From a virus (lineage: Duplodnaviria > Caudoviricetes), in the IMG/VR virus record IMGVR_UViG_3300024287_000001, positions 1 to 44,990 of that record: a stretch of DNA of 44,990 nucleotides; one strand, written 5' to 3'. Position numbers and translations under genes: made by a program. The notes under the pieces were generated by a model that had not been told where the DNA came from, did no database searches, and was given only the letters and a program-made list of their open reading frames with translations. Positions 1 through 44,990 of the stretch are shown here, one piece after another. Position 1 is the stretch's first letter; each line of letters starts with the position of its first letter.

Positions 1-127
1 TTTCTCATGCTGCAATACGGAGACCCGGCAACCGCTAAGCAGAAGCTGGATCAGGCAACCGTAAAGGTAAAGCAGCTCGCTGAAACTCTCGGCATTCGAG
101 CCGGTTCGGGAATCGATAAGCAGCTGA
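1..127. repeat. Terminal overlap identical to 44864-44990 (circular assembly artefact)
   Basis: Exact 127-nt duplication inside a continuous ORF; 127 is a common de Bruijn k-mer size. Confidence 0.93.
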
Positions 128-690
128 AGAGCTGGGCACTCCATGTCGCAATGGATGGCTGGGATGATTCCCGGCTGCGCTGGGATATGGGCAAGTGGCT
201 GAACTTCTCTGGCGATGTCCGCCAGGGCGAGGGAGGCGAAGCCCTGGACAAGCTCAAGGAGTACACCTATAACATGGGTGTCACCATGACAGGCAAGTGG
301 TACGCAGACGCCGCCCGCGCTATCGTGCGCGGGACTGGAACTCAGCAGGACTATGAGGATCAGGTAAGGCGTGCAGCGAAAACCATGTTCCCCGAATGGA
401 GCAAGCAGCTTGACTCAGGCCAGACGGTTGCGGATATCGCCAATCCCTATTTCAGCTCGATGGCTCAGATCCTGGAACTGCCTCCGGGAAGTATCAATCT
501 CTTCGACCCGACCATCAAGAAGGCTCTTCAGAACAAAGACAAGGTGACTGGCGCCAATAGCGTCAAGCCTTTGTGGCAGTTCGAGAATGACCTCAGAAGC
601 GATAGCCGCTGGAAGAGCACACAGAATGCGCAGAACTCGATGATGCAGATTGCTCATCAAGTCCTTGCCGACTTCGGCGTTAAGACCTAG
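1..690 (+). CDS. 3' part of the ~433-aa transglycosylase-domain internal virion protein that starts at 44252
   Basis: In frame with the GTG at 44252 across the junction; C-terminus aligns with 42943-44250 (QLDSGQTVADIANPY vs QIDSGMTMKDIASPY; LRSDSRWKST vs LRNDPRWRST). Confidence 0.85.
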   Translation, partial: FLMLQYGDPATAKQKLDQATVKVKQLAETLGIRAGSGIDKQLKSWALHVAMDGWDDSRLRWDMGKWLNFSGDVRQGEGGEALDKLKEYTYNMGVTMTGKWYADAARAIVRGTGTQQDYEDQVRRAAKTMFPEWSKQLDSGQTVADIANPYFSSMAQILELPPGSINLFDPTIKKALQNKDKVTGANSVKPLWQFENDLRSDSRWKSTQNAQNSMMQIAHQVLADFGVKT

Positions 691-698
691 GAGGATAG

Positions 699-1775
699 AT
701 GAGCACACCGGTCGGGGGCAATTCCTCCACGGCTGACGTCCTCAAGATGCAGCTGACGGCTATCAATGCCACGGTCTCCGCCCTTGCCGGTGGTCTGCAA
801 AAGGCTAAGGCCGATCTGGCCGCAGCCCAGAAGGCTGGCAATAAGCGGTACATCTCCAGGGTTCCGCAGCTTACTGCTGAATACGAGAGAGCCGTAAAGA
901 AGCAGACGGAAGTCCAGACGAATTACTACAAGGAAACTGGACAGTACGAGAAGCTTCTCAGTGGCACCGACCGTGACGCCTATGCGGCGGTCACGGCCCT
1001 GTTCAAATCTTATGGGCTGGAATCTCTGGCCGGTAAGGTGTACGACTACGTGAAGAATGGTTATAGCGCTGACACTGTTTCGATCCTGCTTCAGGACACC
1101 AAGGAATACAAGGAACGATTCGCAGGCAACGAGGCTCGCCGGAAGGCGGGGCTGCCTGTCCTGTCAGCGGGCGAATATCTTGCTACTGAAGCAAGCTACC
1201 GACAGATCATGCAGTCAGCCGGACTCCCGTCCGGCTTCTACGACCAGCCTTCCGACTTCAACAACTGGATCGGTGGCAATGTCAGCCCCTCGGAAATCCA
1301 AACCCGGGTGGATCTGGCTACTCAGGCTACGATCCTCGCTAATCCGGATTATAAGAAAGCTCTGAACCAGATGGGCATTGCCGACTCTGACCTCACCGCA
1401 TACTTCCTGGACACCAAAAAGGCTTTGCCTTATATCCAGAAGGCTGCGGCTACTGCTCAGATCGGTGCTCAGGCTCTCGCTCAGAACCTTGCGTTCGACC
1501 AGGCGTATGCAGAATCGCTGGCAACCAAGGGGATTACAGCGGACCAGGCTGGCCAGGGCTATGCTCAGATCGCAGGAGAAGCCAAGACGCTTGGGAACCT
1601 TGCGAGCATCTACGGCACCACGTACACGCAGAGGGAAGCCGAGCAGGCCACCTTCGAGGGCGGCGCAGGCGCCACCAACAAGCGCAAGAGGCTTGCCTCT
1701 CAGGAGCGAGCCAACTTCAGCGGTGCTGCTGGCACCGGCAGCCAGGGCCTTGGAGGCCGTGGCGGAGCAAGGTAG
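699..1775 (+). CDS. Internal virion (ejection/core) protein, distant paralog of the two upstream proteins
   Basis: SD AGGAGG; Ala/Gln-rich; VKNGYSADTVSILLQDTKEYK resembles VKAGWSAEKFQAELRDTKWWK. Confidence 0.65.
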   Translation: MSTPVGGNSSTADVLKMQLTAINATVSALAGGLQKAKADLAAAQKAGNKRYISRVPQLTAEYERAVKKQTEVQTNYYKETGQYEKLLSGTDRDAYAAVTALFKSYGLESLAGKVYDYVKNGYSADTVSILLQDTKEYKERFAGNEARRKAGLPVLSAGEYLATEASYRQIMQSAGLPSGFYDQPSDFNNWIGGNVSPSEIQTRVDLATQATILANPDYKKALNQMGIADSDLTAYFLDTKKALPYIQKAAATAQIGAQALAQNLAFDQAYAESLATKGITADQAGQGYAQIAGEAKTLGNLASIYGTTYTQREAEQATFEGGAGATNKRKRLASQERANFSGAAGTGSQGLGGRGGAR

Positions 1776-1794
1776 CAGTAAGCGGCTGTGGACG

Positions 1795-1930
1795 CAGACT
1801 CCCCCGCAGGTTCACAACCTGGCAGTCGCACCGAATCAGAGATCGACCGGCCCTCATGATTCGTAAGTCTAAGTCCGGGATCATTCTGGCGAGCGAGCCT
1901 GACCTCCCCTGGTCAGTGTCTATGGCGCCA
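1795..1930 (+). ncRNA. Structured leader upstream of the scaffold/capsid genes (possible pseudoknot)
   Basis: Hairpins 1807-1821, 1832-1863 and 1899-1916; loop GAUCGACCGG can pair with CCGGGAUC at 1875-1882. Confidence 0.45.
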
Positions 1931-1948
1931 CCATTTAGGGAGATGCAA

Positions 1949-2434
1949 ATGAACGACGCATGGGGTTACGACGACAACGAGCAGACCGAGCCTGGCCACA
2001 ACGATGGGCCCAAGGCTCTTCGGGATGCATACGCAGCTCAGAAGAAGGCGAATGAGGAGATCATGGCAGAGCTCGCCGCGATCCGTCAGGAGCGAGCCAC
2101 TGAGAAGCTGTCGTCCGTCTTCAGCGAACTGGGCGTCCCGGATGCAGCCAAGCTGTACACCGGTGAGCCTGACCCGGAGAAGGCCCGCGCATGGGCCGAA
2201 TCCATGCGAGCCGCCTTCGGCTCTGGTAACGCCCAGGGAGCTACCACTCCTGCGGCCGTTCCTACTCCGCCTGCCCTGGACGGGCAGACGCAGCAGCAGT
2301 ATCAGCAGATGACTCAGGCAGGTGTTGACGGCAATGCCGTCACATCCTTCGAGGCCGCCAGCGCTGGCGTAGCCAGCGCGCAGAACCTCCAGGAACTGAT
2401 GGCGGCTATGAACGCCGCGCAGCACCTGCAGTAG
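1949..2434 (+). CDS. Capsid scaffolding protein
   Basis: SD TAGGGAG before ATG 1949; acidic N-terminus, coiled-coil, directly upstream of the capsid gene. Confidence 0.8.
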   Translation: MNDAWGYDDNEQTEPGHNDGPKALRDAYAAQKKANEEIMAELAAIRQERATEKLSSVFSELGVPDAAKLYTGEPDPEKARAWAESMRAAFGSGNAQGATTPAAVPTPPALDGQTQQQYQQMTQAGVDGNAVTSFEAASAGVASAQNLQELMAAMNAAQHLQ

Positions 2435-2458
2435 TCATCCTTCCCTTAGGAGTGATTC

Positions 2459-3490
2459 ATGGCTAACGCCTTTACCGGCACTGGGGCAATGAGCAACATT
2501 GTCCAGACCGCTTACGACCGCGCGCTTGAGTTCGCCCTGCGTGCACAGCCGATGTTCCGCCAGGTCGCTGACAAGCGTCCCGTGCAGCAGGCCATGCCTG
2601 GTTCCTCGGTCGTCTTCTCGCTGTACCAGGACCTTGCTCAGCAGATCACCCCGCTGAATGAGCTGGTCGACCCGGACGCCGTTGCGGCCGGTAACCCGAC
2701 CACGGTCTCCGTGACTCTGAACGAGTACGGTAACTCGATCCTGGTCTCCAACAAGCTGGACCTGCTCAGCTTCACCGACGTGACTGCTGGTCTCGTCAAC
2801 CAGGTTGCGTGGAACCTGATCGACTCCGTTGACCTCATCGTCCAGAACGTTCTGGCTGCGGGTACGCAGACGGTTCGCCTTGGTGGTGGCACGACCGGTG
2901 GCCTCTTCGGCTACGGCTTCGGCACCACGCCGACCAACCCGGTTGCGCTGAACACCATCGGTGGTGCGGCTGACGCCAACATCGCCAACTCTTCGATGAA
3001 CTCCACGGTCGCCCGTGCGTCCGTCGTTCAGCTCCGGACCAACAAGGTCCACCCGAACAAGGGCTCGATGTTCACCGCGTACATCCACCCGCAGGTCTCT
3101 TACGACCTGCGCCGGGAAACTGGTGCGGCTGCGTGGCGTGACCCGCACAACTACTCCGCGGCTGACAACATCTGGGCTGGTGAGATCGGCGCGTACGAGG
3201 GTGCTGCGTACATCGAGACTCCTCGCGTGCAGAACGTCCAGTCGGGTGCTGCGTACTCCGGTGCGTCGGCTCCTGCCGGTGCCTCGCGTGTTTACAACAC
3301 CTACTACACCGGTCAGCAGGCCCTTGCTGAGGCGGTTGCTGAGGAGTTCCACACCATCCGCGGCCCGGTGGTTGACAAGCTGACCCGCTTCCAGCCGCTC
3401 GGCTGGTACGGCGTGGCTGGGTGGTCTTTGTACCGCCCGGAGTCCCTGATCGTGGCTCAGACTACGTCGACCCTGCGGCCGACCAGCTGA
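2459..3490 (+). CDS. Major capsid protein (HK97 fold)
   Basis: 343 aa, strong SD, biased codons, motifs TLNEYGN, AYIHPQVSYDLR, GEIGAYEG; followed by a hairpin. Confidence 0.92.
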   Translation: MANAFTGTGAMSNIVQTAYDRALEFALRAQPMFRQVADKRPVQQAMPGSSVVFSLYQDLAQQITPLNELVDPDAVAAGNPTTVSVTLNEYGNSILVSNKLDLLSFTDVTAGLVNQVAWNLIDSVDLIVQNVLAAGTQTVRLGGGTTGGLFGYGFGTTPTNPVALNTIGGAADANIANSSMNSTVARASVVQLRTNKVHPNKGSMFTAYIHPQVSYDLRRETGAAAWRDPHNYSAADNIWAGEIGAYEGAAYIETPRVQNVQSGAAYSGASAPAGASRVYNTYYTGQQALAEAVAEEFHTIRGPVVDKLTRFQPLGWYGVAGWSLYRPESLIVAQTTSTLRPTS

Positions 3491-3500
3491 TAACCCCAAC

Positions 3501-3526
3501 GGGGAGCCCTCCGGGGCTCCCCTTCT
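3501..3526 (+). terminator. Hairpin/leaky intrinsic terminator after the capsid gene
   Basis: GGGGAGCCC-TCCG-GGGCTCCCC followed by TTCT. Confidence 0.65.
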
Positions 3527-3544
3527 CGGACCCTAGGAGGTTCA

Positions 3545-3880
3545 ATGTCCGCATGGAACTCGAACGGTCTTACCGTTCGTACCACCGCCGCAACGACTGA
3601 CACCATTCTCGCAACGGATGACGTCATCGTTTACACGGCTGGCACGGCCAAGGCTGTCTCGCTTCCGAGCGCGGCCCTGTCCACCGTCCAGCTCGGCAAG
3701 GTCTACCGAATCGTCAACGCTGGCGCCGGTGCCCTGACCATCACTCCGACTGCTGGCACGATCGATGGTGCTGCCACCCGAGTCATGGCCACCGCCCCGA
3801 CAGCCGGTACGCCCGGCTGCCAGCAGATTGTCAGCGATGGCACCAACTGGCGCAGCATCTCGTACGTTGTCGGCGCGTAA
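3545..3880 (+). CDS. Putative capsid decoration/minor structural protein
   Basis: SD AGGAGG; Ala/Thr-rich beta protein directly after the capsid gene. Confidence 0.6.
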   Translation: MSAWNSNGLTVRTTAATTDTILATDDVIVYTAGTAKAVSLPSAALSTVQLGKVYRIVNAGAGALTITPTAGTIDGAATRVMATAPTAGTPGCQQIVSDGTNWRSISYVVGA

Positions 3881-3895
3881 CTAAGGAGGGGCCTC

Positions 3896-4279
3896 ATGGC
3901 CACATGGCTATTCACCACGCCTACGGTCTCCGAGGCCCCTTTCGCGTGGAACGATCTGCACGTCCGGTATCGCATGGACAGGGGAGTCTCAGTCCAAGAA
4001 GTAGCACCCTGCCAATACGAACTGGTTCGTTACGACGCGTACACCAACGAGCTGGGGGCAGAGAACCTGCCCCCGACTCCGAACCAGAACACAGACTTCT
4101 GGCCCGTCCCGTCCGCCGGGCTGAATTACTTCAGGGGCGGATATGAATGGATCGTCGACAGTCCCACTCGGGCCTGCCTGATCAACTCATTTCCCCAGAC
4201 GGGCATTACCGCAGCCAACTTCACTCTCGTCCCTGATGGGGACGCGATTGATCTGACAGTAACGGCGGTGGAATTTTGA
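3896..4279 (+). CDS. Virion protein, probably the N-terminal part of a fibre/spike split from 4276-5196
   Basis: SD AAGGAGG; ends at GAA TTT TGA overlapping the next frame. Confidence 0.7.
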   Translation: MATWLFTTPTVSEAPFAWNDLHVRYRMDRGVSVQEVAPCQYELVRYDAYTNELGAENLPPTPNQNTDFWPVPSAGLNYFRGGYEWIVDSPTRACLINSFPQTGITAANFTLVPDGDAIDLTVTAVEF

Positions 4280-5196
4280 GAGACATACAGCTATCTCAAG
4301 TCACGGCTGCTCAGTCCCTCGGATTCTCCCCCGATGGCTCGGTGATGTTCGTACCTCAGATCATCGAAGCAGGCCGACAGTTCCCTGGGGAACCGGCCCC
4401 AGTTCCCTTTGCCCAGAGGTCCCTTCAGGGGGACATCGCAATCAACCGCCTGGACGCCACCACGGGCCAGCTGCTGGACTTTCAGTACCTCCTTGGTGCC
4501 GGGCATGGCACGAGTGCTGCTGTCGCCCCAGACGGGCGCCTGTGGACTGACGCAGATGCCTCTAGTTCTGGCTTCGCGAGGGCGCTGTGTCTCCTGAACT
4601 ACACACCAGGGGCCATTACTCAGTCCAGCACCACGAACATCGTCAGGCCGTTCGGGCCTGGCACCCATGGCATGTCCTGCGCGATCGACATCCTGCACAA
4701 CAGGTTCGTTGTCCGCCAGACCTTCCCGGATCCTGGCGATGGGCGCAGGCACACGCTGTTCGCGCTGGACGATGCCATGAATCTGTACTTCGGCAGACCA
4801 CTGGCGGTCATCAACCAGGCAGCCAATCAGCCGCCGAACACTCCGGGCGCTATCGGCACGGCTCAGGGCATGACGACCTATGGAGACTATATGTACTCCT
4901 ATGAGGGCGACATCGACCTGAACAACACGTACCTGTCCAGGCTGAACTGGAGCACCGGAGCCACCGAGCAGAAGGTGTTTGTCGGAGTCATGTCTGACAT
5001 CACCCCACGCGAGCCTGAAGGGCTCGCTGTGCAGCAGTTGGCGAATCCAGTGGACAACAAGCTTGTCTTCGGGCTGTCGGGCGGAACCGATGGCGCCAAG
5101 AAGTACAACCTGGCTTACATTCCAACGATCGCACCCATCGCGCTACCCGGTGAATTCGGGCGGGGCGGATACGGAACAGGAGGATACGGCGAATGA
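4276..5196 (+). CDS. TagC/P68-RBP-like beta-propeller, candidate teichoic-acid receptor-binding domain
   Basis: Motifs QSLGF, GDIAINRLD, YLLGAGHG, LWTDADA, QGMTTYGDYMY, REPEGLAV; TTG start with a weak SD. Confidence 0.65.
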   Translation: MRDIQLSQVTAAQSLGFSPDGSVMFVPQIIEAGRQFPGEPAPVPFAQRSLQGDIAINRLDATTGQLLDFQYLLGAGHGTSAAVAPDGRLWTDADASSSGFARALCLLNYTPGAITQSSTTNIVRPFGPGTHGMSCAIDILHNRFVVRQTFPDPGDGRRHTLFALDDAMNLYFGRPLAVINQAANQPPNTPGAIGTAQGMTTYGDYMYSYEGDIDLNNTYLSRLNWSTGATEQKVFVGVMSDITPREPEGLAVQQLANPVDNKLVFGLSGGTDGAKKYNLAYIPTIAPIALPGEFGRGGYGTGGYGE

Positions 5197-5831
5197 GCGT
5201 AACGCCCATCCCGGACGGCACTCCTGACTGGGGTCCGATCCTTAATGCTCAGCTCAACGACCTTCAGCAGCAGGTGACGAGCAACTTCAGCACTCAGTCA
5301 ACCAGCGGCTGGACCCCAGAGGATCAGGGCCTTATCGCCTGGACCGTTGACCCCGCAACCGTCGCCTCCACTTTGGCTGTGCCGACGGGAAGTCTTCAGA
5401 TGGGCATGGTGTCCATCAAGAAGGCCGTCACTGCAGTCAACATCACCATTGGCGTCCAGACCGCCCAGGTGACCGGCACTGCTGGCCAGAACTTCGCAGC
5501 CATCTACAACTCCGCCGGAACCCTGCTTGGGCAGACGGCTGATCAGACGACCGCATGGTCAACAACCGGCAACAAGGTCATGACCCTGAACGCCATCACT
5601 CCACTTCAGCCGGGCAAGTACTGGCTGGCCCTCCTGGTCAATGGCGGTGGCGCAGGTCCCGTCATCCTTAGGGGCGGATCGGTCACCAACACGGTCCTCA
5701 TCAACATCGGAACCCCGACAAACGCCAGGCGCTTTGCGGTGTTCGGTTCAGGGCTCACGGCCCTGCCCCCGACCTTTGACCCAACGCTCATCACTTCAGG
5801 AGTCAACTCCTGGAACATGCTTCTAGCATAG
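5193..5831 (+). CDS. Minor structural/fibre protein
   Basis: ATGA overlap; N-terminal DWGPILN motif common in actinophage fibre proteins; beta-rich. Confidence 0.6.
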   Translation: MSVTPIPDGTPDWGPILNAQLNDLQQQVTSNFSTQSTSGWTPEDQGLIAWTVDPATVASTLAVPTGSLQMGMVSIKKAVTAVNITIGVQTAQVTGTAGQNFAAIYNSAGTLLGQTADQTTAWSTTGNKVMTLNAITPLQPGKYWLALLVNGGGAGPVILRGGSVTNTVLINIGTPTNARRFAVFGSGLTALPPTFDPTLITSGVNSWNMLLA

Positions 5832-5839
5832 GAGGAACC

Positions 5840-6019
5840 ATGGCAGCGAAGCCCAACAAGAAGGCCCCGCTTGGTCAGGGTGGTCGCTTTGCAGCGGTCG
5901 CCAAGGCTGCGGGTGGAGGCGAGAAGGGTGCGGCCATCGCCGCAGCCGCAGGACGCAAGAAGTACGGCAACGCCAAGATGGCCAAGATGGCTGCGGCTGG
6001 CAGGAAGAAGGCCAAGTAA
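5840..6019 (+). CDS. 59-aa very basic Ala/Lys/Gly protein (absent from the ORF track)
   Basis: SD AGGAGG; MAAKPNKKAPLGQGGRFAAVAKAAGGGEKGAAIAAAAGRKKYGNAKMAKMAAAGRKKAK; TAATG coupling to the next gene. Confidence 0.85.
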   Translation: MAAKPNKKAPLGQGGRFAAVAKAAGGGEKGAAIAAAAGRKKYGNAKMAKMAAAGRKKAK

Positions 6020-6267
6020 TGAGCGACGCAGAGAACTACGACCCCGCCAAGCAGCCGTGTGACCCGAAGTGGTACACCGACCCTGCTTGCCACCCGATCG
6101 ATGGTCCTGGTGGATCCACCATTCTCGTTGAGAACAACGAGAAGGGCATCCTTGAGACCAACCTCTTCCGAGTGATCGCCATGCACCAGCAGGCGCCGCT
6201 TGGTTCCGACCATGACGCAAGCCGTCAGGGTATCTACACCACCAACTCCATGGGAGACAACGACTAA
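6019..6267 (+). CDS. Hypothetical protein
   Basis: Translationally coupled ORF in the late operon. Confidence 0.75.
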   Translation: MSDAENYDPAKQPCDPKWYTDPACHPIDGPGGSTILVENNEKGILETNLFRVIAMHQQAPLGSDHDASRQGIYTTNSMGDND

Positions 6268-6268
6268 C

Positions 6269-6490
6269 ATGCCTCCGGTTCAGAAGAAGACTGAAGCGAC
6301 CGAATCCCTCCTGAAGGTGGGAGACCTGGTGCACCTCGTGTCCGGTGGTCGCACGCTGACCAATTACGAAGTGCTCGCAATGGACGACCGCTTCCTGAAG
6401 CTCAGCGCCAACCCGCAGATCGCTCCGCAGACCGACGTTATCCTGGTGCCCTGGGGTGCCCTTGAGGTATTGGGGCTCCCTAATGGCTGA
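6269..6490 (+). CDS. Hypothetical protein (small beta-barrel-like)
   Basis: ATG 1 nt after the previous stop; LKVGDLVHL motif. Confidence 0.7.
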   Translation: MPPVQKKTEATESLLKVGDLVHLVSGGRTLTNYEVLAMDDRFLKLSANPQIAPQTDVILVPWGALEVLGLPNG

Positions 6491-6605
6491 CCCGATCCGC
6501 TGTCCTGCGTGTGGGCAGATCTACGGCAACTGCAAGTGTGGGCGCGTGACGCCCACCTGTCCTCAGTGTGGCCGCACCTTCGAGGGGTGCACATGCCGCG
6601 GATGA
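6483..6605 (+). CDS. 40-aa Cys-rich protein with a duplicated CPxCG-x5-CxC motif
   Basis: MADPIRCPACGQIYGNCKCGRVTPTCPQCGRTFEGCTCRG; fills the gap, ATGA overlap with the next gene. Confidence 0.7.
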   Translation: MADPIRCPACGQIYGNCKCGRVTPTCPQCGRTFEGCTCRG

Positions 6606-6862
6606 AGTCCAAGAAGAACTGCACCTCCGGGTGCATGGTGGGTGGTCACAAGAGCTGGGGTGAGTGCATGCGGTCCAAGGGATTGCAGCTCTCCCCGGCA
6701 GTGAATGGTGACTATGGCGTCAGGCAGAAGGCTTGGGACAAGGAGCTCGCCAGCTACGACGACGCAAGGCGCCAGGGCGTTGAGCCCCGAGGCACCAAGC
6801 AACACCTAATCGATGAAGCCATGGCGACGAGCCAGGAAACGGGAGTCGCCTACAAAGCCTAG
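6602..6862 (+). CDS. Hypothetical protein (CxxxC...H...C motif)
   Basis: ATGA-coupled start MKSKKNCTSGC. Confidence 0.7.
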   Translation: MKSKKNCTSGCMVGGHKSWGECMRSKGLQLSPAVNGDYGVRQKAWDKELASYDDARRQGVEPRGTKQHLIDEAMATSQETGVAYKA

Positions 6863-6871
6863 GGGAGTCAG

Positions 6872-7471
6872 ATGTCAGCAGAGAATACAGTCCGGATTGA
6901 CGGAACCAGTGTAGTCAATGTCAGCGGTACAGTGACTACCGCCAACACGTCTGCCACGCCACTCTTCGTCACTCAAGGCACTGCGCCCGGTCAGATCTAT
7001 ACGACCCTGATCAGGAACACCCTGGGCGTTGTCGCGGCCAACAACTTCCTGTCGCTCTTCAATCCTCTCGGCAGTGGAAAGAATGTTGTGGTCGCTCAGT
7101 TCGTATGCTTCCCGTATGCGACCGCAGCCACTTCGCCCACCGATAACATGGAAGTCTGGCGCACATCTGCCGCTTCTGCTGGCACTCTGCTGGCTGCCGC
7201 CAACATCGGCAAGTTCAATACCAGCCAGTCGAACTCTGTAGCCGAAGTTCGAACTGGTAACCCGACCACCACCCTGGTGGGTACAATTCCCGTTCTGGCC
7301 ATCCCTCCGGCCGTAACCTCTGCCGCCGCTGGCATCAGTTCCACTATCAACATCATTCCGCCCTCCGGCTCGCTCTTTATCTGCCAGCCTGGCGAGGGCG
7401 TCGTGGCCCGCACCCCCGCGGGTGCGGTCGGACAGGTCTGGTCCCTCGGTTTCTCGTGGGCTGAAATCTAA
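6872..7471 (+). CDS. Structural protein
   Basis: SD GGGGAG; Thr/Ala/Val-rich beta protein. Confidence 0.65.
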   Translation: MSAENTVRIDGTSVVNVSGTVTTANTSATPLFVTQGTAPGQIYTTLIRNTLGVVAANNFLSLFNPLGSGKNVVVAQFVCFPYATAATSPTDNMEVWRTSAASAGTLLAAANIGKFNTSQSNSVAEVRTGNPTTTLVGTIPVLAIPPAVTSAAAGISSTINIIPPSGSLFICQPGEGVVARTPAGAVGQVWSLGFSWAEI

Positions 7472-7479
7472 GGAGAACA

Positions 7480-8412
7480 ATGGCTGTTACATTCGACATG
7501 GTTGCGCAGCGGGTGAAGCAGCAACTGCTTGGCTACACTCGGAGCCAGGCTTCAATCTCCTACCTCGCGCAGCCTATGACGAGCACCGACATCACGTTCC
7601 AGGTTGACCCCGAAACGGTGACCAGCCTCAGCCGTGGCATTGCTGAGATCAATGACGAGCTGCTGCTCATCAAGAAGTACGACAAGCAGACAGGCTTGGT
7701 CACCGTCATGGCGGGGCTGAACGGCAGGGGCGTTGAAGGCAGCACGCCCGCTTCCCACTCCGCCTCGGAGATTGTGACCGCGGATCCCCGGTATCCCCTG
7801 GTCCGTATCAAGGAAGCCATCAACGACACGATCTCTGCGATCTATCCAGACATCTGGATCTTCGGGGAGTTCGAGTTCAACTACGTCGCAGCAAGGTGGG
7901 AGTACCCGCTGCCGGTTGAGGTCGAAGATGTGTACAAGGTGACTTGGAACACCATCGGCCCGTCCGCCATCTGGCGTCCGGCCAGGACCTACAGGTTCAA
8001 CCCTCAGGCTTCAACGACTCCGGGCCAGGTCAAGCCGACCCCGACGCCCACAGGCAAGACGATCCAGATCCTTGACGGAGGCATCGTTCCCGGGCGGGCA
8101 ATAAGGGTCACGTACATCACGCAGCCGCGTGAGATGAACGCAGGCGATGACCCCTTCGAGCTGACCACTGGCCTGCCTGAGCGAATGATCGACATGATTG
8201 TATATGGCGCCTGCTGGCGCCTGCTGCCCGGCTGGGAAGCTGGCCGACTTCAGCAGCAGTCCATCGAGTCCACCGAGCGTGCACCTCTGGTGCCTACTGG
8301 TGCGGCTTCGGACGCATCCAAGTACTACCTGGGCCTGTATCAGCGCAGGCTTGATGAGGAGAGGGACCGTTTGTTCCGCCTGTTCGAGAACTTCCAGACT
8401 TTCAATTCCTAA
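7480..8412 (+). CDS. Tail adaptor (tubular protein A-like)
   Basis: SD AAGGAG; size, position and C-terminal MIVYGACWRL helix typical of podovirus adaptors. Confidence 0.6.
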   Translation: MAVTFDMVAQRVKQQLLGYTRSQASISYLAQPMTSTDITFQVDPETVTSLSRGIAEINDELLLIKKYDKQTGLVTVMAGLNGRGVEGSTPASHSASEIVTADPRYPLVRIKEAINDTISAIYPDIWIFGEFEFNYVAARWEYPLPVEVEDVYKVTWNTIGPSAIWRPARTYRFNPQASTTPGQVKPTPTPTGKTIQILDGGIVPGRAIRVTYITQPREMNAGDDPFELTTGLPERMIDMIVYGACWRLLPGWEAGRLQQQSIESTERAPLVPTGAASDASKYYLGLYQRRLDEERDRLFRLFENFQTFNS

Positions 8413-8421
8413 GGAGCGACC

Positions 8422-9792
8422 ATGGTAGTCCGTTTCTACAGCTCGGTCGCCCCCGAGACCACGCTCAGCGCCGGGATCACCGGCGCCAACACGTCCATCA
8501 CCGTAGGGTCCGTGACCGGCTTCCCTGCCAACACGCCTTACACCCTGGCTCTCGACTATGAGGGCCTGACCGAAGAGCTCGTCCAGGTCAACAGCGCTGC
8601 GGGTACCACGCTCACCGTGGCCCGGGCAGTCGACGGGACCTCCGCGGCCTCGCACAACGCAGGCGCCCGAGTCAGGCACGTCAGCTCCGCCCGAGACTTC
8701 GCGGACTCCCGGAGCCACGAGAACACCGGCAACGGTGTTCATGGGCTGCTGCCTGGTGAGGTCATTGTGGGTACGACCAGCGTGCAGACGCTGGTCAACA
8801 AGACGCTCACGGCTCCGGTCATCGATAACCCGACGATCAATGGCAATGTGAGCGGCAGTCCTACTATTCTCGGTGGGACTCTCACTGGTGATACTGCCGC
8901 CAGGGTGAGGCTTCAGAACACGACTGACGTCAGCCTGTCGTCCACGAACCACGCCTTCCAGATCGGGCTGGACTCTGCGGCCAACCTTCGAATGGACAAC
9001 AACGAGATCATCGCAGCCAACAACGGTGCGGCTTCTGCGCTGTTTGTCAACCCCGATGGTGGCAATATCTCCAGCTTCAACAACCTGGCGGCTGACAGCA
9101 CTACGAACACCTATACGGTGAACGGCGTGATGAACGCCACGCAGCACCAGTCGACAAGGCCCGGAGCCACGACCACTACGTTCAGCAGCCGCATCAATGG
9201 CGACACGCAGTCTCGACTGGCAGTGTTCGCTGATGGCTCACTCAACTGGGGCTCCGGTGCTGCCGGTCAGGACGTCAACCTGTACCGCAATTCATCCACC
9301 GAGCTGAGGACCGATGACAGCCTTACAGTCGGTGGCGCCACCCTCACGGTGGCTGGCAGTGCCAACGTTGCGGTGACCACGACCACCGCAGACCTGGTGG
9401 TTACGGGCAACTCCACGTTCGCGAGTATCACAATCCCTGCGGCCACACTGCTGAGCGCAGCCTCTGGGTGGTCGGTTGCGGGCACTTCGGCTGGAATCAC
9501 CAAGGCTGGTCACACGACGGTGGAGATGAACTTCACTCGCACCGGAGCGGACATCACCGTCAACGCCAACGGCACCATGACCCCGTCCAGCATTCAGCTG
9601 GGAACCGTGGCTGCGAGCTTCCGACACAACTCAGCCCTTGGCATCCTGACCACCCATGCTGGCAACACCAACGGCGCCGGTACCGCACAGGTGCTGACGA
9701 CCGGAGACGTCAACCTGGTCAAGTGGTCGCCCAACAGTACCATTCAGACCGGCAACACGGTGTCGATCACTCTGACCTGGCCGCTCCCGTAA
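8422..9792 (+). CDS. Tail fibre protein
   Basis: Thr/Gly/Ala/Asn-rich; QTLVNKTLTAP and DVNLYRNS fibre motifs. Confidence 0.75.
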   Translation: MVVRFYSSVAPETTLSAGITGANTSITVGSVTGFPANTPYTLALDYEGLTEELVQVNSAAGTTLTVARAVDGTSAASHNAGARVRHVSSARDFADSRSHENTGNGVHGLLPGEVIVGTTSVQTLVNKTLTAPVIDNPTINGNVSGSPTILGGTLTGDTAARVRLQNTTDVSLSSTNHAFQIGLDSAANLRMDNNEIIAANNGAASALFVNPDGGNISSFNNLAADSTTNTYTVNGVMNATQHQSTRPGATTTTFSSRINGDTQSRLAVFADGSLNWGSGAAGQDVNLYRNSSTELRTDDSLTVGGATLTVAGSANVAVTTTTADLVVTGNSTFASITIPAATLLSAASGWSVAGTSAGITKAGHTTVEMNFTRTGADITVNANGTMTPSSIQLGTVAASFRHNSALGILTTHAGNTNGAGTAQVLTTGDVNLVKWSPNSTIQTGNTVSITLTWPLP

Positions 9793-9801
9793 GGAGTAAG
9801 C

Positions 9802-11715
9802 ATGGAAGTCGTACGCAAGATTCCTGATCAGCTCAGTGGGCTGGGAGTATTCGGGTCCGGTCAGTACGTCCCTCAGGACAACCTGTACGACTACGCTATT
9901 GCCGGTATGCCTTTCCTCTCCGCCATCTCGGACGCTCGCCCGCACACGAACCGAATGGCCCCCATTCGCAAGGAGCAGTTCGACAACTTCGCAGAGCCGG
10001 GCGAGCAGTCCTTGCAGGGATGGTGGCTGCGGAGCCAGTCCACCTTCAATGGTGGCGCTGGCCTGCTGTACCAGGACCCCGACACGGACAACCAGTTCAA
10101 CTACAGGTTTGCCGACTCGCTTGGCATCGACCCCTGGACGGGTGGTCAGCTCAACCTCCTGAGGCAGACGGTCGCGGGCCAAGCCCGTGTCCTGACCAAC
10201 AACAGGGTGCAGGGTTACGTGACTACCGCGGGCGTCAATGCCTACTGGGACATGGACGCCCAGAACCTCACTAAGGTGACCGATGTCGGCACGACCGCCA
10301 TCATCACTGGAGCTGCTGACGTCCTGTTCGACCTGACCTCTACTGGCGATAAGTACATCATCGCAAGATCCACGGGAGTCTCAATCGGAACGGACGCTGG
10401 TGCGCCCGTTCTTCAGTACGCAGTGGCCCTGGCTAACGGCCTCATTGAGTTCATCAAGGATCGACTGATCTTGGCCTCAGGGCCCAACGTTTACCAGCTC
10501 ACCCTTACCGGTGGTCCGGGTCTGCCTGTCGCTGACTACACGCACCCCAACCCTAGCTGGAGGTGGCGGAGCATAAGCGATGGACCCAATGCCATCTACA
10601 TTGCAGGCGACGATGGCACCACCGGGCAAATCCATAAGTTCACGGTCGTCAACGGGACGACCGGAGTTCCCGAGTTCGAGTGGGCTGGAGTCACCGCCAC
10701 CATGCCTGGTGGCGAGAGGATCAATACGATCTACTCCTACGTCCAGTCCTTCGTCGGCATCGCCACAACCAAGGGCTTCAGGGTTGGAGAGATCGACGGC
10801 AACGGTGACATCACCTACGGGCCTCTGCTCTTCACCCCCGCCGGTGGCTGTGCTGGCATCACAGGCTTCGACACGTTCATGTGGACAGGCTCCACGGCGG
10901 ACCACGCGGGCAACTCAGGGCTTTACAGGGTGGACCTGGGGAATGTTATCCAGGAGCAGACGACAAGGGCTATACGGTACGCCTACGCCCGCGACATCTA
11001 CGCCACAGGGCCGACCAACGCAGTGACCTCGGTCACCAACTTCGGATCGTCCGACCGCATCGTGTATGCGGTGAACCTGCAAGGCTCCTTTAAGGAGCAG
11101 GCCACCGAGCTGCTGCCTCAGGGCAGCCTTGACACCGGTCGCATCAGGTTCAACACCGAGGAACCCAAGCTGTACAAGTTCTTCAGTGTCCGGACTGCAT
11201 CCCCACTGCTGGGAAACGTTACGGCCACCATCCTTTCCGAAGGTGGAGGCGTCATTCCGGCTATCACTTATGGACCCACGAGCAATGGAGGCACCAAGGA
11301 CGTCGGCATTCAGTTGCCCGCGGGTCCACAGAACTGGCTGGCCCTGAGGTTTACCCTCTTCAGGGATTCCCTGGTCACATCGCAGGGCGGAGTCATGAAC
11401 GGCTGGCAGGTCAAGGCCCTTCCTGGTTCCATCCGCCAGCGCATCATCACTCACCCGTTCCTCCTTCTGGACGAAGAGACCGACAAGGGAGGACAGCGCA
11501 TTGGGTACGAAGGCTATACGCAGGACCGGCTTACTCAGTTCGAGGCCATCGCCCGAGCAGGCGATGTCGTTCTCTTCCAGGAACTGGCAGCACAAATGGT
11601 TACGCAGGTTGTCATTGACGACTTCGAATTCCAGCAGACTGGACCTCCGGGCCCTAACGGCCCGACGGGAGGTTACTTGACTGTTGTTATGAGGACAGTG
11701 GCAGAGAGTACGTAA
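9802..11715 (+). CDS. Tail nozzle (tubular protein B-like)
   Basis: 637-aa beta-rich protein after adaptor and fibre. Confidence 0.6.
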   Translation: MEVVRKIPDQLSGLGVFGSGQYVPQDNLYDYAIAGMPFLSAISDARPHTNRMAPIRKEQFDNFAEPGEQSLQGWWLRSQSTFNGGAGLLYQDPDTDNQFNYRFADSLGIDPWTGGQLNLLRQTVAGQARVLTNNRVQGYVTTAGVNAYWDMDAQNLTKVTDVGTTAIITGAADVLFDLTSTGDKYIIARSTGVSIGTDAGAPVLQYAVALANGLIEFIKDRLILASGPNVYQLTLTGGPGLPVADYTHPNPSWRWRSISDGPNAIYIAGDDGTTGQIHKFTVVNGTTGVPEFEWAGVTATMPGGERINTIYSYVQSFVGIATTKGFRVGEIDGNGDITYGPLLFTPAGGCAGITGFDTFMWTGSTADHAGNSGLYRVDLGNVIQEQTTRAIRYAYARDIYATGPTNAVTSVTNFGSSDRIVYAVNLQGSFKEQATELLPQGSLDTGRIRFNTEEPKLYKFFSVRTASPLLGNVTATILSEGGGVIPAITYGPTSNGGTKDVGIQLPAGPQNWLALRFTLFRDSLVTSQGGVMNGWQVKALPGSIRQRIITHPFLLLDEETDKGGQRIGYEGYTQDRLTQFEAIARAGDVVLFQELAAQMVTQVVIDDFEFQQTGPPGPNGPTGGYLTVVMRTVAEST

Positions 11716-11729
11716 CTTAGGAGGGGGAC

Positions 11730-12020
11730 ATGGACCCTGCAATGGTAGCCAATATCGCTGTACTCGCAGCAGGTATTGGTGGGGGATGGGCAACAGGGCG
11801 ACGCGGTGTCGCCCGCCAGACGGTGGACCTGCTACAGATTCAGGTGGATTCACTCAAGGATGAGAAGGCGGAGAAGGACTCAGAACTCGGTGAGCTGAGA
11901 GGCAGGGTCGAAGTTCTTGAGAACCTTGTCACGCAGCGAGCCGCAGTGAGCGAAGTCCACGAAGAGCTGCAGGTCGTGCACCACAAGGTGGACCGCATTG
12001 CTGCTAAGGTGGGGGCATGA
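11730..12020 (+). CDS. Membrane-anchored coiled-coil protein (lysis-associated)
   Basis: N-terminal hydrophobic segment then coiled-coil; near the holin. Confidence 0.55.
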   Translation: MDPAMVANIAVLAAGIGGGWATGRRGVARQTVDLLQIQVDSLKDEKAEKDSELGELRGRVEVLENLVTQRAAVSEVHEELQVVHHKVDRIAAKVGA

Positions 12021-12259
12021 CTCCCCTTTGGCTCAAGCGGCCCGTCATGGTAGTGACCAACGAGCGTGAGCGCTTCGCGGTGACGCACGTACAGAAGGCC
12101 CTAGGATGGCCTGAGACTGGAGAGATGGACGATGGGACCAAGTCCCATCTCCGAGGGCTTCAGATGCTCTTCCAGCTGCCTGTGACGGGCATCTTGGATG
12201 AGGCAACAGCAGAGCAAGTCGAACGCATCCGTGAGTACGGATCAGTAGAAGGAGCATGA
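12017..12259 (+). CDS. Stand-alone peptidoglycan-binding (PG_binding_1-like) protein
   Basis: VTHVQKALG..TGEMDDGTKSHLRGLQ..QLPVTGILDEAT pattern. Confidence 0.7.
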   Translation: MTPLWLKRPVMVVTNERERFAVTHVQKALGWPETGEMDDGTKSHLRGLQMLFQLPVTGILDEATAEQVERIREYGSVEGA

Positions 12260-12562
12260 ATGGCAGTTACTGTGATTTTCGATGGAGAACTCCCGGCATC
12301 CTCTTCGGGCCCGACGACTGCGGTCGAAGTTCCCGAGTCAACCGCTTACACCCTCTCCATCAAGGGAAGCGCCACCCCGCAATTCAGTCTCGATGACGTC
12401 AAGTACTTCGAGCTGAACGCGACCGGCATGACCTCGGTGGACACCGGCCCTACCGGTGTCCTGGCTCGGCGAATTTCTGGACTGCCTGTCAAGTACGTCA
12501 GGGTCAGGAACAACAATGACGCGGCCGAGAGCGGCGTCGTCGTAACCATCTGCTCAATTTAA
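12260..12562 (+). CDS. Hypothetical (structural-like) protein
   Basis: SD AAGGAG; contiguous ORF. Confidence 0.65.
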   Translation: MAVTVIFDGELPASSSGPTTAVEVPESTAYTLSIKGSATPQFSLDDVKYFELNATGMTSVDTGPTGVLARRISGLPVKYVRVRNNNDAAESGVVVTICSI

Positions 12563-12571
12563 GGGGTTAAC

Positions 12572-12763
12572 ATGAGCGCTTATCTCAAGGACCTGGCAGA
12601 GCGAGTGGTGGCTACGGCTGCATTCGCCTTCGTCTCGGTCTTCAGTGTGTCGGACCTGTCGTCCGCCAAGTCTGCGGGCATCGCGGCCGCGGCTGCGGCC
12701 CTGTCTCTCGTCAAGGGAGCGCTTGCCAAGTTCGTTGGCGATGAGTCGGCAGGACTCAAGTAG
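12572..12763 (+). CDS. Holin (r1t-like)
   Basis: 63 aa, LKDLAERVVAT motif and two hydrophobic segments. Confidence 0.75.
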   Translation: MSAYLKDLAERVVATAAFAFVSVFSVSDLSSAKSAGIAAAAAALSLVKGALAKFVGDESAGLK

Positions 12764-12779
12764 TACCAGCAACAACTAA

Positions 12780-12813
12780 GCCGGGCACCCTTTCGGGGGT
12801 GCCCGGCCTTTTT
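12780..12813 (+). terminator. Intrinsic terminator where the two arms converge (possibly bidirectional)
   Basis: GCCGGGCACCC-loop-GGGTGCCCGGC followed by CTTTTT. Confidence 0.88.
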
Positions 12814-12823
12814 GCGTTTCAGG

Positions 12824-12958
12824 CTACTCTCCGCATTGCGAGAGGTCTTCCTCTTCGATCACGGTGTCACACTGACAGCAAACCTCACCCTCACCGACGC
12901 CGACAGCTTTCCCGCCCTCGAAGAGGGTCCACAGTTCGTAGTGCACGCAGTGCTCCAT
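12824..12958 (-). CDS. 44-aa Cys-containing hypothetical protein
   Basis: TGATG coupling; MEHCVHYELW...CCQCDTV. Confidence 0.6.
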   Translation of the reverse strand: MEHCVHYELWTLFEGGKAVGVGEGEVCCQCDTVIEEEDLSQCGE

Positions 12959-13041
12959 CACTGCCCACTCCCGCAGCCGTTGCAGGAATGGTAGTCCTTG
13001 CCGTTTATCATGCCGCACTTGCGGCAGATCCAGTCACTCAT
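12958..13041 (-). CDS. 27-aa RanBP2-type zinc-finger microprotein
   Basis: MSDWICRKCGMINGKDYHSCNGCGSGQ (WxCxxCxxxN-x6-CxxC); SD GGAGG. Confidence 0.65.
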   Translation of the reverse strand: MSDWICRKCGMINGKDYHSCNGCGSGQ

Positions 13042-13162
13042 CGTCGCCCTCCGGGTCAAGGAGTGTCCACGTTCCACGCTCGGTCAGTACCCAGAAGTAG
13101 TCGGGGTCCTTACCGGCATCCCGGTCTTCCGAGTCGTACCACATCGGGATCGGCTCACCCAT
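13034..13162 (-). CDS. Hypothetical protein
   Basis: Overlapping, coupled ORF (MGEPIPMWYD...). Confidence 0.55.
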   Translation of the reverse strand: MGEPIPMWYDSEDRDAGKDPDYFWVLTERGTWTLLDPEGDDE

Positions 13163-13598
13163 GGCGAATCTCCCCGCAGTCGGTGCACTCGGACTGAAGG
13201 CCACCGACGTACTTCCAGTGATGCCAGCAGACGTCGTCAAGCGAGACGCGAATGGCCTCGCGGTCTTCGATGGTGACCTGCGCGGCCCGCTCGGGACGGG
13301 CACCGCTTTCGAGGTACGCGTGAGCGATGACCGAGTAGCCAGCCAGGTCCAGCAGGGAGTCGATGAGCGGCTCATTGTTGGCCTGCTTGCCGTTGTCCTC
13401 GAACAGGGTTTCAATCCTGGTCATCTTGATGGAGATCTGCGCCAGCATGAGCTGGAGTGGAGTGATTCCAGCGAACTCCGCAGACTTCTCGAAGTTGCTG
13501 AACTCCCCGGTCGGTGCGTAGTCGGAGTTCTTCTTGGTCAGCGTCTCCGCCAGGTGCTCCGCGGATGCTGCGATGAAGCTGTTCGGATCTCTGGTCAC
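13155..13598 (-). CDS. Nucleotide-modification-associated domain (DUF1599-like) protein
   Basis: KKNSDY..FSNF..KMTRI..EPLIDSLLDLAGYS signature; GTGA-coupled start. Confidence 0.7.
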   Translation of the reverse strand: MTRDPNSFIAASAEHLAETLTKKNSDYAPTGEFSNFEKSAEFAGITPLQLMLAQISIKMTRIETLFEDNGKQANNEPLIDSLLDLAGYSVIAHAYLESGARPERAAQVTIEDREAIRVSLDDVCWHHWKYVGGLQSECTDCGEIRHG

Positions 13599-13921
13599 AG
13601 GACCGGCTCCCCATTCTCGTACCGCTTGGACTCGATGGTGTGCCACATCAGCTTGGCCCCATCCTCGGGGCTTTCGAGGTATGCCGCCAACTGCTGCCGC
13701 TCAACCAGCAGCGTGCCATAGTTCGGGATCCACCCGTTCCACGGAATCTTCCGGGTGTACGGGCCCACGATCTTGACGTCCTGATAGGGCGTGCCAGGGG
13801 CCACGCCTCCCGAGTAAACACCACCCTTGTGGTTTACGTAGTCCTCGCGACTGACGTACGTCGCGTCGTGCTGGATCCTGAACCGGTAAACGTTGGTGGT
13901 GTCTAGGGCTGTCCTTGCCAT
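13595..13921 (-). CDS. Hypothetical protein
   Basis: Contiguous ORF in the operon. Confidence 0.7.
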   Translation of the reverse strand: MARTALDTTNVYRFRIQHDATYVSREDYVNHKGGVYSGGVAPGTPYQDVKIVGPYTRKIPWNGWIPNYGTLLVERQQLAAYLESPEDGAKLMWHTIESKRYENGEPVL

Positions 13922-14301
13922 ACGATTACCCTCTCAATCTTGGCGTCTTCGATCATGTTGGTGCACTGAAGGCAGGGCGGCTCAGTCACGTAGATCGTGG
14001 CACCTTTGCAGGCTTGCTTGCCTGCGTCCGTGATGGCCTGGTACTCGGCATGCAGGGCCCGACAGGGAAACAGGTTGTAGTCCGCATCCTTCGGAACCTC
14101 ATCGTGTGACAGGAGACCACGAGGGCAGCCGCCCTCATTGCAGTGCTTCTTGCCTGAAGCTACGCCATTGTACCCCTGACCGATGATGCGCTTGTCCTTG
14201 ACGACCACGGCGCCAACCTGGCGCCTTGTGCACGTAGAGCGAAGGGACCAGACCTTCGCGATATCCTTGAAAGTCTGGTCCCATTCGGGCCGCTCAGCCA
14301 T
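13903..14301 (-). CDS. dCMP deaminase
   Basis: RSTC.RRQVGAV, GYNG, HAE and PCxxC zinc motifs. Confidence 0.93.
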   Translation of the reverse strand: MAERPEWDQTFKDIAKVWSLRSTCTRRQVGAVVVKDKRIIGQGYNGVASGKKHCNEGGCPRGLLSHDEVPKDADYNLFPCRALHAEYQAITDAGKQACKGATIYVTEPPCLQCTNMIEDAKIERVIVWQGQP

Positions 14302-14494
14302 TCGGCCTCAAGAGGAATTCGAGGAAGGGCACGATCTCATCGACCTCGAACCAGCCCCACCGGCCATCCCTCTTTCGGTAGCCGATGTCGAACGTGGCGG
14401 TGTCCGGGTCAATGTCGATGTCGGTAACCTCCTCGAACTCGACACCCTCACTGGCCAGCCACTCGCTCAGCTGGTGCTTGAGTTCTTCGTTCAT
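14294..14494 (-). CDS. Hypothetical protein
   Basis: ATGA-coupled start MNEELK. Confidence 0.65.
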   Translation of the reverse strand: MNEELKHQLSEWLASEGVEFEEVTDIDIDPDTATFDIGYRKRDGRWGWFEVDEIVPFLEFLLRPNG

Positions 14495-14556
14495 GCCGGG
14501 CACCCGCAATGCGGCGGGAAGTGCGGCGGGCGAAGACAGTTCGGGTTGCTATACAT
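14491..14556 (-). CDS. 21-aa microprotein
   Basis: MYSNPNCLRPPHFPPHCGCPA; SD GGAGG; exactly bridges neighbouring genes. Confidence 0.5.
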   Translation of the reverse strand: MYSNPNCLRPPHFPPHCGCPA

Positions 14557-14734
14557 CGAACTTGACCTCCGGGTCGGGAATGAGGATGTAGTCCTCACCG
14601 GCCAGATACCAGACCTTGATGGGCTGGCCCTTGCGCTTGGCATTCTTCAGGGCCAGCTTGACGTGACGCTCTTCGCTACATCCGGACCACACCGACCTGC
14701 GGCCAGTCGCCCAGATCAGATACTTAGTTGTCAC
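14549..14734 (-). CDS. Hypothetical protein
   Basis: GTG start overlapping the upstream gene (MTTKYLIW...). Confidence 0.6.
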   Translation of the reverse strand: MTTKYLIWATGRRSVWSGCSEERHVKLALKNAKRKGQPIKVWYLAGEDYILIPDPEVKFDV

Positions 14735-14894
14735 TGGATCGGTTCTTCTCGTCGTTGTACGGAGCCCAGTTCCCGTACTCCTCGGGCTGGGCACTCGGGT
14801 CGCCACCATTCTCGGCGATCTGAAGGTCAAACTCCAGGGCCTTTTCGGCAGGAGTTGCGTTCGGGTCGAACGGGATGTCGTTCCACTTCGGCAT
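14724..14894 (-). CDS. Hypothetical protein
   Basis: SD AAGGA; MPKWNDIPF... Confidence 0.6.
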   Translation of the reverse strand: MPKWNDIPFDPNATPAEKALEFDLQIAENGGDPSAQPEEYGNWAPYNDEKNRSSDN

Positions 14895-14895
14895 G

Positions 14896-15225
14896 TCAGG
14901 GTCCTTCCATGATTCCAGTGATGTACCAGACGTAGTACTCGGTGTGCTCATCGCCATCGGTCGTGAAGGAGTTATCGGCATGGTGGAGTTCGACGCCCTG
15001 ACCTTCGGCAATGCCACTCAGGACCTGCCAGGCGCCACGCTCAGTGCGATTGAGGCTGACCACCTCCTCCAGCTCCACATCCGTACCCTTGGGGCCCCAG
15101 GCGGCAATCACCAGGTAGCGCTCTTCGTCCATCTCCGCCATCTCCTCTTCGAGAGTTCGCTCATACTTTGGCTTAGTGGGGAGCCGCCCCTCGGGGGGCG
15201 GCTGTCGCCAAGACTTGCTCATCAC
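14896..15225 (-). CDS. Hypothetical protein
   Basis: Coupled to the primase stop. Confidence 0.7.
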   Translation of the reverse strand: MMSKSWRQPPPEGRLPTKPKYERTLEEEMAEMDEERYLVIAAWGPKGTDVELEEVVSLNRTERGAWQVLSGIAEGQGVELHHADNSFTTDGDEHTEYYVWYITGIMEGP

Positions 15226-15899
15226 TTCTTGATCCTGTCGATGATCGCCTGCGCTCCATACTTCACGTAGGTAGAGTTTACATCCTCACCCTTGGGAAGT
15301 CGAACCTTGAGCACGGGCATCGACAGCTTGTCCTTCAGCCGCTCGTACAGCTTGCGGCCTGCCTCATCGGCATCCGCGAACACGTAGATCCGGGACAGAT
15401 CCTCGAAGACGTTGATCCAGTGGTCCTCCCAGTTGCCAGCACCGGGGATGGAGATCGCGGGAATTCCGATCTGGCGGAGAATGAGGGAGTCCAGCTCCCC
15501 TTCGCACACACCGATCCAGTCGGCCGCATCATCGAAGGACCGCACGCCGTACAGGTTGACCGGCATGTCCGGGTTGATGTTGGGCCGGATGTACTTGGAG
15601 CACTTGTGCTCCTTGCCGTCCTTGACGTAGGCCACCGACTCCTTGCAGACGTGAGGCTTCAAGCACCGGAACGACAGGCCGACGACCCCGAAGTCAGTGA
15701 TGTACGGGATGGACAGGCGCCCGTCCCAGACCTCATCGATTGCCGGAGGATCGACCACCACTCCAAGTCCTTCGTACCTTGCGTGATCCAGATCGATCCC
15801 CCGACCCGCGAGCCAGTCGGCCGCGAGATCCAGATGCTCGGCGTACCGAGATGCCCTGCTGTCGAGCGATTCCCTCTGCTCTTTCGAGAGCGCTGGCAT
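15222..15899 (-). CDS. DNA primase, catalytic TOPRIM part
   Basis: WLAGRGI, GRLSIPY, SKY, VCEGELD and FADADEAG motifs; SD AAGGAG before ATG 15899. Confidence 0.9.
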   Translation of the reverse strand: MPALSKEQRESLDSRASRYAEHLDLAADWLAGRGIDLDHARYEGLGVVVDPPAIDEVWDGRLSIPYITDFGVVGLSFRCLKPHVCKESVAYVKDGKEHKCSKYIRPNINPDMPVNLYGVRSFDDAADWIGVCEGELDSLILRQIGIPAISIPGAGNWEDHWINVFEDLSRIYVFADADEAGRKLYERLKDKLSMPVLKVRLPKGEDVNSTYVKYGAQAIIDRIKK

Positions 15900-16143
15900 A
15901 GTCGATGTTCTCCTTTTGCATGATGATCTGTACGGCATTACCCTGCGGGCAGTCCGGGTGTGTGTGGCAATGGAACCAGCCAGCCGCAGTGTTCAGGGTG
16001 GCCGAAGGGCTGGAGTCCCCATGGAACGGGCACTTATAGGGACGGCTGCCAAGGTCCTCGGTGGCGTCGTCGCCACCGTAGTGGATCAGCACGGGCACCA
16101 GGTACTCGGGGTACTGGGGAAGTTCTCCTTGGCCCCGCCTCAC
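15733..16143 (-). CDS. DNA primase, zinc-binding (CHC2-like) part
   Basis: CPFHGDSSPS..WFHCH..C.QGNAVQIIMQKENIDY..AL. Confidence 0.88.
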   Translation of the reverse strand: MRRGQGELPQYPEYLVPVLIHYGGDDATEDLGSRPYKCPFHGDSSPSATLNTAAGWFHCHTHPDCPQGNAVQIIMQKENIDYASALERAEGIARQQGISVRRASGSRGRLARGSGDRSGSRKVRRTWSGGRSSGNR

Positions 16144-16313
16144 TTAGCCCACCAGAATCCGCGGCGCTTGCACTCTTCGGTCACGATGTTCAGCAGCTCC
16201 CGAAGCATGACGGCCTGAGGGCCGTCGCCATAAACGATCTCGTCGTCACCATACACGACCTCATCTTCAATCAGGTTGTGCAGTGTGGCCAGCTGATCGT
16301 CATTGAACTCCAT
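16140..16313 (-). CDS. 57-aa hypothetical protein
   Basis: MEFNDDQLATLHNLIEDE...; GTGA overlap with the primase zinc-finger gene. Confidence 0.65.
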   Translation of the reverse strand: MEFNDDQLATLHNLIEDEVVYGDDEIVYGDGPQAVMLRELLNIVTEECKRRGFWWAK

Positions 16314-16315
16314 CA

Positions 16316-16510
16316 TCAGATCTCCACCTCGTACTCATAGGTGCGTGAAGGGGCGTACACCCTGGCAGCCTTCTCGGCATCCTTCTGCGCCTTGCGCTCC
16401 GATCGAGAGACGCCAAGCATGACGTGCATCGGTTCGCCATCGACGTACAGGAGCCACGTCCAGGGCCAATGACTTCGGCCGTTCGGCTTGATCTCAATCC
16501 GGAACTTCAT
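16316..16510 (-). CDS. Hypothetical protein
   Basis: Contiguous ORF. Confidence 0.65.
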   Translation of the reverse strand: MKFRIEIKPNGRSHWPWTWLLYVDGEPMHVMLGVSRSERKAQKDAEKAARVYAPSRTYEYEVEI

Positions 16511-16901
16511 CGGGCTTCACCTTTCCGATCACCTTAAATGCTGGAGGCTGCTGCAGGTAGTGGTAAGCGTTGTACGCCTTGGCCGGATCATCTCTCAGAT
16601 GCCCAAGGATCTTATTGCACGGGCTGCACAGCAGACCTCGAACGTACCCGGTGACGTGATCGTGATCAACCGCAAGCCTGCGGGTTTTCCCGGTGGCTCG
16701 CTGGCAGATGTAGCACACACCCCTCTGCGCCTCGTGCAGGGCCTCGTACTGCTCGATGGTAAGTCCGTAGGTCTTAAGGATCCAGCGGGCGTGAGACGCC
16801 CGCGCAGCGGCCTTCTTGCGGTCTCTGTGGCAGGAAGCGCACCGGGGACCGGGAGCGCTGAGCTTCCTGGTCCCCGACCCGCACCCCTTACAGGCTGGCA
16901 A
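16494..16901 (-). CDS. Endonuclease VII (Holliday junction resolvase family)
   Basis: YGLT..Q.GVCYIC..LAVDHDH.TG.VRGLLCSPCN..LG. Confidence 0.93.
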   Translation of the reverse strand: MPACKGCGSGTRKLSAPGPRCASCHRDRKKAAARASHARWILKTYGLTIEQYEALHEAQRGVCYICQRATGKTRRLAVDHDHVTGYVRGLLCSPCNKILGHLRDDPAKAYNAYHYLQQPPAFKVIGKVKPDEVPD

Positions 16902-17121
16902 GGTACTCTACGTACGTCATCTGGCAGCCGTCGACCTGGCAGTAATCGAAGTCTCCGGTCGGGTGGCCAAACGAGTGGTAATGATTGTCCTTGCGCTCCG
17001 CCAGCCACTCGAACTGAAGTTTGTCCAGCAGGAGGTTGATGGTGTGCTCACCGTAGCCAGCACGCTGCAACCCCTCCCAGACTGCACGCTCCGCGGGGCC
17101 GCCGTTCACCTGGTCACTCAT
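16888..17121 (-). CDS. Hypothetical protein
   Basis: SD GAGGAG before MSDQVNGG. Confidence 0.65.
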   Translation of the reverse strand: MSDQVNGGPAERAVWEGLQRAGYGEHTINLLLDKLQFEWLAERKDNHYHSFGHPTGDFDYCQVDGCQMTYVEYLASL

Positions 17122-17197
17122 CGTTCGACTCCTCGTGGTTGCAGGACCCGTGCTCAAGGCACGGGTACTCACGTCCACACCAGCAGTTAGCTGCCAT
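17114..17197 (-). CDS. 27-aa Cys/His microprotein
   Basis: MAANCWCGREYPCLEHGSCNHEESNDE; SD GGAGG; bridges the gap. Confidence 0.5.
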   Translation of the reverse strand: MAANCWCGREYPCLEHGSCNHEESNDE

Positions 17198-17342
17198 CGT
17201 CAACCCTCCCATTCCCGCAGCACACGATACACGTCTGAATGACGTGCTCGATGATTGGATTCCCATTGCCGTCGTATGACGCATGGGGGTACTCGATCTG
17301 GCCCGACCCGAGACAGGCCAGACACGGCATCTCGGTCATCAT
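17187..17342 (-). CDS. Small DnaJ-type zinc-finger protein
   Basis: Two CxxCxGxG motifs; SD AAGGAGG. Confidence 0.7.
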   Translation of the reverse strand: MMTEMPCLACLGSGQIEYPHASYDGNGNPIIEHVIQTCIVCCGNGRVDDGS

Positions 17343-17431
17343 CCCTCCTTGAACATTCCGCAGTTGATGCAGGTCAGGCCGTACCTCTTGCCGTCCCACG
17401 CCCTGATCCAGCAGTGCTTGCACTCACTCAC
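17339..17431 (-). CDS. 30-aa Cys-rich microprotein
   Basis: MSECKHCWIRAWDGKRYGLTCINCGMFKEG; GTGA overlap with the helicase stop. Confidence 0.55.
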   Translation of the reverse strand: MSECKHCWIRAWDGKRYGLTCINCGMFKEG

Positions 17432-18276
17432 TCAACTCCCCATTCATCGTCGTCCACTTCGACGCCCTTGGTGGAGTCGAAGATCATGGCCTGCTGCACC
17501 TTCTCGTCGATGAAGCAGGTGGCCGGATCGGCCTTCATCTGGAAGTACTTCCGAGCCATCGGATCTTGAGGACCAAATCGGTTCTTGACCGTGGCAACAT
17601 CAAGCGTCCCAGCGTGAGCGTCACCCCACAGAGTGAGAATGAGCGTAGGAAGCTGGTTCGCTTTCCCCATGATGGCACTGCGAGGCGGAGGAGAACCACC
17701 CTTTGCCGACTCTGAGGTGTGATGAACAACCGTGATCGAAGTCTCCTGGTCACGAGCCATGTCCTTCAGTTCGGCCATGAGCGCCCAGTAGTTCTGCTCC
17801 CCGGCGCCCTCATAGTTGATGTCCATCATGATGTCGATGACCGTGTGGTGAGGATACGTACCCTTCAGGGTGCGGTACGCCTCAGCCTCCCGATACATGT
17901 GCTCCAAGGTGGGCGACGACATGAACGACCAGCGGATGTGCTGGTAGTCCTTCAGCGCCTCGTACGCCACCTTGGTCTGCATCATGACTTCAGTCTCCGC
18001 CTCAGTGGTGGAGATGTTCTGGTTCATGGCGAGCATGCGGCTCGCCACGGTGAAGTCATCGGAGTCGGAGGAGTGGTACATGGTCGGGACGTTCGGGCCC
18101 ATGCGCCTGACGATGTTCATCATGGCAACAGTCTTCATGGAGCCGGGAGGACCGGCGATCATCTGAATGCTGCCACGCCTGAACTGCATGCCGTTCTCGG
18201 CAAACACAGGCCAAGGAGTCGGCAGGGGCTCACCCGCCGAGACTCCTCGCTTGACGGTTCTGTGGAGTGTGCGCAA
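17428..18276 (-). CDS. DnaB/RecA-fold replicative helicase domain
   Basis: Walker A GPPGSMKT, Walker B TVIDIM, VVHH and VKNRFG motifs. Confidence 0.88.
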   Translation of the reverse strand: MRTLHRTVKRGVSAGEPLPTPWPVFAENGMQFRRGSIQMIAGPPGSMKTVAMMNIVRRMGPNVPTMYHSSDSDDFTVASRMLAMNQNISTTEAETEVMMQTKVAYEALKDYQHIRWSFMSSPTLEHMYREAEAYRTLKGTYPHHTVIDIMMDINYEGAGEQNYWALMAELKDMARDQETSITVVHHTSESAKGGSPPPRSAIMGKANQLPTLILTLWGDAHAGTLDVATVKNRFGPQDPMARKYFQMKADPATCFIDEKVQQAMIFDSTKGVEVDDDEWGVE

Positions 18277-18277
18277 G

Positions 18278-18397
18278 TCAGTGCCCCGTCAGCTTGGAGA
18301 TGGCCACGATCAGCATGAACAGCATCCCGAGGAAGAACAGGAGACCGAAGCCGCAACCCTGCGGGCCGCCGTTCGACTGTCGATTCGGACCGGACAT
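18278..18397 (-). CDS. 39-aa membrane protein
   Basis: TAATG coupling; MSGPNRQSNGGPQGCGFGLLFFLGMLFMLIVAISKLTGH. Confidence 0.65.
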   Translation of the reverse strand: MSGPNRQSNGGPQGCGFGLLFFLGMLFMLIVAISKLTGH

Positions 18398-18573
18398 TAC
18401 AGCTCCTCAATAGCAACGACGTGAGCCAGGAAGATGGTCTCTCGGGATGACCGGGAATTGATGGTGATCCGGTTGACCTTGGCGGCGATAGCCTCACCCA
18501 TCAAGTCGTCCATCTTGCTGAAGTCGACATCGGTCGTAACCTGAAGACCGGTCACCATGTGAATCCGAATCAT
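18397..18573 (-). CDS. Hypothetical protein
   Basis: SD GAGGAG before MIRIHMV. Confidence 0.65.
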   Translation of the reverse strand: MIRIHMVTGLQVTTDVDFSKMDDLMGEAIAAKVNRITINSRSSRETIFLAHVVAIEEL

Positions 18574-18617
18574 GCCCTCTCCTCTAAAGATTTCCTGTGG
18601 ATTTGTGTGCATTTGCG

Positions 18618-18659
18618 TGGACCGGAGGGGAGTCGAACCCCTCCTACGACCATCGGCCC
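18618..18659 (-). ncRNA. tRNA-like minihelix (acceptor stem + T arm, no D or anticodon arm)
   Basis: GGGCCGA-UGGUCGUAGG-AGGGG-UUCGACU-CCCCU-CCGGUCC-A; canonical T-loop; G3.U70 and A73. Confidence 0.6.
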
Positions 18660-18665
18660 TACCTG

Positions 18666-19163
18666 TTACGCAGTCTTCACGATCTTCACGCTGTACTTGT
18701 ACCGCGGCTTGACCTTGGCGAGCTGCTTGTAAGCCCACATGGTGCCCTCGCCGATGGTCGCCTCGGTGTCGAGCAACTCCTCCTTGAACTTGTCAAGGGT
18801 GTCGCCGTTCTTCAGCTCCCAGGTGGCATCGAAGGGCTCGAAGCCCTCCACCTTCTCACCCTTGGAGTTCTTCTTGCCGACCACCCGGACGGGGATCTCC
18901 ACGTCCTTCTCGTCCGGCAGGAACGAACCGGCCACCTTCTCCGGGTCGAAGGTGCCCTCACCCATGGGCTGCCACTTGGCGCCATCGTAGGGCTGGACGA
19001 TCCACTTGACCTTGCCCTCAACCTTCTGCGGAACCTGCTTCGGCTCGCCGGTCTGCAGAAGAAGCAGGCTCTCCCCGACCTCCTCGAACTTGATCCACTT
19101 CTGGTCGGAGGACTTGACCTTCGGGGCGTTGGGGTCACCGAACAGGTCTGCGTACGTTGCCAT
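18666..19163 (-). CDS. Putative ssDNA-binding protein
   Basis: KWIKFEEVGE N-terminus, highly biased codons, replication-module context. Confidence 0.55.
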   Translation of the reverse strand: MATYADLFGDPNAPKVKSSDQKWIKFEEVGESLLLLQTGEPKQVPQKVEGKVKWIVQPYDGAKWQPMGEGTFDPEKVAGSFLPDEKDVEIPVRVVGKKNSKGEKVEGFEPFDATWELKNGDTLDKFKEELLDTEATIGEGTMWAYKQLAKVKPRYKYSVKIVKTA

Positions 19164-19214
19164 GCTTTGCTCTCCTTGGTTTGGTTCTTACATGGTACCC
19201 GAGGACTGCTCGGG

Positions 19215-19610
19215 TCACCAGCCGTCGACGTCCACGACAACTTCGGGTGCAGGCTTCTTGGTCTCCCAGGGCTTCGGCTTGGCCGCAGGTGCGGCCTGCT
19301 TGTACGGAGCCTCGTTGACGTTCTCGATCTCAGTGGCGCCAAGGCCCTCAGTGACAGCCTGGACGGCCTCATCCTGGTCGCCCGAGGATTCCTCCAGGAC
19401 CGGCACCGCAGGCTGCGAGACGGGCGCCTGAGCGCCCGCAGCGATGGCCCGACCGGCCACCACCTCAGCCTGCTGGAAGGCATTGAGGGTGTTGGCATAC
19501 AGCGTTGCCAGCATCTCGGGGTTGAGCCGTGCAGCCTCTTCCTCGGTGCCCCGCCAGCTGACGTAGGCATACGGGATAGCGCTCGGCAGTCGGAACTCAA
19601 TCTCAGCCAT
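19215..19610 (-). CDS. Hypothetical protein (acidic, Ala/Pro-rich tail)
   Basis: SD GAGGAG; TGATG coupling. Confidence 0.75.
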   Translation of the reverse strand: MAEIEFRLPSAIPYAYVSWRGTEEEAARLNPEMLATLYANTLNAFQQAEVVAGRAIAAGAQAPVSQPAVPVLEESSGDQDEAVQAVTEGLGATEIENVNEAPYKQAAPAAKPKPWETKKPAPEVVVDVDGW

Positions 19611-19732
19611 CAGTTCTCCTCATCGTCCGACTCGTCACTCATGTGGTCCTCCGCCAGCGGGCAAAGGTCCCACTCGTCAGGGTCCTCACAGGTACAACTC
19701 CCCCAGTCGGAGAAGTATGCCCGGTCATCCAT
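19610..19732 (-). CDS. 40-aa acidic microprotein
   Basis: MDDRAYFSDWGSCTCEDPDEWDLCPL...; SD AGGAAGG. Confidence 0.6.
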   Translation of the reverse strand: MDDRAYFSDWGSCTCEDPDEWDLCPLAEDHMSDESDDEEN

Positions 19733-19743
19733 GCCTTCCTGGT

Positions 19744-19926
19744 TCACTTCGACTCCCTCTTTACCTGAGCTGCAACCAGGACTTCCCGGTGACCCTCCTT
19801 GTCGACCAGGTCCAGGAACCCATTGCCGTCCACCTCAAGGTGGTAACCGGCGCCGAAGGCGCGGGCGAACGCCTCGTAAATGGTGTTGGCGTGCTGCGCC
19901 TGAGTCTTAGAAGGGAGGCTGGTCAT
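19744..19926 (-). CDS. Hypothetical protein
   Basis: SD AGGAG before MTSLPSK. Confidence 0.6.
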   Translation of the reverse strand: MTSLPSKTQAQHANTIYEAFARAFGAGYHLEVDGNGFLDLVDKEGHREVLVAAQVKRESK

Positions 19927-20731
19927 GTCGACTCCTGTCGTAGTACCTTGCTCGGTCACTCAACGGCCCTGAATACTCAAGGCAGTTGACGTTGTTGAAA
20001 CACATCTTGCACATGTACTTCTTCTTGGCCTGAATCTGCATGGATTCCATGGCAGTCCGAACCTCTTGATACTTGGCCCCGACTTCGGTCGGGTCCACCT
20101 CGGAAAGATCGATGGGCCTGGCGACTGCGGCACCAGGCGCCAGCATGCAGAACCGGCCCTTGAACTTGATGTCCTTGAACCTGGGATCCAGCTTCAGTCT
20201 GGCGCCATAGGTTTCCAGCTGGAAGTTGTTCGAGGGCTTCTTGTTGCCGGACTTCCAGTCGTCGATGATCGGGCCAAGCTTCTTGTGCTCACCGACGATG
20301 TCGACGAAGCAGGAAAGGTCCACGGACAGCCCTGGAAGGGGCCCTGAGGCATCGTACTCCACCTCCCAGACATCTATGTCCTCCAAGAACTCCAAGGCCC
20401 TCTCGAAGCAGTCCTTGACCCTCTGGAGAGCCTTGTCTCCGGTGATGAAGCCGTTCTTCTCGGAGCCACCAGCCAGCCACTTGGAGAGATCGGGTTCGAT
20501 CTCCATCTGGGCGGAGATGAGCGGGTAGAAGTAGTCCTCGGCATCGTCAATCGGGTGGGTGGTGTTAGTGAGGTGATCCTCAACCATCGAGTGAACCGCG
20601 GAACCGATCGGGATGTACCAGGTCTGCACCTGCTCAGCCTGGCGGAGCTTGGAGAGGTACCAGTTCCGCGGGCAGTCCTTGTACGTGGAGTACTGGCTGA
20701 AGCTGATGTGTGGCGGAAGAGAGTATGTCAT
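19907..20731 (-). CDS. Cas4/RecB-like PD-(D/E)xK exonuclease
   Basis: HISFSQ...CPRNWYL, GSAVH, FVD, DWKSG, QLETY, CKMC...C. Confidence 0.9.
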   Translation of the reverse strand: MTYSLPPHISFSQYSTYKDCPRNWYLSKLRQAEQVQTWYIPIGSAVHSMVEDHLTNTTHPIDDAEDYFYPLISAQMEIEPDLSKWLAGGSEKNGFITGDKALQRVKDCFERALEFLEDIDVWEVEYDASGPLPGLSVDLSCFVDIVGEHKKLGPIIDDWKSGNKKPSNNFQLETYGARLKLDPRFKDIKFKGRFCMLAPGAAVARPIDLSEVDPTEVGAKYQEVRTAMESMQIQAKKKYMCKMCFNNVNCLEYSGPLSDRARYYDRSRHDQPPF

Positions 20732-21375
20732 CCCCTCACCTTAGCAGCAGCGCGCTTCTTCTGCACGCTGGCCAAGTCACGCTCAGCCTTGCAGGGGCGG
20801 CACACGTAGCCGGTGCTTCCGCGGTCGGTCCTGGCCACCCACTCGTCATGGTTCTTGCTGCATCGAATCCCGCGACTGAAGGGGACGCGCTTAGGGCGCG
20901 GCTTCTTGGCCTGCTTGTTGCGCCACTTCTTCTGATACTCGGAGGAGCAGACTCGGCAGTACCGAGAACCGTTGCTCCTGGGCTGCCAGTCGTTGTGACC
21001 CTCGGAGCACGTGTCCTCAGGGTCCTCTGAAGGCTTGGGCCCCGCGGTCGGCCCGAGAGGCCGACCTTTGTTTCCGAAGGGGATCGGAGGCATGATTCCA
21101 GCCCTCATGGACCACTCAAAATCTTCAGGGCTGGCGGATGAGTAGCAGAGATGCCACATAGGGCAGCTGTCGCAGATCTTCTTGGCCGCAGCCATGTTGG
21201 TGTCGTTGAGATCCCTGATCTCCACGCTTGTCAGGCCCTCAGCTACGGCGTCGCCCGGAAAGGCGACGTCGAACAGACTTGAAGGACTGAAGGCGCAGGC
21301 TGCCTCATCCTGCCAAATCCAGGTGTCAACCTCCCAGTCGTACACGGGGTCGGTCAGCAGGTGGGTGGTCTTCAT
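20728..21375 (-). CDS. WhiB-family transcription factor with two extra C-terminal Cys/His modules
   Basis: WQDEAAC...AKKICDSCPMWHLC...WSMRAG; then CSEGH..CRVC and CSKNH..CRPC. Confidence 0.8.
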   Translation of the reverse strand: MKTTHLLTDPVYDWEVDTWIWQDEAACAFSPSSLFDVAFPGDAVAEGLTSVEIRDLNDTNMAAAKKICDSCPMWHLCYSSASPEDFEWSMRAGIMPPIPFGNKGRPLGPTAGPKPSEDPEDTCSEGHNDWQPRSNGSRYCRVCSSEYQKKWRNKQAKKPRPKRVPFSRGIRCSKNHDEWVARTDRGSTGYVCRPCKAERDLASVQKKRAAAKVRG

Positions 21376-21448
21376 CTCTCTTCACTCTCCGCCCAAGGGG
21401 ACACGCCTCAGCGTGGACCCGTAGATCAACTGTGGTTGCTTACTGAAT

Positions 21449-21463
21449 AGTCTGTAGAGAACT
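21449..21463 (-). promoter_or_regulatory. Leader motif AGTTCTCTACAGACT (14/15 identical to 30977-30991 on +)
   Basis: Direct comparison of two operon leaders. Confidence 0.45.
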
Positions 21464-21579
21464 GTACGGGCTGCCCTCCCTGGGGGTCGGACAGCCCTTG
21501 ACCTGCGAACTTCGCAAGCTTCACAGTTAAGGAAACGTTTTGATCATGCTCCTTTGTTCCCTCTAGAAATTTTTCATGG

Positions 21580-21595
21580 CGTGACGTACATCACA
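21580..21595. promoter_or_regulatory. CRP-like palindrome upstream of the replication operon
   Basis: CGTGA-N6-TCACA vs consensus TGTGA-N6-TCACA. Confidence 0.45.
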
Positions 21596-21601
21596 TCACT
21601 C

Positions 21602-21703
21602 TCAGTGCATCCCCTTGGACTTGGCGTAGAAGTACATGATCAAGCCCAGGATGCCAACCAGGAGCATCAGGTCCCCTAGGCCACGCTTCTTCTTCTCGTT
21701 CAT
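21602..21703 (-). CDS. 33-aa membrane protein
   Basis: MNEKKKRGLGDLMLLVGILGLIMYFYAKSKGMH; ATGA coupling. Confidence 0.65.
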   Translation of the reverse strand: MNEKKKRGLGDLMLLVGILGLIMYFYAKSKGMH

Positions 21704-21819
21704 GACTCCTCTTCCTCGGTCATTCTGACCTGATTCCGGGCAGCACTGAACAGCGCTGCATCTTCGTCGTACTCATACCCAGCAAACGACTCGTCAGACA
21801 TTGCGTCGTAGTTGTGCAC
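21700..21819 (-). CDS. 39-aa acidic microprotein
   Basis: SD AGGGAG before the GTG; MHNYDAMSDESFAGYEY... Confidence 0.55.
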   Translation of the reverse strand: MHNYDAMSDESFAGYEYDEDAALFSAARNQVRMTEEEES

Positions 21820-21851
21820 AGGTTCTCCCTAAACGGAATGGGTGACGCTTG

Positions 21852-21860
21852 TGGTACTAT
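21852..21860 (+). promoter_or_regulatory. Extended -10 promoter giving a leaderless mRNA
   Basis: TG-G-TACTAT ends 7 nt before ATG 21868; no SD. Confidence 0.55.
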
Positions 21861-21867
21861 GTGCCAC

Positions 21868-22629
21868 ATGAAGACAACTGTGGTCGTTCCCGACATCCAG
21901 TGGCCCTATCATGATGGGGTCGCACTCAAAAAGGTGCTTAAGGTCATTGAGGACGTGCAGCCCTCTCAGGTAGTGCAGATCGGTGACGGCATCGACTTTC
22001 CCCAGGTGTCCCAGTGGTCTGTAGGTACGGCAGGAGCCTACGCACAGGACCTTCAGGAGCACATTGAGGGGTACCGCAAGGGTTTCCTTGCAGCGGTCCG
22101 AGATCGGGCCCCTAGGGCCCGTCTGCGGTGGCTGGAGGGCAATCACGACTTGCGCATCACTGCGTTCGTCAAGAAGTACGCTCCAGCCCTCTCGTCTCTC
22201 TCTTCCCTGTCGATGCCGTCACTGTTCGATCTGGAACCGCTTGGCTGGTCCTATGAGCAGGGCCCGATCAACATCGGGACCAACGTCTACGCGATCCACG
22301 GCCATGAGGCACCGGGGTACGCGCAGACCATCTCAGCATGGGACACCAAGTATGCCAAGCGCTACGGGTCGCACCGTTCCTACGTGTTCGGTCACACTCA
22401 CCAGCCTGCCCTTGTCACCCGAGCATTCGGATTCGAGGGCAAGGTGGACAGTCGCTTCACCATGAACGTCGGAAGCATCATGGATCCAGTGAAGGCCACC
22501 TACGTCAAGGACGGTAGTGTCTCCTGGACCATGTCTTTCGGACTGATTCACGATGACGGGAAGAGAGTGTACCCGGAGCTTGTTTGCATGACTGATCGTG
22601 GATTTTTTCTGGAAGGCAGGAAGTACTGA
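21868..22629 (+). CDS. Metallophosphoesterase (calcineurin-like)
   Basis: PDIQ, IGDGID, EGNHD, HGH and FGHTH motifs. Confidence 0.9.
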   Translation: MKTTVVVPDIQWPYHDGVALKKVLKVIEDVQPSQVVQIGDGIDFPQVSQWSVGTAGAYAQDLQEHIEGYRKGFLAAVRDRAPRARLRWLEGNHDLRITAFVKKYAPALSSLSSLSMPSLFDLEPLGWSYEQGPINIGTNVYAIHGHEAPGYAQTISAWDTKYAKRYGSHRSYVFGHTHQPALVTRAFGFEGKVDSRFTMNVGSIMDPVKATYVKDGSVSWTMSFGLIHDDGKRVYPELVCMTDRGFFLEGRKY

Positions 22630-23306
22630 TGACCTTTCTCGATGAGGTTGAGCCGCTCGTTCTCAAGGCGGCGATTGCAACTGTGCGGAAGTGGCCTTCC
22701 TATGTCGCGCTGGAGGATGTGGAGCAGGAGCTGAGGCTCTGGACTCTCACTAAGCAGAACTCCATCGAGACGGCCATGCGAGTGCAGGGCTGGGAAGCCA
22801 AGGTCTACTCCACGATGCTGAAGGTCGCTTCTAGCGCCGCATCTCTGGAGGACCAGCAGACAAATGGTTATTCAAAGGAGGACACGTACTCATATTCAGT
22901 ACCTGTCCTCGAAACACTTCTGGAATCCTGCTTCACCCATGAGGACTGGCAGTCGTTCGGCACCTTCGGTGACGGCATGCCACACGCCAAGGGCCAGGTC
23001 AATGAGACTGGTGACGTGCTGGCGATGCTCTCGGACGTGAAGGCTGGACTTGCCACCCTGAAGGCGGAGTACAGGGAGGTCCTGTACTACCGGTTCGGAC
23101 TCAAGTACACACACGAGGAGTTCGGGGAGCTCAAGGGCATCACCAAGGGCACGGCTCACCAGCGTTCCAGGCGAGCCGTAAGGGCCTTGCAGGCGGCCCT
23201 TGGGCAGGTGGACCTCACCGAGCTCCAGAACGGCTGGAGCGAGCGCAGAGAGGTTTTCAACAGTGATCGTTCCCAGATCTTGACGGAGCGGCAGTACAAC
23301 GGATGA
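22629..23306 (+). CDS. Sigma-factor-like protein (region 4 HTH)
   Basis: LEDVEQEL region-2-like segment; REVLYYRFGLKYTHEEFGELKGITKGTAHQRSRRA. Confidence 0.72.
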   Translation: MTFLDEVEPLVLKAAIATVRKWPSYVALEDVEQELRLWTLTKQNSIETAMRVQGWEAKVYSTMLKVASSAASLEDQQTNGYSKEDTYSYSVPVLETLLESCFTHEDWQSFGTFGDGMPHAKGQVNETGDVLAMLSDVKAGLATLKAEYREVLYYRFGLKYTHEEFGELKGITKGTAHQRSRRAVRALQAALGQVDLTELQNGWSERREVFNSDRSQILTERQYNG

Positions 23307-23311
23307 CCAGC

Positions 23312-23342
23312 AAGGCCCGGCACTCCGGTGCCGGGCCTTTTT
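23312..23342 (+). terminator. Intrinsic terminator between convergent genes
   Basis: AAGGCCCGGCAC-TCCG-GTGCCGGGCCTT followed by a T run. Confidence 0.88.
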
Positions 23343-23344
23343 GG

Positions 23345-23689
23345 TTACTTCACGTCGTACGCCCGAACATGCGCCCGATTGAGCGTGAAGGTGTTTCCGG
23401 TCTTCACGTTCTCTGCGAGTGCCAGCGGAGCGCCGTTCACCTTTGCCGCGGTGACGTGGTGGATGTAGACCTCGTTGCCGCCCATGGTGCGATACGTCTC
23501 CCCCTCCTCGAAGAACGGCTCAGGAGCGAGCTCCCAATTCTTCAATTCGTCGTCCTCATAGAGCCGAACGTTGTTGTGGTGCCCTTCTCGCACGACGTAG
23601 AAATACCCCTCCACGCTTCCGATGTAGAGCCAGCGGCTGCGACTGCCAGACCGACGGATGACCTCTCCCACCTTAGGGAAGTAGTCCAT
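23345..23689 (-). CDS. Hypothetical protein
   Basis: TAATG-coupled start MDYFPKVG. Confidence 0.7.
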   Translation of the reverse strand: MDYFPKVGEVIRRSGSRSRWLYIGSVEGYFYVVREGHHNNVRLYEDDELKNWELAPEPFFEEGETYRTMGGNEVYIHHVTAAKVNGAPLALAENVKTGNTFTLNRAHVRAYDVK

Positions 23690-24210
23690 TACCTGTTCCT
23701 CACCTTCACGTAATACTTCTTCATGTTCTCGTTCGAATCGGGCTGGATCTGCCCGGTTGCCAGGTCCTCCAGCAATACGCACTTGTTCCCTACGGCAATG
23801 ACCTTGCCGTGGTAGTAGCGCTGACTCCTGGATACAATGTTGCCGACCTGCCACTCCTCGTTCTTGCGAAGGAGTTCCGGGTCGGACCTGGTGTACTCGG
23901 TATACTTCCAGTACGGAGAATCCAGTGGTGCGAAGTCTCCGAACCGGCAGTCTGACGAGACAATCCATGCGTGCTCGCCATTGGTCCACGCAACAAGGTG
24001 GACCTTTGTGGTGAATGGAGACTTGAAGACTGCCCCCTCATGGAGAGGGGGCGTGCCAGCCTTCACGTCCTTGGTCAGCATGCCATGGAAGCCGTCAACG
24101 ATCCGGCGGCAGAACTTGGTGAGGGATTCCTCATCCTCCGCCCCCTTGTCGATCAGTTCCTCCAGCCATTCGACCTGCTTAGCTCTGGTCGGCAGGGTCA
24201 ATCGTCTCAC
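23689..24210 (-). CDS. Hypothetical protein
   Basis: Contiguous ORF, 173 aa. Confidence 0.7.
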   Translation of the reverse strand: MRRLTLPTRAKQVEWLEELIDKGAEDEESLTKFCRRIVDGFHGMLTKDVKAGTPPLHEGAVFKSPFTTKVHLVAWTNGEHAWIVSSDCRFGDFAPLDSPYWKYTEYTRSDPELLRKNEEWQVGNIVSRSQRYYHGKVIAVGNKCVLLEDLATGQIQPDSNENMKKYYVKVRNR

Positions 24211-24409
24211 TCTCCATGGTCACTCGCCCGATGGCGCGGAACACCGGCCGCGTGGTGGTCACCGACTTGTGGACGTACCATTCGGTGTTGGGGTAGATCT
24301 GCGCCAACTCCAGAGCCTTCGCCTGAGCCTGGGGGAGCTCACCATCCTCGAACCTGTAAGAGTTTATGTACGGTTCGGTCAGGTTGACGTCGTCGCTCAC
24401 GTAGTGCAT
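24179..24409 (-). CDS. Hypothetical protein
   Basis: SD AAAGGA before ATG. Confidence 0.65.
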   Translation of the reverse strand: MHYVSDDVNLTEPYINSYRFEDGELPQAQAKALELAQIYPNTEWYVHKSVTTTRPVFRAIGRVTMESETIDPADQS

Positions 24410-24426
24410 ACGCTTCCTTTCGTAGC

Positions 24427-24478
24427 AGGGCCATAGGCCGACAGGAGGGAGAGAGGTCTCCTGTCGACTTAAAGCCCT
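24427..24478 (-). ncRNA. Candidate anti-SD hairpin RNA complementary to the shared early-gene RBS
   Basis: GUCGACAGGAG-ACCUCUCUCC-CUCCUGUCGGC; complementary to GCCGACAAAGGGAGAGAG. Confidence 0.6.
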
Positions 24479-24497
24479 ACCCCCGAAGAGGCAGGGC
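24474..24497 (-). terminator. UUCG hairpin (terminator-like) overlapping the 5' arm of the anti-SD hairpin
   Basis: GCCCUGCCUC-UUCG-GGGGUAGGGC-UUU. Confidence 0.5.
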
Positions 24498-24508
24498 GGT
24501 TTTCTCTC

Positions 24509-24682
24509 CTACTTTTCGATCGGGTGAACGAACTCGGAGGGGAAGAGCTCGAAGTCTCGAACTCCCTCCCACTCAAAGCCGACAACGCTCATCGGCCGGT
24601 TGTCGACAGACGAAACCTCCATCAGGAGGACGCCATCGAAATCCGCGTAGCCAGGTGCATCGACAACCCTGACGTCATTCAT
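24509..24682 (-). CDS. 57-aa hypothetical protein (absent from the ORF track)
   Basis: SD GGAGG; MNDVRVVDAPGYADFDGVLLMEV... Confidence 0.7.
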   Translation of the reverse strand: MNDVRVVDAPGYADFDGVLLMEVSSVDNRPMSVVGFEWEGVRDFELFPSEFVHPIEK

Positions 24683-24698
24683 GGTACCTCCACTAGAT

Positions 24699-24800
24699 GG
24701 GCGGAAAGGGATGCATGAGGGGAAGTTCTTACCATCATAGGCGTGCGCTCCTAGGTAAGTGCCTACTTATGTTCGGCACCTCATGCATCCTTTACCGCCC
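24699..24800 (-). ncRNA. Branched structured RNA closed by a ~20-bp stem
   Basis: Arms 24699-24720 and 24779-24800; inner helices 24728-33/24754-59, 24738-41/24750-53, 24759-63/24775-79. Confidence 0.55.
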
Positions 24801-24822
24801 ACCCCGAAGGGTGGGCGTACTG

Positions 24823-25008
24823 CTAGTTACCCTTGTGCCTTGCGACTGCTGCGACTCCCGCAAAGAAGATGCTGTAGCCGACGAACGCTCCACCAGCCAG
24901 GGAAACGAGAATCTGATTCCCCGGTGTGGTGAACGCGTAGATCAGCCCCAGGACCCCGACAACACCAAGAAGGCTGCTAGCGGTTGCCATTGCTGAAGAA
25001 AATCGCAT
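24823..25008 (-). CDS. Early membrane protein (2 TM)
   Basis: Shared SD AAGGGAGAGAG; two hydrophobic segments. Confidence 0.8.
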   Translation of the reverse strand: MRFSSAMATASSLLGVVGVLGLIYAFTTPGNQILVSLAGGAFVGYSIFFAGVAAVARHKGN

Positions 25009-25090
25009 CTCTCTCCCTTGATCAGCCCCTAGTTGGGCAAGTCAACCACCCTCCCTGAAGGGAGGGTGGCTCAATGAACACTAGGAACTA

Positions 25091-25543
25091 CTACTTCTTT
25101 TCATAGTACAGGTCGACCAGGCGTGCATGCAGAGCCTGCATGCCTCCGTCGCCATTGATGTCGTCACCGGGCAACGCCGTTTCGACGTGATCGATGTTGG
25201 CCGTGTTGAGGCGACCGCTGGGGTGGGCGTCCGAGATGGTGCCCTCACCCACCCTGTGCACCAAGGACTTGCCCCGGAGGGGGATGGTGTTCCTGAGCGC
25301 TTCCGCCTCGGCGCTGACGTCCTCGCCAACCATGGCGCGGGCCACCAGCTTTGCGGTCTCCCGAACCAGCTCGGGGCTCGGCTCCGTGTCGTCATCCACG
25401 ACCAGTTCGGTCTGAACGGCCCAAGGTCCTACGTAGGTGATCATGTAGGGCTGCTTGGAGTCCAGTTGCCGAACGTTGTTGCGGTCGGAGATGCCGTTCT
25501 CGGCGGGGTTCATGTCGCCCATCGAGTCACACTTCCAGCACAT
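25091..25543 (-). CDS. Early hypothetical protein
   Basis: Shared SD directly upstream. Confidence 0.8.
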   Translation of the reverse strand: MCWKCDSMGDMNPAENGISDRNNVRQLDSKQPYMITYVGPWAVQTELVVDDDTEPSPELVRETAKLVARAMVGEDVSAEAEALRNTIPLRGKSLVHRVGEGTISDAHPSGRLNTANIDHVETALPGDDINGDGGMQALHARLVDLYYEKK

Positions 25544-25621
25544 TTTCTCTCTCCCTTGATTGTTCTGATCGGCTGTAGTGCCGTCTCAACGCACGGCCCG
25601 GAGGCCGTGCGCTCAGCTTAG

Positions 25622-25756
25622 CTACAGAGTTTCGTCGTCCAGCTCCCAGTCAAGCGCGGTGTTTTCGTCGTTCTCTTCGTCTGCCATGATCACCTCACAG
25701 GCGTAGCAGTCGTACAGCGTTCCGGGCCAGTGCGGGTAATCCACGTGATTCACCAT
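25622..25756 (-). CDS. 44-aa early protein
   Basis: MVNHVDYPHWPGTLYDCYACEV...; stop lies in the repeat stem. Confidence 0.65.
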   Translation of the reverse strand: MVNHVDYPHWPGTLYDCYACEVIMADEENDENTALDWELDDETL

Positions 25757-25965
25757 GACTCATCCTCCTCCGAGAACATGAGATCCCACACCCTTGCGGG
25801 GTAGTTCTCTAGGTGCTGCTCGATCTCCGCAGCGGTCGCGTAGAGACTGCCGTCACCGTGGTACTCACGGCACAGCCAAACCTCTTGACCCTCTGCATTG
25901 ACCTCGAACACGCCCCAAGTGGCGTAGTGGCGCTTTTCGATGCGGAATGCCTGATTGCGCCTCAT
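25750..25965 (-). CDS. Early hypothetical protein
   Basis: ATGA coupling; SD AGGAG. Confidence 0.7.
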   Translation of the reverse strand: MRRNQAFRIEKRHYATWGVFEVNAEGQEVWLCREYHGDGSLYATAAEIEQHLENYPARVWDLMFSEEDESW

Positions 25966-26354
25966 GATTCACCGCTCCTGTCAACCACCGTGAAGATGGT
26001 GACGACGGAGGGGTCGCCGGGCCTTGACGGGCGAAGAATGGCCCCGTCGACGGTGGCGTTGTCCACCTTCACCGAGCTCAACTGCGCGATGTCTTGGCTG
26101 GACCACTCAATCCAGAGGGTGGTCGCTTCCGCCTCGGTGTCCACGAAGTGCTCCGTGGTTCCGTAGCGGTACTCACCCTTGGTGTTATTGGTGATCCGGA
26201 TGTGGAATCGCTTCGCGGCATTCCGGCGCCGCTCGATGTCCGTGTTGACCAGCCCAAAAAGGGCTGCGTCGTAGTCGTCCTCGGTAAGCAGGCCGCGGTC
26301 GAACTTCTGGGAGGCCATTTCGATGGACTGCCACAGTTCGATGTTGTCGCTCAT
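25962..26354 (-). CDS. Early hypothetical protein
   Basis: Start reassigned to MSDNIELW after the shared SD. Confidence 0.8.
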   Translation of the reverse strand: MSDNIELWQSIEMASQKFDRGLLTEDDYDAALFGLVNTDIERRRNAAKRFHIRITNNTKGEYRYGTTEHFVDTEAEATTLWIEWSSQDIAQLSSVKVDNATVDGAILRPSRPGDPSVVTIFTVVDRSGES

Positions 26355-26429
26355 TCTCTCTCCCTTTGTCGGCTGAGATGCCGTCCCAACCAACGGGCCG
26401 CCGAAGCGGCCCGAAGGCTCGGAGTGGTC

Positions 26430-26726
26430 TCAGCTGTCGAGCATGTATTCCCACGCGGCGGTGAGGTTGTCGTAGTCCTCCTGGTGATTCCAGGCGTTCA
26501 GCTGCTCCCCGGTGAGCTCAAAGCCGTAGGCGGTCTGCCGCTTACGGTCTCCATACAGGCCGATGAGCGGCAGAGCGTCCATGTAGTGCCCGTAGAGCTG
26601 CCCCAGGATGCAGTCCTCCTGACTGCCGAGATCCAGGATGGTGCGCTCAATCTCTCCGCGCCATCCGGGCCGGATGTCGTCCAGGAATTCCATGCCAGCC
26701 TGCACACGCTCAAGTGTGGTAGCCAT
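26430..26726 (-). CDS. Early hypothetical protein
   Basis: Start MATTLERV after the shared SD; stop in the repeat stem. Confidence 0.8.
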   Translation of the reverse strand: MATTLERVQAGMEFLDDIRPGWRGEIERTILDLGSQEDCILGQLYGHYMDALPLIGLYGDRKRQTAYGFELTGEQLNAWNHQEDYDNLTAAWEYMLDS

Positions 26727-26802
26727 TTTCTCTCTCCCTTTGTCGATCATCATGTGGCCATGATGCCGTCGCAACGCTCCCTTTCGGGAGCGCTCCGAGT
26801 GG

Positions 26803-27027
26803 TCATGGACGGTTGGCGCCCGGCAGGCCCTGCAGCTTGCCGTACTTGTTGATCCACCTGAACACCTTGCATTCACCGACGCCGATTCCCCCGGTCCACG
26901 TCAGGGGCTTCCAGCACGTGAAGCAGAGGACCTCTTCGTGGTGGTCATGAAAGAACACAACCAATTGGCTGGGTTCTTTCGGGCAACGGTCGCAGGACTT
27001 GAAGATGGGGCCTGTGTACTTAGCCAT
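26803..27027 (-). CDS. Early protein with two CxxC motifs
   Basis: TGATG-coupled MAKYTGP; stop in the repeat stem. Confidence 0.7.
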   Translation of the reverse strand: MAKYTGPIFKSCDRCPKEPSQLVVFFHDHHEEVLCFTCWKPLTWTGGIGVGECKVFRWINKYGKLQGLPGANRP

Positions 27028-27215
27028 CAGATGCTCACCATCTTTCCGTCCAGGTAGGTGTAGCACGTCTTGTTGGTGCTGTCGTACCGACCCAGAACGC
27101 GGTACGCCCCAGCCTTGCTGAGGCCGGTGTAAATGGCGATTGCGTGGTTACGCCAACCGAAGACATACGGGGCGAACACGCGGACCTCGAAATCCTTGCC
27201 CAGTTCAACACTCAT
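27027..27215 (-). CDS. Early hypothetical protein
   Basis: Shared SD directly upstream. Confidence 0.8.
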   Translation of the reverse strand: MSVELGKDFEVRVFAPYVFGWRNHAIAIYTGLSKAGAYRVLGRYDSTNKTCYTYLDGKMVSI

Positions 27216-27283
27216 TGTTCTCTCTCCCTTTGTCGGCTGAGATGCCGAGTCAAGCGGCCCCGGAGGGCCGCCTCACGCTGGTC

Positions 27284-27559
27284 TCAGACACTCTCGCTGC
27301 GAAGCTTGATGTCATTCAGTGTGCGAATGATGGTGTGGAGGCGGTCGAAAGCCTCGCGGGCGGTGTGGCCCAAAACGCCGTAATCGACGCCAATGGGCGA
27401 GTCGCCCATGCCGACGTACCGAATAGACCACGGAATGCCCATGCTGGGCGTGCCTTCGGTGTACTGCAAGCCGCCGTCAAGCAGGTCATGCGCCTGAAGC
27501 GTGCGAACGTAGGCGTCCACAGCGTTCTGAAGCATGCCCCTGGTGATTCGCTGCGCCAT
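27284..27559 (-). CDS. Early hypothetical protein
   Basis: Start MAQRITRG after the shared SD; stop in the repeat stem. Confidence 0.8.
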   Translation of the reverse strand: MAQRITRGMLQNAVDAYVRTLQAHDLLDGGLQYTEGTPSMGIPWSIRYVGMGDSPIGVDYGVLGHTAREAFDRLHTIIRTLNDIKLRSESV

Positions 27560-27632
27560 TGTTCTCTCTCCCATTCATTCGGCTGAGATGCCGTGGCAAC
27601 GGCCACTCAAGGGTGGCCGCTCCCGGGAGGTC

Positions 27633-27695
27633 TCAGACGGTGCGGTACAGGTAGCCGATGAACCAGACGAGCCCCGCAAGGGCCAGGAAGGCCAT
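27633..27695 (-). CDS. 20-aa hydrophobic peptide
   Basis: MAFLALAGLVWFIGYLYRTV; TGATG-coupled, stop falls on the repeat's TGA. Confidence 0.6.
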   Translation of the reverse strand: MAFLALAGLVWFIGYLYRTV

Positions 27696-27970
27696 CAGTA
27701 TTCGTCGTGGTGGCACGGCTGAGGCAGCCAGTACGGCTTCTGCCCCAGGCGCTCATCGATGGCGGCGGTGTCAAGGTAAATGGTGCCACTGCCATCCATC
27801 CGCCGGACGATGTACATACTGTCGCCGGACTCCGTGAATCCGAAGAACTGCCACACCTGGTAGACGTGCCCGTTCATCTCGAACACGCTGTCCAGGTACC
27901 ACTCATCCTTGCAACGGTCGCAGTACGCGGAACCGTCGACGGTGAAGTGTCGGCACTGTTCGTGCGTCAT
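27695..27970 (-). CDS. Early hypothetical protein
   Basis: SD GAGGAG before MTHEQC. Confidence 0.7.
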   Translation of the reverse strand: MTHEQCRHFTVDGSAYCDRCKDEWYLDSVFEMNGHVYQVWQFFGFTESGDSMYIVRRMDGSGTIYLDTAAIDERLGQKPYWLPQPCHHDEY

Positions 27971-27972
27971 GA

Positions 27973-28143
27973 TCAGATCTCCTCTTGGGTGCGAATAGCG
28001 CCGGAAAGGGTGACAGTCCATCCGGGAAAGCCCTGAATGGCTTCGGTGGCACGCTCGGTTGCATCCTCCAGGGAGTTGCCCCAGGCGGAGACAATGACGT
28101 CCGTGCCGTAGTCACTGATCATGATCGCTTCATACTCAATCAT
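27973..28143 (-). CDS. Early hypothetical protein
   Basis: Start MIEYEAI after the shared SD. Confidence 0.78.
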   Translation of the reverse strand: MIEYEAIMISDYGTDVIVSAWGNSLEDATERATEAIQGFPGWTVTLSGAIRTQEEI

Positions 28144-28210
28144 GTCTCTCTCCCTTTGGTCGGCTGAGATGCCGTCACAACGGCCCCCGAAGGGGCCGCT
28201 CTGAGTGGTC

Positions 28211-28351
28211 TCAGACGCAAGCGTCACAGTTGCAGAAGCTGATGATGATCAGACAATCTTCGCAGTCAACCTCAGTGGGTCGCAGCGACACGTCATCGTC
28301 GGCGGAGTTGAATTTCCCGCATGCGGTGAAGCTTTCTCCGTAGTGGATCAC
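28211..28351 (-). CDS. 46-aa Cys-rich early protein
   Basis: GTGA-coupled; H..ACG..VDCEDC..CNCDAC; stop in the repeat stem. Confidence 0.65.
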   Translation of the reverse strand: MIHYGESFTACGKFNSADDDVSLRPTEVDCEDCLIIISFCNCDACV

Positions 28352-28509
28352 GATTCGTCCTCGCTCTCGCGCTCCATCAGGATCAGCTCAATTGTGTGAG
28401 CTTCCTCCTGAGTGACGTTCAGCCAGCGAGTCTCCCCGTTGCTGGACGTCACCTTGACGCGCATGTCGGAGCCGCTCAGCTTGTTGAATTCGCGCTCGAT
28501 GTAGCCCAT
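28348..28509 (-). CDS. Early hypothetical protein
   Basis: Start MGYIEREF after the shared SD. Confidence 0.78.
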   Translation of the reverse strand: MGYIEREFNKLSGSDMRVKVTSSNGETRWLNVTQEEAHTIELILMERESEDES

Positions 28510-28576
28510 GATCTCTCTCCCTTTGTCGGCTGAGATGCCGTCGCAACGCTCCCTTTCGGGAGCGCTCCGAGTGGTC

Positions 28577-28786
28577 TCAGTAGACGTATCGATTGGCCGC
28601 GAAAGCCACTTCCCACTCCTGTGCGACGGGCCACCAGGCGACCACGTAGGTGCCTTCCTCGCGGTCATCCCAGAGGCTGATCTCCGCACCGGCGGCCAGC
28701 CATTCATCGGCTATCGCGCCGACACTTTCCTCCCGAGTGATGAAGCATTCGAGGGTTGCGCTGTCAATCAGGCGGTTGAGCATCAC
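28577..28786 (-). CDS. Early hypothetical protein
   Basis: GTGA-coupled; stop in the repeat stem. Confidence 0.7.
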   Translation of the reverse strand: MMLNRLIDSATLECFITREESVGAIADEWLAAGAEISLWDDREEGTYVVAWWPVAQEWEVAFAANRYVY

Positions 28787-28899
28787 GACTCATCCTCACT
28801 CTGCGTGGTGTACAGCTGGTTGCTGGCGGAGGTGATGAGGTCCATGTCCTCCAGCTCACTGAGCTCCCGGTTCATGCGTTCTTCGCAGAACGTGTCCAT
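28783..28899 (-). CDS. 38-aa acidic early protein
   Basis: MDTFCEERMN...; starts 2 nt after the previous stop. Confidence 0.55.
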   Translation of the reverse strand: MDTFCEERMNRELSELEDMDLITSASNQLYTTQSEDES

Positions 28900-28901
28900 G
28901 G

Positions 28902-29087
28902 TCAGTCCCCCCATACCCACGCTGCGCGGTCCGTGCAGGTTTCGCACGTTCCGCAAGTGCAGGTGACCTTGACGTCGTCCGCACCACACGCCCACAGAAT
29001 GTCGGCGTACAGGTCGGCCACGTCCCTTTCCCAGCCGCCCTGAGTGATCACTCGACCATCAGGCCACTTGACCGTAATTTCAAACAT
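28902..29087 (-). CDS. First early gene, C-terminal CxCxxCxxC
   Basis: Shared SD directly upstream. Confidence 0.78.
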   Translation of the reverse strand: MFEITVKWPDGRVITQGGWERDVADLYADILWACGADDVKVTCTCGTCETCTDRAAWVWGD

Positions 29088-29426
29088 GTCTCTCTCCCTT
29101 GTCTAAACGCACGGCATCGAGCCGTGCGCCTACAGCCACGGGAAGGGCCTCAAGACGGCCACAAGGACCACCAAGCGCCCTTCCCGCACTGTATAGCTAG
29201 GGAAAGAGAGAGGATGCGTGCGAACTCGATCAGGCCGCGTCGCTACCAGCATTACCCGTCATCCCAATCAAGGGATAAGCGACGGCTAGGGGCTGGACAC
29301 CCATTGCCTACGGACTGTCGCGCTACCTACTTGATCTAGGGCGCTCACCGCGAGCTCAACGGATGCTGTCATGGCGACAGGCACCTGATGCGCTTGCCCT
29401 CATGTTCGAGGGGCTCGCACGCTGCT

Positions 29427-29449
29427 CACTATTGAATTCACAAGGAACG
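29427..29449 (-). promoter_or_regulatory. rrn boxA-like antitermination element, copy 2
   Basis: CGTTCCTTGTGAATTCAATAGTG resembles the actinobacterial rrn boxA as recalled (GTT..TTGAGAACTCAAYAG). Confidence 0.65.
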
Positions 29450-29940
29450 TGGGTTCATTTCAGGGATTGTGAACGCGGTCTGCCATCCTGTCTGCGCCAA
29501 GCTCTGAAAGCCTTGACTAGGCTGTTGTAGCCCTCCGAAGAGAACCCGCCACGACACCGACTACGTGTCCCTGTCCTGCCACTACAGGGCCCCCTGGACG
29601 CTGCCTCACCTGACCGAGTGGCCCCAGGTCGCCTGCCCACCTGAGAGAGCGTGAGGGGGCATCCTGGAGCGTTCGGCGCGGTGCGACCCGTGAGGGAGCA
29701 CTGCTACCAGCGTGCCAACGTGTGTGTGTTGCGGGTAATGGTGCTGCCCCGCGTCTTGCTGTGTGACCAGGCTTGGAGTGTCCATCACGCCACTGACGTC
29801 CTGCCCTCCCGTAGGGGCTACGGACTAGCGTCAGTGCAACGCTTCTCACCCGCATGTCGCTGCGACCTGTACAAGCGCCTCTCGACTCCACCTGGCGCCC
29901 AAGGATCGGGCTCATGGGCATAGATCTGCCCGCTGGTGTG

Positions 29941-29964
29941 TTGGCACGCTGTTGAGTTCTCAAG
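29941..29964 (-). promoter_or_regulatory. rrn boxA-like element plus processing-stem 5' arm, copy 1
   Basis: CTTGAGAACTCAACAGCGTGCCAA matches the Streptomyces 16S leader as recalled; needs BLAST confirmation. Confidence 0.7.
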
Positions 29965-30489
29965 CCAGAGGCGCTCGGGCCTGTCCTGCGCCCTGCGCCC
30001 TCACGCCCCGCTGTGTGCTCGGGTCGTGCTGACAGGGAGAATCTCAACGGCAGTGAGCGCTTGCCATACAAGTCAAAGGTAGGTAAAGCCCGACCTACAG
30101 GAGGGCGCAAAGGGCCGCTGACCTGGGCTGATGGCCTTCTAAAGAATCTTGGAAACTCATGGCCTCTTGACTCGCTCTTTACCGAAACAGCCCTCGCGAG
30201 GTGGTTACTGATGAGTACGAAAGAAAGCACTTTCTAAAGGGTTTGTCCTTCAATGTCCTATGCACTACAAGCCTTGATACATAAGCAGGCTGTTTGGAAT
30301 CCATGGTCGCAGGGCCTGATGCCCTGCGTTCTGAAGGCAGATTGGTCGAAAGATCATGAGATCTAAGGGTCTGCCTGTAAGGGTTGGTGGGCTGTGGTGG
30401 TCCTTACTGTTGCCCTTCTCGTCAGGGTGACAATAGTCCCCCTCCTTCAAATCCATGCCTAAGCGCCCGCTTAGCCTTGATAATCCAGG

Positions 30490-30790
30490 CAGATTCATGG
30501 ATATCCCTGCGTTCAGCTACTTATCCGCCATTCATGGATATGAACAATTGCATGGGCCCTCAATTCAATGGACTGCCATTGGATTGTGCACAATCTATAT
30601 AGATTGCATGGGCCACCTATCTATGTAGCTATGCAAGTGTGCAGGCTGAAAGACTTAGGCGGAGTGGAATGCACAGCTGAAGACTTTAGGCTTGAAGGCT
30701 GCACATCCCAAGGCTTTCTCGATAAACTCTTCAGCCTGCATAAAGTTGACCCGGGCATGTTTAATCGGGGCCGTGTGTGTGTGTGTGAGA
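30490..30790. repeat. AT-richer block of short direct repeats (candidate genome terminus/origin region)
   Basis: ATTCATGGATAT x2, ATTGCATGGGCC x2, GCTGAA(A)GACTT(T)AGGC x2, (GT)7 tract. Confidence 0.6.
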
Positions 30791-30801
30791 CCCCTTCCAG
30801 A

Positions 30802-30817
30802 TGTAACATGGATCACA
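30802..30817. promoter_or_regulatory. CRP-like palindrome upstream of the late operon
   Basis: TGTAA-N6-TCACA. Confidence 0.35.
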
Positions 30818-31010
30818 GGGCAACAGTCCAGACAGTCTACGCAGAGTTACCAAAGAGGGGAGTCTATGTGACTCCCCGTAGATAGTTGGTAAAGGTTTGG
30901 TCAAGCAACGTCACTTGACGGCCAGGTGACGGGTATATCCAGTAGTGAGGGAACGAAGTGACCGAACAGTCTAAGTAGTTCTCTAAAGACTTTAAAAGAT
31001 TGAGTACTTC

Positions 31011-31036
31011 AGGGAACCCCCTTTAGGGGGGTTCCC
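31011..31036 (+). other. Strong hairpin in the late-operon leader
   Basis: GGGAACCCCC-TTTA-GGGGGGTTCCC. Confidence 0.6.
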
Positions 31037-31168
31037 GTAGAGCTCTCAAGTATTGAGTACTATAAAGGGGCCTACGGCTAACGCCGGATATTCCTCCGCC
31101 AACCACTGGTGGTTCCGCACGGATTGTGCGAAGCACGAATCGTGCAGATCTATTAAGGAGATTGGCGA

Positions 31169-33154
31169 ATGGCGAAAGTCTATGTCACCGAGGACGGGAA
31201 GCAGCACAAGAAGATTCCGGTAGCCCGGGTCCGGCCTAAAGCCGGACCTGAATCAAATGCCAGAAGCGGATCTCGCGGCGACCCCAAAGTCAGGGCGGGT
31301 AAGGAGACGGTACTCAAGTACCTCCAGCTCGGTCAGACTCAGAAGCAGGCTGCTGACGATTTGGGGATTCACCCCAACACGATTCAGTACTGGCGGAACA
31401 GTGACCAGAACTTCCGGGCCGACATGGACCGGGTCAAGCTCATGGCTCACCCGGAGACCGCTACGGAGATCCGGGCGAACATGCCGGACTTCCCGGAGTT
31501 CTGCATGGAGTACCTGGACACGCAGCTCTTCTGGCACCAGCTCCAGTGGTACGACATCCTTGAAGGCCGTGAGCCGCGGGACCTGCATCCGTCCCAGGTG
31601 TACAAGCCTGGTGACCCCGGCATGGTCATCGTCAACACTCCGCCGGAGCATTCGAAGTCCACGACCATCACCGTGAACTACGTGACCTACAGGATCTGCC
31701 AGGACCCGAACATCCGAATCATCCTGGTGTCTCAGACTCAGGAGATGGCCAAGCGCTTCCTGCGAGCGATCAAGGATCGCCTCGCTGGGGCCAACCAGTC
31801 GTACAAGAAGCTTCAGCGTGAGTTCGCCCCCAACGGCGGCTTCGATGCCAACAGCGCTTCCTGGACTGCTGACGCGATCTACATCAACGCAGAGAGCCGA
31901 GACTCGGGCGAGGCGACTCCGACCGTACAGGCCCTTGGCATGAATGGTCAGATCTACGGTAACCGAGCTGACCTTATCATCCTTGACGACACGGTGACGG
32001 GAAAGAACGCCCATGAGTTCGAGAAGCAGATCGACTGGATTCAGCGAGAAGTCATCAACCGGCTCTCGTATCCTGGGGGAACCCTCCTTCTGGTGGGTAC
32101 CCGACTGGCTCCTGTCGAGCTCTACTCCGAGATCCAGAAGCCTGAGTGGTACGGGCAGGACGAAGAGTCTCCCTGGACCTACCTCACTCAGCCTGCCGTC
32201 CTGGAGTTCGCTGACGACCCTGACGACTGGCATGTTCTCGCACCCTGGACCAACCGACCCCCGGTGTCGCTGGGAGCAAGACGACTGGTTCAAAAGAACG
32301 CAGACGGCCTCTACCCCTGGCACTCAGGAAAAGCCCTAGCAAGACGACGCGCAACGTCGTCCTCGCAGAACTGGGCGATGGTCTACCAGCAGGAGCAGGT
32401 GACAGCAGATGCCATCTTCCCGCCCGACAAGGTTGCGGCTTCTATCGACGGTATGCGAGCCGCTGGCTTCATGCAGCGTGGAGCACCGGGACATAGGTCG
32501 AACGGGATGGACGGTCTCTACGTCATTGGAGGTTTTGACCCTGCCATCACAGGACACTCCGCTGCCGTCATCCTTGGTGTCGATCGCGTGTCCGGAGTGC
32601 GGTGGGTCCTGGACGTATGGACCCGTCCCAACTGCAAGCCAGATGACCTCTTCGACAAGATCAAAGAGTGGACCGTCAAGTACCACGTGAACGAATGGGT
32701 CATCGAGAAGAACGCGATGAACCTCATGGTCACGCAGAACCGGGAACTCCGGAACTTCCTCGGCTCCCACGGCACACACCTCCGAGAGCACTTCACAGGC
32801 AACAACAAGAACGACATTGACTTCGGTGTCGCTTCCATGTCGATGCTCTGGGACGGCGCCCTGGAGGGCAAGGGGCTGATCCGGCTTCCGAGCCGGAGTC
32901 AGCAGGAAGGTGTCAAGGCTCTCGTTGAGCAGCTGGTCACCTGGTTCCCGCAGTCCAAGGCCAAGCAGGACACGGTCATGGCCCTGTGGTTCGCAGAGAC
33001 CAAGGCCCGCGAGATCGTCAACAACATTGAGGGCATCTTCCATCTGAACAACGAATACCAGTCCGAGCGCGACAAGCAGCGCAACGTAACCATTGACCTG
33101 GACTTCCTGTCGCAGGCTGCAACGGTTGAAGGATCAGGAGAATGGTGGGGATGA
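31169..33154 (+). CDS. terL: Terminase large subunit with an N-terminal HTH extension
   Basis: Walker A PPEHSKST, Walker B LIILDD, nuclease GFDPA, IEKNA, QDTVMALWF. Confidence 0.93.
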   Translation: MAKVYVTEDGKQHKKIPVARVRPKAGPESNARSGSRGDPKVRAGKETVLKYLQLGQTQKQAADDLGIHPNTIQYWRNSDQNFRADMDRVKLMAHPETATEIRANMPDFPEFCMEYLDTQLFWHQLQWYDILEGREPRDLHPSQVYKPGDPGMVIVNTPPEHSKSTTITVNYVTYRICQDPNIRIILVSQTQEMAKRFLRAIKDRLAGANQSYKKLQREFAPNGGFDANSASWTADAIYINAESRDSGEATPTVQALGMNGQIYGNRADLIILDDTVTGKNAHEFEKQIDWIQREVINRLSYPGGTLLLVGTRLAPVELYSEIQKPEWYGQDEESPWTYLTQPAVLEFADDPDDWHVLAPWTNRPPVSLGARRLVQKNADGLYPWHSGKALARRRATSSSQNWAMVYQQEQVTADAIFPPDKVAASIDGMRAAGFMQRGAPGHRSNGMDGLYVIGGFDPAITGHSAAVILGVDRVSGVRWVLDVWTRPNCKPDDLFDKIKEWTVKYHVNEWVIEKNAMNLMVTQNRELRNFLGSHGTHLREHFTGNNKNDIDFGVASMSMLWDGALEGKGLIRLPSRSQQEGVKALVEQLVTWFPQSKAKQDTVMALWFAETKAREIVNNIEGIFHLNNEYQSERDKQRNVTIDLDFLSQAATVEGSGEWWG

Positions 33155-33867
33155 CGACGTTCAGCAAGGGATTCATTTCCCGCAAGGGTTTGGGCTGGCC
33201 CGCTACGGCGGCCCGAGCCCAGGTGGGCAACCCCCTCGGGGTCAAGGTCCACTACGAAGGAACGGTCTCGCCGGTGCGAGACCACGCGTACTGCAAGTCC
33301 TATTGGACCGGCATTCGCAACTCCCACCTCGCGAACACGAAGGAGGGCTACAGTGACATCGCGTACTCAATGGGCGTCTGTCGTCACGGCTATGTGCTGG
33401 AGGGCCGTGGTCCTGGACACCAGACCGCAGCGAACGGAAACCAGGCTCTTAACAGGGCTCATTACTCCGTCTGCGTCCTCTACGGCACCAACGACCACAG
33501 CGTCACGGAAGCCGTCGTCACTGGAGTAAGGGAGGCGATCCAATATCTCCGCGAGCACGGCGCGGGTAAGGAGATCAAGGGGCACCGGGACGGTTACGCA
33601 ACCGCCTGCCCCGGAGATCCTCTTTACGCCCTCGTGAAGTCCGGCAAGTTCGAGCCCGTGAAGGCTTCGACTCCCCGATCGATAGACAAGGTGAACACCG
33701 ACATGACCCCTGAGCAGGATGCCCGGCTGAAGCGAATCGAAGAGGGACTTGCTCAGAAGCCGTGGACGTACAAGAACCCGAAGCTGACCGGTGACGTGCC
33801 GGACATGCACCAGCGAGTGCTGGACATCGAAAAGAAGCTGGACGCCATTCTGGCAAAGCTTAAGTAA
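33151..33867 (+). CDS. Endolysin, N-acetylmuramoyl-L-alanine amidase (Amidase_2/PGRP-like)
   Basis: VHY, GYSDIAYS, EGRG, GHRD, TACPG motifs; ATGA overlap with terL. Confidence 0.92.
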   Translation: MTTFSKGFISRKGLGWPATAARAQVGNPLGVKVHYEGTVSPVRDHAYCKSYWTGIRNSHLANTKEGYSDIAYSMGVCRHGYVLEGRGPGHQTAANGNQALNRAHYSVCVLYGTNDHSVTEAVVTGVREAIQYLREHGAGKEIKGHRDGYATACPGDPLYALVKSGKFEPVKASTPRSIDKVNTDMTPEQDARLKRIEEGLAQKPWTYKNPKLTGDVPDMHQRVLDIEKKLDAILAKLK

Positions 33868-33878
33868 TCGGAGGCAAC

Positions 33879-35675
33879 ATGGCCAGGACCCTCGAACACA
33901 TTAGCCAGCGAGTAGAGTCTCTGCGCCGTGCCAGCTCCGAACGCGATCAGCGCAGGCGGGATGTCGCAGACGTCCGCTCCGGCAAGGTTGACAACGTCAT
34001 GCCAGGCTCTATGCCTGAAGCGTGGCCGCGGCCGATCGTTGCCAACCTGATCGATACGTCTGCCCGTGACACGGCAGAGGTGATGGGCGCCATGCCTAGC
34101 ATCAACTGTTCAGCTGGACGGCAGACAACCGAGAAGGCCAAGAACTTCTCGGGCAAGCGAACCAAGATTGCCAATCACTACGTACAGGAGTCCGGCCTCA
34201 GGGCCGGACGCCAGGTCGTAGCAGCCGACTACTACGGCACCTATGCCACGGTGATCTACAAGATCGAGCCGGACTTCGAGATGAAGCGCCCGCACATCAG
34301 GGTTATCAACCCCATGGGCACCTACATCGAGAAGGACCTCTTCGGTCGCCTCAAGAGTTTCAGCCGGGTGTGGACCGAAGAGGCCATTCATCTGGTCACG
34401 AAGTATCCGCACCTCCTCCGCACCCTCCGCCCCGAGAATCAGAGCATGTCAGGTTCCCAGGGTTGGGCGGAGCGGAAGATTGAAGTTGTCCAGTACGAGG
34501 ACGCAGACCAGTTGGTCATGTACCTCCCCGCTCACGGCAACCAGCTCGTCAGCTCGATGCCCAACCCGATGGAACGGGTCATGGTCGCAGTCGGGGAACG
34601 CCCCGGCTTCGATGGTGAAACCCGCGGCGCCTATGACGACGCCATCTGGGTTCAGCTCGCCAAGGCCCGCATGGCCTTGCTGGGACTGGAGGCTACCGAG
34701 AAGACAGTGCGAGCACCGCTTGCCGTTCCTCGCGACGTCCAGAAGATGAACTTCGGCGACGACGCGATCATCCGCACGGACTCCCCGGACAAGATCAGGC
34801 GAGTCGGCATCGATGTGCCCAGTGCTGCATTCCAAGAAGGCGCCATGCTCGAACAGGAGCTGCGTGTCGGAACGCGCACTCCTGAGGCCCGGTCCGGCAA
34901 TATGGATGCCTCGGTCATTACGGGCCGGGGAGTCCAGGCGCTGATGGGTGGCTTCAACACCGTCATCGCAACCGGACAGTCTGTGCTTGCCGAGACGATG
35001 GCTTTTGCCATCGAGCTCTGTTTCGTCATGGACGAGAAGCTGTGGGGCAACGACAAGAAGACCATCCGCGGAACGGTACAGGGAACTCCCTTCGAGGAGA
35101 CCTACATCCCCAGCAAGGATATCGCTGGCGATACTACCGTGGATGTTACCTACGGCTTCGCTGCCGGACAGGACCCCGCAAGGGCGATCGTAGGTCTCCT
35201 CCAGCTTCGAGGCGACCAACTCATCTCCCGCGACTTCTTCCAGCGGCAGCTGCCCATGGAGATCGACGTCGCTCAGATGCAGATCCAGATCGACAATGAA
35301 CAGATGGTCGATGCGATCAAGCAGGGCATGATGGGTTACGCGCAGGCCATCCCGCAGATGGCCTTGCAGGGGCAGGATCCGGTCGAAGCGCTCAAGCGGC
35401 TGGCCGACATGATGAAGCTCCGAGAGAAGGGCGAGTCCATCCAGGATGCAGTCCTCAAGGTCTTCACTCCGCCGAAGGGCGCAGAAGCCCCCCAGAACCC
35501 CTTGGAAGCGATGCTTGGGGGTGGAGGCCCGGCAGGACCTGGCGGAGCCCCACAGGGGCCTTCAGGGGCCATGCAGGCACCACAGGGCATGGACTTGCAG
35601 ACAGCCCTGGCGGGGCTGACCTCTTCGGGTCAGCCGAACATGAGCGTGAAGACGTCACGCCAGCAAGCGATCTAG
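33879..35675 (+). CDS. Portal protein
   Basis: 598 aa downstream of terminase; VANLID motif, Gln/Pro/Gly-rich tail typical of podovirus portals. Confidence 0.85.
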   Translation: MARTLEHISQRVESLRRASSERDQRRRDVADVRSGKVDNVMPGSMPEAWPRPIVANLIDTSARDTAEVMGAMPSINCSAGRQTTEKAKNFSGKRTKIANHYVQESGLRAGRQVVAADYYGTYATVIYKIEPDFEMKRPHIRVINPMGTYIEKDLFGRLKSFSRVWTEEAIHLVTKYPHLLRTLRPENQSMSGSQGWAERKIEVVQYEDADQLVMYLPAHGNQLVSSMPNPMERVMVAVGERPGFDGETRGAYDDAIWVQLAKARMALLGLEATEKTVRAPLAVPRDVQKMNFGDDAIIRTDSPDKIRRVGIDVPSAAFQEGAMLEQELRVGTRTPEARSGNMDASVITGRGVQALMGGFNTVIATGQSVLAETMAFAIELCFVMDEKLWGNDKKTIRGTVQGTPFEETYIPSKDIAGDTTVDVTYGFAAGQDPARAIVGLLQLRGDQLISRDFFQRQLPMEIDVAQMQIQIDNEQMVDAIKQGMMGYAQAIPQMALQGQDPVEALKRLADMMKLREKGESIQDAVLKVFTPPKGAEAPQNPLEAMLGGGGPAGPGGAPQGPSGAMQAPQGMDLQTALAGLTSSGQPNMSVKTSRQQAI

Positions 35676-35684
35676 GAGGATCAC

Positions 35685-35945
35685 ATGGCAACCGGTACCG
35701 AGATGGACATGATCCCTACCAGCGGGCTCTTCGCTGGTGACCACCAGGCAGTCAACGCCTGGGCGACCGAAGGGCAGACCCTGCCCGCAATGCTTCAGAT
35801 GCCGATGGAGTCCATGGCCAAGGGCGACAGCCGTCACCAGACGGACAACGTCAACCAGCTCTGGAACACCACGGTCATCGTCAACACTCCGATCACCGGC
35901 GGCGGCGGCGCCACAATGCAGAAGCCGCTTGCCGGAAACCTGTAA
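35685..35945 (+). CDS. Hypothetical virion protein
   Basis: SD AGGAGG. Confidence 0.75.
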   Translation: MATGTEMDMIPTSGLFAGDHQAVNAWATEGQTLPAMLQMPMESMAKGDSRHQTDNVNQLWNTTVIVNTPITGGGGATMQKPLAGNL

Positions 35946-35953
35946 GGACTGAC

Positions 35954-36160
35954 ATGAACGAGGAAGGCATCAGCTTCAGACTGGCACGAAAGCATGGGCC
36001 GATGACCTATCTCGTACTCGGTCTGAACTACGTGACTCAGGTGCTCCTGGAGACTGCGGATTTTGTGGGCCAAGTGACAGAGGCCACAGCTCAGCACCGG
36101 GAGCACCTGATTGACCAGGAACACTTCGAGGAAGCGATTGGAGGCTTCGATGGCGAATGA
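35954..36160 (+). CDS. Hypothetical protein
   Basis: SD AAGGA. Confidence 0.7.
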   Translation: MNEEGISFRLARKHGPMTYLVLGLNYVTQVLLETADFVGQVTEATAQHREHLIDQEHFEEAIGGFDGE

Positions 36161-36578
36161 ACCCGTCTCCGGCCCTGGCAAGTTCAGTCAGCGCACGGAC
36201 AAGGCAGTCAGCAACGCCAACACGAATCTCCCCAACGCAGGCTACGGAGAGAACGCAGACTTTCAGGATCTCAGAGCGGGCGCCCCGATGGCGTCCTCTC
36301 CTGGAGTTCCTTCAGACATAGGCTCCCTGATGGGAGCCATGCGCCCTGAGGCGATCGGACTTGGCGAGCCTACCTCGCAACCTGACGTACCGGTCACCGA
36401 TGGCGCAGCGCTAGGTCCCGGGGCTGGCATGGAGGCCATTTCACCTCCGCCACAGGATCCGGCGACTGGCCGCAACCAGTCATGGATGGCAGCCCTGATG
36501 TTCATGGCAGACCAGCCCAACTCCAGCGATGCAGCACGCAACGCTGTCCGAGCATTGAAGTCCAACCTAGGAATGTAA
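36150..36578 (+). CDS. Pro/Gly-rich virion protein
   Basis: SD GGAGG before MANEPVSGPGKFSQRTD. Confidence 0.75.
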   Translation: MANEPVSGPGKFSQRTDKAVSNANTNLPNAGYGENADFQDLRAGAPMASSPGVPSDIGSLMGAMRPEAIGLGEPTSQPDVPVTDGAALGPGAGMEAISPPPQDPATGRNQSWMAALMFMADQPNSSDAARNAVRALKSNLGM

Positions 36579-36589
36579 GAGGAGGTCCT

Positions 36590-39500
36590 ATGAGCCGCTG
36601 GTGGGACACGAACATGGCCAGCGCCAGTCAGGCGCTGTACACAGACCCGTCGATGGCTCTTGAGGCTGCAACCGTTCCGGACTCGGTCTTCACTGGGGCC
36701 AATGCGCAGCCGACAAGCCTTCTCGATCAGGACCAGCAGGCCCGTCAGCAGGATGAGTACGACCAGGTCAAGCAGAAGGTTCAGAAGAAGCGTTCCGGAT
36801 TCCTGGGCGCCATCCTGGACGGCTTCGACAAGGCTGACGACGTAGCCAACTCGGTCAGTGGCGGCATCTGGGACAAGGTTCAGGATAACGTGCTGATGCC
36901 AGTCGGCAAGGCAGTCTGGTATCCGGTGGACAAGCTTGCTTCCGGTGCTTACTGGCTCTACTCGAACGCCGTCTCCCAGCCTCTCTCTACCGCCATTCTT
37001 CAGTCCGCCAAGGCCAACACGTCTGGCGACTGGGGACAGCTGTTCGACAGGTCTGAGTGGAGCGACGCTTACGACAAGGCCGAGAACATCAGTCCTGGAC
37101 AGGCCCTGTACAACGCAGGTCTGACCGAGGCCGGACAGGGCAAAATTCCCCTGACCAACATTGAGCTTCCTGGTGGTGCTGGTGCAGCCATGCGCACAGC
37201 CAGCAAGGACGTCAATCGCAATACCGAGCGCTTCCTTTATGACACGGACTACTGGCGCGACAAGACCGGCTGGGGCTATACCGTGGGCACTGGCGCCACC
37301 GACTTCATGATTCAGATTGAAGCTGACCCCACGACCTATTTGACTATGGGCGCGTCATCGATCCTCAAGGGTATTCGAACTGTCAAGTTCGCAGAGCGTG
37401 GAGGGACCCTGGTCCGAGACCAGGGCGCCATCGTCAACACAGCCAAGAAGCTTGCAGGCAAGCAGCCCCAGACTGTTGAGGATGTCGCCAAGGGCAAGAA
37501 CATGACGGACTTCTTCGACTGGATTGCCAGCCCCGGCATCAACGGGGCGGAGCGGAAGACTGCTGCAGAGATTGCACAGCATCCGATCTTCGGTCGCGGT
37601 CGTCGCCCAGCTCAGGCCAAGAACCAGATCGCCCAGGTGTTCGCCACCACGGCACGTGAAGACATGCCGTTGATGTACAAGTACTTCGCGGGTGACACGG
37701 GAGCGGCTGCTCAGCTTGTCGATAAGGGCTCCAACGTTCTGGACAACATCGGGCGTGTAGCAGACAACCGCAAGCTTGTGGACTCTGCCAGCTTCGATCC
37801 GGCGCTGCTCGCCTACTTTGCAGAGAAGCAGGGCATCAAGGTTCCGGCTGGCACTGCCCTGAAGAATCCGGGTATAGCTCCAACCCTGAACCCCGAAATC
37901 CTCAGTCTTCACGAGCAGGCCGCCAAGGCCGTTGTTGCAGCCAAGCCGAGGGTTAAGATCAATGCGGCTGGCATGGTGTCCCGGGCCTTCGCTCAGGATG
38001 CCAACACCTGGAAGGCTGCCAAGCTGGACCTGATCGACCAGGAGCTGGCTCGCACTGAGGGTATCGGCACGATGCTCCGCACCGCACTTGCCGAGAACCT
38101 GGGCAAGGATGCAGAGGAGTTCTCGACTGCCGTTCGTGGTGCTCACCTGTTTGGCTCCCTGCCTACTGCATATCGCATGGGTGGAGGCGTCTTCAACACC
38201 GAGTCCGCAGCCACCCGCAAGGTGGCGAGGAAGTTCGCCGACCGCAAGGGCCGTATGGCTCCGGGCATCAGGGGCGTCTTTAGCACCGAGGGTCTGCGGC
38301 AGGGGTTCTACGGAACCCCGATCCGCATGGTCCAGGCGTTCGGCGACAAGACTCCGATTGGCCGCATCAATCACAACGACATTGACGCGGGCGACCGCGT
38401 CTTCGAGATGCTGCGAGAAGTTCCCGCACTGGGGGCTGAGCGGCGCGCGACCCTGCTGGACAAGTACATGACGGCGGGCGACAAGACTGCCAAGTCCAGG
38501 GCGCTCAACGAGATCCACGAGGAAGTTCTCAACCACATCGCTCAGCGTGTCCATGGCCTTGATCCCGAGGTTGCGAACATCATGAACGGCATGGTGAAGG
38601 TCGGCGTTGAGAGCACGGTCAACAAGCTCATGTCGAAGACTGTGGGTTCAAGCAGGTTCGGCACCAAGCAGGCATTCTCGTCTGCGCTGGACGACACTGG
38701 CAAAACGGTGGACCACGTAGAGGATGGCATCGGTTGGGCCGTAAGCCCGCTGGCCAAGACTCAGCTCTCCCAGACCGACTCGCTTCTCCCGATCCGGGAG
38801 ATCAACCGAGTGATCGGGCGCCACTCGGGCAGCATCAAGAAGCTGCGGCAGTGGGGTGGCAACAGCGCTGACGTGATGCGCGCATTCTCCGATGGCTTCA
38901 ACACCATCTGGAAGGCGTCCACACTTCTCCGCCCCGCCTATACGGCCCGAATGGTTTCCGAGGAGCTGGCGGCAGCTGCTATCAAGTTCGGCTTCATGTC
39001 GCACATCGTCGGTGGTGGCTCAACAGGCGCAAAGAACTTCGTGCTCAACAGGGCCCAGTACATCAATGCAGAGCTCGGTGAACTGGGAGGTCTCCGCAAG
39101 GCCACCAGTGCCGGTTCCTACGCGCCCACTACGGGCGCGGGCGTGGACTCCAGCCTGAGCGTTGTAGCGCTCGGAGACGAGGACCTGATCGCTAAGGTCA
39201 ACGCTCGCAGGGCTACGCTTCAGCAGGAGATTGCAGCCGAGACCGACAACGTCAAGAAGGCTCAGCTTCAGGGTCAGCTCAAGGCCATGAAGACCAGCAG
39301 GATCCGGGTCAACAAGGCACTCCCGGTCATCGACGCTCGCATCAAGATGGAGCGTGAAGCTCAGGCGAAGATTGAGTCCGAGCTCAATCGCTTCACCTCG
39401 AAGCGTGACAAGATCCTGGCAAATCACGAAGGCAAGTCGACGCTTCCGCCTCGGTCCCAGGTTGCGCTTGATGAGCACAATGCCAAGATCCAGGACCTGA

Positions 39501-42037
39501 CCGACCGCATCGGCGACCACCAGAACGTGATCGACGAGTTCGGCGAGTACTCGAACTACGTACTCCAGCGAGCAATCGCCTCCACTGGGCGTCGCGTGGG
39601 TGAGGGCACCTTTGAGCACCGGGGGGTTCAGATTCCTCAGGCATTCTCAAGGGAGTGGAACAATCCGATCAGCCGTGGGCAGTTTGATGCTGAAGGCGAG
39701 GTGGCTGCAAGTGCCATCTTCGCTCGGGGCGAAGCTGTCGACAAGGAGCGACTGATTGCCACTGGCTCTTGGGACTACATCACCCCGGACCGGCCTCAGC
39801 ACATGGTCGAATGGCTGAACGCGCTGAACCGTCAGTTCGCTCAGGATGATGGCTACCGACTGATGATGGAAGACTCGACAGGCGCCAAGGCTCGGGAGTT
39901 CTTTTCGACTCCCGCCGGTAAGCAGCACCTGAAGGACATCGGCGGACAGGGCAAGGACGTCGACAAGCTGATTGAACGTCTCGGCTTGACTCTGGACAAG
40001 TACCTGCCTGAGTACACTGGCCTGCGGCAGAAGCTGCTTGACGGTGATGACCTCACCAGGGCCGACCTTCAGCGGGCAATCCCTGAGCGAGACTTCCCGG
40101 TCGTCCACGGCCAAGAGGTTCTGGACAAGACTGCCCTGTGGGGTAAGCACCAGCCTGGCAACATCCTGGACGCGGCCATCAAGAACGGCTTCAAGCGACT
40201 GGGCGCCATCCCTTCATCCATCATGTCTCGCAACCCTGTATACGTTAAGTTCCAGGAAGGGCGGATGAAGGAACTGATCGACCGGGAGCTCCAGGTTCGA
40301 GTGAGCCAGGGCAAGGCGGAAGCCTTGACCCGGGATGAGATCGAGAACCTGATGCACCAGTCGGACAGGCTGGCCCGCAAGGACATGACTCAGATCGTCT
40401 ATGACCCGCAGCGAACCACTGCATCGGAGGCACTCCGGTTCATCGCCCCCTTCTACTCCGCCCATGCTGATGGACTCGCCCGCTGGGGCGGGCTCATCGC
40501 CGAGAAGCCTGAATACCTGGGCAGGATTGCTCAGATCTATAACGCTCCAGTGGCCGCTCACATGGTCACGGACAACCAGGGCAATCTGGTTGACCAGCAC
40601 GGCTACTCGGAGATCCACGATCCGCAGACGGGCAAGGTCCTCAGTAAGCACTTCGTCCCGATTGAGGAGAGGGTGCTCCACTTCAAGGCGCCTTGGGCGT
40701 CGAAGGGCAGTGGCTCTGTGCCGGTCAAGATTCAGGCACTGAACACCATTCTGCCTGGAGATCCCTGGTTCAACCCGGGTTCGGGACCGATCGTTCAGAT
40801 CGCTGGTACTCAGATCGCCAAGGCGTCGCCCCAGGCGGGCGACTTCCTCCAGTGGGCAAAGATTCTCCCTTACGGGCCTTCGGGTTCCTTCATGGAGGCA
40901 ATCACGCCCAAGTACATGAGGGCGATGTGGGACAACTACCAGGGCGCAGACCCGGACAACGTCGAATACCAGAAGGCTTACACCGCTATCTGGCAGCGTA
41001 AGCAGATGGAGTTCCATGACGGTGAGCAGGCATTCACCGCTGCTCACCCGGACGCGACTCCGGAAGAGGAGCGCAGGGCCCTTGAGCGATACACCTTCAG
41101 CCAGAAGGACATCGAGAATGAGGCCAAGCAGTTCCTGTTCTTGAATGTCCTGGAAGCCTGGGGTTCTCCGGCTCAGACGAAGTCGACGCCCCTGACAGGC
41201 TCGCCTTATCAGTTCTACGTGGACCAGCTTGCCTCCATGAGGAAGGCTGACCCCGAGAACGGAACCGAAAGGTTCCTCGCCGAACACGGCTCTGACTATG
41301 CGGTCTTCACTGCCTCGCTCACCAAGAGCATGGGCATTGCGGCCACCATCAGCGCAGACCGGCAGGCGGAGAAGTACAGGGATGAGATCACTGCCGATCC
41401 TGATATGGCAGCGTTCTGGGTAGGCGACGTCTATAACGGTGGCGCCTTCAGCGCTTCGGTGTATCAGAAGCAGATGGACCAGTCCTTCGGCGCCAGCAAG
41501 ACTCGTGAGGCGATTCCCGCGGAGCAGGCTATTGAGAACAGCCAGGTTTCTACCGGGTGGTCCGACTACAAGGCAGGCAAGGGATACCTTGACAGTCTTC
41601 TGATCCGCAACGGCCTGAGATCCTACAGCCAGAATGGTGCCGAGCAGTTCAACAACGCCAGGCAGCAGCTTGTTGCCAACCTCTCCGCCAAGTATCCCGC
41701 ATGGGGTGAGGCGTTCGCGGTGACAGACCGAGGGAAGATTCCCAGCCGGATCACCTCCTTCGAGAAGGCCGTGAATGACGAGAAGCTGAGTCAGGATCCA
41801 CTACGCCAGGATATCCCGAAGCTGAGGCAATACCTGGAAGGTCGCCGGTACTTCAAGGCGGTTCTTCAGTCTAGAGGACTTCAGCAGCTGTCCTACGATG
41901 CGGGTGGCCAGCCTTCGGGCGAAGCCCAGGATATCGGCTATGCATGGGACCAGTTCAAGATGGGCCTCATGAACAGCAGCATTCAGTTCAGTGATCTGTA
42001 TAACCGTTACCTGTCAAGCGACGACTTGCAAGGATAA
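36590..42037 (+). CDS. Large internal virion (DNA ejection) protein, 1815 aa
   Basis: SD AGGAGG before ATG 36590; helical, coiled-coil segment; podoviral context; no polymerase motifs seen. Confidence 0.7.
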   Translation: MSRWWDTNMASASQALYTDPSMALEAATVPDSVFTGANAQPTSLLDQDQQARQQDEYDQVKQKVQKKRSGFLGAILDGFDKADDVANSVSGGIWDKVQDNVLMPVGKAVWYPVDKLASGAYWLYSNAVSQPLSTAILQSAKANTSGDWGQLFDRSEWSDAYDKAENISPGQALYNAGLTEAGQGKIPLTNIELPGGAGAAMRTASKDVNRNTERFLYDTDYWRDKTGWGYTVGTGATDFMIQIEADPTTYLTMGASSILKGIRTVKFAERGGTLVRDQGAIVNTAKKLAGKQPQTVEDVAKGKNMTDFFDWIASPGINGAERKTAAEIAQHPIFGRGRRPAQAKNQIAQVFATTAREDMPLMYKYFAGDTGAAAQLVDKGSNVLDNIGRVADNRKLVDSASFDPALLAYFAEKQGIKVPAGTALKNPGIAPTLNPEILSLHEQAAKAVVAAKPRVKINAAGMVSRAFAQDANTWKAAKLDLIDQELARTEGIGTMLRTALAENLGKDAEEFSTAVRGAHLFGSLPTAYRMGGGVFNTESAATRKVARKFADRKGRMAPGIRGVFSTEGLRQGFYGTPIRMVQAFGDKTPIGRINHNDIDAGDRVFEMLREVPALGAERRATLLDKYMTAGDKTAKSRALNEIHEEVLNHIAQRVHGLDPEVANIMNGMVKVGVESTVNKLMSKTVGSSRFGTKQAFSSALDDTGKTVDHVEDGIGWAVSPLAKTQLSQTDSLLPIREINRVIGRHSGSIKKLRQWGGNSADVMRAFSDGFNTIWKASTLLRPAYTARMVSEELAAAAIKFGFMSHIVGGGSTGAKNFVLNRAQYINAELGELGGLRKATSAGSYAPTTGAGVDSSLSVVALGDEDLIAKVNARRATLQQEIAAETDNVKKAQLQGQLKAMKTSRIRVNKALPVIDARIKMEREAQAKIESELNRFTSKRDKILANHEGKSTLPPRSQVALDEHNAKIQDLTDRIGDHQNVIDEFGEYSNYVLQRAIASTGRRVGEGTFEHRGVQIPQAFSREWNNPISRGQFDAEGEVAASAIFARGEAVDKERLIATGSWDYITPDRPQHMVEWLNALNRQFAQDDGYRLMMEDSTGAKAREFFSTPAGKQHLKDIGGQGKDVDKLIERLGLTLDKYLPEYTGLRQKLLDGDDLTRADLQRAIPERDFPVVHGQEVLDKTALWGKHQPGNILDAAIKNGFKRLGAIPSSIMSRNPVYVKFQEGRMKELIDRELQVRVSQGKAEALTRDEIENLMHQSDRLARKDMTQIVYDPQRTTASEALRFIAPFYSAHADGLARWGGLIAEKPEYLGRIAQIYNAPVAAHMVTDNQGNLVDQHGYSEIHDPQTGKVLSKHFVPIEERVLHFKAPWASKGSGSVPVKIQALNTILPGDPWFNPGSGPIVQIAGTQIAKASPQAGDFLQWAKILPYGPSGSFMEAITPKYMRAMWDNYQGADPDNVEYQKAYTAIWQRKQMEFHDGEQAFTAAHPDATPEEERRALERYTFSQKDIENEAKQFLFLNVLEAWGSPAQTKSTPLTGSPYQFYVDQLASMRKADPENGTERFLAEHGSDYAVFTASLTKSMGIAATISADRQAEKYRDEITADPDMAAFWVGDVYNGGAFSASVYQKQMDQSFGASKTREAIPAEQAIENSQVSTGWSDYKAGKGYLDSLLIRNGLRSYSQNGAEQFNNARQQLVANLSAKYPAWGEAFAVTDRGKIPSRITSFEKAVNDEKLSQDPLRQDIPKLRQYLEGRRYFKAVLQSRGLQQLSYDAGGQPSGEAQDIGYAWDQFKMGLMNSSIQFSDLYNRYLSSDDLQG

Positions 42038-42046
42038 GGAGGTATC

Positions 42047-42940
42047 ATGGGAGTGAAGGCCGACCCAACCATTCCGTCTCAGTTCGGATTGGACCAGAAC
42101 TCTCGCGGGGCTTCCGTCCTGCAGTCCAATGGCATCAGCATCAGTGGCGGATCAACGGTTACAGCGCCCGGGGTTTCGGCCCCGGGCGTGTTCACCCCAC
42201 AGCCTGGAACGCCCACAAGCAAGGTCTATCTGGGGCAGAGCTACCAGGGTTCGACACTCACGAAGAACTATAAGAGCTTCGATGAGGCAAACCTACTGCC
42301 CACTACGTGGTCCCAGAAAGAGCTGAGGGACTTCGTGAACAAGGGAATCCTGTACAAGGCTCAGGGATTCAGCGCCGACATGGGAATGCCTGAGATCATT
42401 CAGGCGTGGGGCAACCTGGTGGACGCTTCGCAGCTTCTCTCCAAGTCCGGAACGGACTGGTCTCCGAATGATGTGCTGGAGTCTTACAACCAGAAGCCTG
42501 GCGCCTTCGGCACCGTCAAGGATCAAAGTGGTGACTGGCTCCTTGACGCCCGCACTGGCGACAGGATCAAGTACATCGGGCCCCGTAGCAAGACTACGAC
42601 GGAGAGCCGAGTGGACCTTTCCTCTCCTGAGGACGTCAGGGCCATTACGACTCAGACACTCACTCAGGTCCTTGGTCGAGCACCTACGGCCGAAGAGCTT
42701 GCCAAGTACCGCACCGCAATGGGCGCTTATGAGCAGGCTCATCCTGGCGTGGCCACCACGACCACAACCCTGAACGACAAGGGCGAAGAGGTCAGCAGTA
42801 ATACCACCACTTCAGGCGGCGTTGACGACGCCGCCAGGCAGTCGCTCATCACCGAGCAGGCCAAGAAGGGCCCCGAGTACGGCAAGTTCCAGTCGGCAAC
42901 GACTTACTTCAACGCGATGATGCAGATGATGGGAGGTTAA
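42047..42940 (+). CDS. Internal virion protein
   Basis: SD AAGGAGG; LGRAPTAEEL motif; lies between ejection genes. Confidence 0.65.
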   Translation: MGVKADPTIPSQFGLDQNSRGASVLQSNGISISGGSTVTAPGVSAPGVFTPQPGTPTSKVYLGQSYQGSTLTKNYKSFDEANLLPTTWSQKELRDFVNKGILYKAQGFSADMGMPEIIQAWGNLVDASQLLSKSGTDWSPNDVLESYNQKPGAFGTVKDQSGDWLLDARTGDRIKYIGPRSKTTTESRVDLSSPEDVRAITTQTLTQVLGRAPTAEELAKYRTAMGAYEQAHPGVATTTTTLNDKGEEVSSNTTTSGGVDDAARQSLITEQAKKGPEYGKFQSATTYFNAMMQMMGG

Positions 42941-42942
42941 CC

Positions 42943-44250
42943 GTGGCGGACGGACAGGCGATCGTCGACTACATGAAGCAGTTCATCGGCACTCCTTACG
43001 TGTGGGGTGGCAATGACCTGAGTAAGGGCGTCGACTGTTCCGGCTTGATGGTCGAAGGCTTCAAGCACTTCGGCATCAACCTCAATCGGACAACCTACGA
43101 TCAGATTGGTCAGGGCACTGCGGTGGGAATGAAGGGTCTCCGGGTTGGAGACCTGGTGTTCTTCGACACCGACAAGGGAACCGCGGGCCCCGACCATGTC
43201 GGCATCTACGCAGGCAACGGGAAGATGCTGCACGCGCCACGCCCCGGAAAGGGCGTGGAGATGGTCGACATGACCTCCGGCTACTACATGGACCGCTTCA
43301 TGGGCGGTCGGCGCATGGATGGCGTGAAGGCTGCTGGGCAGTCCTCTGCGGACGCCCCGACGGAGACTGAGACTCAGATGTCACCCGAGGAATTGGCGGC
43401 CAACTACGGCTGGTCCTACGCCTTCCTGAACGGCGTTCCGGAACTGAAGGACAAGTTCAAGCAAGCAGTCGACGAGACCTGGACAGCTCAGAAGTTTCAG
43501 GCGGAGCTGAGGGATACCGACTGGTGGAAGAAGACTTCCGACTCTGCCAGGCAGGCTCAGGTCATGAAAACCACGGACCCTGCAACGTGGACCGCGTCTG
43601 TGAACGCGGCCACCATTCAGATCCAGCAGCTTGCCTCGGAGATCGGTGCAGCCATCCCGGCCAACCGGCTCAAGGGCATCGTGGAGTCTGCCATCAAGAC
43701 TGGCATCGATAAGGACGAAGACGCTCTGCGGAACATCCTCGGTCAGTACGTCGGCTTCACCAAGGACGGCACGCTCAAGGGCGAGGCTGGTATGCACGAG
43801 TACACCATGAAGCAGTATGCCGCCCAGATGGGCGTCAAGCTGGACGACCAAGCCATCAAGAACCAGGCGCAACTGGTCGTTCGTAAGCTGTCCACCACGC
43901 AGGACTTCGAAGACCAGATCCGCACGCAGGCAAAGTCTGCATTCCCTGGCTATGAAACTCAGATCGATTCGGGCATGACGATGAAGGATATCGCCAGCCC
44001 TTACGAGCAGATGATGGCCAAGGAGCTGGAACTCCCGACTAACGCCAAGGGCTTGGATGATCCCCTCATTCGCTCCGCCCTGAATGGACTGAGTAAAGAT
44101 GGAAAGCCTACTGGCATGTCTCTTACTGATTTCCAATCTTCTCTTAGGAATGACCCCCGATGGAGGTCGACAACTAACGCACGAAATAGTGCGCTGGACC
44201 TTGGTGCCTCAGTCCTCCGCGACATGGGGCTTATCGCGGGAGGGCAGTAA
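42943..44250 (+). CDS. NlpC/P60 peptidoglycan endopeptidase fused to an internal-virion domain
   Basis: GTPYVWGG, GVDCSGL, GDLVFF, HVGIYAGNGKMLHAP. Confidence 0.92.
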   Translation: MADGQAIVDYMKQFIGTPYVWGGNDLSKGVDCSGLMVEGFKHFGINLNRTTYDQIGQGTAVGMKGLRVGDLVFFDTDKGTAGPDHVGIYAGNGKMLHAPRPGKGVEMVDMTSGYYMDRFMGGRRMDGVKAAGQSSADAPTETETQMSPEELAANYGWSYAFLNGVPELKDKFKQAVDETWTAQKFQAELRDTDWWKKTSDSARQAQVMKTTDPATWTASVNAATIQIQQLASEIGAAIPANRLKGIVESAIKTGIDKDEDALRNILGQYVGFTKDGTLKGEAGMHEYTMKQYAAQMGVKLDDQAIKNQAQLVVRKLSTTQDFEDQIRTQAKSAFPGYETQIDSGMTMKDIASPYEQMMAKELELPTNAKGLDDPLIRSALNGLSKDGKPTGMSLTDFQSSLRNDPRWRSTTNARNSALDLGASVLRDMGLIAGGQ

Positions 44251-44251
44251 G

Positions 44252-44990
44252 GTGGCAGATCCGAGCCTTGACCAGCTCCTGTGGTCCATTGGAATTCAGG
44301 AGAGCGGCAATAACTACTCGGTCGTGAACTCGATCGGCGCAGTCGGTAAGTACCAGGTCATGAAGGCCAACATCCCCGAGTGGTCAAGGGCGGCTCTCGG
44401 CTATTCGATTACATGGCAGCAGTTCAGGGATTCTCCGGCACTTCAGGAGAAGATTGTCCGGCACCGAATGGAAGGCTATTACAAGAAGTACGGCTTCCGC
44501 GGTGCCGCGTCTGCCTGGTATTCAGGTGACCCCACGCTTTACAACAGCACGCGATCTCAGTCCGGTGGACCTTCCATTAAGCAGTACGTGGATAGTGTTT
44601 ACGGCCGGGCGCAGAAGGCGCCCGCTAATCTGAAGACTTCCTCTTCATCCTCCGCCTCTTCCGGGGGTGGCGACACTTCAACTCCCAAGACTCGGGATGA
44701 AACCGCTGAAGAATATGGATTCGTTGCCACGCTCCTGGATTCCAATCCGGAATTGAAGGACAAGTTCGACGAAGCCGTAAAGGCTGGCTGGTCGGCCGAG
44801 AAGTTCCAGGCGGAGTTGAGGGACACCAAGTGGTGGAAAGGCCACAGCCAGCAGCAGCGGGATTTTCTCATGCTGCAATACGGAGACCCGGCAACCGCTA
44901 AGCAGAAGCTGGATCAGGCAACCGTAAAGGTAAAGCAGCTCGCTGAAACTCTCGGCATTCGAGCCGGTTCGGGAATCGATAAGCAGCTGA
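44252..44990 (+). CDS. Lytic transglycosylase (lysozyme-like) domain protein; continues through the junction to 690
   Basis: GTG 44252: MADPSLDQLLWSIGIQESGNNY..GAVGKYQVM..AASAWYSG; open to the window end. Confidence 0.85.
   Translation, partial: MADPSLDQLLWSIGIQESGNNYSVVNSIGAVGKYQVMKANIPEWSRAALGYSITWQQFRDSPALQEKIVRHRMEGYYKKYGFRGAASAWYSGDPTLYNSTRSQSGGPSIKQYVDSVYGRAQKAPANLKTSSSSSASSGGGDTSTPKTRDETAEEYGFVATLLDSNPELKDKFDEAVKAGWSAEKFQAELRDTKWWKGHSQQQRDFLMLQYGDPATAKQKLDQATVKVKQLAETLGIRAGSGIDKQL

Follow-up and report, generated by a model that had tools for sequence, protein, structure and literature searches.

A conserved hairpin whose loop complements the ribosome-binding-site tag of nine early genes in a cluster BF-like Streptomyces phage: a candidate trans-acting antisense RNA

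The c4 RNA of the phages P1 and P7 is processed by RNase P, and in the early RNA of T7 stems with internal loops lie between the early genes and leave protective 3' hairpins behind; T7 is not known to release an RNA directed against ribosome-binding sites (RBS). Among actinophages, the start-associated sequences (SAS) occur in cluster K mycobacteriophages and in cluster EF Microbacterium phages (PMC3203893, PMC7302621, PMC11373665, PMC12699233). The 13-bp consensus GGGATAGGAGCCC precedes 11-19 genes of cluster K phages, and four K1 phages contain a single SAS copy in opposite orientation, for which the available text leaves open whether the partner is an RNA or a protein (Pope et al., 2011, PMC3203893). 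The role of SAS and ESAS is still called unclear in papers of 2024 and 2025. A sequence-only reading of the locus described here had stated that no equivalent is known in actinophages. This has to be revised, because the cluster K SAS together with its one inverted copy, to which the text of PMC3203893 assigns no function, is a published parallel.

The window, i.e., the whole analyzed stretch of 44,990 nt, belongs to a cluster BF-like Streptomyces podophage. Its terminase (31169-33154) shares 60-64% identity with the terminases in 29 records of Streptomyces phages from cluster BF (Beephvirinae), which are described as virulent (Abafar, PMC11536984), and the region 24000-30000 is the counterpart of the leftward small-gene arm of these phages. 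We infer from position and layout that this arm is early. A near-identity search of phage records with 22000-30500 yielded zero matches, and a distant search five weak ones. The small proteins of the arm belong to no informative family, one of 16 matching one unnamed PHROG, and a comparison of 21 proteins near the hairpin with PHROGs and Pfam, in which a phage RNA chaperone was looked for, revealed no RNA-binding family. The products of two genes 3' of the hairpin (23345-24210, minus strand) resemble small beta-barrel repeats by eye, and the 173-aa product within this region is kept in all relatives (phrog_12091). A sigma-70 region 4 protein (22629-23306, plus strand) and a WhiB-like protein (20728-21375, minus strand) are candidates for a later transcription switch.

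Nine genes of the arm are preceded by an identical RBS tag, found as exact matches to GGGAGAGAG:

25009..25017, minus strand, tag before the start at 25008
25547..25555, minus strand, tag before the start at 25543
26356..26364, minus strand, tag before the start at 26354, 18-nt form
26730..26738, minus strand, tag before the start at 26726
27220..27228, minus strand, tag before the start at 27215, 18-nt form
27564..27572, minus strand, tag before the start at 27559, preceded by U, 9-bp match
28146..28154, minus strand, tag before the start at 28143
28513..28521, minus strand, tag before the start at 28509, 18-nt form
29090..29098, minus strand, tag before the start at 29087

Both strands of the 45 kb contain exactly ten exact matches to GGGAGAGAG, the nine before starts and one that is inverted and lies in a hairpin loop. 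All nine sense copies are located in the early arm, have one orientation and end 0-4 nt before the ATG. The presence of the core before these nine starts, as listed in the sequence-only reading, was thus confirmed, with a preceding A in eight of nine cases, and the 18-nt form GCCGACAAAGGGAGAGAG is exact before 28509, 27215 and 26354. The description of the tag as a mark of early genes holds for the nine starts and needs one restriction: it marks the first gene of each cassette and not every early ORF. In three Streptomyces genomes the tag followed by ATG occurs 11, 8 and 8 times. A remnant of the tag, GGAGAGA (7 nt, 24509-24503, minus strand), is found at the stop of a 57-aa ORF, and no start follows it; this ORF has an untagged Shine-Dalgarno (SD) sequence, and its homologue stands behind a tag in one relative and elsewhere in another.

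The inverted copy (24447-24455) is single and lies away from any start; the nine tags precede it by 560-4640 nt on the same strand. The features around it are:

24424..24481, minus strand, hairpin with the putative antisense loop: 9 bp, U·U, 2 bp, A·C, 11 bp, 10-nt loop
24448..24457, minus strand, loop ACCUCUCUCC, of which CUCUCUCC complements the tag core GGAGAGAG
24474..24497, minus strand, upstream UUCG hairpin, predicted by folding as an alternative; its 3' strand is also part of the lower stem
24179..24421, minus strand, downstream SD GAAAGGA (24421-24415) and 76-aa ORF starting at 24409

The hairpin was found where it had been claimed, on the minus strand, and is longer than the roughly 20 bp proposed, with 22 pairs and two mismatches between 24481 and 24424. 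Its predicted fold has an energy of -47 kcal/mol (z -4.1), which none of 200 shuffles equaled. The location of the SD-complementary bases in the loop was verified, as was the absence of an ATG after the plus strand copy. The loop 8-mer is predicted to be unpaired with a probability of 0.77-1.0 in all 25 hairpin versions described below. Two mutually exclusive folds exist at this site, the long hairpin (-47.0) and the alternative UUCG fold (-39.1), with a median gap of 9.7 kcal/mol across the 25 versions, and the upstream UUCG hairpin was found in every one of these that was folded. The SD GAAAGGA directly 3' of the hairpin is not a target of the loop (loop duplex -4.3).

Rfam yielded no relevant match at E values up to 1 in the region 21000-31500, and hence no match to the c4 model; a Thr leader match (E 0.56) was rejected as spurious, since it sits on a plus strand terminator. 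The exact hairpin pattern had 0 matches in viral contigs. No sigma-70-type promoter was found near the hairpin, and the two matches in 9.9 kb compare with 2.8 expected. A decoy RNA from the plus strand is disfavored by the G-U pairs. An integron-type attC site was also rejected, because the core motif of such sites is not matched and the G-U pairs point to RNA.

The duplex of the loop with the tag has an energy of -14.2 at all nine tags, compared with energies between -8.6 and -9.7 for the 16S tail of the host (sequence taken from a Streptomyces locus), values that leave out the strain of pairing inside a loop; the net cofold energies range from -2.7 to -13.0. At six of seven other starts tested the 16S tail wins or nearly ties. 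When 92 crude start calls were ranked, the nine tags, one of them counted twice, came first, followed by a doubtful leader ORF at -16.0 and then by -13.5. The proposed pairing of 17 of 18 nt exists for three starts. It consists of 10 bp, a 1x2 internal loop and 7 bp, requires an opened stem, and its extension beyond the loop is not kept in relatives (longest duplexes -32.7 in the window, -12 to -28 elsewhere). In the window the stem extension is mildly non-random (P 0.012-0.028 with conserved bases held, 0.0003 when fully shuffled) and perhaps represents a local refinement. As judged from the compared sequences, the conserved pairing is one of 8-10 bp, and the extension to 17 of 18 is peculiar to the window genome. 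Two CU-rich segments of the early leader (29213-29200 and 29650-29641, minus strand) are likewise complementary to part of the tag, and one of them forms a 10-nt hairpin loop; CUCUYUCCCCCCUUG, 130-460 nt before the first tag, is kept in BF phages and variable in window-type relatives.

A 10-nt complement of the tag is expected 0.05 times on the minus strand by chance, and of 1500 random 8-mers 19 lie in the loop of a hairpin of similar depth. An 8-nt complement is already expected 0.85 times per strand, and the loop is of low complexity, as would suit a chance match or a fossil inverted repeat copy. Such an origin is hardly credible, as 25 versions, in which the neighboring protein is down to 27-37% identical to that of the window, all have the loop unchanged and unpaired, a conservation by which it appears largely refuted.

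These relatives were gathered via named records, the loop pattern and neighboring proteins. The protein-anchored search made no demand for the loop, and all 27 distinct loci with a candidate and enough upstream DNA carry CUCUCUCC in a loop; the three loci without a candidate have only 1, 17 and 457 nt of upstream DNA. A relative that keeps the SD and lacks the complementary loop, which the sequence-only reading had named as a refutation, was therefore not encountered among these 27. Of the loci found by loop pattern, 6/17 (L011, L014, L015, L020, L022 and L025) lacked the fold or the tags and were discarded as chance matches, and the distant phage ct2KA10 (43% terminase) has neither tag array nor hairpin. 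Merging led to 25 distinct versions, namely, 28 candidates minus four non-orthologous ones (the window leader hairpin, the second L043 site, L025 and a sense tag in L007) plus L013. At L043:12552 (plus strand) there is a separate hairpin with the loop UCCUCUCUCCUCC, outside the early arm.

The stems vary by compensatory pairs around an invariant, unpaired loop core CUCUCUCC. Across 18 BF-type sequences the stem has 19 pairs, pairing is intact in 342 of 342 cells, and 10 of the pairs have changed on both sides. For six window-type sequences (without L013, owing to a MAFFT misalignment) the figures are 22 pairs, 132 of 132 cells and 14 pairs changed on both sides. Neither pairing level was reached in 500 shuffles, although the structure was derived from the same sequences and relatedness inflates the counts. 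The G-U pairs in the hairpin favor the minus strand. Of the 197 tagged starts in 23 loci, 190 have an uninterrupted match of 8 bases or longer with the hairpin of their own locus, six bases of which are guaranteed by the search pattern. The closest relatives of the window have the tag AAGGAGAGAG, with two G in 39/40 starts outside the window, and a 10-nt loop, while BF phages have tags with at least three G in 142/148 cases and a 12-13-nt loop that exposes one more C; the window itself, with three-G tags and a 10-nt loop, is an exception. As to the covariation of loop and SD that had been proposed as a check, loop size tracks the G-run at the group level, which on these sequences is one evolutionary split. 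Covariation is not seen within the 8-nt core, which shows co-conservation without any compensatory change in the BF-like family. The cultured phages Manuel and RosePharie (S. lividans), Immanuel3 (S. griseus) and Abafar, the host of which is S. coelicolor A3(2) according to a published correction, contain the element, and therefore it can be tested at once in laboratory Streptomyces.

The base of the hairpin recurs at a second site of the window, which was identified by a scan of both strands for helix, mismatch, 2 bp, mismatch, helix:

24695..24804, minus strand, second folded RNA with three-way junction, GAA/AGUA loop and U·U - 2 bp - A·C base

These two sites were the only ones found in the window. 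In 23 loci the scan identified the base under the hairpin in 23/23 and under the second element in 21/23, with the two misses visible by eye, and six further matches all have different mismatches. All 21 second elements found by the scan have A·C as the upper and Y·U as the lower mismatch, neither of which the scan requires. Its cargo is a 65-135-nt junction RNA with the GAA/AGUA loop in 18/21, and it has no Rfam match. One base under two different cargos suggests an excision signal, and therefore both RNAs are likely to be cut out at the common base. According to folding, a double cut would release the 40 nt of 24471-24432, permit the upstream hairpin and open the next SD, which is unpaired with a probability below 0.5 in 18/25 full-length folds versus 0/25 after the proposed cut. 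For RNase III as the enzyme the chances appear about even. Its helix rule (some two helical turns, with 11 bp or more beyond the cut) agrees with the 22 pairs in the window. The proximal box of the E. coli enzyme reads G-C, A-U/U-A, A-U, A-U/U-A in the available text of PMC1540722, from which the U·U/2 bp/A·C base appears to depart: G-C is mostly kept, the proposed cut register has A·C at the second position, where A-U is wanted, and the pair adjacent to the cut is often G-C (G-C or C-G in 12/18 BF hairpins and 19/21 second elements).

The proximity to the next SD, the different exposure of this SD in full-length and cut folds, and the two exclusive folds with their median gap of 9.7 kcal/mol would also suit a switch in cis, in which early mRNAs bind the loop, alter folding or cleavage and thereby control the downstream operon; nine tags per loop would fit such a sensor. 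We consider this unlikely, because 8-9 bp formed by the loop would not suffice to open more than 20 bp of stem and relatives have no stem-invading complementarity. The second element, moreover, has its own overlapping upstream hairpin (about 24820-24793, minus strand) and the same base without a tag-matching loop, and therefore the switch geometry does not need the loop.

Analysis of mycobacteriophages of clusters K1 and K5, which are unrelated to the BF-like phages, revealed the same arrangement with another tag in several of them. In Anaya the opposite SAS copy follows the last tagged gene and lies in the 10-nt loop CCUCCUAUCC on a long irregular stem, a position that only 24 of 1500 random Anaya positions share; 171 Mycobacterium phage records have this Anaya stretch in common. 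Amelie and Adephagia have the same loop arrangement. Ten further cluster K loci were chosen by the loop pattern and are not independent. In Guillsminger the complementary loop is found at another place and on another stem, and the hairpin adjoins a start, as would also be in line with the cis switch. The K1 stem is devoid of the BF base motif. In Hammy the loop is degenerate and the tags are canonical, and no mirror loop was found in Pixie (36.6 of 61.1 kb), AnnaSerena (whole), TM4 (8.8 kb), Yuna and Hurricane (about 3 kb each). Several tagged phages without a mirror loop, together with the invariance of both loop and tag cores, are what would be expected if no pairing took place, the loop being bound by a protein on a processing or end-protecting structure and the tag being a strong RBS or a protein site. 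This, too, seems improbable, as it leaves unexplained why complementarity is exact in two unrelated families that differ in their tags, and why loop size follows the G-run at the group level.

Tag, single mirror copy in a loop, covarying stem, and a base common to a second RNA together argue for a different function. It is rather probable that the hairpin is a trans-acting antisense RNA, the loop of which pairs with the RBS tags and damps the translation of the nine early genes. The further features of the arm that bear on its formation are:

25025..28580, minus strand, cassette stem-loops just 5' of the tags, found by script and by eye
28580-28530, 28216-28162, 27287-27237, 26802-26766, 26434-26372 and 25088-25025, minus strand, cassette stems found by script
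near 27636 and near 25620, minus strand, two more cassette stems, found by eye
29941..29964, minus strand, 24-nt exact copy of a Streptomyces rRNA-operon leader element; a weaker copy is near 29442

The stems 5' of the tags fold as RNA, with paired changes. A step of A-U and G-Y over a G·G mismatch is present in 31/44 window-type cassettes (null mean 5, maximum 12), including 6/9 in the window, and in 28/137 BF cassettes (null mean 14, maximum 26); an initial motif test gave 81/191 versus 80 in a control under which the motif is symmetric. The same step over G·G is found in the cleanly readable one of the two duplexes of the host pre-16S stalk. The cassette stems with their AG/UU step are candidate single-cut processing sites. 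In Streptomyces the counterpart of the 24-nt element, which we take to be boxA, lies 174-216 nt before the 16S rRNA, and a similar motif is found in 12 of 13 leaders examined; in the phage it is a candidate antitermination signal of the early transcript that would mimic the host. The cassette stems, the leader element and the absence of a promoter near the hairpin fit one long processed transcript, and therefore one loop per nine tags.

In this model, the host polymerase would synthesize one long early transcript, and cutting of the cassette stems would provide each tagged gene with a short open leader. The common base would be cut on both strands, with RNase III as a plausible enzyme, and a hairpin of 40-55 nt would be freed. 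The UUCG hairpin could then cap the upstream RNA, and the SD of the next gene would be uncovered. The stable hairpin would accumulate and outcompete the 16S tail at the tags. The result would be a negative feedback by accumulation and not a sharp position timer. The built-in delay timer of the sequence-only reading is doubtful in its pure form, because one loop is made per nine targets, so that shut-off would require that the RNA is far more stable or is recycled, or that a promoter went unseen.

Messages can be shielded from 5' exonucleases by an RNA bound close to their 5' end, and the tags would be about 30 nt from the processed 5' ends. The hairpin might thus pair with the tags and help the messages, by protecting short processed 5' ends or by storing them. 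There is little to recommend this, since it is the SD itself that would be paired, in a duplex stronger than that with the 16S tail. In addition, the hairpin of Adephagia is located between genes 92 and 93, an interval in which late transcription appears to start according to the available text (PMC11373665).

It is conceivable, albeit doubtful as yet, that actinophages have repeatedly evolved an RNA address system that consists of an RBS tag and a hairpin with its complement, and that in BF-like phages an excision motif frees two unrelated RNAs and makes the early operon end a small-RNA cassette. If true, this would account for the cluster K start-associated sequences, a puzzle open since 2011, and give a concrete answer to the question of their purpose. 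It would offer a lytic phage a protein-free way to limit its early genes. The tag-loop pair is nearly absent from host genes and might be developed into a compact orthogonal translation switch for Streptomyces. In the searched text of open-licence papers, no description of the hairpin or of a loop-borne inverted tag was found. The window locus adds cultured hosts, 25 covarying versions and the base common to a second RNA.

As far as the available texts go, the locus combines traits of several known systems. With the SAS of clusters K and EF it has in common an RBS repeat that is private and over-conserved, precedes non-structural genes and follows wide intergenic gaps, as well as one opposite copy away from starts. 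The tag is (A)GGGAGAGAG in contrast to the 13-bp SAS. The accessible parts of the SAS papers do not assign the inverted copy to a hairpin loop, where the window copy sits, and describe ESAS as 17-bp DNA inverted repeats with promoter or operator, unsupported as RNA hairpins, whereas the window stems covary as RNA. Substrates of RNase III of the T7 R1.1 type resemble the intergenic stems of the window (PMC1540722). The c4 RNA is a phage RNA in which loop-borne bases block translation at an RBS (PMC12197685), as is predicted here; it controls the antirepressor operon of temperate phages, while the window loop would address nine early genes via their tag. OppZ and CarZ of Vibrio cholerae are cut from operon ends and pair with their own transcripts in a negative feedback (PMC7398697), as would the hairpin. 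These bacterial RNAs are RNase E-dependent, with Hfq as a keyword of that paper, and the window differs by its hairpin-loop seed and its repeated, standardized target. The hairpin, which matches none of these families in their sequence tests, would thus work like c4 and OppZ/CarZ and be laid out like SAS.

Follow-up and report, generated by a model that had tools for sequence, protein, structure and literature searches.

Is the early leader of this phage built like a ribosomal RNA operon of its host, and what would such a leader do? The window analyzed here is a 44,990-nt stretch of viral DNA in which the first-pass annotation had described, on the minus strand ahead of the early genes, two boxA-like elements, each followed by a helix resembling a processing stem. 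It had proposed that the phage loads the host rrn antitermination complex without an N-like protein to read through a hairpin-rich early arm, with two phage RNAs occupying the positions of the rRNAs. All four of the motifs are present on the minus strand where it placed them.

The phage and its early region

The phage is related to the Streptomyces podophages of cluster BF (Beephvirinae). At the terminase (31169–33154), identity to 29 Streptomyces phage records is 60–64%, and the records among these that were examined are Beephvirinae or unclassified; the host is probably Streptomyces or a close relative. Five cluster BF podoviruses are described as having 253-bp terminal repeats, and cultured BF phages as carrying 15–21 tRNA genes (in passages of PMC9753666), whereas no tRNA gene was found in the window. 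One ORF at each end of the window (7–690 and 42943–44250, +) matches phrog_6654. By blastn, positions 28500–31000 have no match among cultured phages, and a 41-nt query gave weak matches only (E 0.2–8).

The early ORFs are small and run leftward from 29087, the first (28902–29087, −) encoding 61 aa of no family. A PHROGs search over 46 ORFs named sigma-like, WhiB-like, and several replication proteins, and left 18 of the first 20 early ORFs without a family; the WhiB-like gene lies at 20728–21375 (−) and the sigma-factor-like gene at 22629–23306 (+). Consistent with the proposed absence of an N-like protein, neither an N-like family nor an RNA polymerase appeared among these 46 ORFs, most early ORFs having no family, and the many early ORFs of this kind could yet include a phage-encoded antiterminator. 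No CDS is annotated over the elements, between the terminase and the first early ORF, in any of the 8 cultured relatives.

A putative early promoter, made up of a −10 and a start block (30026–30046, −), is conserved in all 7 aligned sequences and would place the transcript start at G30033, 70 nt before the first boxA. The start block rests on this alignment and on the upstream sequences of relatives: in cultured relatives, a −35 of the TTGAC type precedes it, the −10 of the window is atypical, and a consensus promoter scan did not pick the block up. The start was placed by reference to the promoter consensus. By the same reckoning, the distance from putative start to boxA is 64–66 nt in the host and 60 nt in phage Manuel.

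Farther along the minus strand, a structured element of 70–90 nt is repeated before early genes (26355–26433, 26747–26808 (partial), 27219–27287, 27565–27634, 28146–28214, and 28512–28580). Each consists of an irregular stem closed by TGAGA/TCTCA, a variable GC hairpin, and then a long GGGAGAGAGA ribosome site. The copies fold with z-scores of −2.4 to −4.1, the core motif also occurs in some relatives, and a related contig joins 26366 to 27233; candidate roles for the repeat are an RNase III site of the T7 kind, a terminator lacking U residues, and a seam left by recombination. Separately, a match to hammerhead II at 30180–30224 (+; 17.5 bits, E 3.2) has the catalytic-core words and lacks stem I, and we discarded it as being at chance level. 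Short contigs from near relatives cover 29423–29964 in two soil metatranscriptomes of one study, one of which also has scattered pieces over 9001–28900; as these contigs give neither strand, ends, nor level, they were left out of the evidence.

Match of the two elements to host rRNA operons

Element 1 (29941–29968, −) consists of a boxA-like core and downstream, boxC-like bases. When its 24-mer (29964–29941) was compared with Streptomyces rrn operons, it proved identical to the 16S leader at 24 of 24 bases, from −1 to +22, and the Streptomyces leader sequence given in the first-pass annotation was correct. We estimate that the exact 24-mer occurs in about 7000 GTDB stretches, nearly all of the matches listed being from Streptomycetaceae. 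At least 120 loci, drawn from 2 of the 64 parts of GTDB, were read: 60 of 120 matches have a 16S start downstream (at 103–220 nt among the matches listed), while in the other 60, the contig ends within 450 nt, before any 16S, and no match stands in another context. Rfam identified 16S in all 18 of the 24-mer loci tested. The 5′ half of element 1 departs from the host, reading CTGGC rather than GTTCC.

Element 2 (29427–29449, −; copy at 29443–29429) is boxA-like, matches 11 of the 13 bases of the host leader boxA, and has no partner strand. The pattern TTGWGAAYTCAAYAG, which was derived from these copies, occurs twice in the window, at the two elements, against 0.01 expected. As the first-pass annotation had stated, boxA recurs in the 16S–23S spacer of the host, where a second copy, TTGAGAACTRCACAG, precedes the 23S gene, and the host boxA forms the 5′ strand of both processing stalks. 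Each phage element mixes leader-type and spacer-type bases. Of 59 pattern matches in five Streptomyces genomes, 53 fall in an rrn leader or spacer. A nusB gene was found in 5 of 5 genomes of this genus.

The identity of element 1 is open to two readings. Passages of PMC6614801 and PMC5676007 describe the boxC of Mycobacterium tuberculosis as part of an RNase III duplex, and the 24-nt identity therefore spans the 3′ half of boxA plus a stalk strand and cannot by itself separate the two roles. It lies mostly within the host processing-stalk strand, so that Nus binding and stalk formation are not told apart by sequence at this element. In Bacillus subtilis, the element at the same rrn position, AUGAUCUUUGAAA, directly binds NusB, according to a passage of PMC13753749. 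In our own alignment, AUGAUCUUUGAAA falls on host CCGUUCCUUGAGA; compared with this host sequence, element 2 agrees at 11 of 13 bases and element 1 at 9 of 13. The G at −5 together with an intact 5′ half is found in element 2, as in all 13 of the second elements compared, and is absent from element 1 and from 6 of 14 first elements. With its near-consensus boxA, a region predicted to be unpaired, and a helix beginning six bases on, element 2 would be the better loading site.

The elements are 520 nt apart and lie about 860 and 340 nt from the first ribosome site. A conserved GTTCA...TGAAC segment just before element 2 (29453–29474, −), shared by relatives L225–L228, L233, and L234, might form a weak boxB-like hairpin; its fold is not significant (z 0.21), and hairpins preceding boxA were weak in the fold test. 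Between the elements lies a conserved structured module, CTGTAG...CTACAACAG (29522–29587, −), which aligns in 6 of 7 sequences and is 77–85% identical in L225–L228.

Conservation in relatives

Among 80 terminase-linked viral loci, 47 extend at least 2.5 kb upstream, and 43 of these carry the element, with one match in 36 and two in 7 (one of them doubtful); the remaining 4 have none. The matches are confined to one strand, with 59 in 245 kb of the early strand, none on the other strand, and 3 in 831 kb downstream (redundant loci included), and the phage copies are in this sense both conserved and strand-specific. With the window and cultured phages added and redundancy removed, 54 loci were counted using a matrix trained on the same elements: 16 have at least two elements (three of these loci being weak), 36 have one, and 2 have none. 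Two copies are present in 6 of 8 cultured relatives and one in the other 2. Across 63 distinct elements, bases outside the search pattern also follow the host, with G at −5 in 55, a pyrimidine at −1 in all 63, G at +16 in 52, and G at +18 in 48.

An exact 16-mer extends the distribution to 95 IMG/VR loci, many of them low-GC contigs, and includes the BD-type Streptomyces phages Werner and Amela, in which it lies about 700 nt from the right end. The gut-type relative ct2KA10 gave no match within the 4.5 kb examined. Coding by a 237-aa ORF over element 1 (29517–30230, −) was considered as the cause of conservation and rejected, the ORF having no PHROG match and many indels among relatives.

It is highly improbable that the elements are captured rrn promoter DNA persisting as a neutral relic, or a protein site acting at the level of DNA. 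The BD phages and the non-rrn host sites share upstream bases of the host leader, which suggests capture as a block; against this, the core stays fixed across relatives while the flanks are unalignable, the copies keep to one strand, and their spacing from an RNA helix that covaries is constant, as described below.

Not all copies have a partner strand. None was found for 10 single-copy phage sites, including those of Werner and Amela, or for 5 non-rrn host sites (z −1.4 to +1.5). As the sequence is kept where a duplex cannot form, single-strand recognition is favored, and the single, unpartnered copies of the BD phages point to it. Of the 7 unpaired host sites examined, one is an rrn site, another has a long ORF on the opposite strand, and 5 lie behind promoter-like DNA. 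These last (L316–L320, from Streptomyces genomes G002–G004) have repeats in the promoter-like DNA, and four share rrn leader bases upstream. They may be leaders of integrated or plasmid mobile elements that captured the boxA module.

Long-range stems and comparison with host processing stalks

Both of the noted stems hold up at the level of complementarity. The arms of stem 1 (29951–29940 and 29719–29708, −), the 5′ arm overlapping element 1, are complementary at 12 of 12 positions with 220 nt between them, and those of stem 2 (29422–29413 and 29225–29216, −) form 10 pairs, including one G–U, around 187 nt. The minimum-energy and centroid folds contain both stems, and both are retained when the whole leader (29070–30040) is folded (z −5.4, 20 shuffles). 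A 12-bp long-range repeat also arose in 31 of 1000 shuffles. The stems alone are the weaker evidence, and their support comes from relatives.

For stem 1, this support takes the form of a predicted stalk that resembles the one in the host but is looser. In loci with two copies, a Watson–Crick helix of at least 8 bp occurs at +11 to +16 in 6 of 14 first elements; none of the 13 second elements has one, and 6 of 112 background windows do. A three-segment duplex reaching over boxA is predicted in 13 of the 14 first elements, with matched changes such as CUCC/GGAG and ACU/AGU, and 11 of the 13 duplexes are closed by CUUG paired with CAAG or CAGG (CARG), a segment missing from the window and from L234. 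The partner sites in this comparison were hand-picked and represent about five lineages, with L240 excluded for want of a clear partner; in a blind partner search, only 5 first elements, that of the window included, passed a z of −1.5. In the window, the 3′ arm with its predicted interrupted extension over the boxA core occupies 29690–29719 (−). In these predictions, stalk 1 repeats the host 16S stalk in a looser form. It would enclose domain 1 (29720–29939, −), a 220-nt multi-hairpin RNA (fold z −1.67) with no blastn match in the phage loci examined and no Rfam match.

Stem 2 is more firmly established. Its 5′ arm begins 21 nt after the first T of the TTG in element 2, and across the 63 elements, a perfect helix of at least 10 bp occurs at +21 in 18, compared with 0–10 at other offsets and 0–1 at offsets −4 to +11. 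When the 3′ arm was placed by its tail motif alone, 19 of 29 elements paired at 9 or 10 of 10 positions, compared with 7 of 2262 control windows, the tail motifs having first been noticed in stem-bearing rows. In an alignment of 20 selected sequences, 98.8% of cells pair and 7 of the 10 pairs change on both sides, whereas slid controls pair at 21–44%; the sequences are related to one another, and in each the stem or the tail was already evident when it was chosen. Of the pairs, the inner GAGC/GUUC ones scarcely change.

What stem 2 encloses varies. Domain 2 of the window (29226–29412, −) is a structured RNA of 187 nt (fold z −3.13) whose 3′ part resembles those of L240 and L264 and whose interior yielded no strong consensus structure besides the closing stem. 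The enclosed RNAs of relatives measure 70–208 nt and are of several unrelated types. Two types recur, one with a GTAGCGA hairpin (L261, L262, L267, L270, L283, and L284) and one with AGGACTTGTCC (L274, L287, L296, and L302), neither belonging to an Rfam family in the loci tested. Neither the window nor the loci of 10 relatives gave an Rfam match at the gathering score.

How far, then, does the comparison with an rRNA operon extend? In the host, the 16S stalk is continuous and covers boxA (−42 to −45 kcal/mol, z −7 to −9, 8 of 8 loci, with the spacer segment), and the 23S copy, in the one locus folded, pairs fully with the 23S 3′ flank (−73 kcal/mol, with a longer query). The corresponding values are −31.7 kcal/mol and z −2.1 for the element 1 stalk and z +0.5 for element 2, and a long continuous duplex over boxA of the kind expected of an RNase III stalk was found at neither. 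The description of the helices as processing stems is weakened: both helices are predicted and stem 2 covaries, but the stalk of element 1 is interrupted and element 2 has no partner over boxA. The idea of two RNAs in the rRNA positions is weakened too: most loci (36 of 54) have one copy, the enclosed RNAs are of unrelated types, leader and spacer bases are mixed within elements, and no catalogued RNA, whether an Rfam family or a tRNA, is enclosed. The leader corresponds only partly to a full rRNA operon.

These comparisons also bear on whether processing is the main purpose of the elements, which would then copy host stalk strands so that RNase III excises stable phage RNAs. We consider this unlikely as the main purpose, while noting that it is compatible with the explanation favored below. 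In addition to the first-element stalks and their CUUG/CARG closure, it would account for the inner end of stem 2, GCGAGC/GUUCGC, which resembles the host 23S stalk GCGAGC/GCUCGC, and the Pleft RNA of mycobacteriophage L5 is described as being cut into smaller species (PMC5712189, in part). However, the phage helices are 10–14 bp where host stalks have at least 15 bp unbroken, the CARG segment is missing from element 1 of the window, and neither element 2 nor any of the 10 single-copy phage sites tested has a partner over boxA.

A proposed role for the elements in early transcription

The first-pass annotation had expected the complex to carry polymerase through a hairpin-rich early arm, a purpose that the terminator count hardly supports: between 23000 and 31500, there are 9 U-tailed terminators compared with 5.9 ± 2.3 by chance. 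With so few above chance, protection of the leader from Rho fits better than read-through of hairpins. Terminators of Streptomyces may lack U tails.

We favor, as probably correct, an explanation in which host NusB–NusE loads at boxA, shields a leader of about 950 untranslated nt from Rho, and helps its domains to close. The match to the host leader and spacer, the conservation on the early strand, and the covariation of stem 2 are observed and agree with it. Host RNA polymerase would initiate near 30033 and, at the boxA copies, be joined by NusB–NusE and other Nus factors, and the resulting complex would shield the untranslated bases from Rho, which passages of PMC13753749 and PMC12360218 identify as the main target of this Nus complex. 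Translation would not cover the leader, as the first ribosome site is predicted to be masked by the final domain of the leader: domain 3 (29089–29209, −; −73.8 kcal/mol, z −5.16) would pair a pyrimidine tract (29209–29199) with the ribosome site of the first early gene (29099–29089). The pyrimidine tract follows stem 2 in several relatives. In L230, L299, and L301, the helix at +20/21 is itself formed by the pyrimidine tract paired with the apparent first-gene ribosome site, so that boxA, closing stem, and translation control coincide.

The long-range stems of the leader would close as they do in pre-rRNA. In the delivery model set out in part of PMC6614801, the nut-like element is kept bound by the complex, which brings 5′ strands together with 3′ strands as the latter emerge, and a helix arm fixed six bases after the element fits this model. 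Element 1, with its degenerate 5′ half and interrupted stalk, might load more weakly or, as in the host, might be released once the strand that pairs with it has been transcribed. RNase III may also cut stalk 1; early RNA of T7 has single-strand RNase III sites, according to a passage of PMC8708148. In this explanation, the function of boxA in Streptomyces is itself putative, and boxA can also promote Rho termination (PMC12360218, in part).

A more elaborate version would make the early leader of BF-type phages a miniature pre-rRNA, in which Nus factors load at each boxA and fold interchangeable cargo RNAs of 70–430 nt between covarying stems, and RNase III releases functional RNAs outside Rfam; we regard this as rather doubtful.

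Two further possibilities would give the elements another role. It is improbable that they serve as decoys, with abundant leader RNA tying up NusB–NusE and starving host rRNA synthesis early in infection. Two copies near the putative start of the first transcript, with element 2 predicted to be unpaired, would suit this role, and the right-end RNA of L5 offers an analogy in being very abundant and toxic (PMC5712189, in part). Yet L5 has no clear boxA, most loci have a single copy, and the fixed, host-like place 60–70 nt from the putative start suits action in cis. Quite improbable, in turn, is a negative boxA, as in E. coli suhB, where Nus binding promotes termination or blocks translation and would here leave leader RNA in large excess over early mRNA. 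The precedent is described in a passage of PMC12360218, the ribosome site of the first gene is predicted to be sequestered, and about 90% of L5 Pleft transcripts are reported to end after 500 nt (PMC5712189, in part), but the elements lie hundreds of nucleotides from the first ribosome site, whereas boxA is adjacent to it in suhB.

If protection of the leader by host Nus factors is correct, many actinophages use the host rRNA transcription complex without a protein of their own, and the passage of long untranslated early leaders past Rho would be explained. The phage sites separate Nus binding from stalk pairing, which are overlapping jobs in the host sequence, and thus allow a clean test both of the actinobacterial boxA and of the delivery model for RNA folding. 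Cultured phages are available with one copy (FlowerPower, Werner, and Amela) and with two (Manuel, WRightOn, and Immanuel3).

Relation to known systems

A literature search on boxA in phages, mycobacteriophages, actinobacteriophages, or Streptomyces, and on N-independent antitermination, in which few subscription journals were covered, found no paper that treats it. What the present analysis adds is the arrangement in tandem, the contrast in build between first and second elements, and a helix at +21 that covaries.

Among actinophage leader RNAs, the best studied is the Pleft RNA of L5. In L5 and D29, both cluster A mycobacteriophages, Pleft gives a non-coding RNA (described in passages of PMC5712189) that is likewise a long leader at the right genome end before small early genes. 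Read by eye, the L5 leader differs in having no clear boxA, and this absence counts against the explanation that we favor. The nut/N system of lambda and the put RNAs of HK022 (PMC12360218, in part) also involve an RNA signal that acts in cis at the head of an early operon and modifies host RNA polymerase. Unlike lambda, this phage has no N family that we could find, and its boxA is of the host rrn type. The put RNAs of HK022 are not known to involve boxA. At CRISPR arrays and suhB of Gammaproteobacteria (PMC13753749 and PMC12360218, both in part), boxA alone recruits the host Nus complex on untranslated or leader RNA, as proposed here, whereas the boxA of the window is encoded by an actinobacterial phage and is coupled to a closing helix that covaries.

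A further likeness is to the nut-like element of rrn leaders and spacers (boxB–boxA–boxC, with NusA/B/E/G, S4, and SuhB) and the RNase III stalks that accompany it. The two share a 24-nt identity, two copies per transcript, a similar distance from the inferred start, and a boxA that is next to, or partly within, the 5′ arm of a helix formed at long range. They differ in that the phage copies belong to an early transcript, stand 520 nt apart, and enclose small, variable RNAs, and in that the phage stalk 1 is interrupted while stalk 2 does not extend over boxA.
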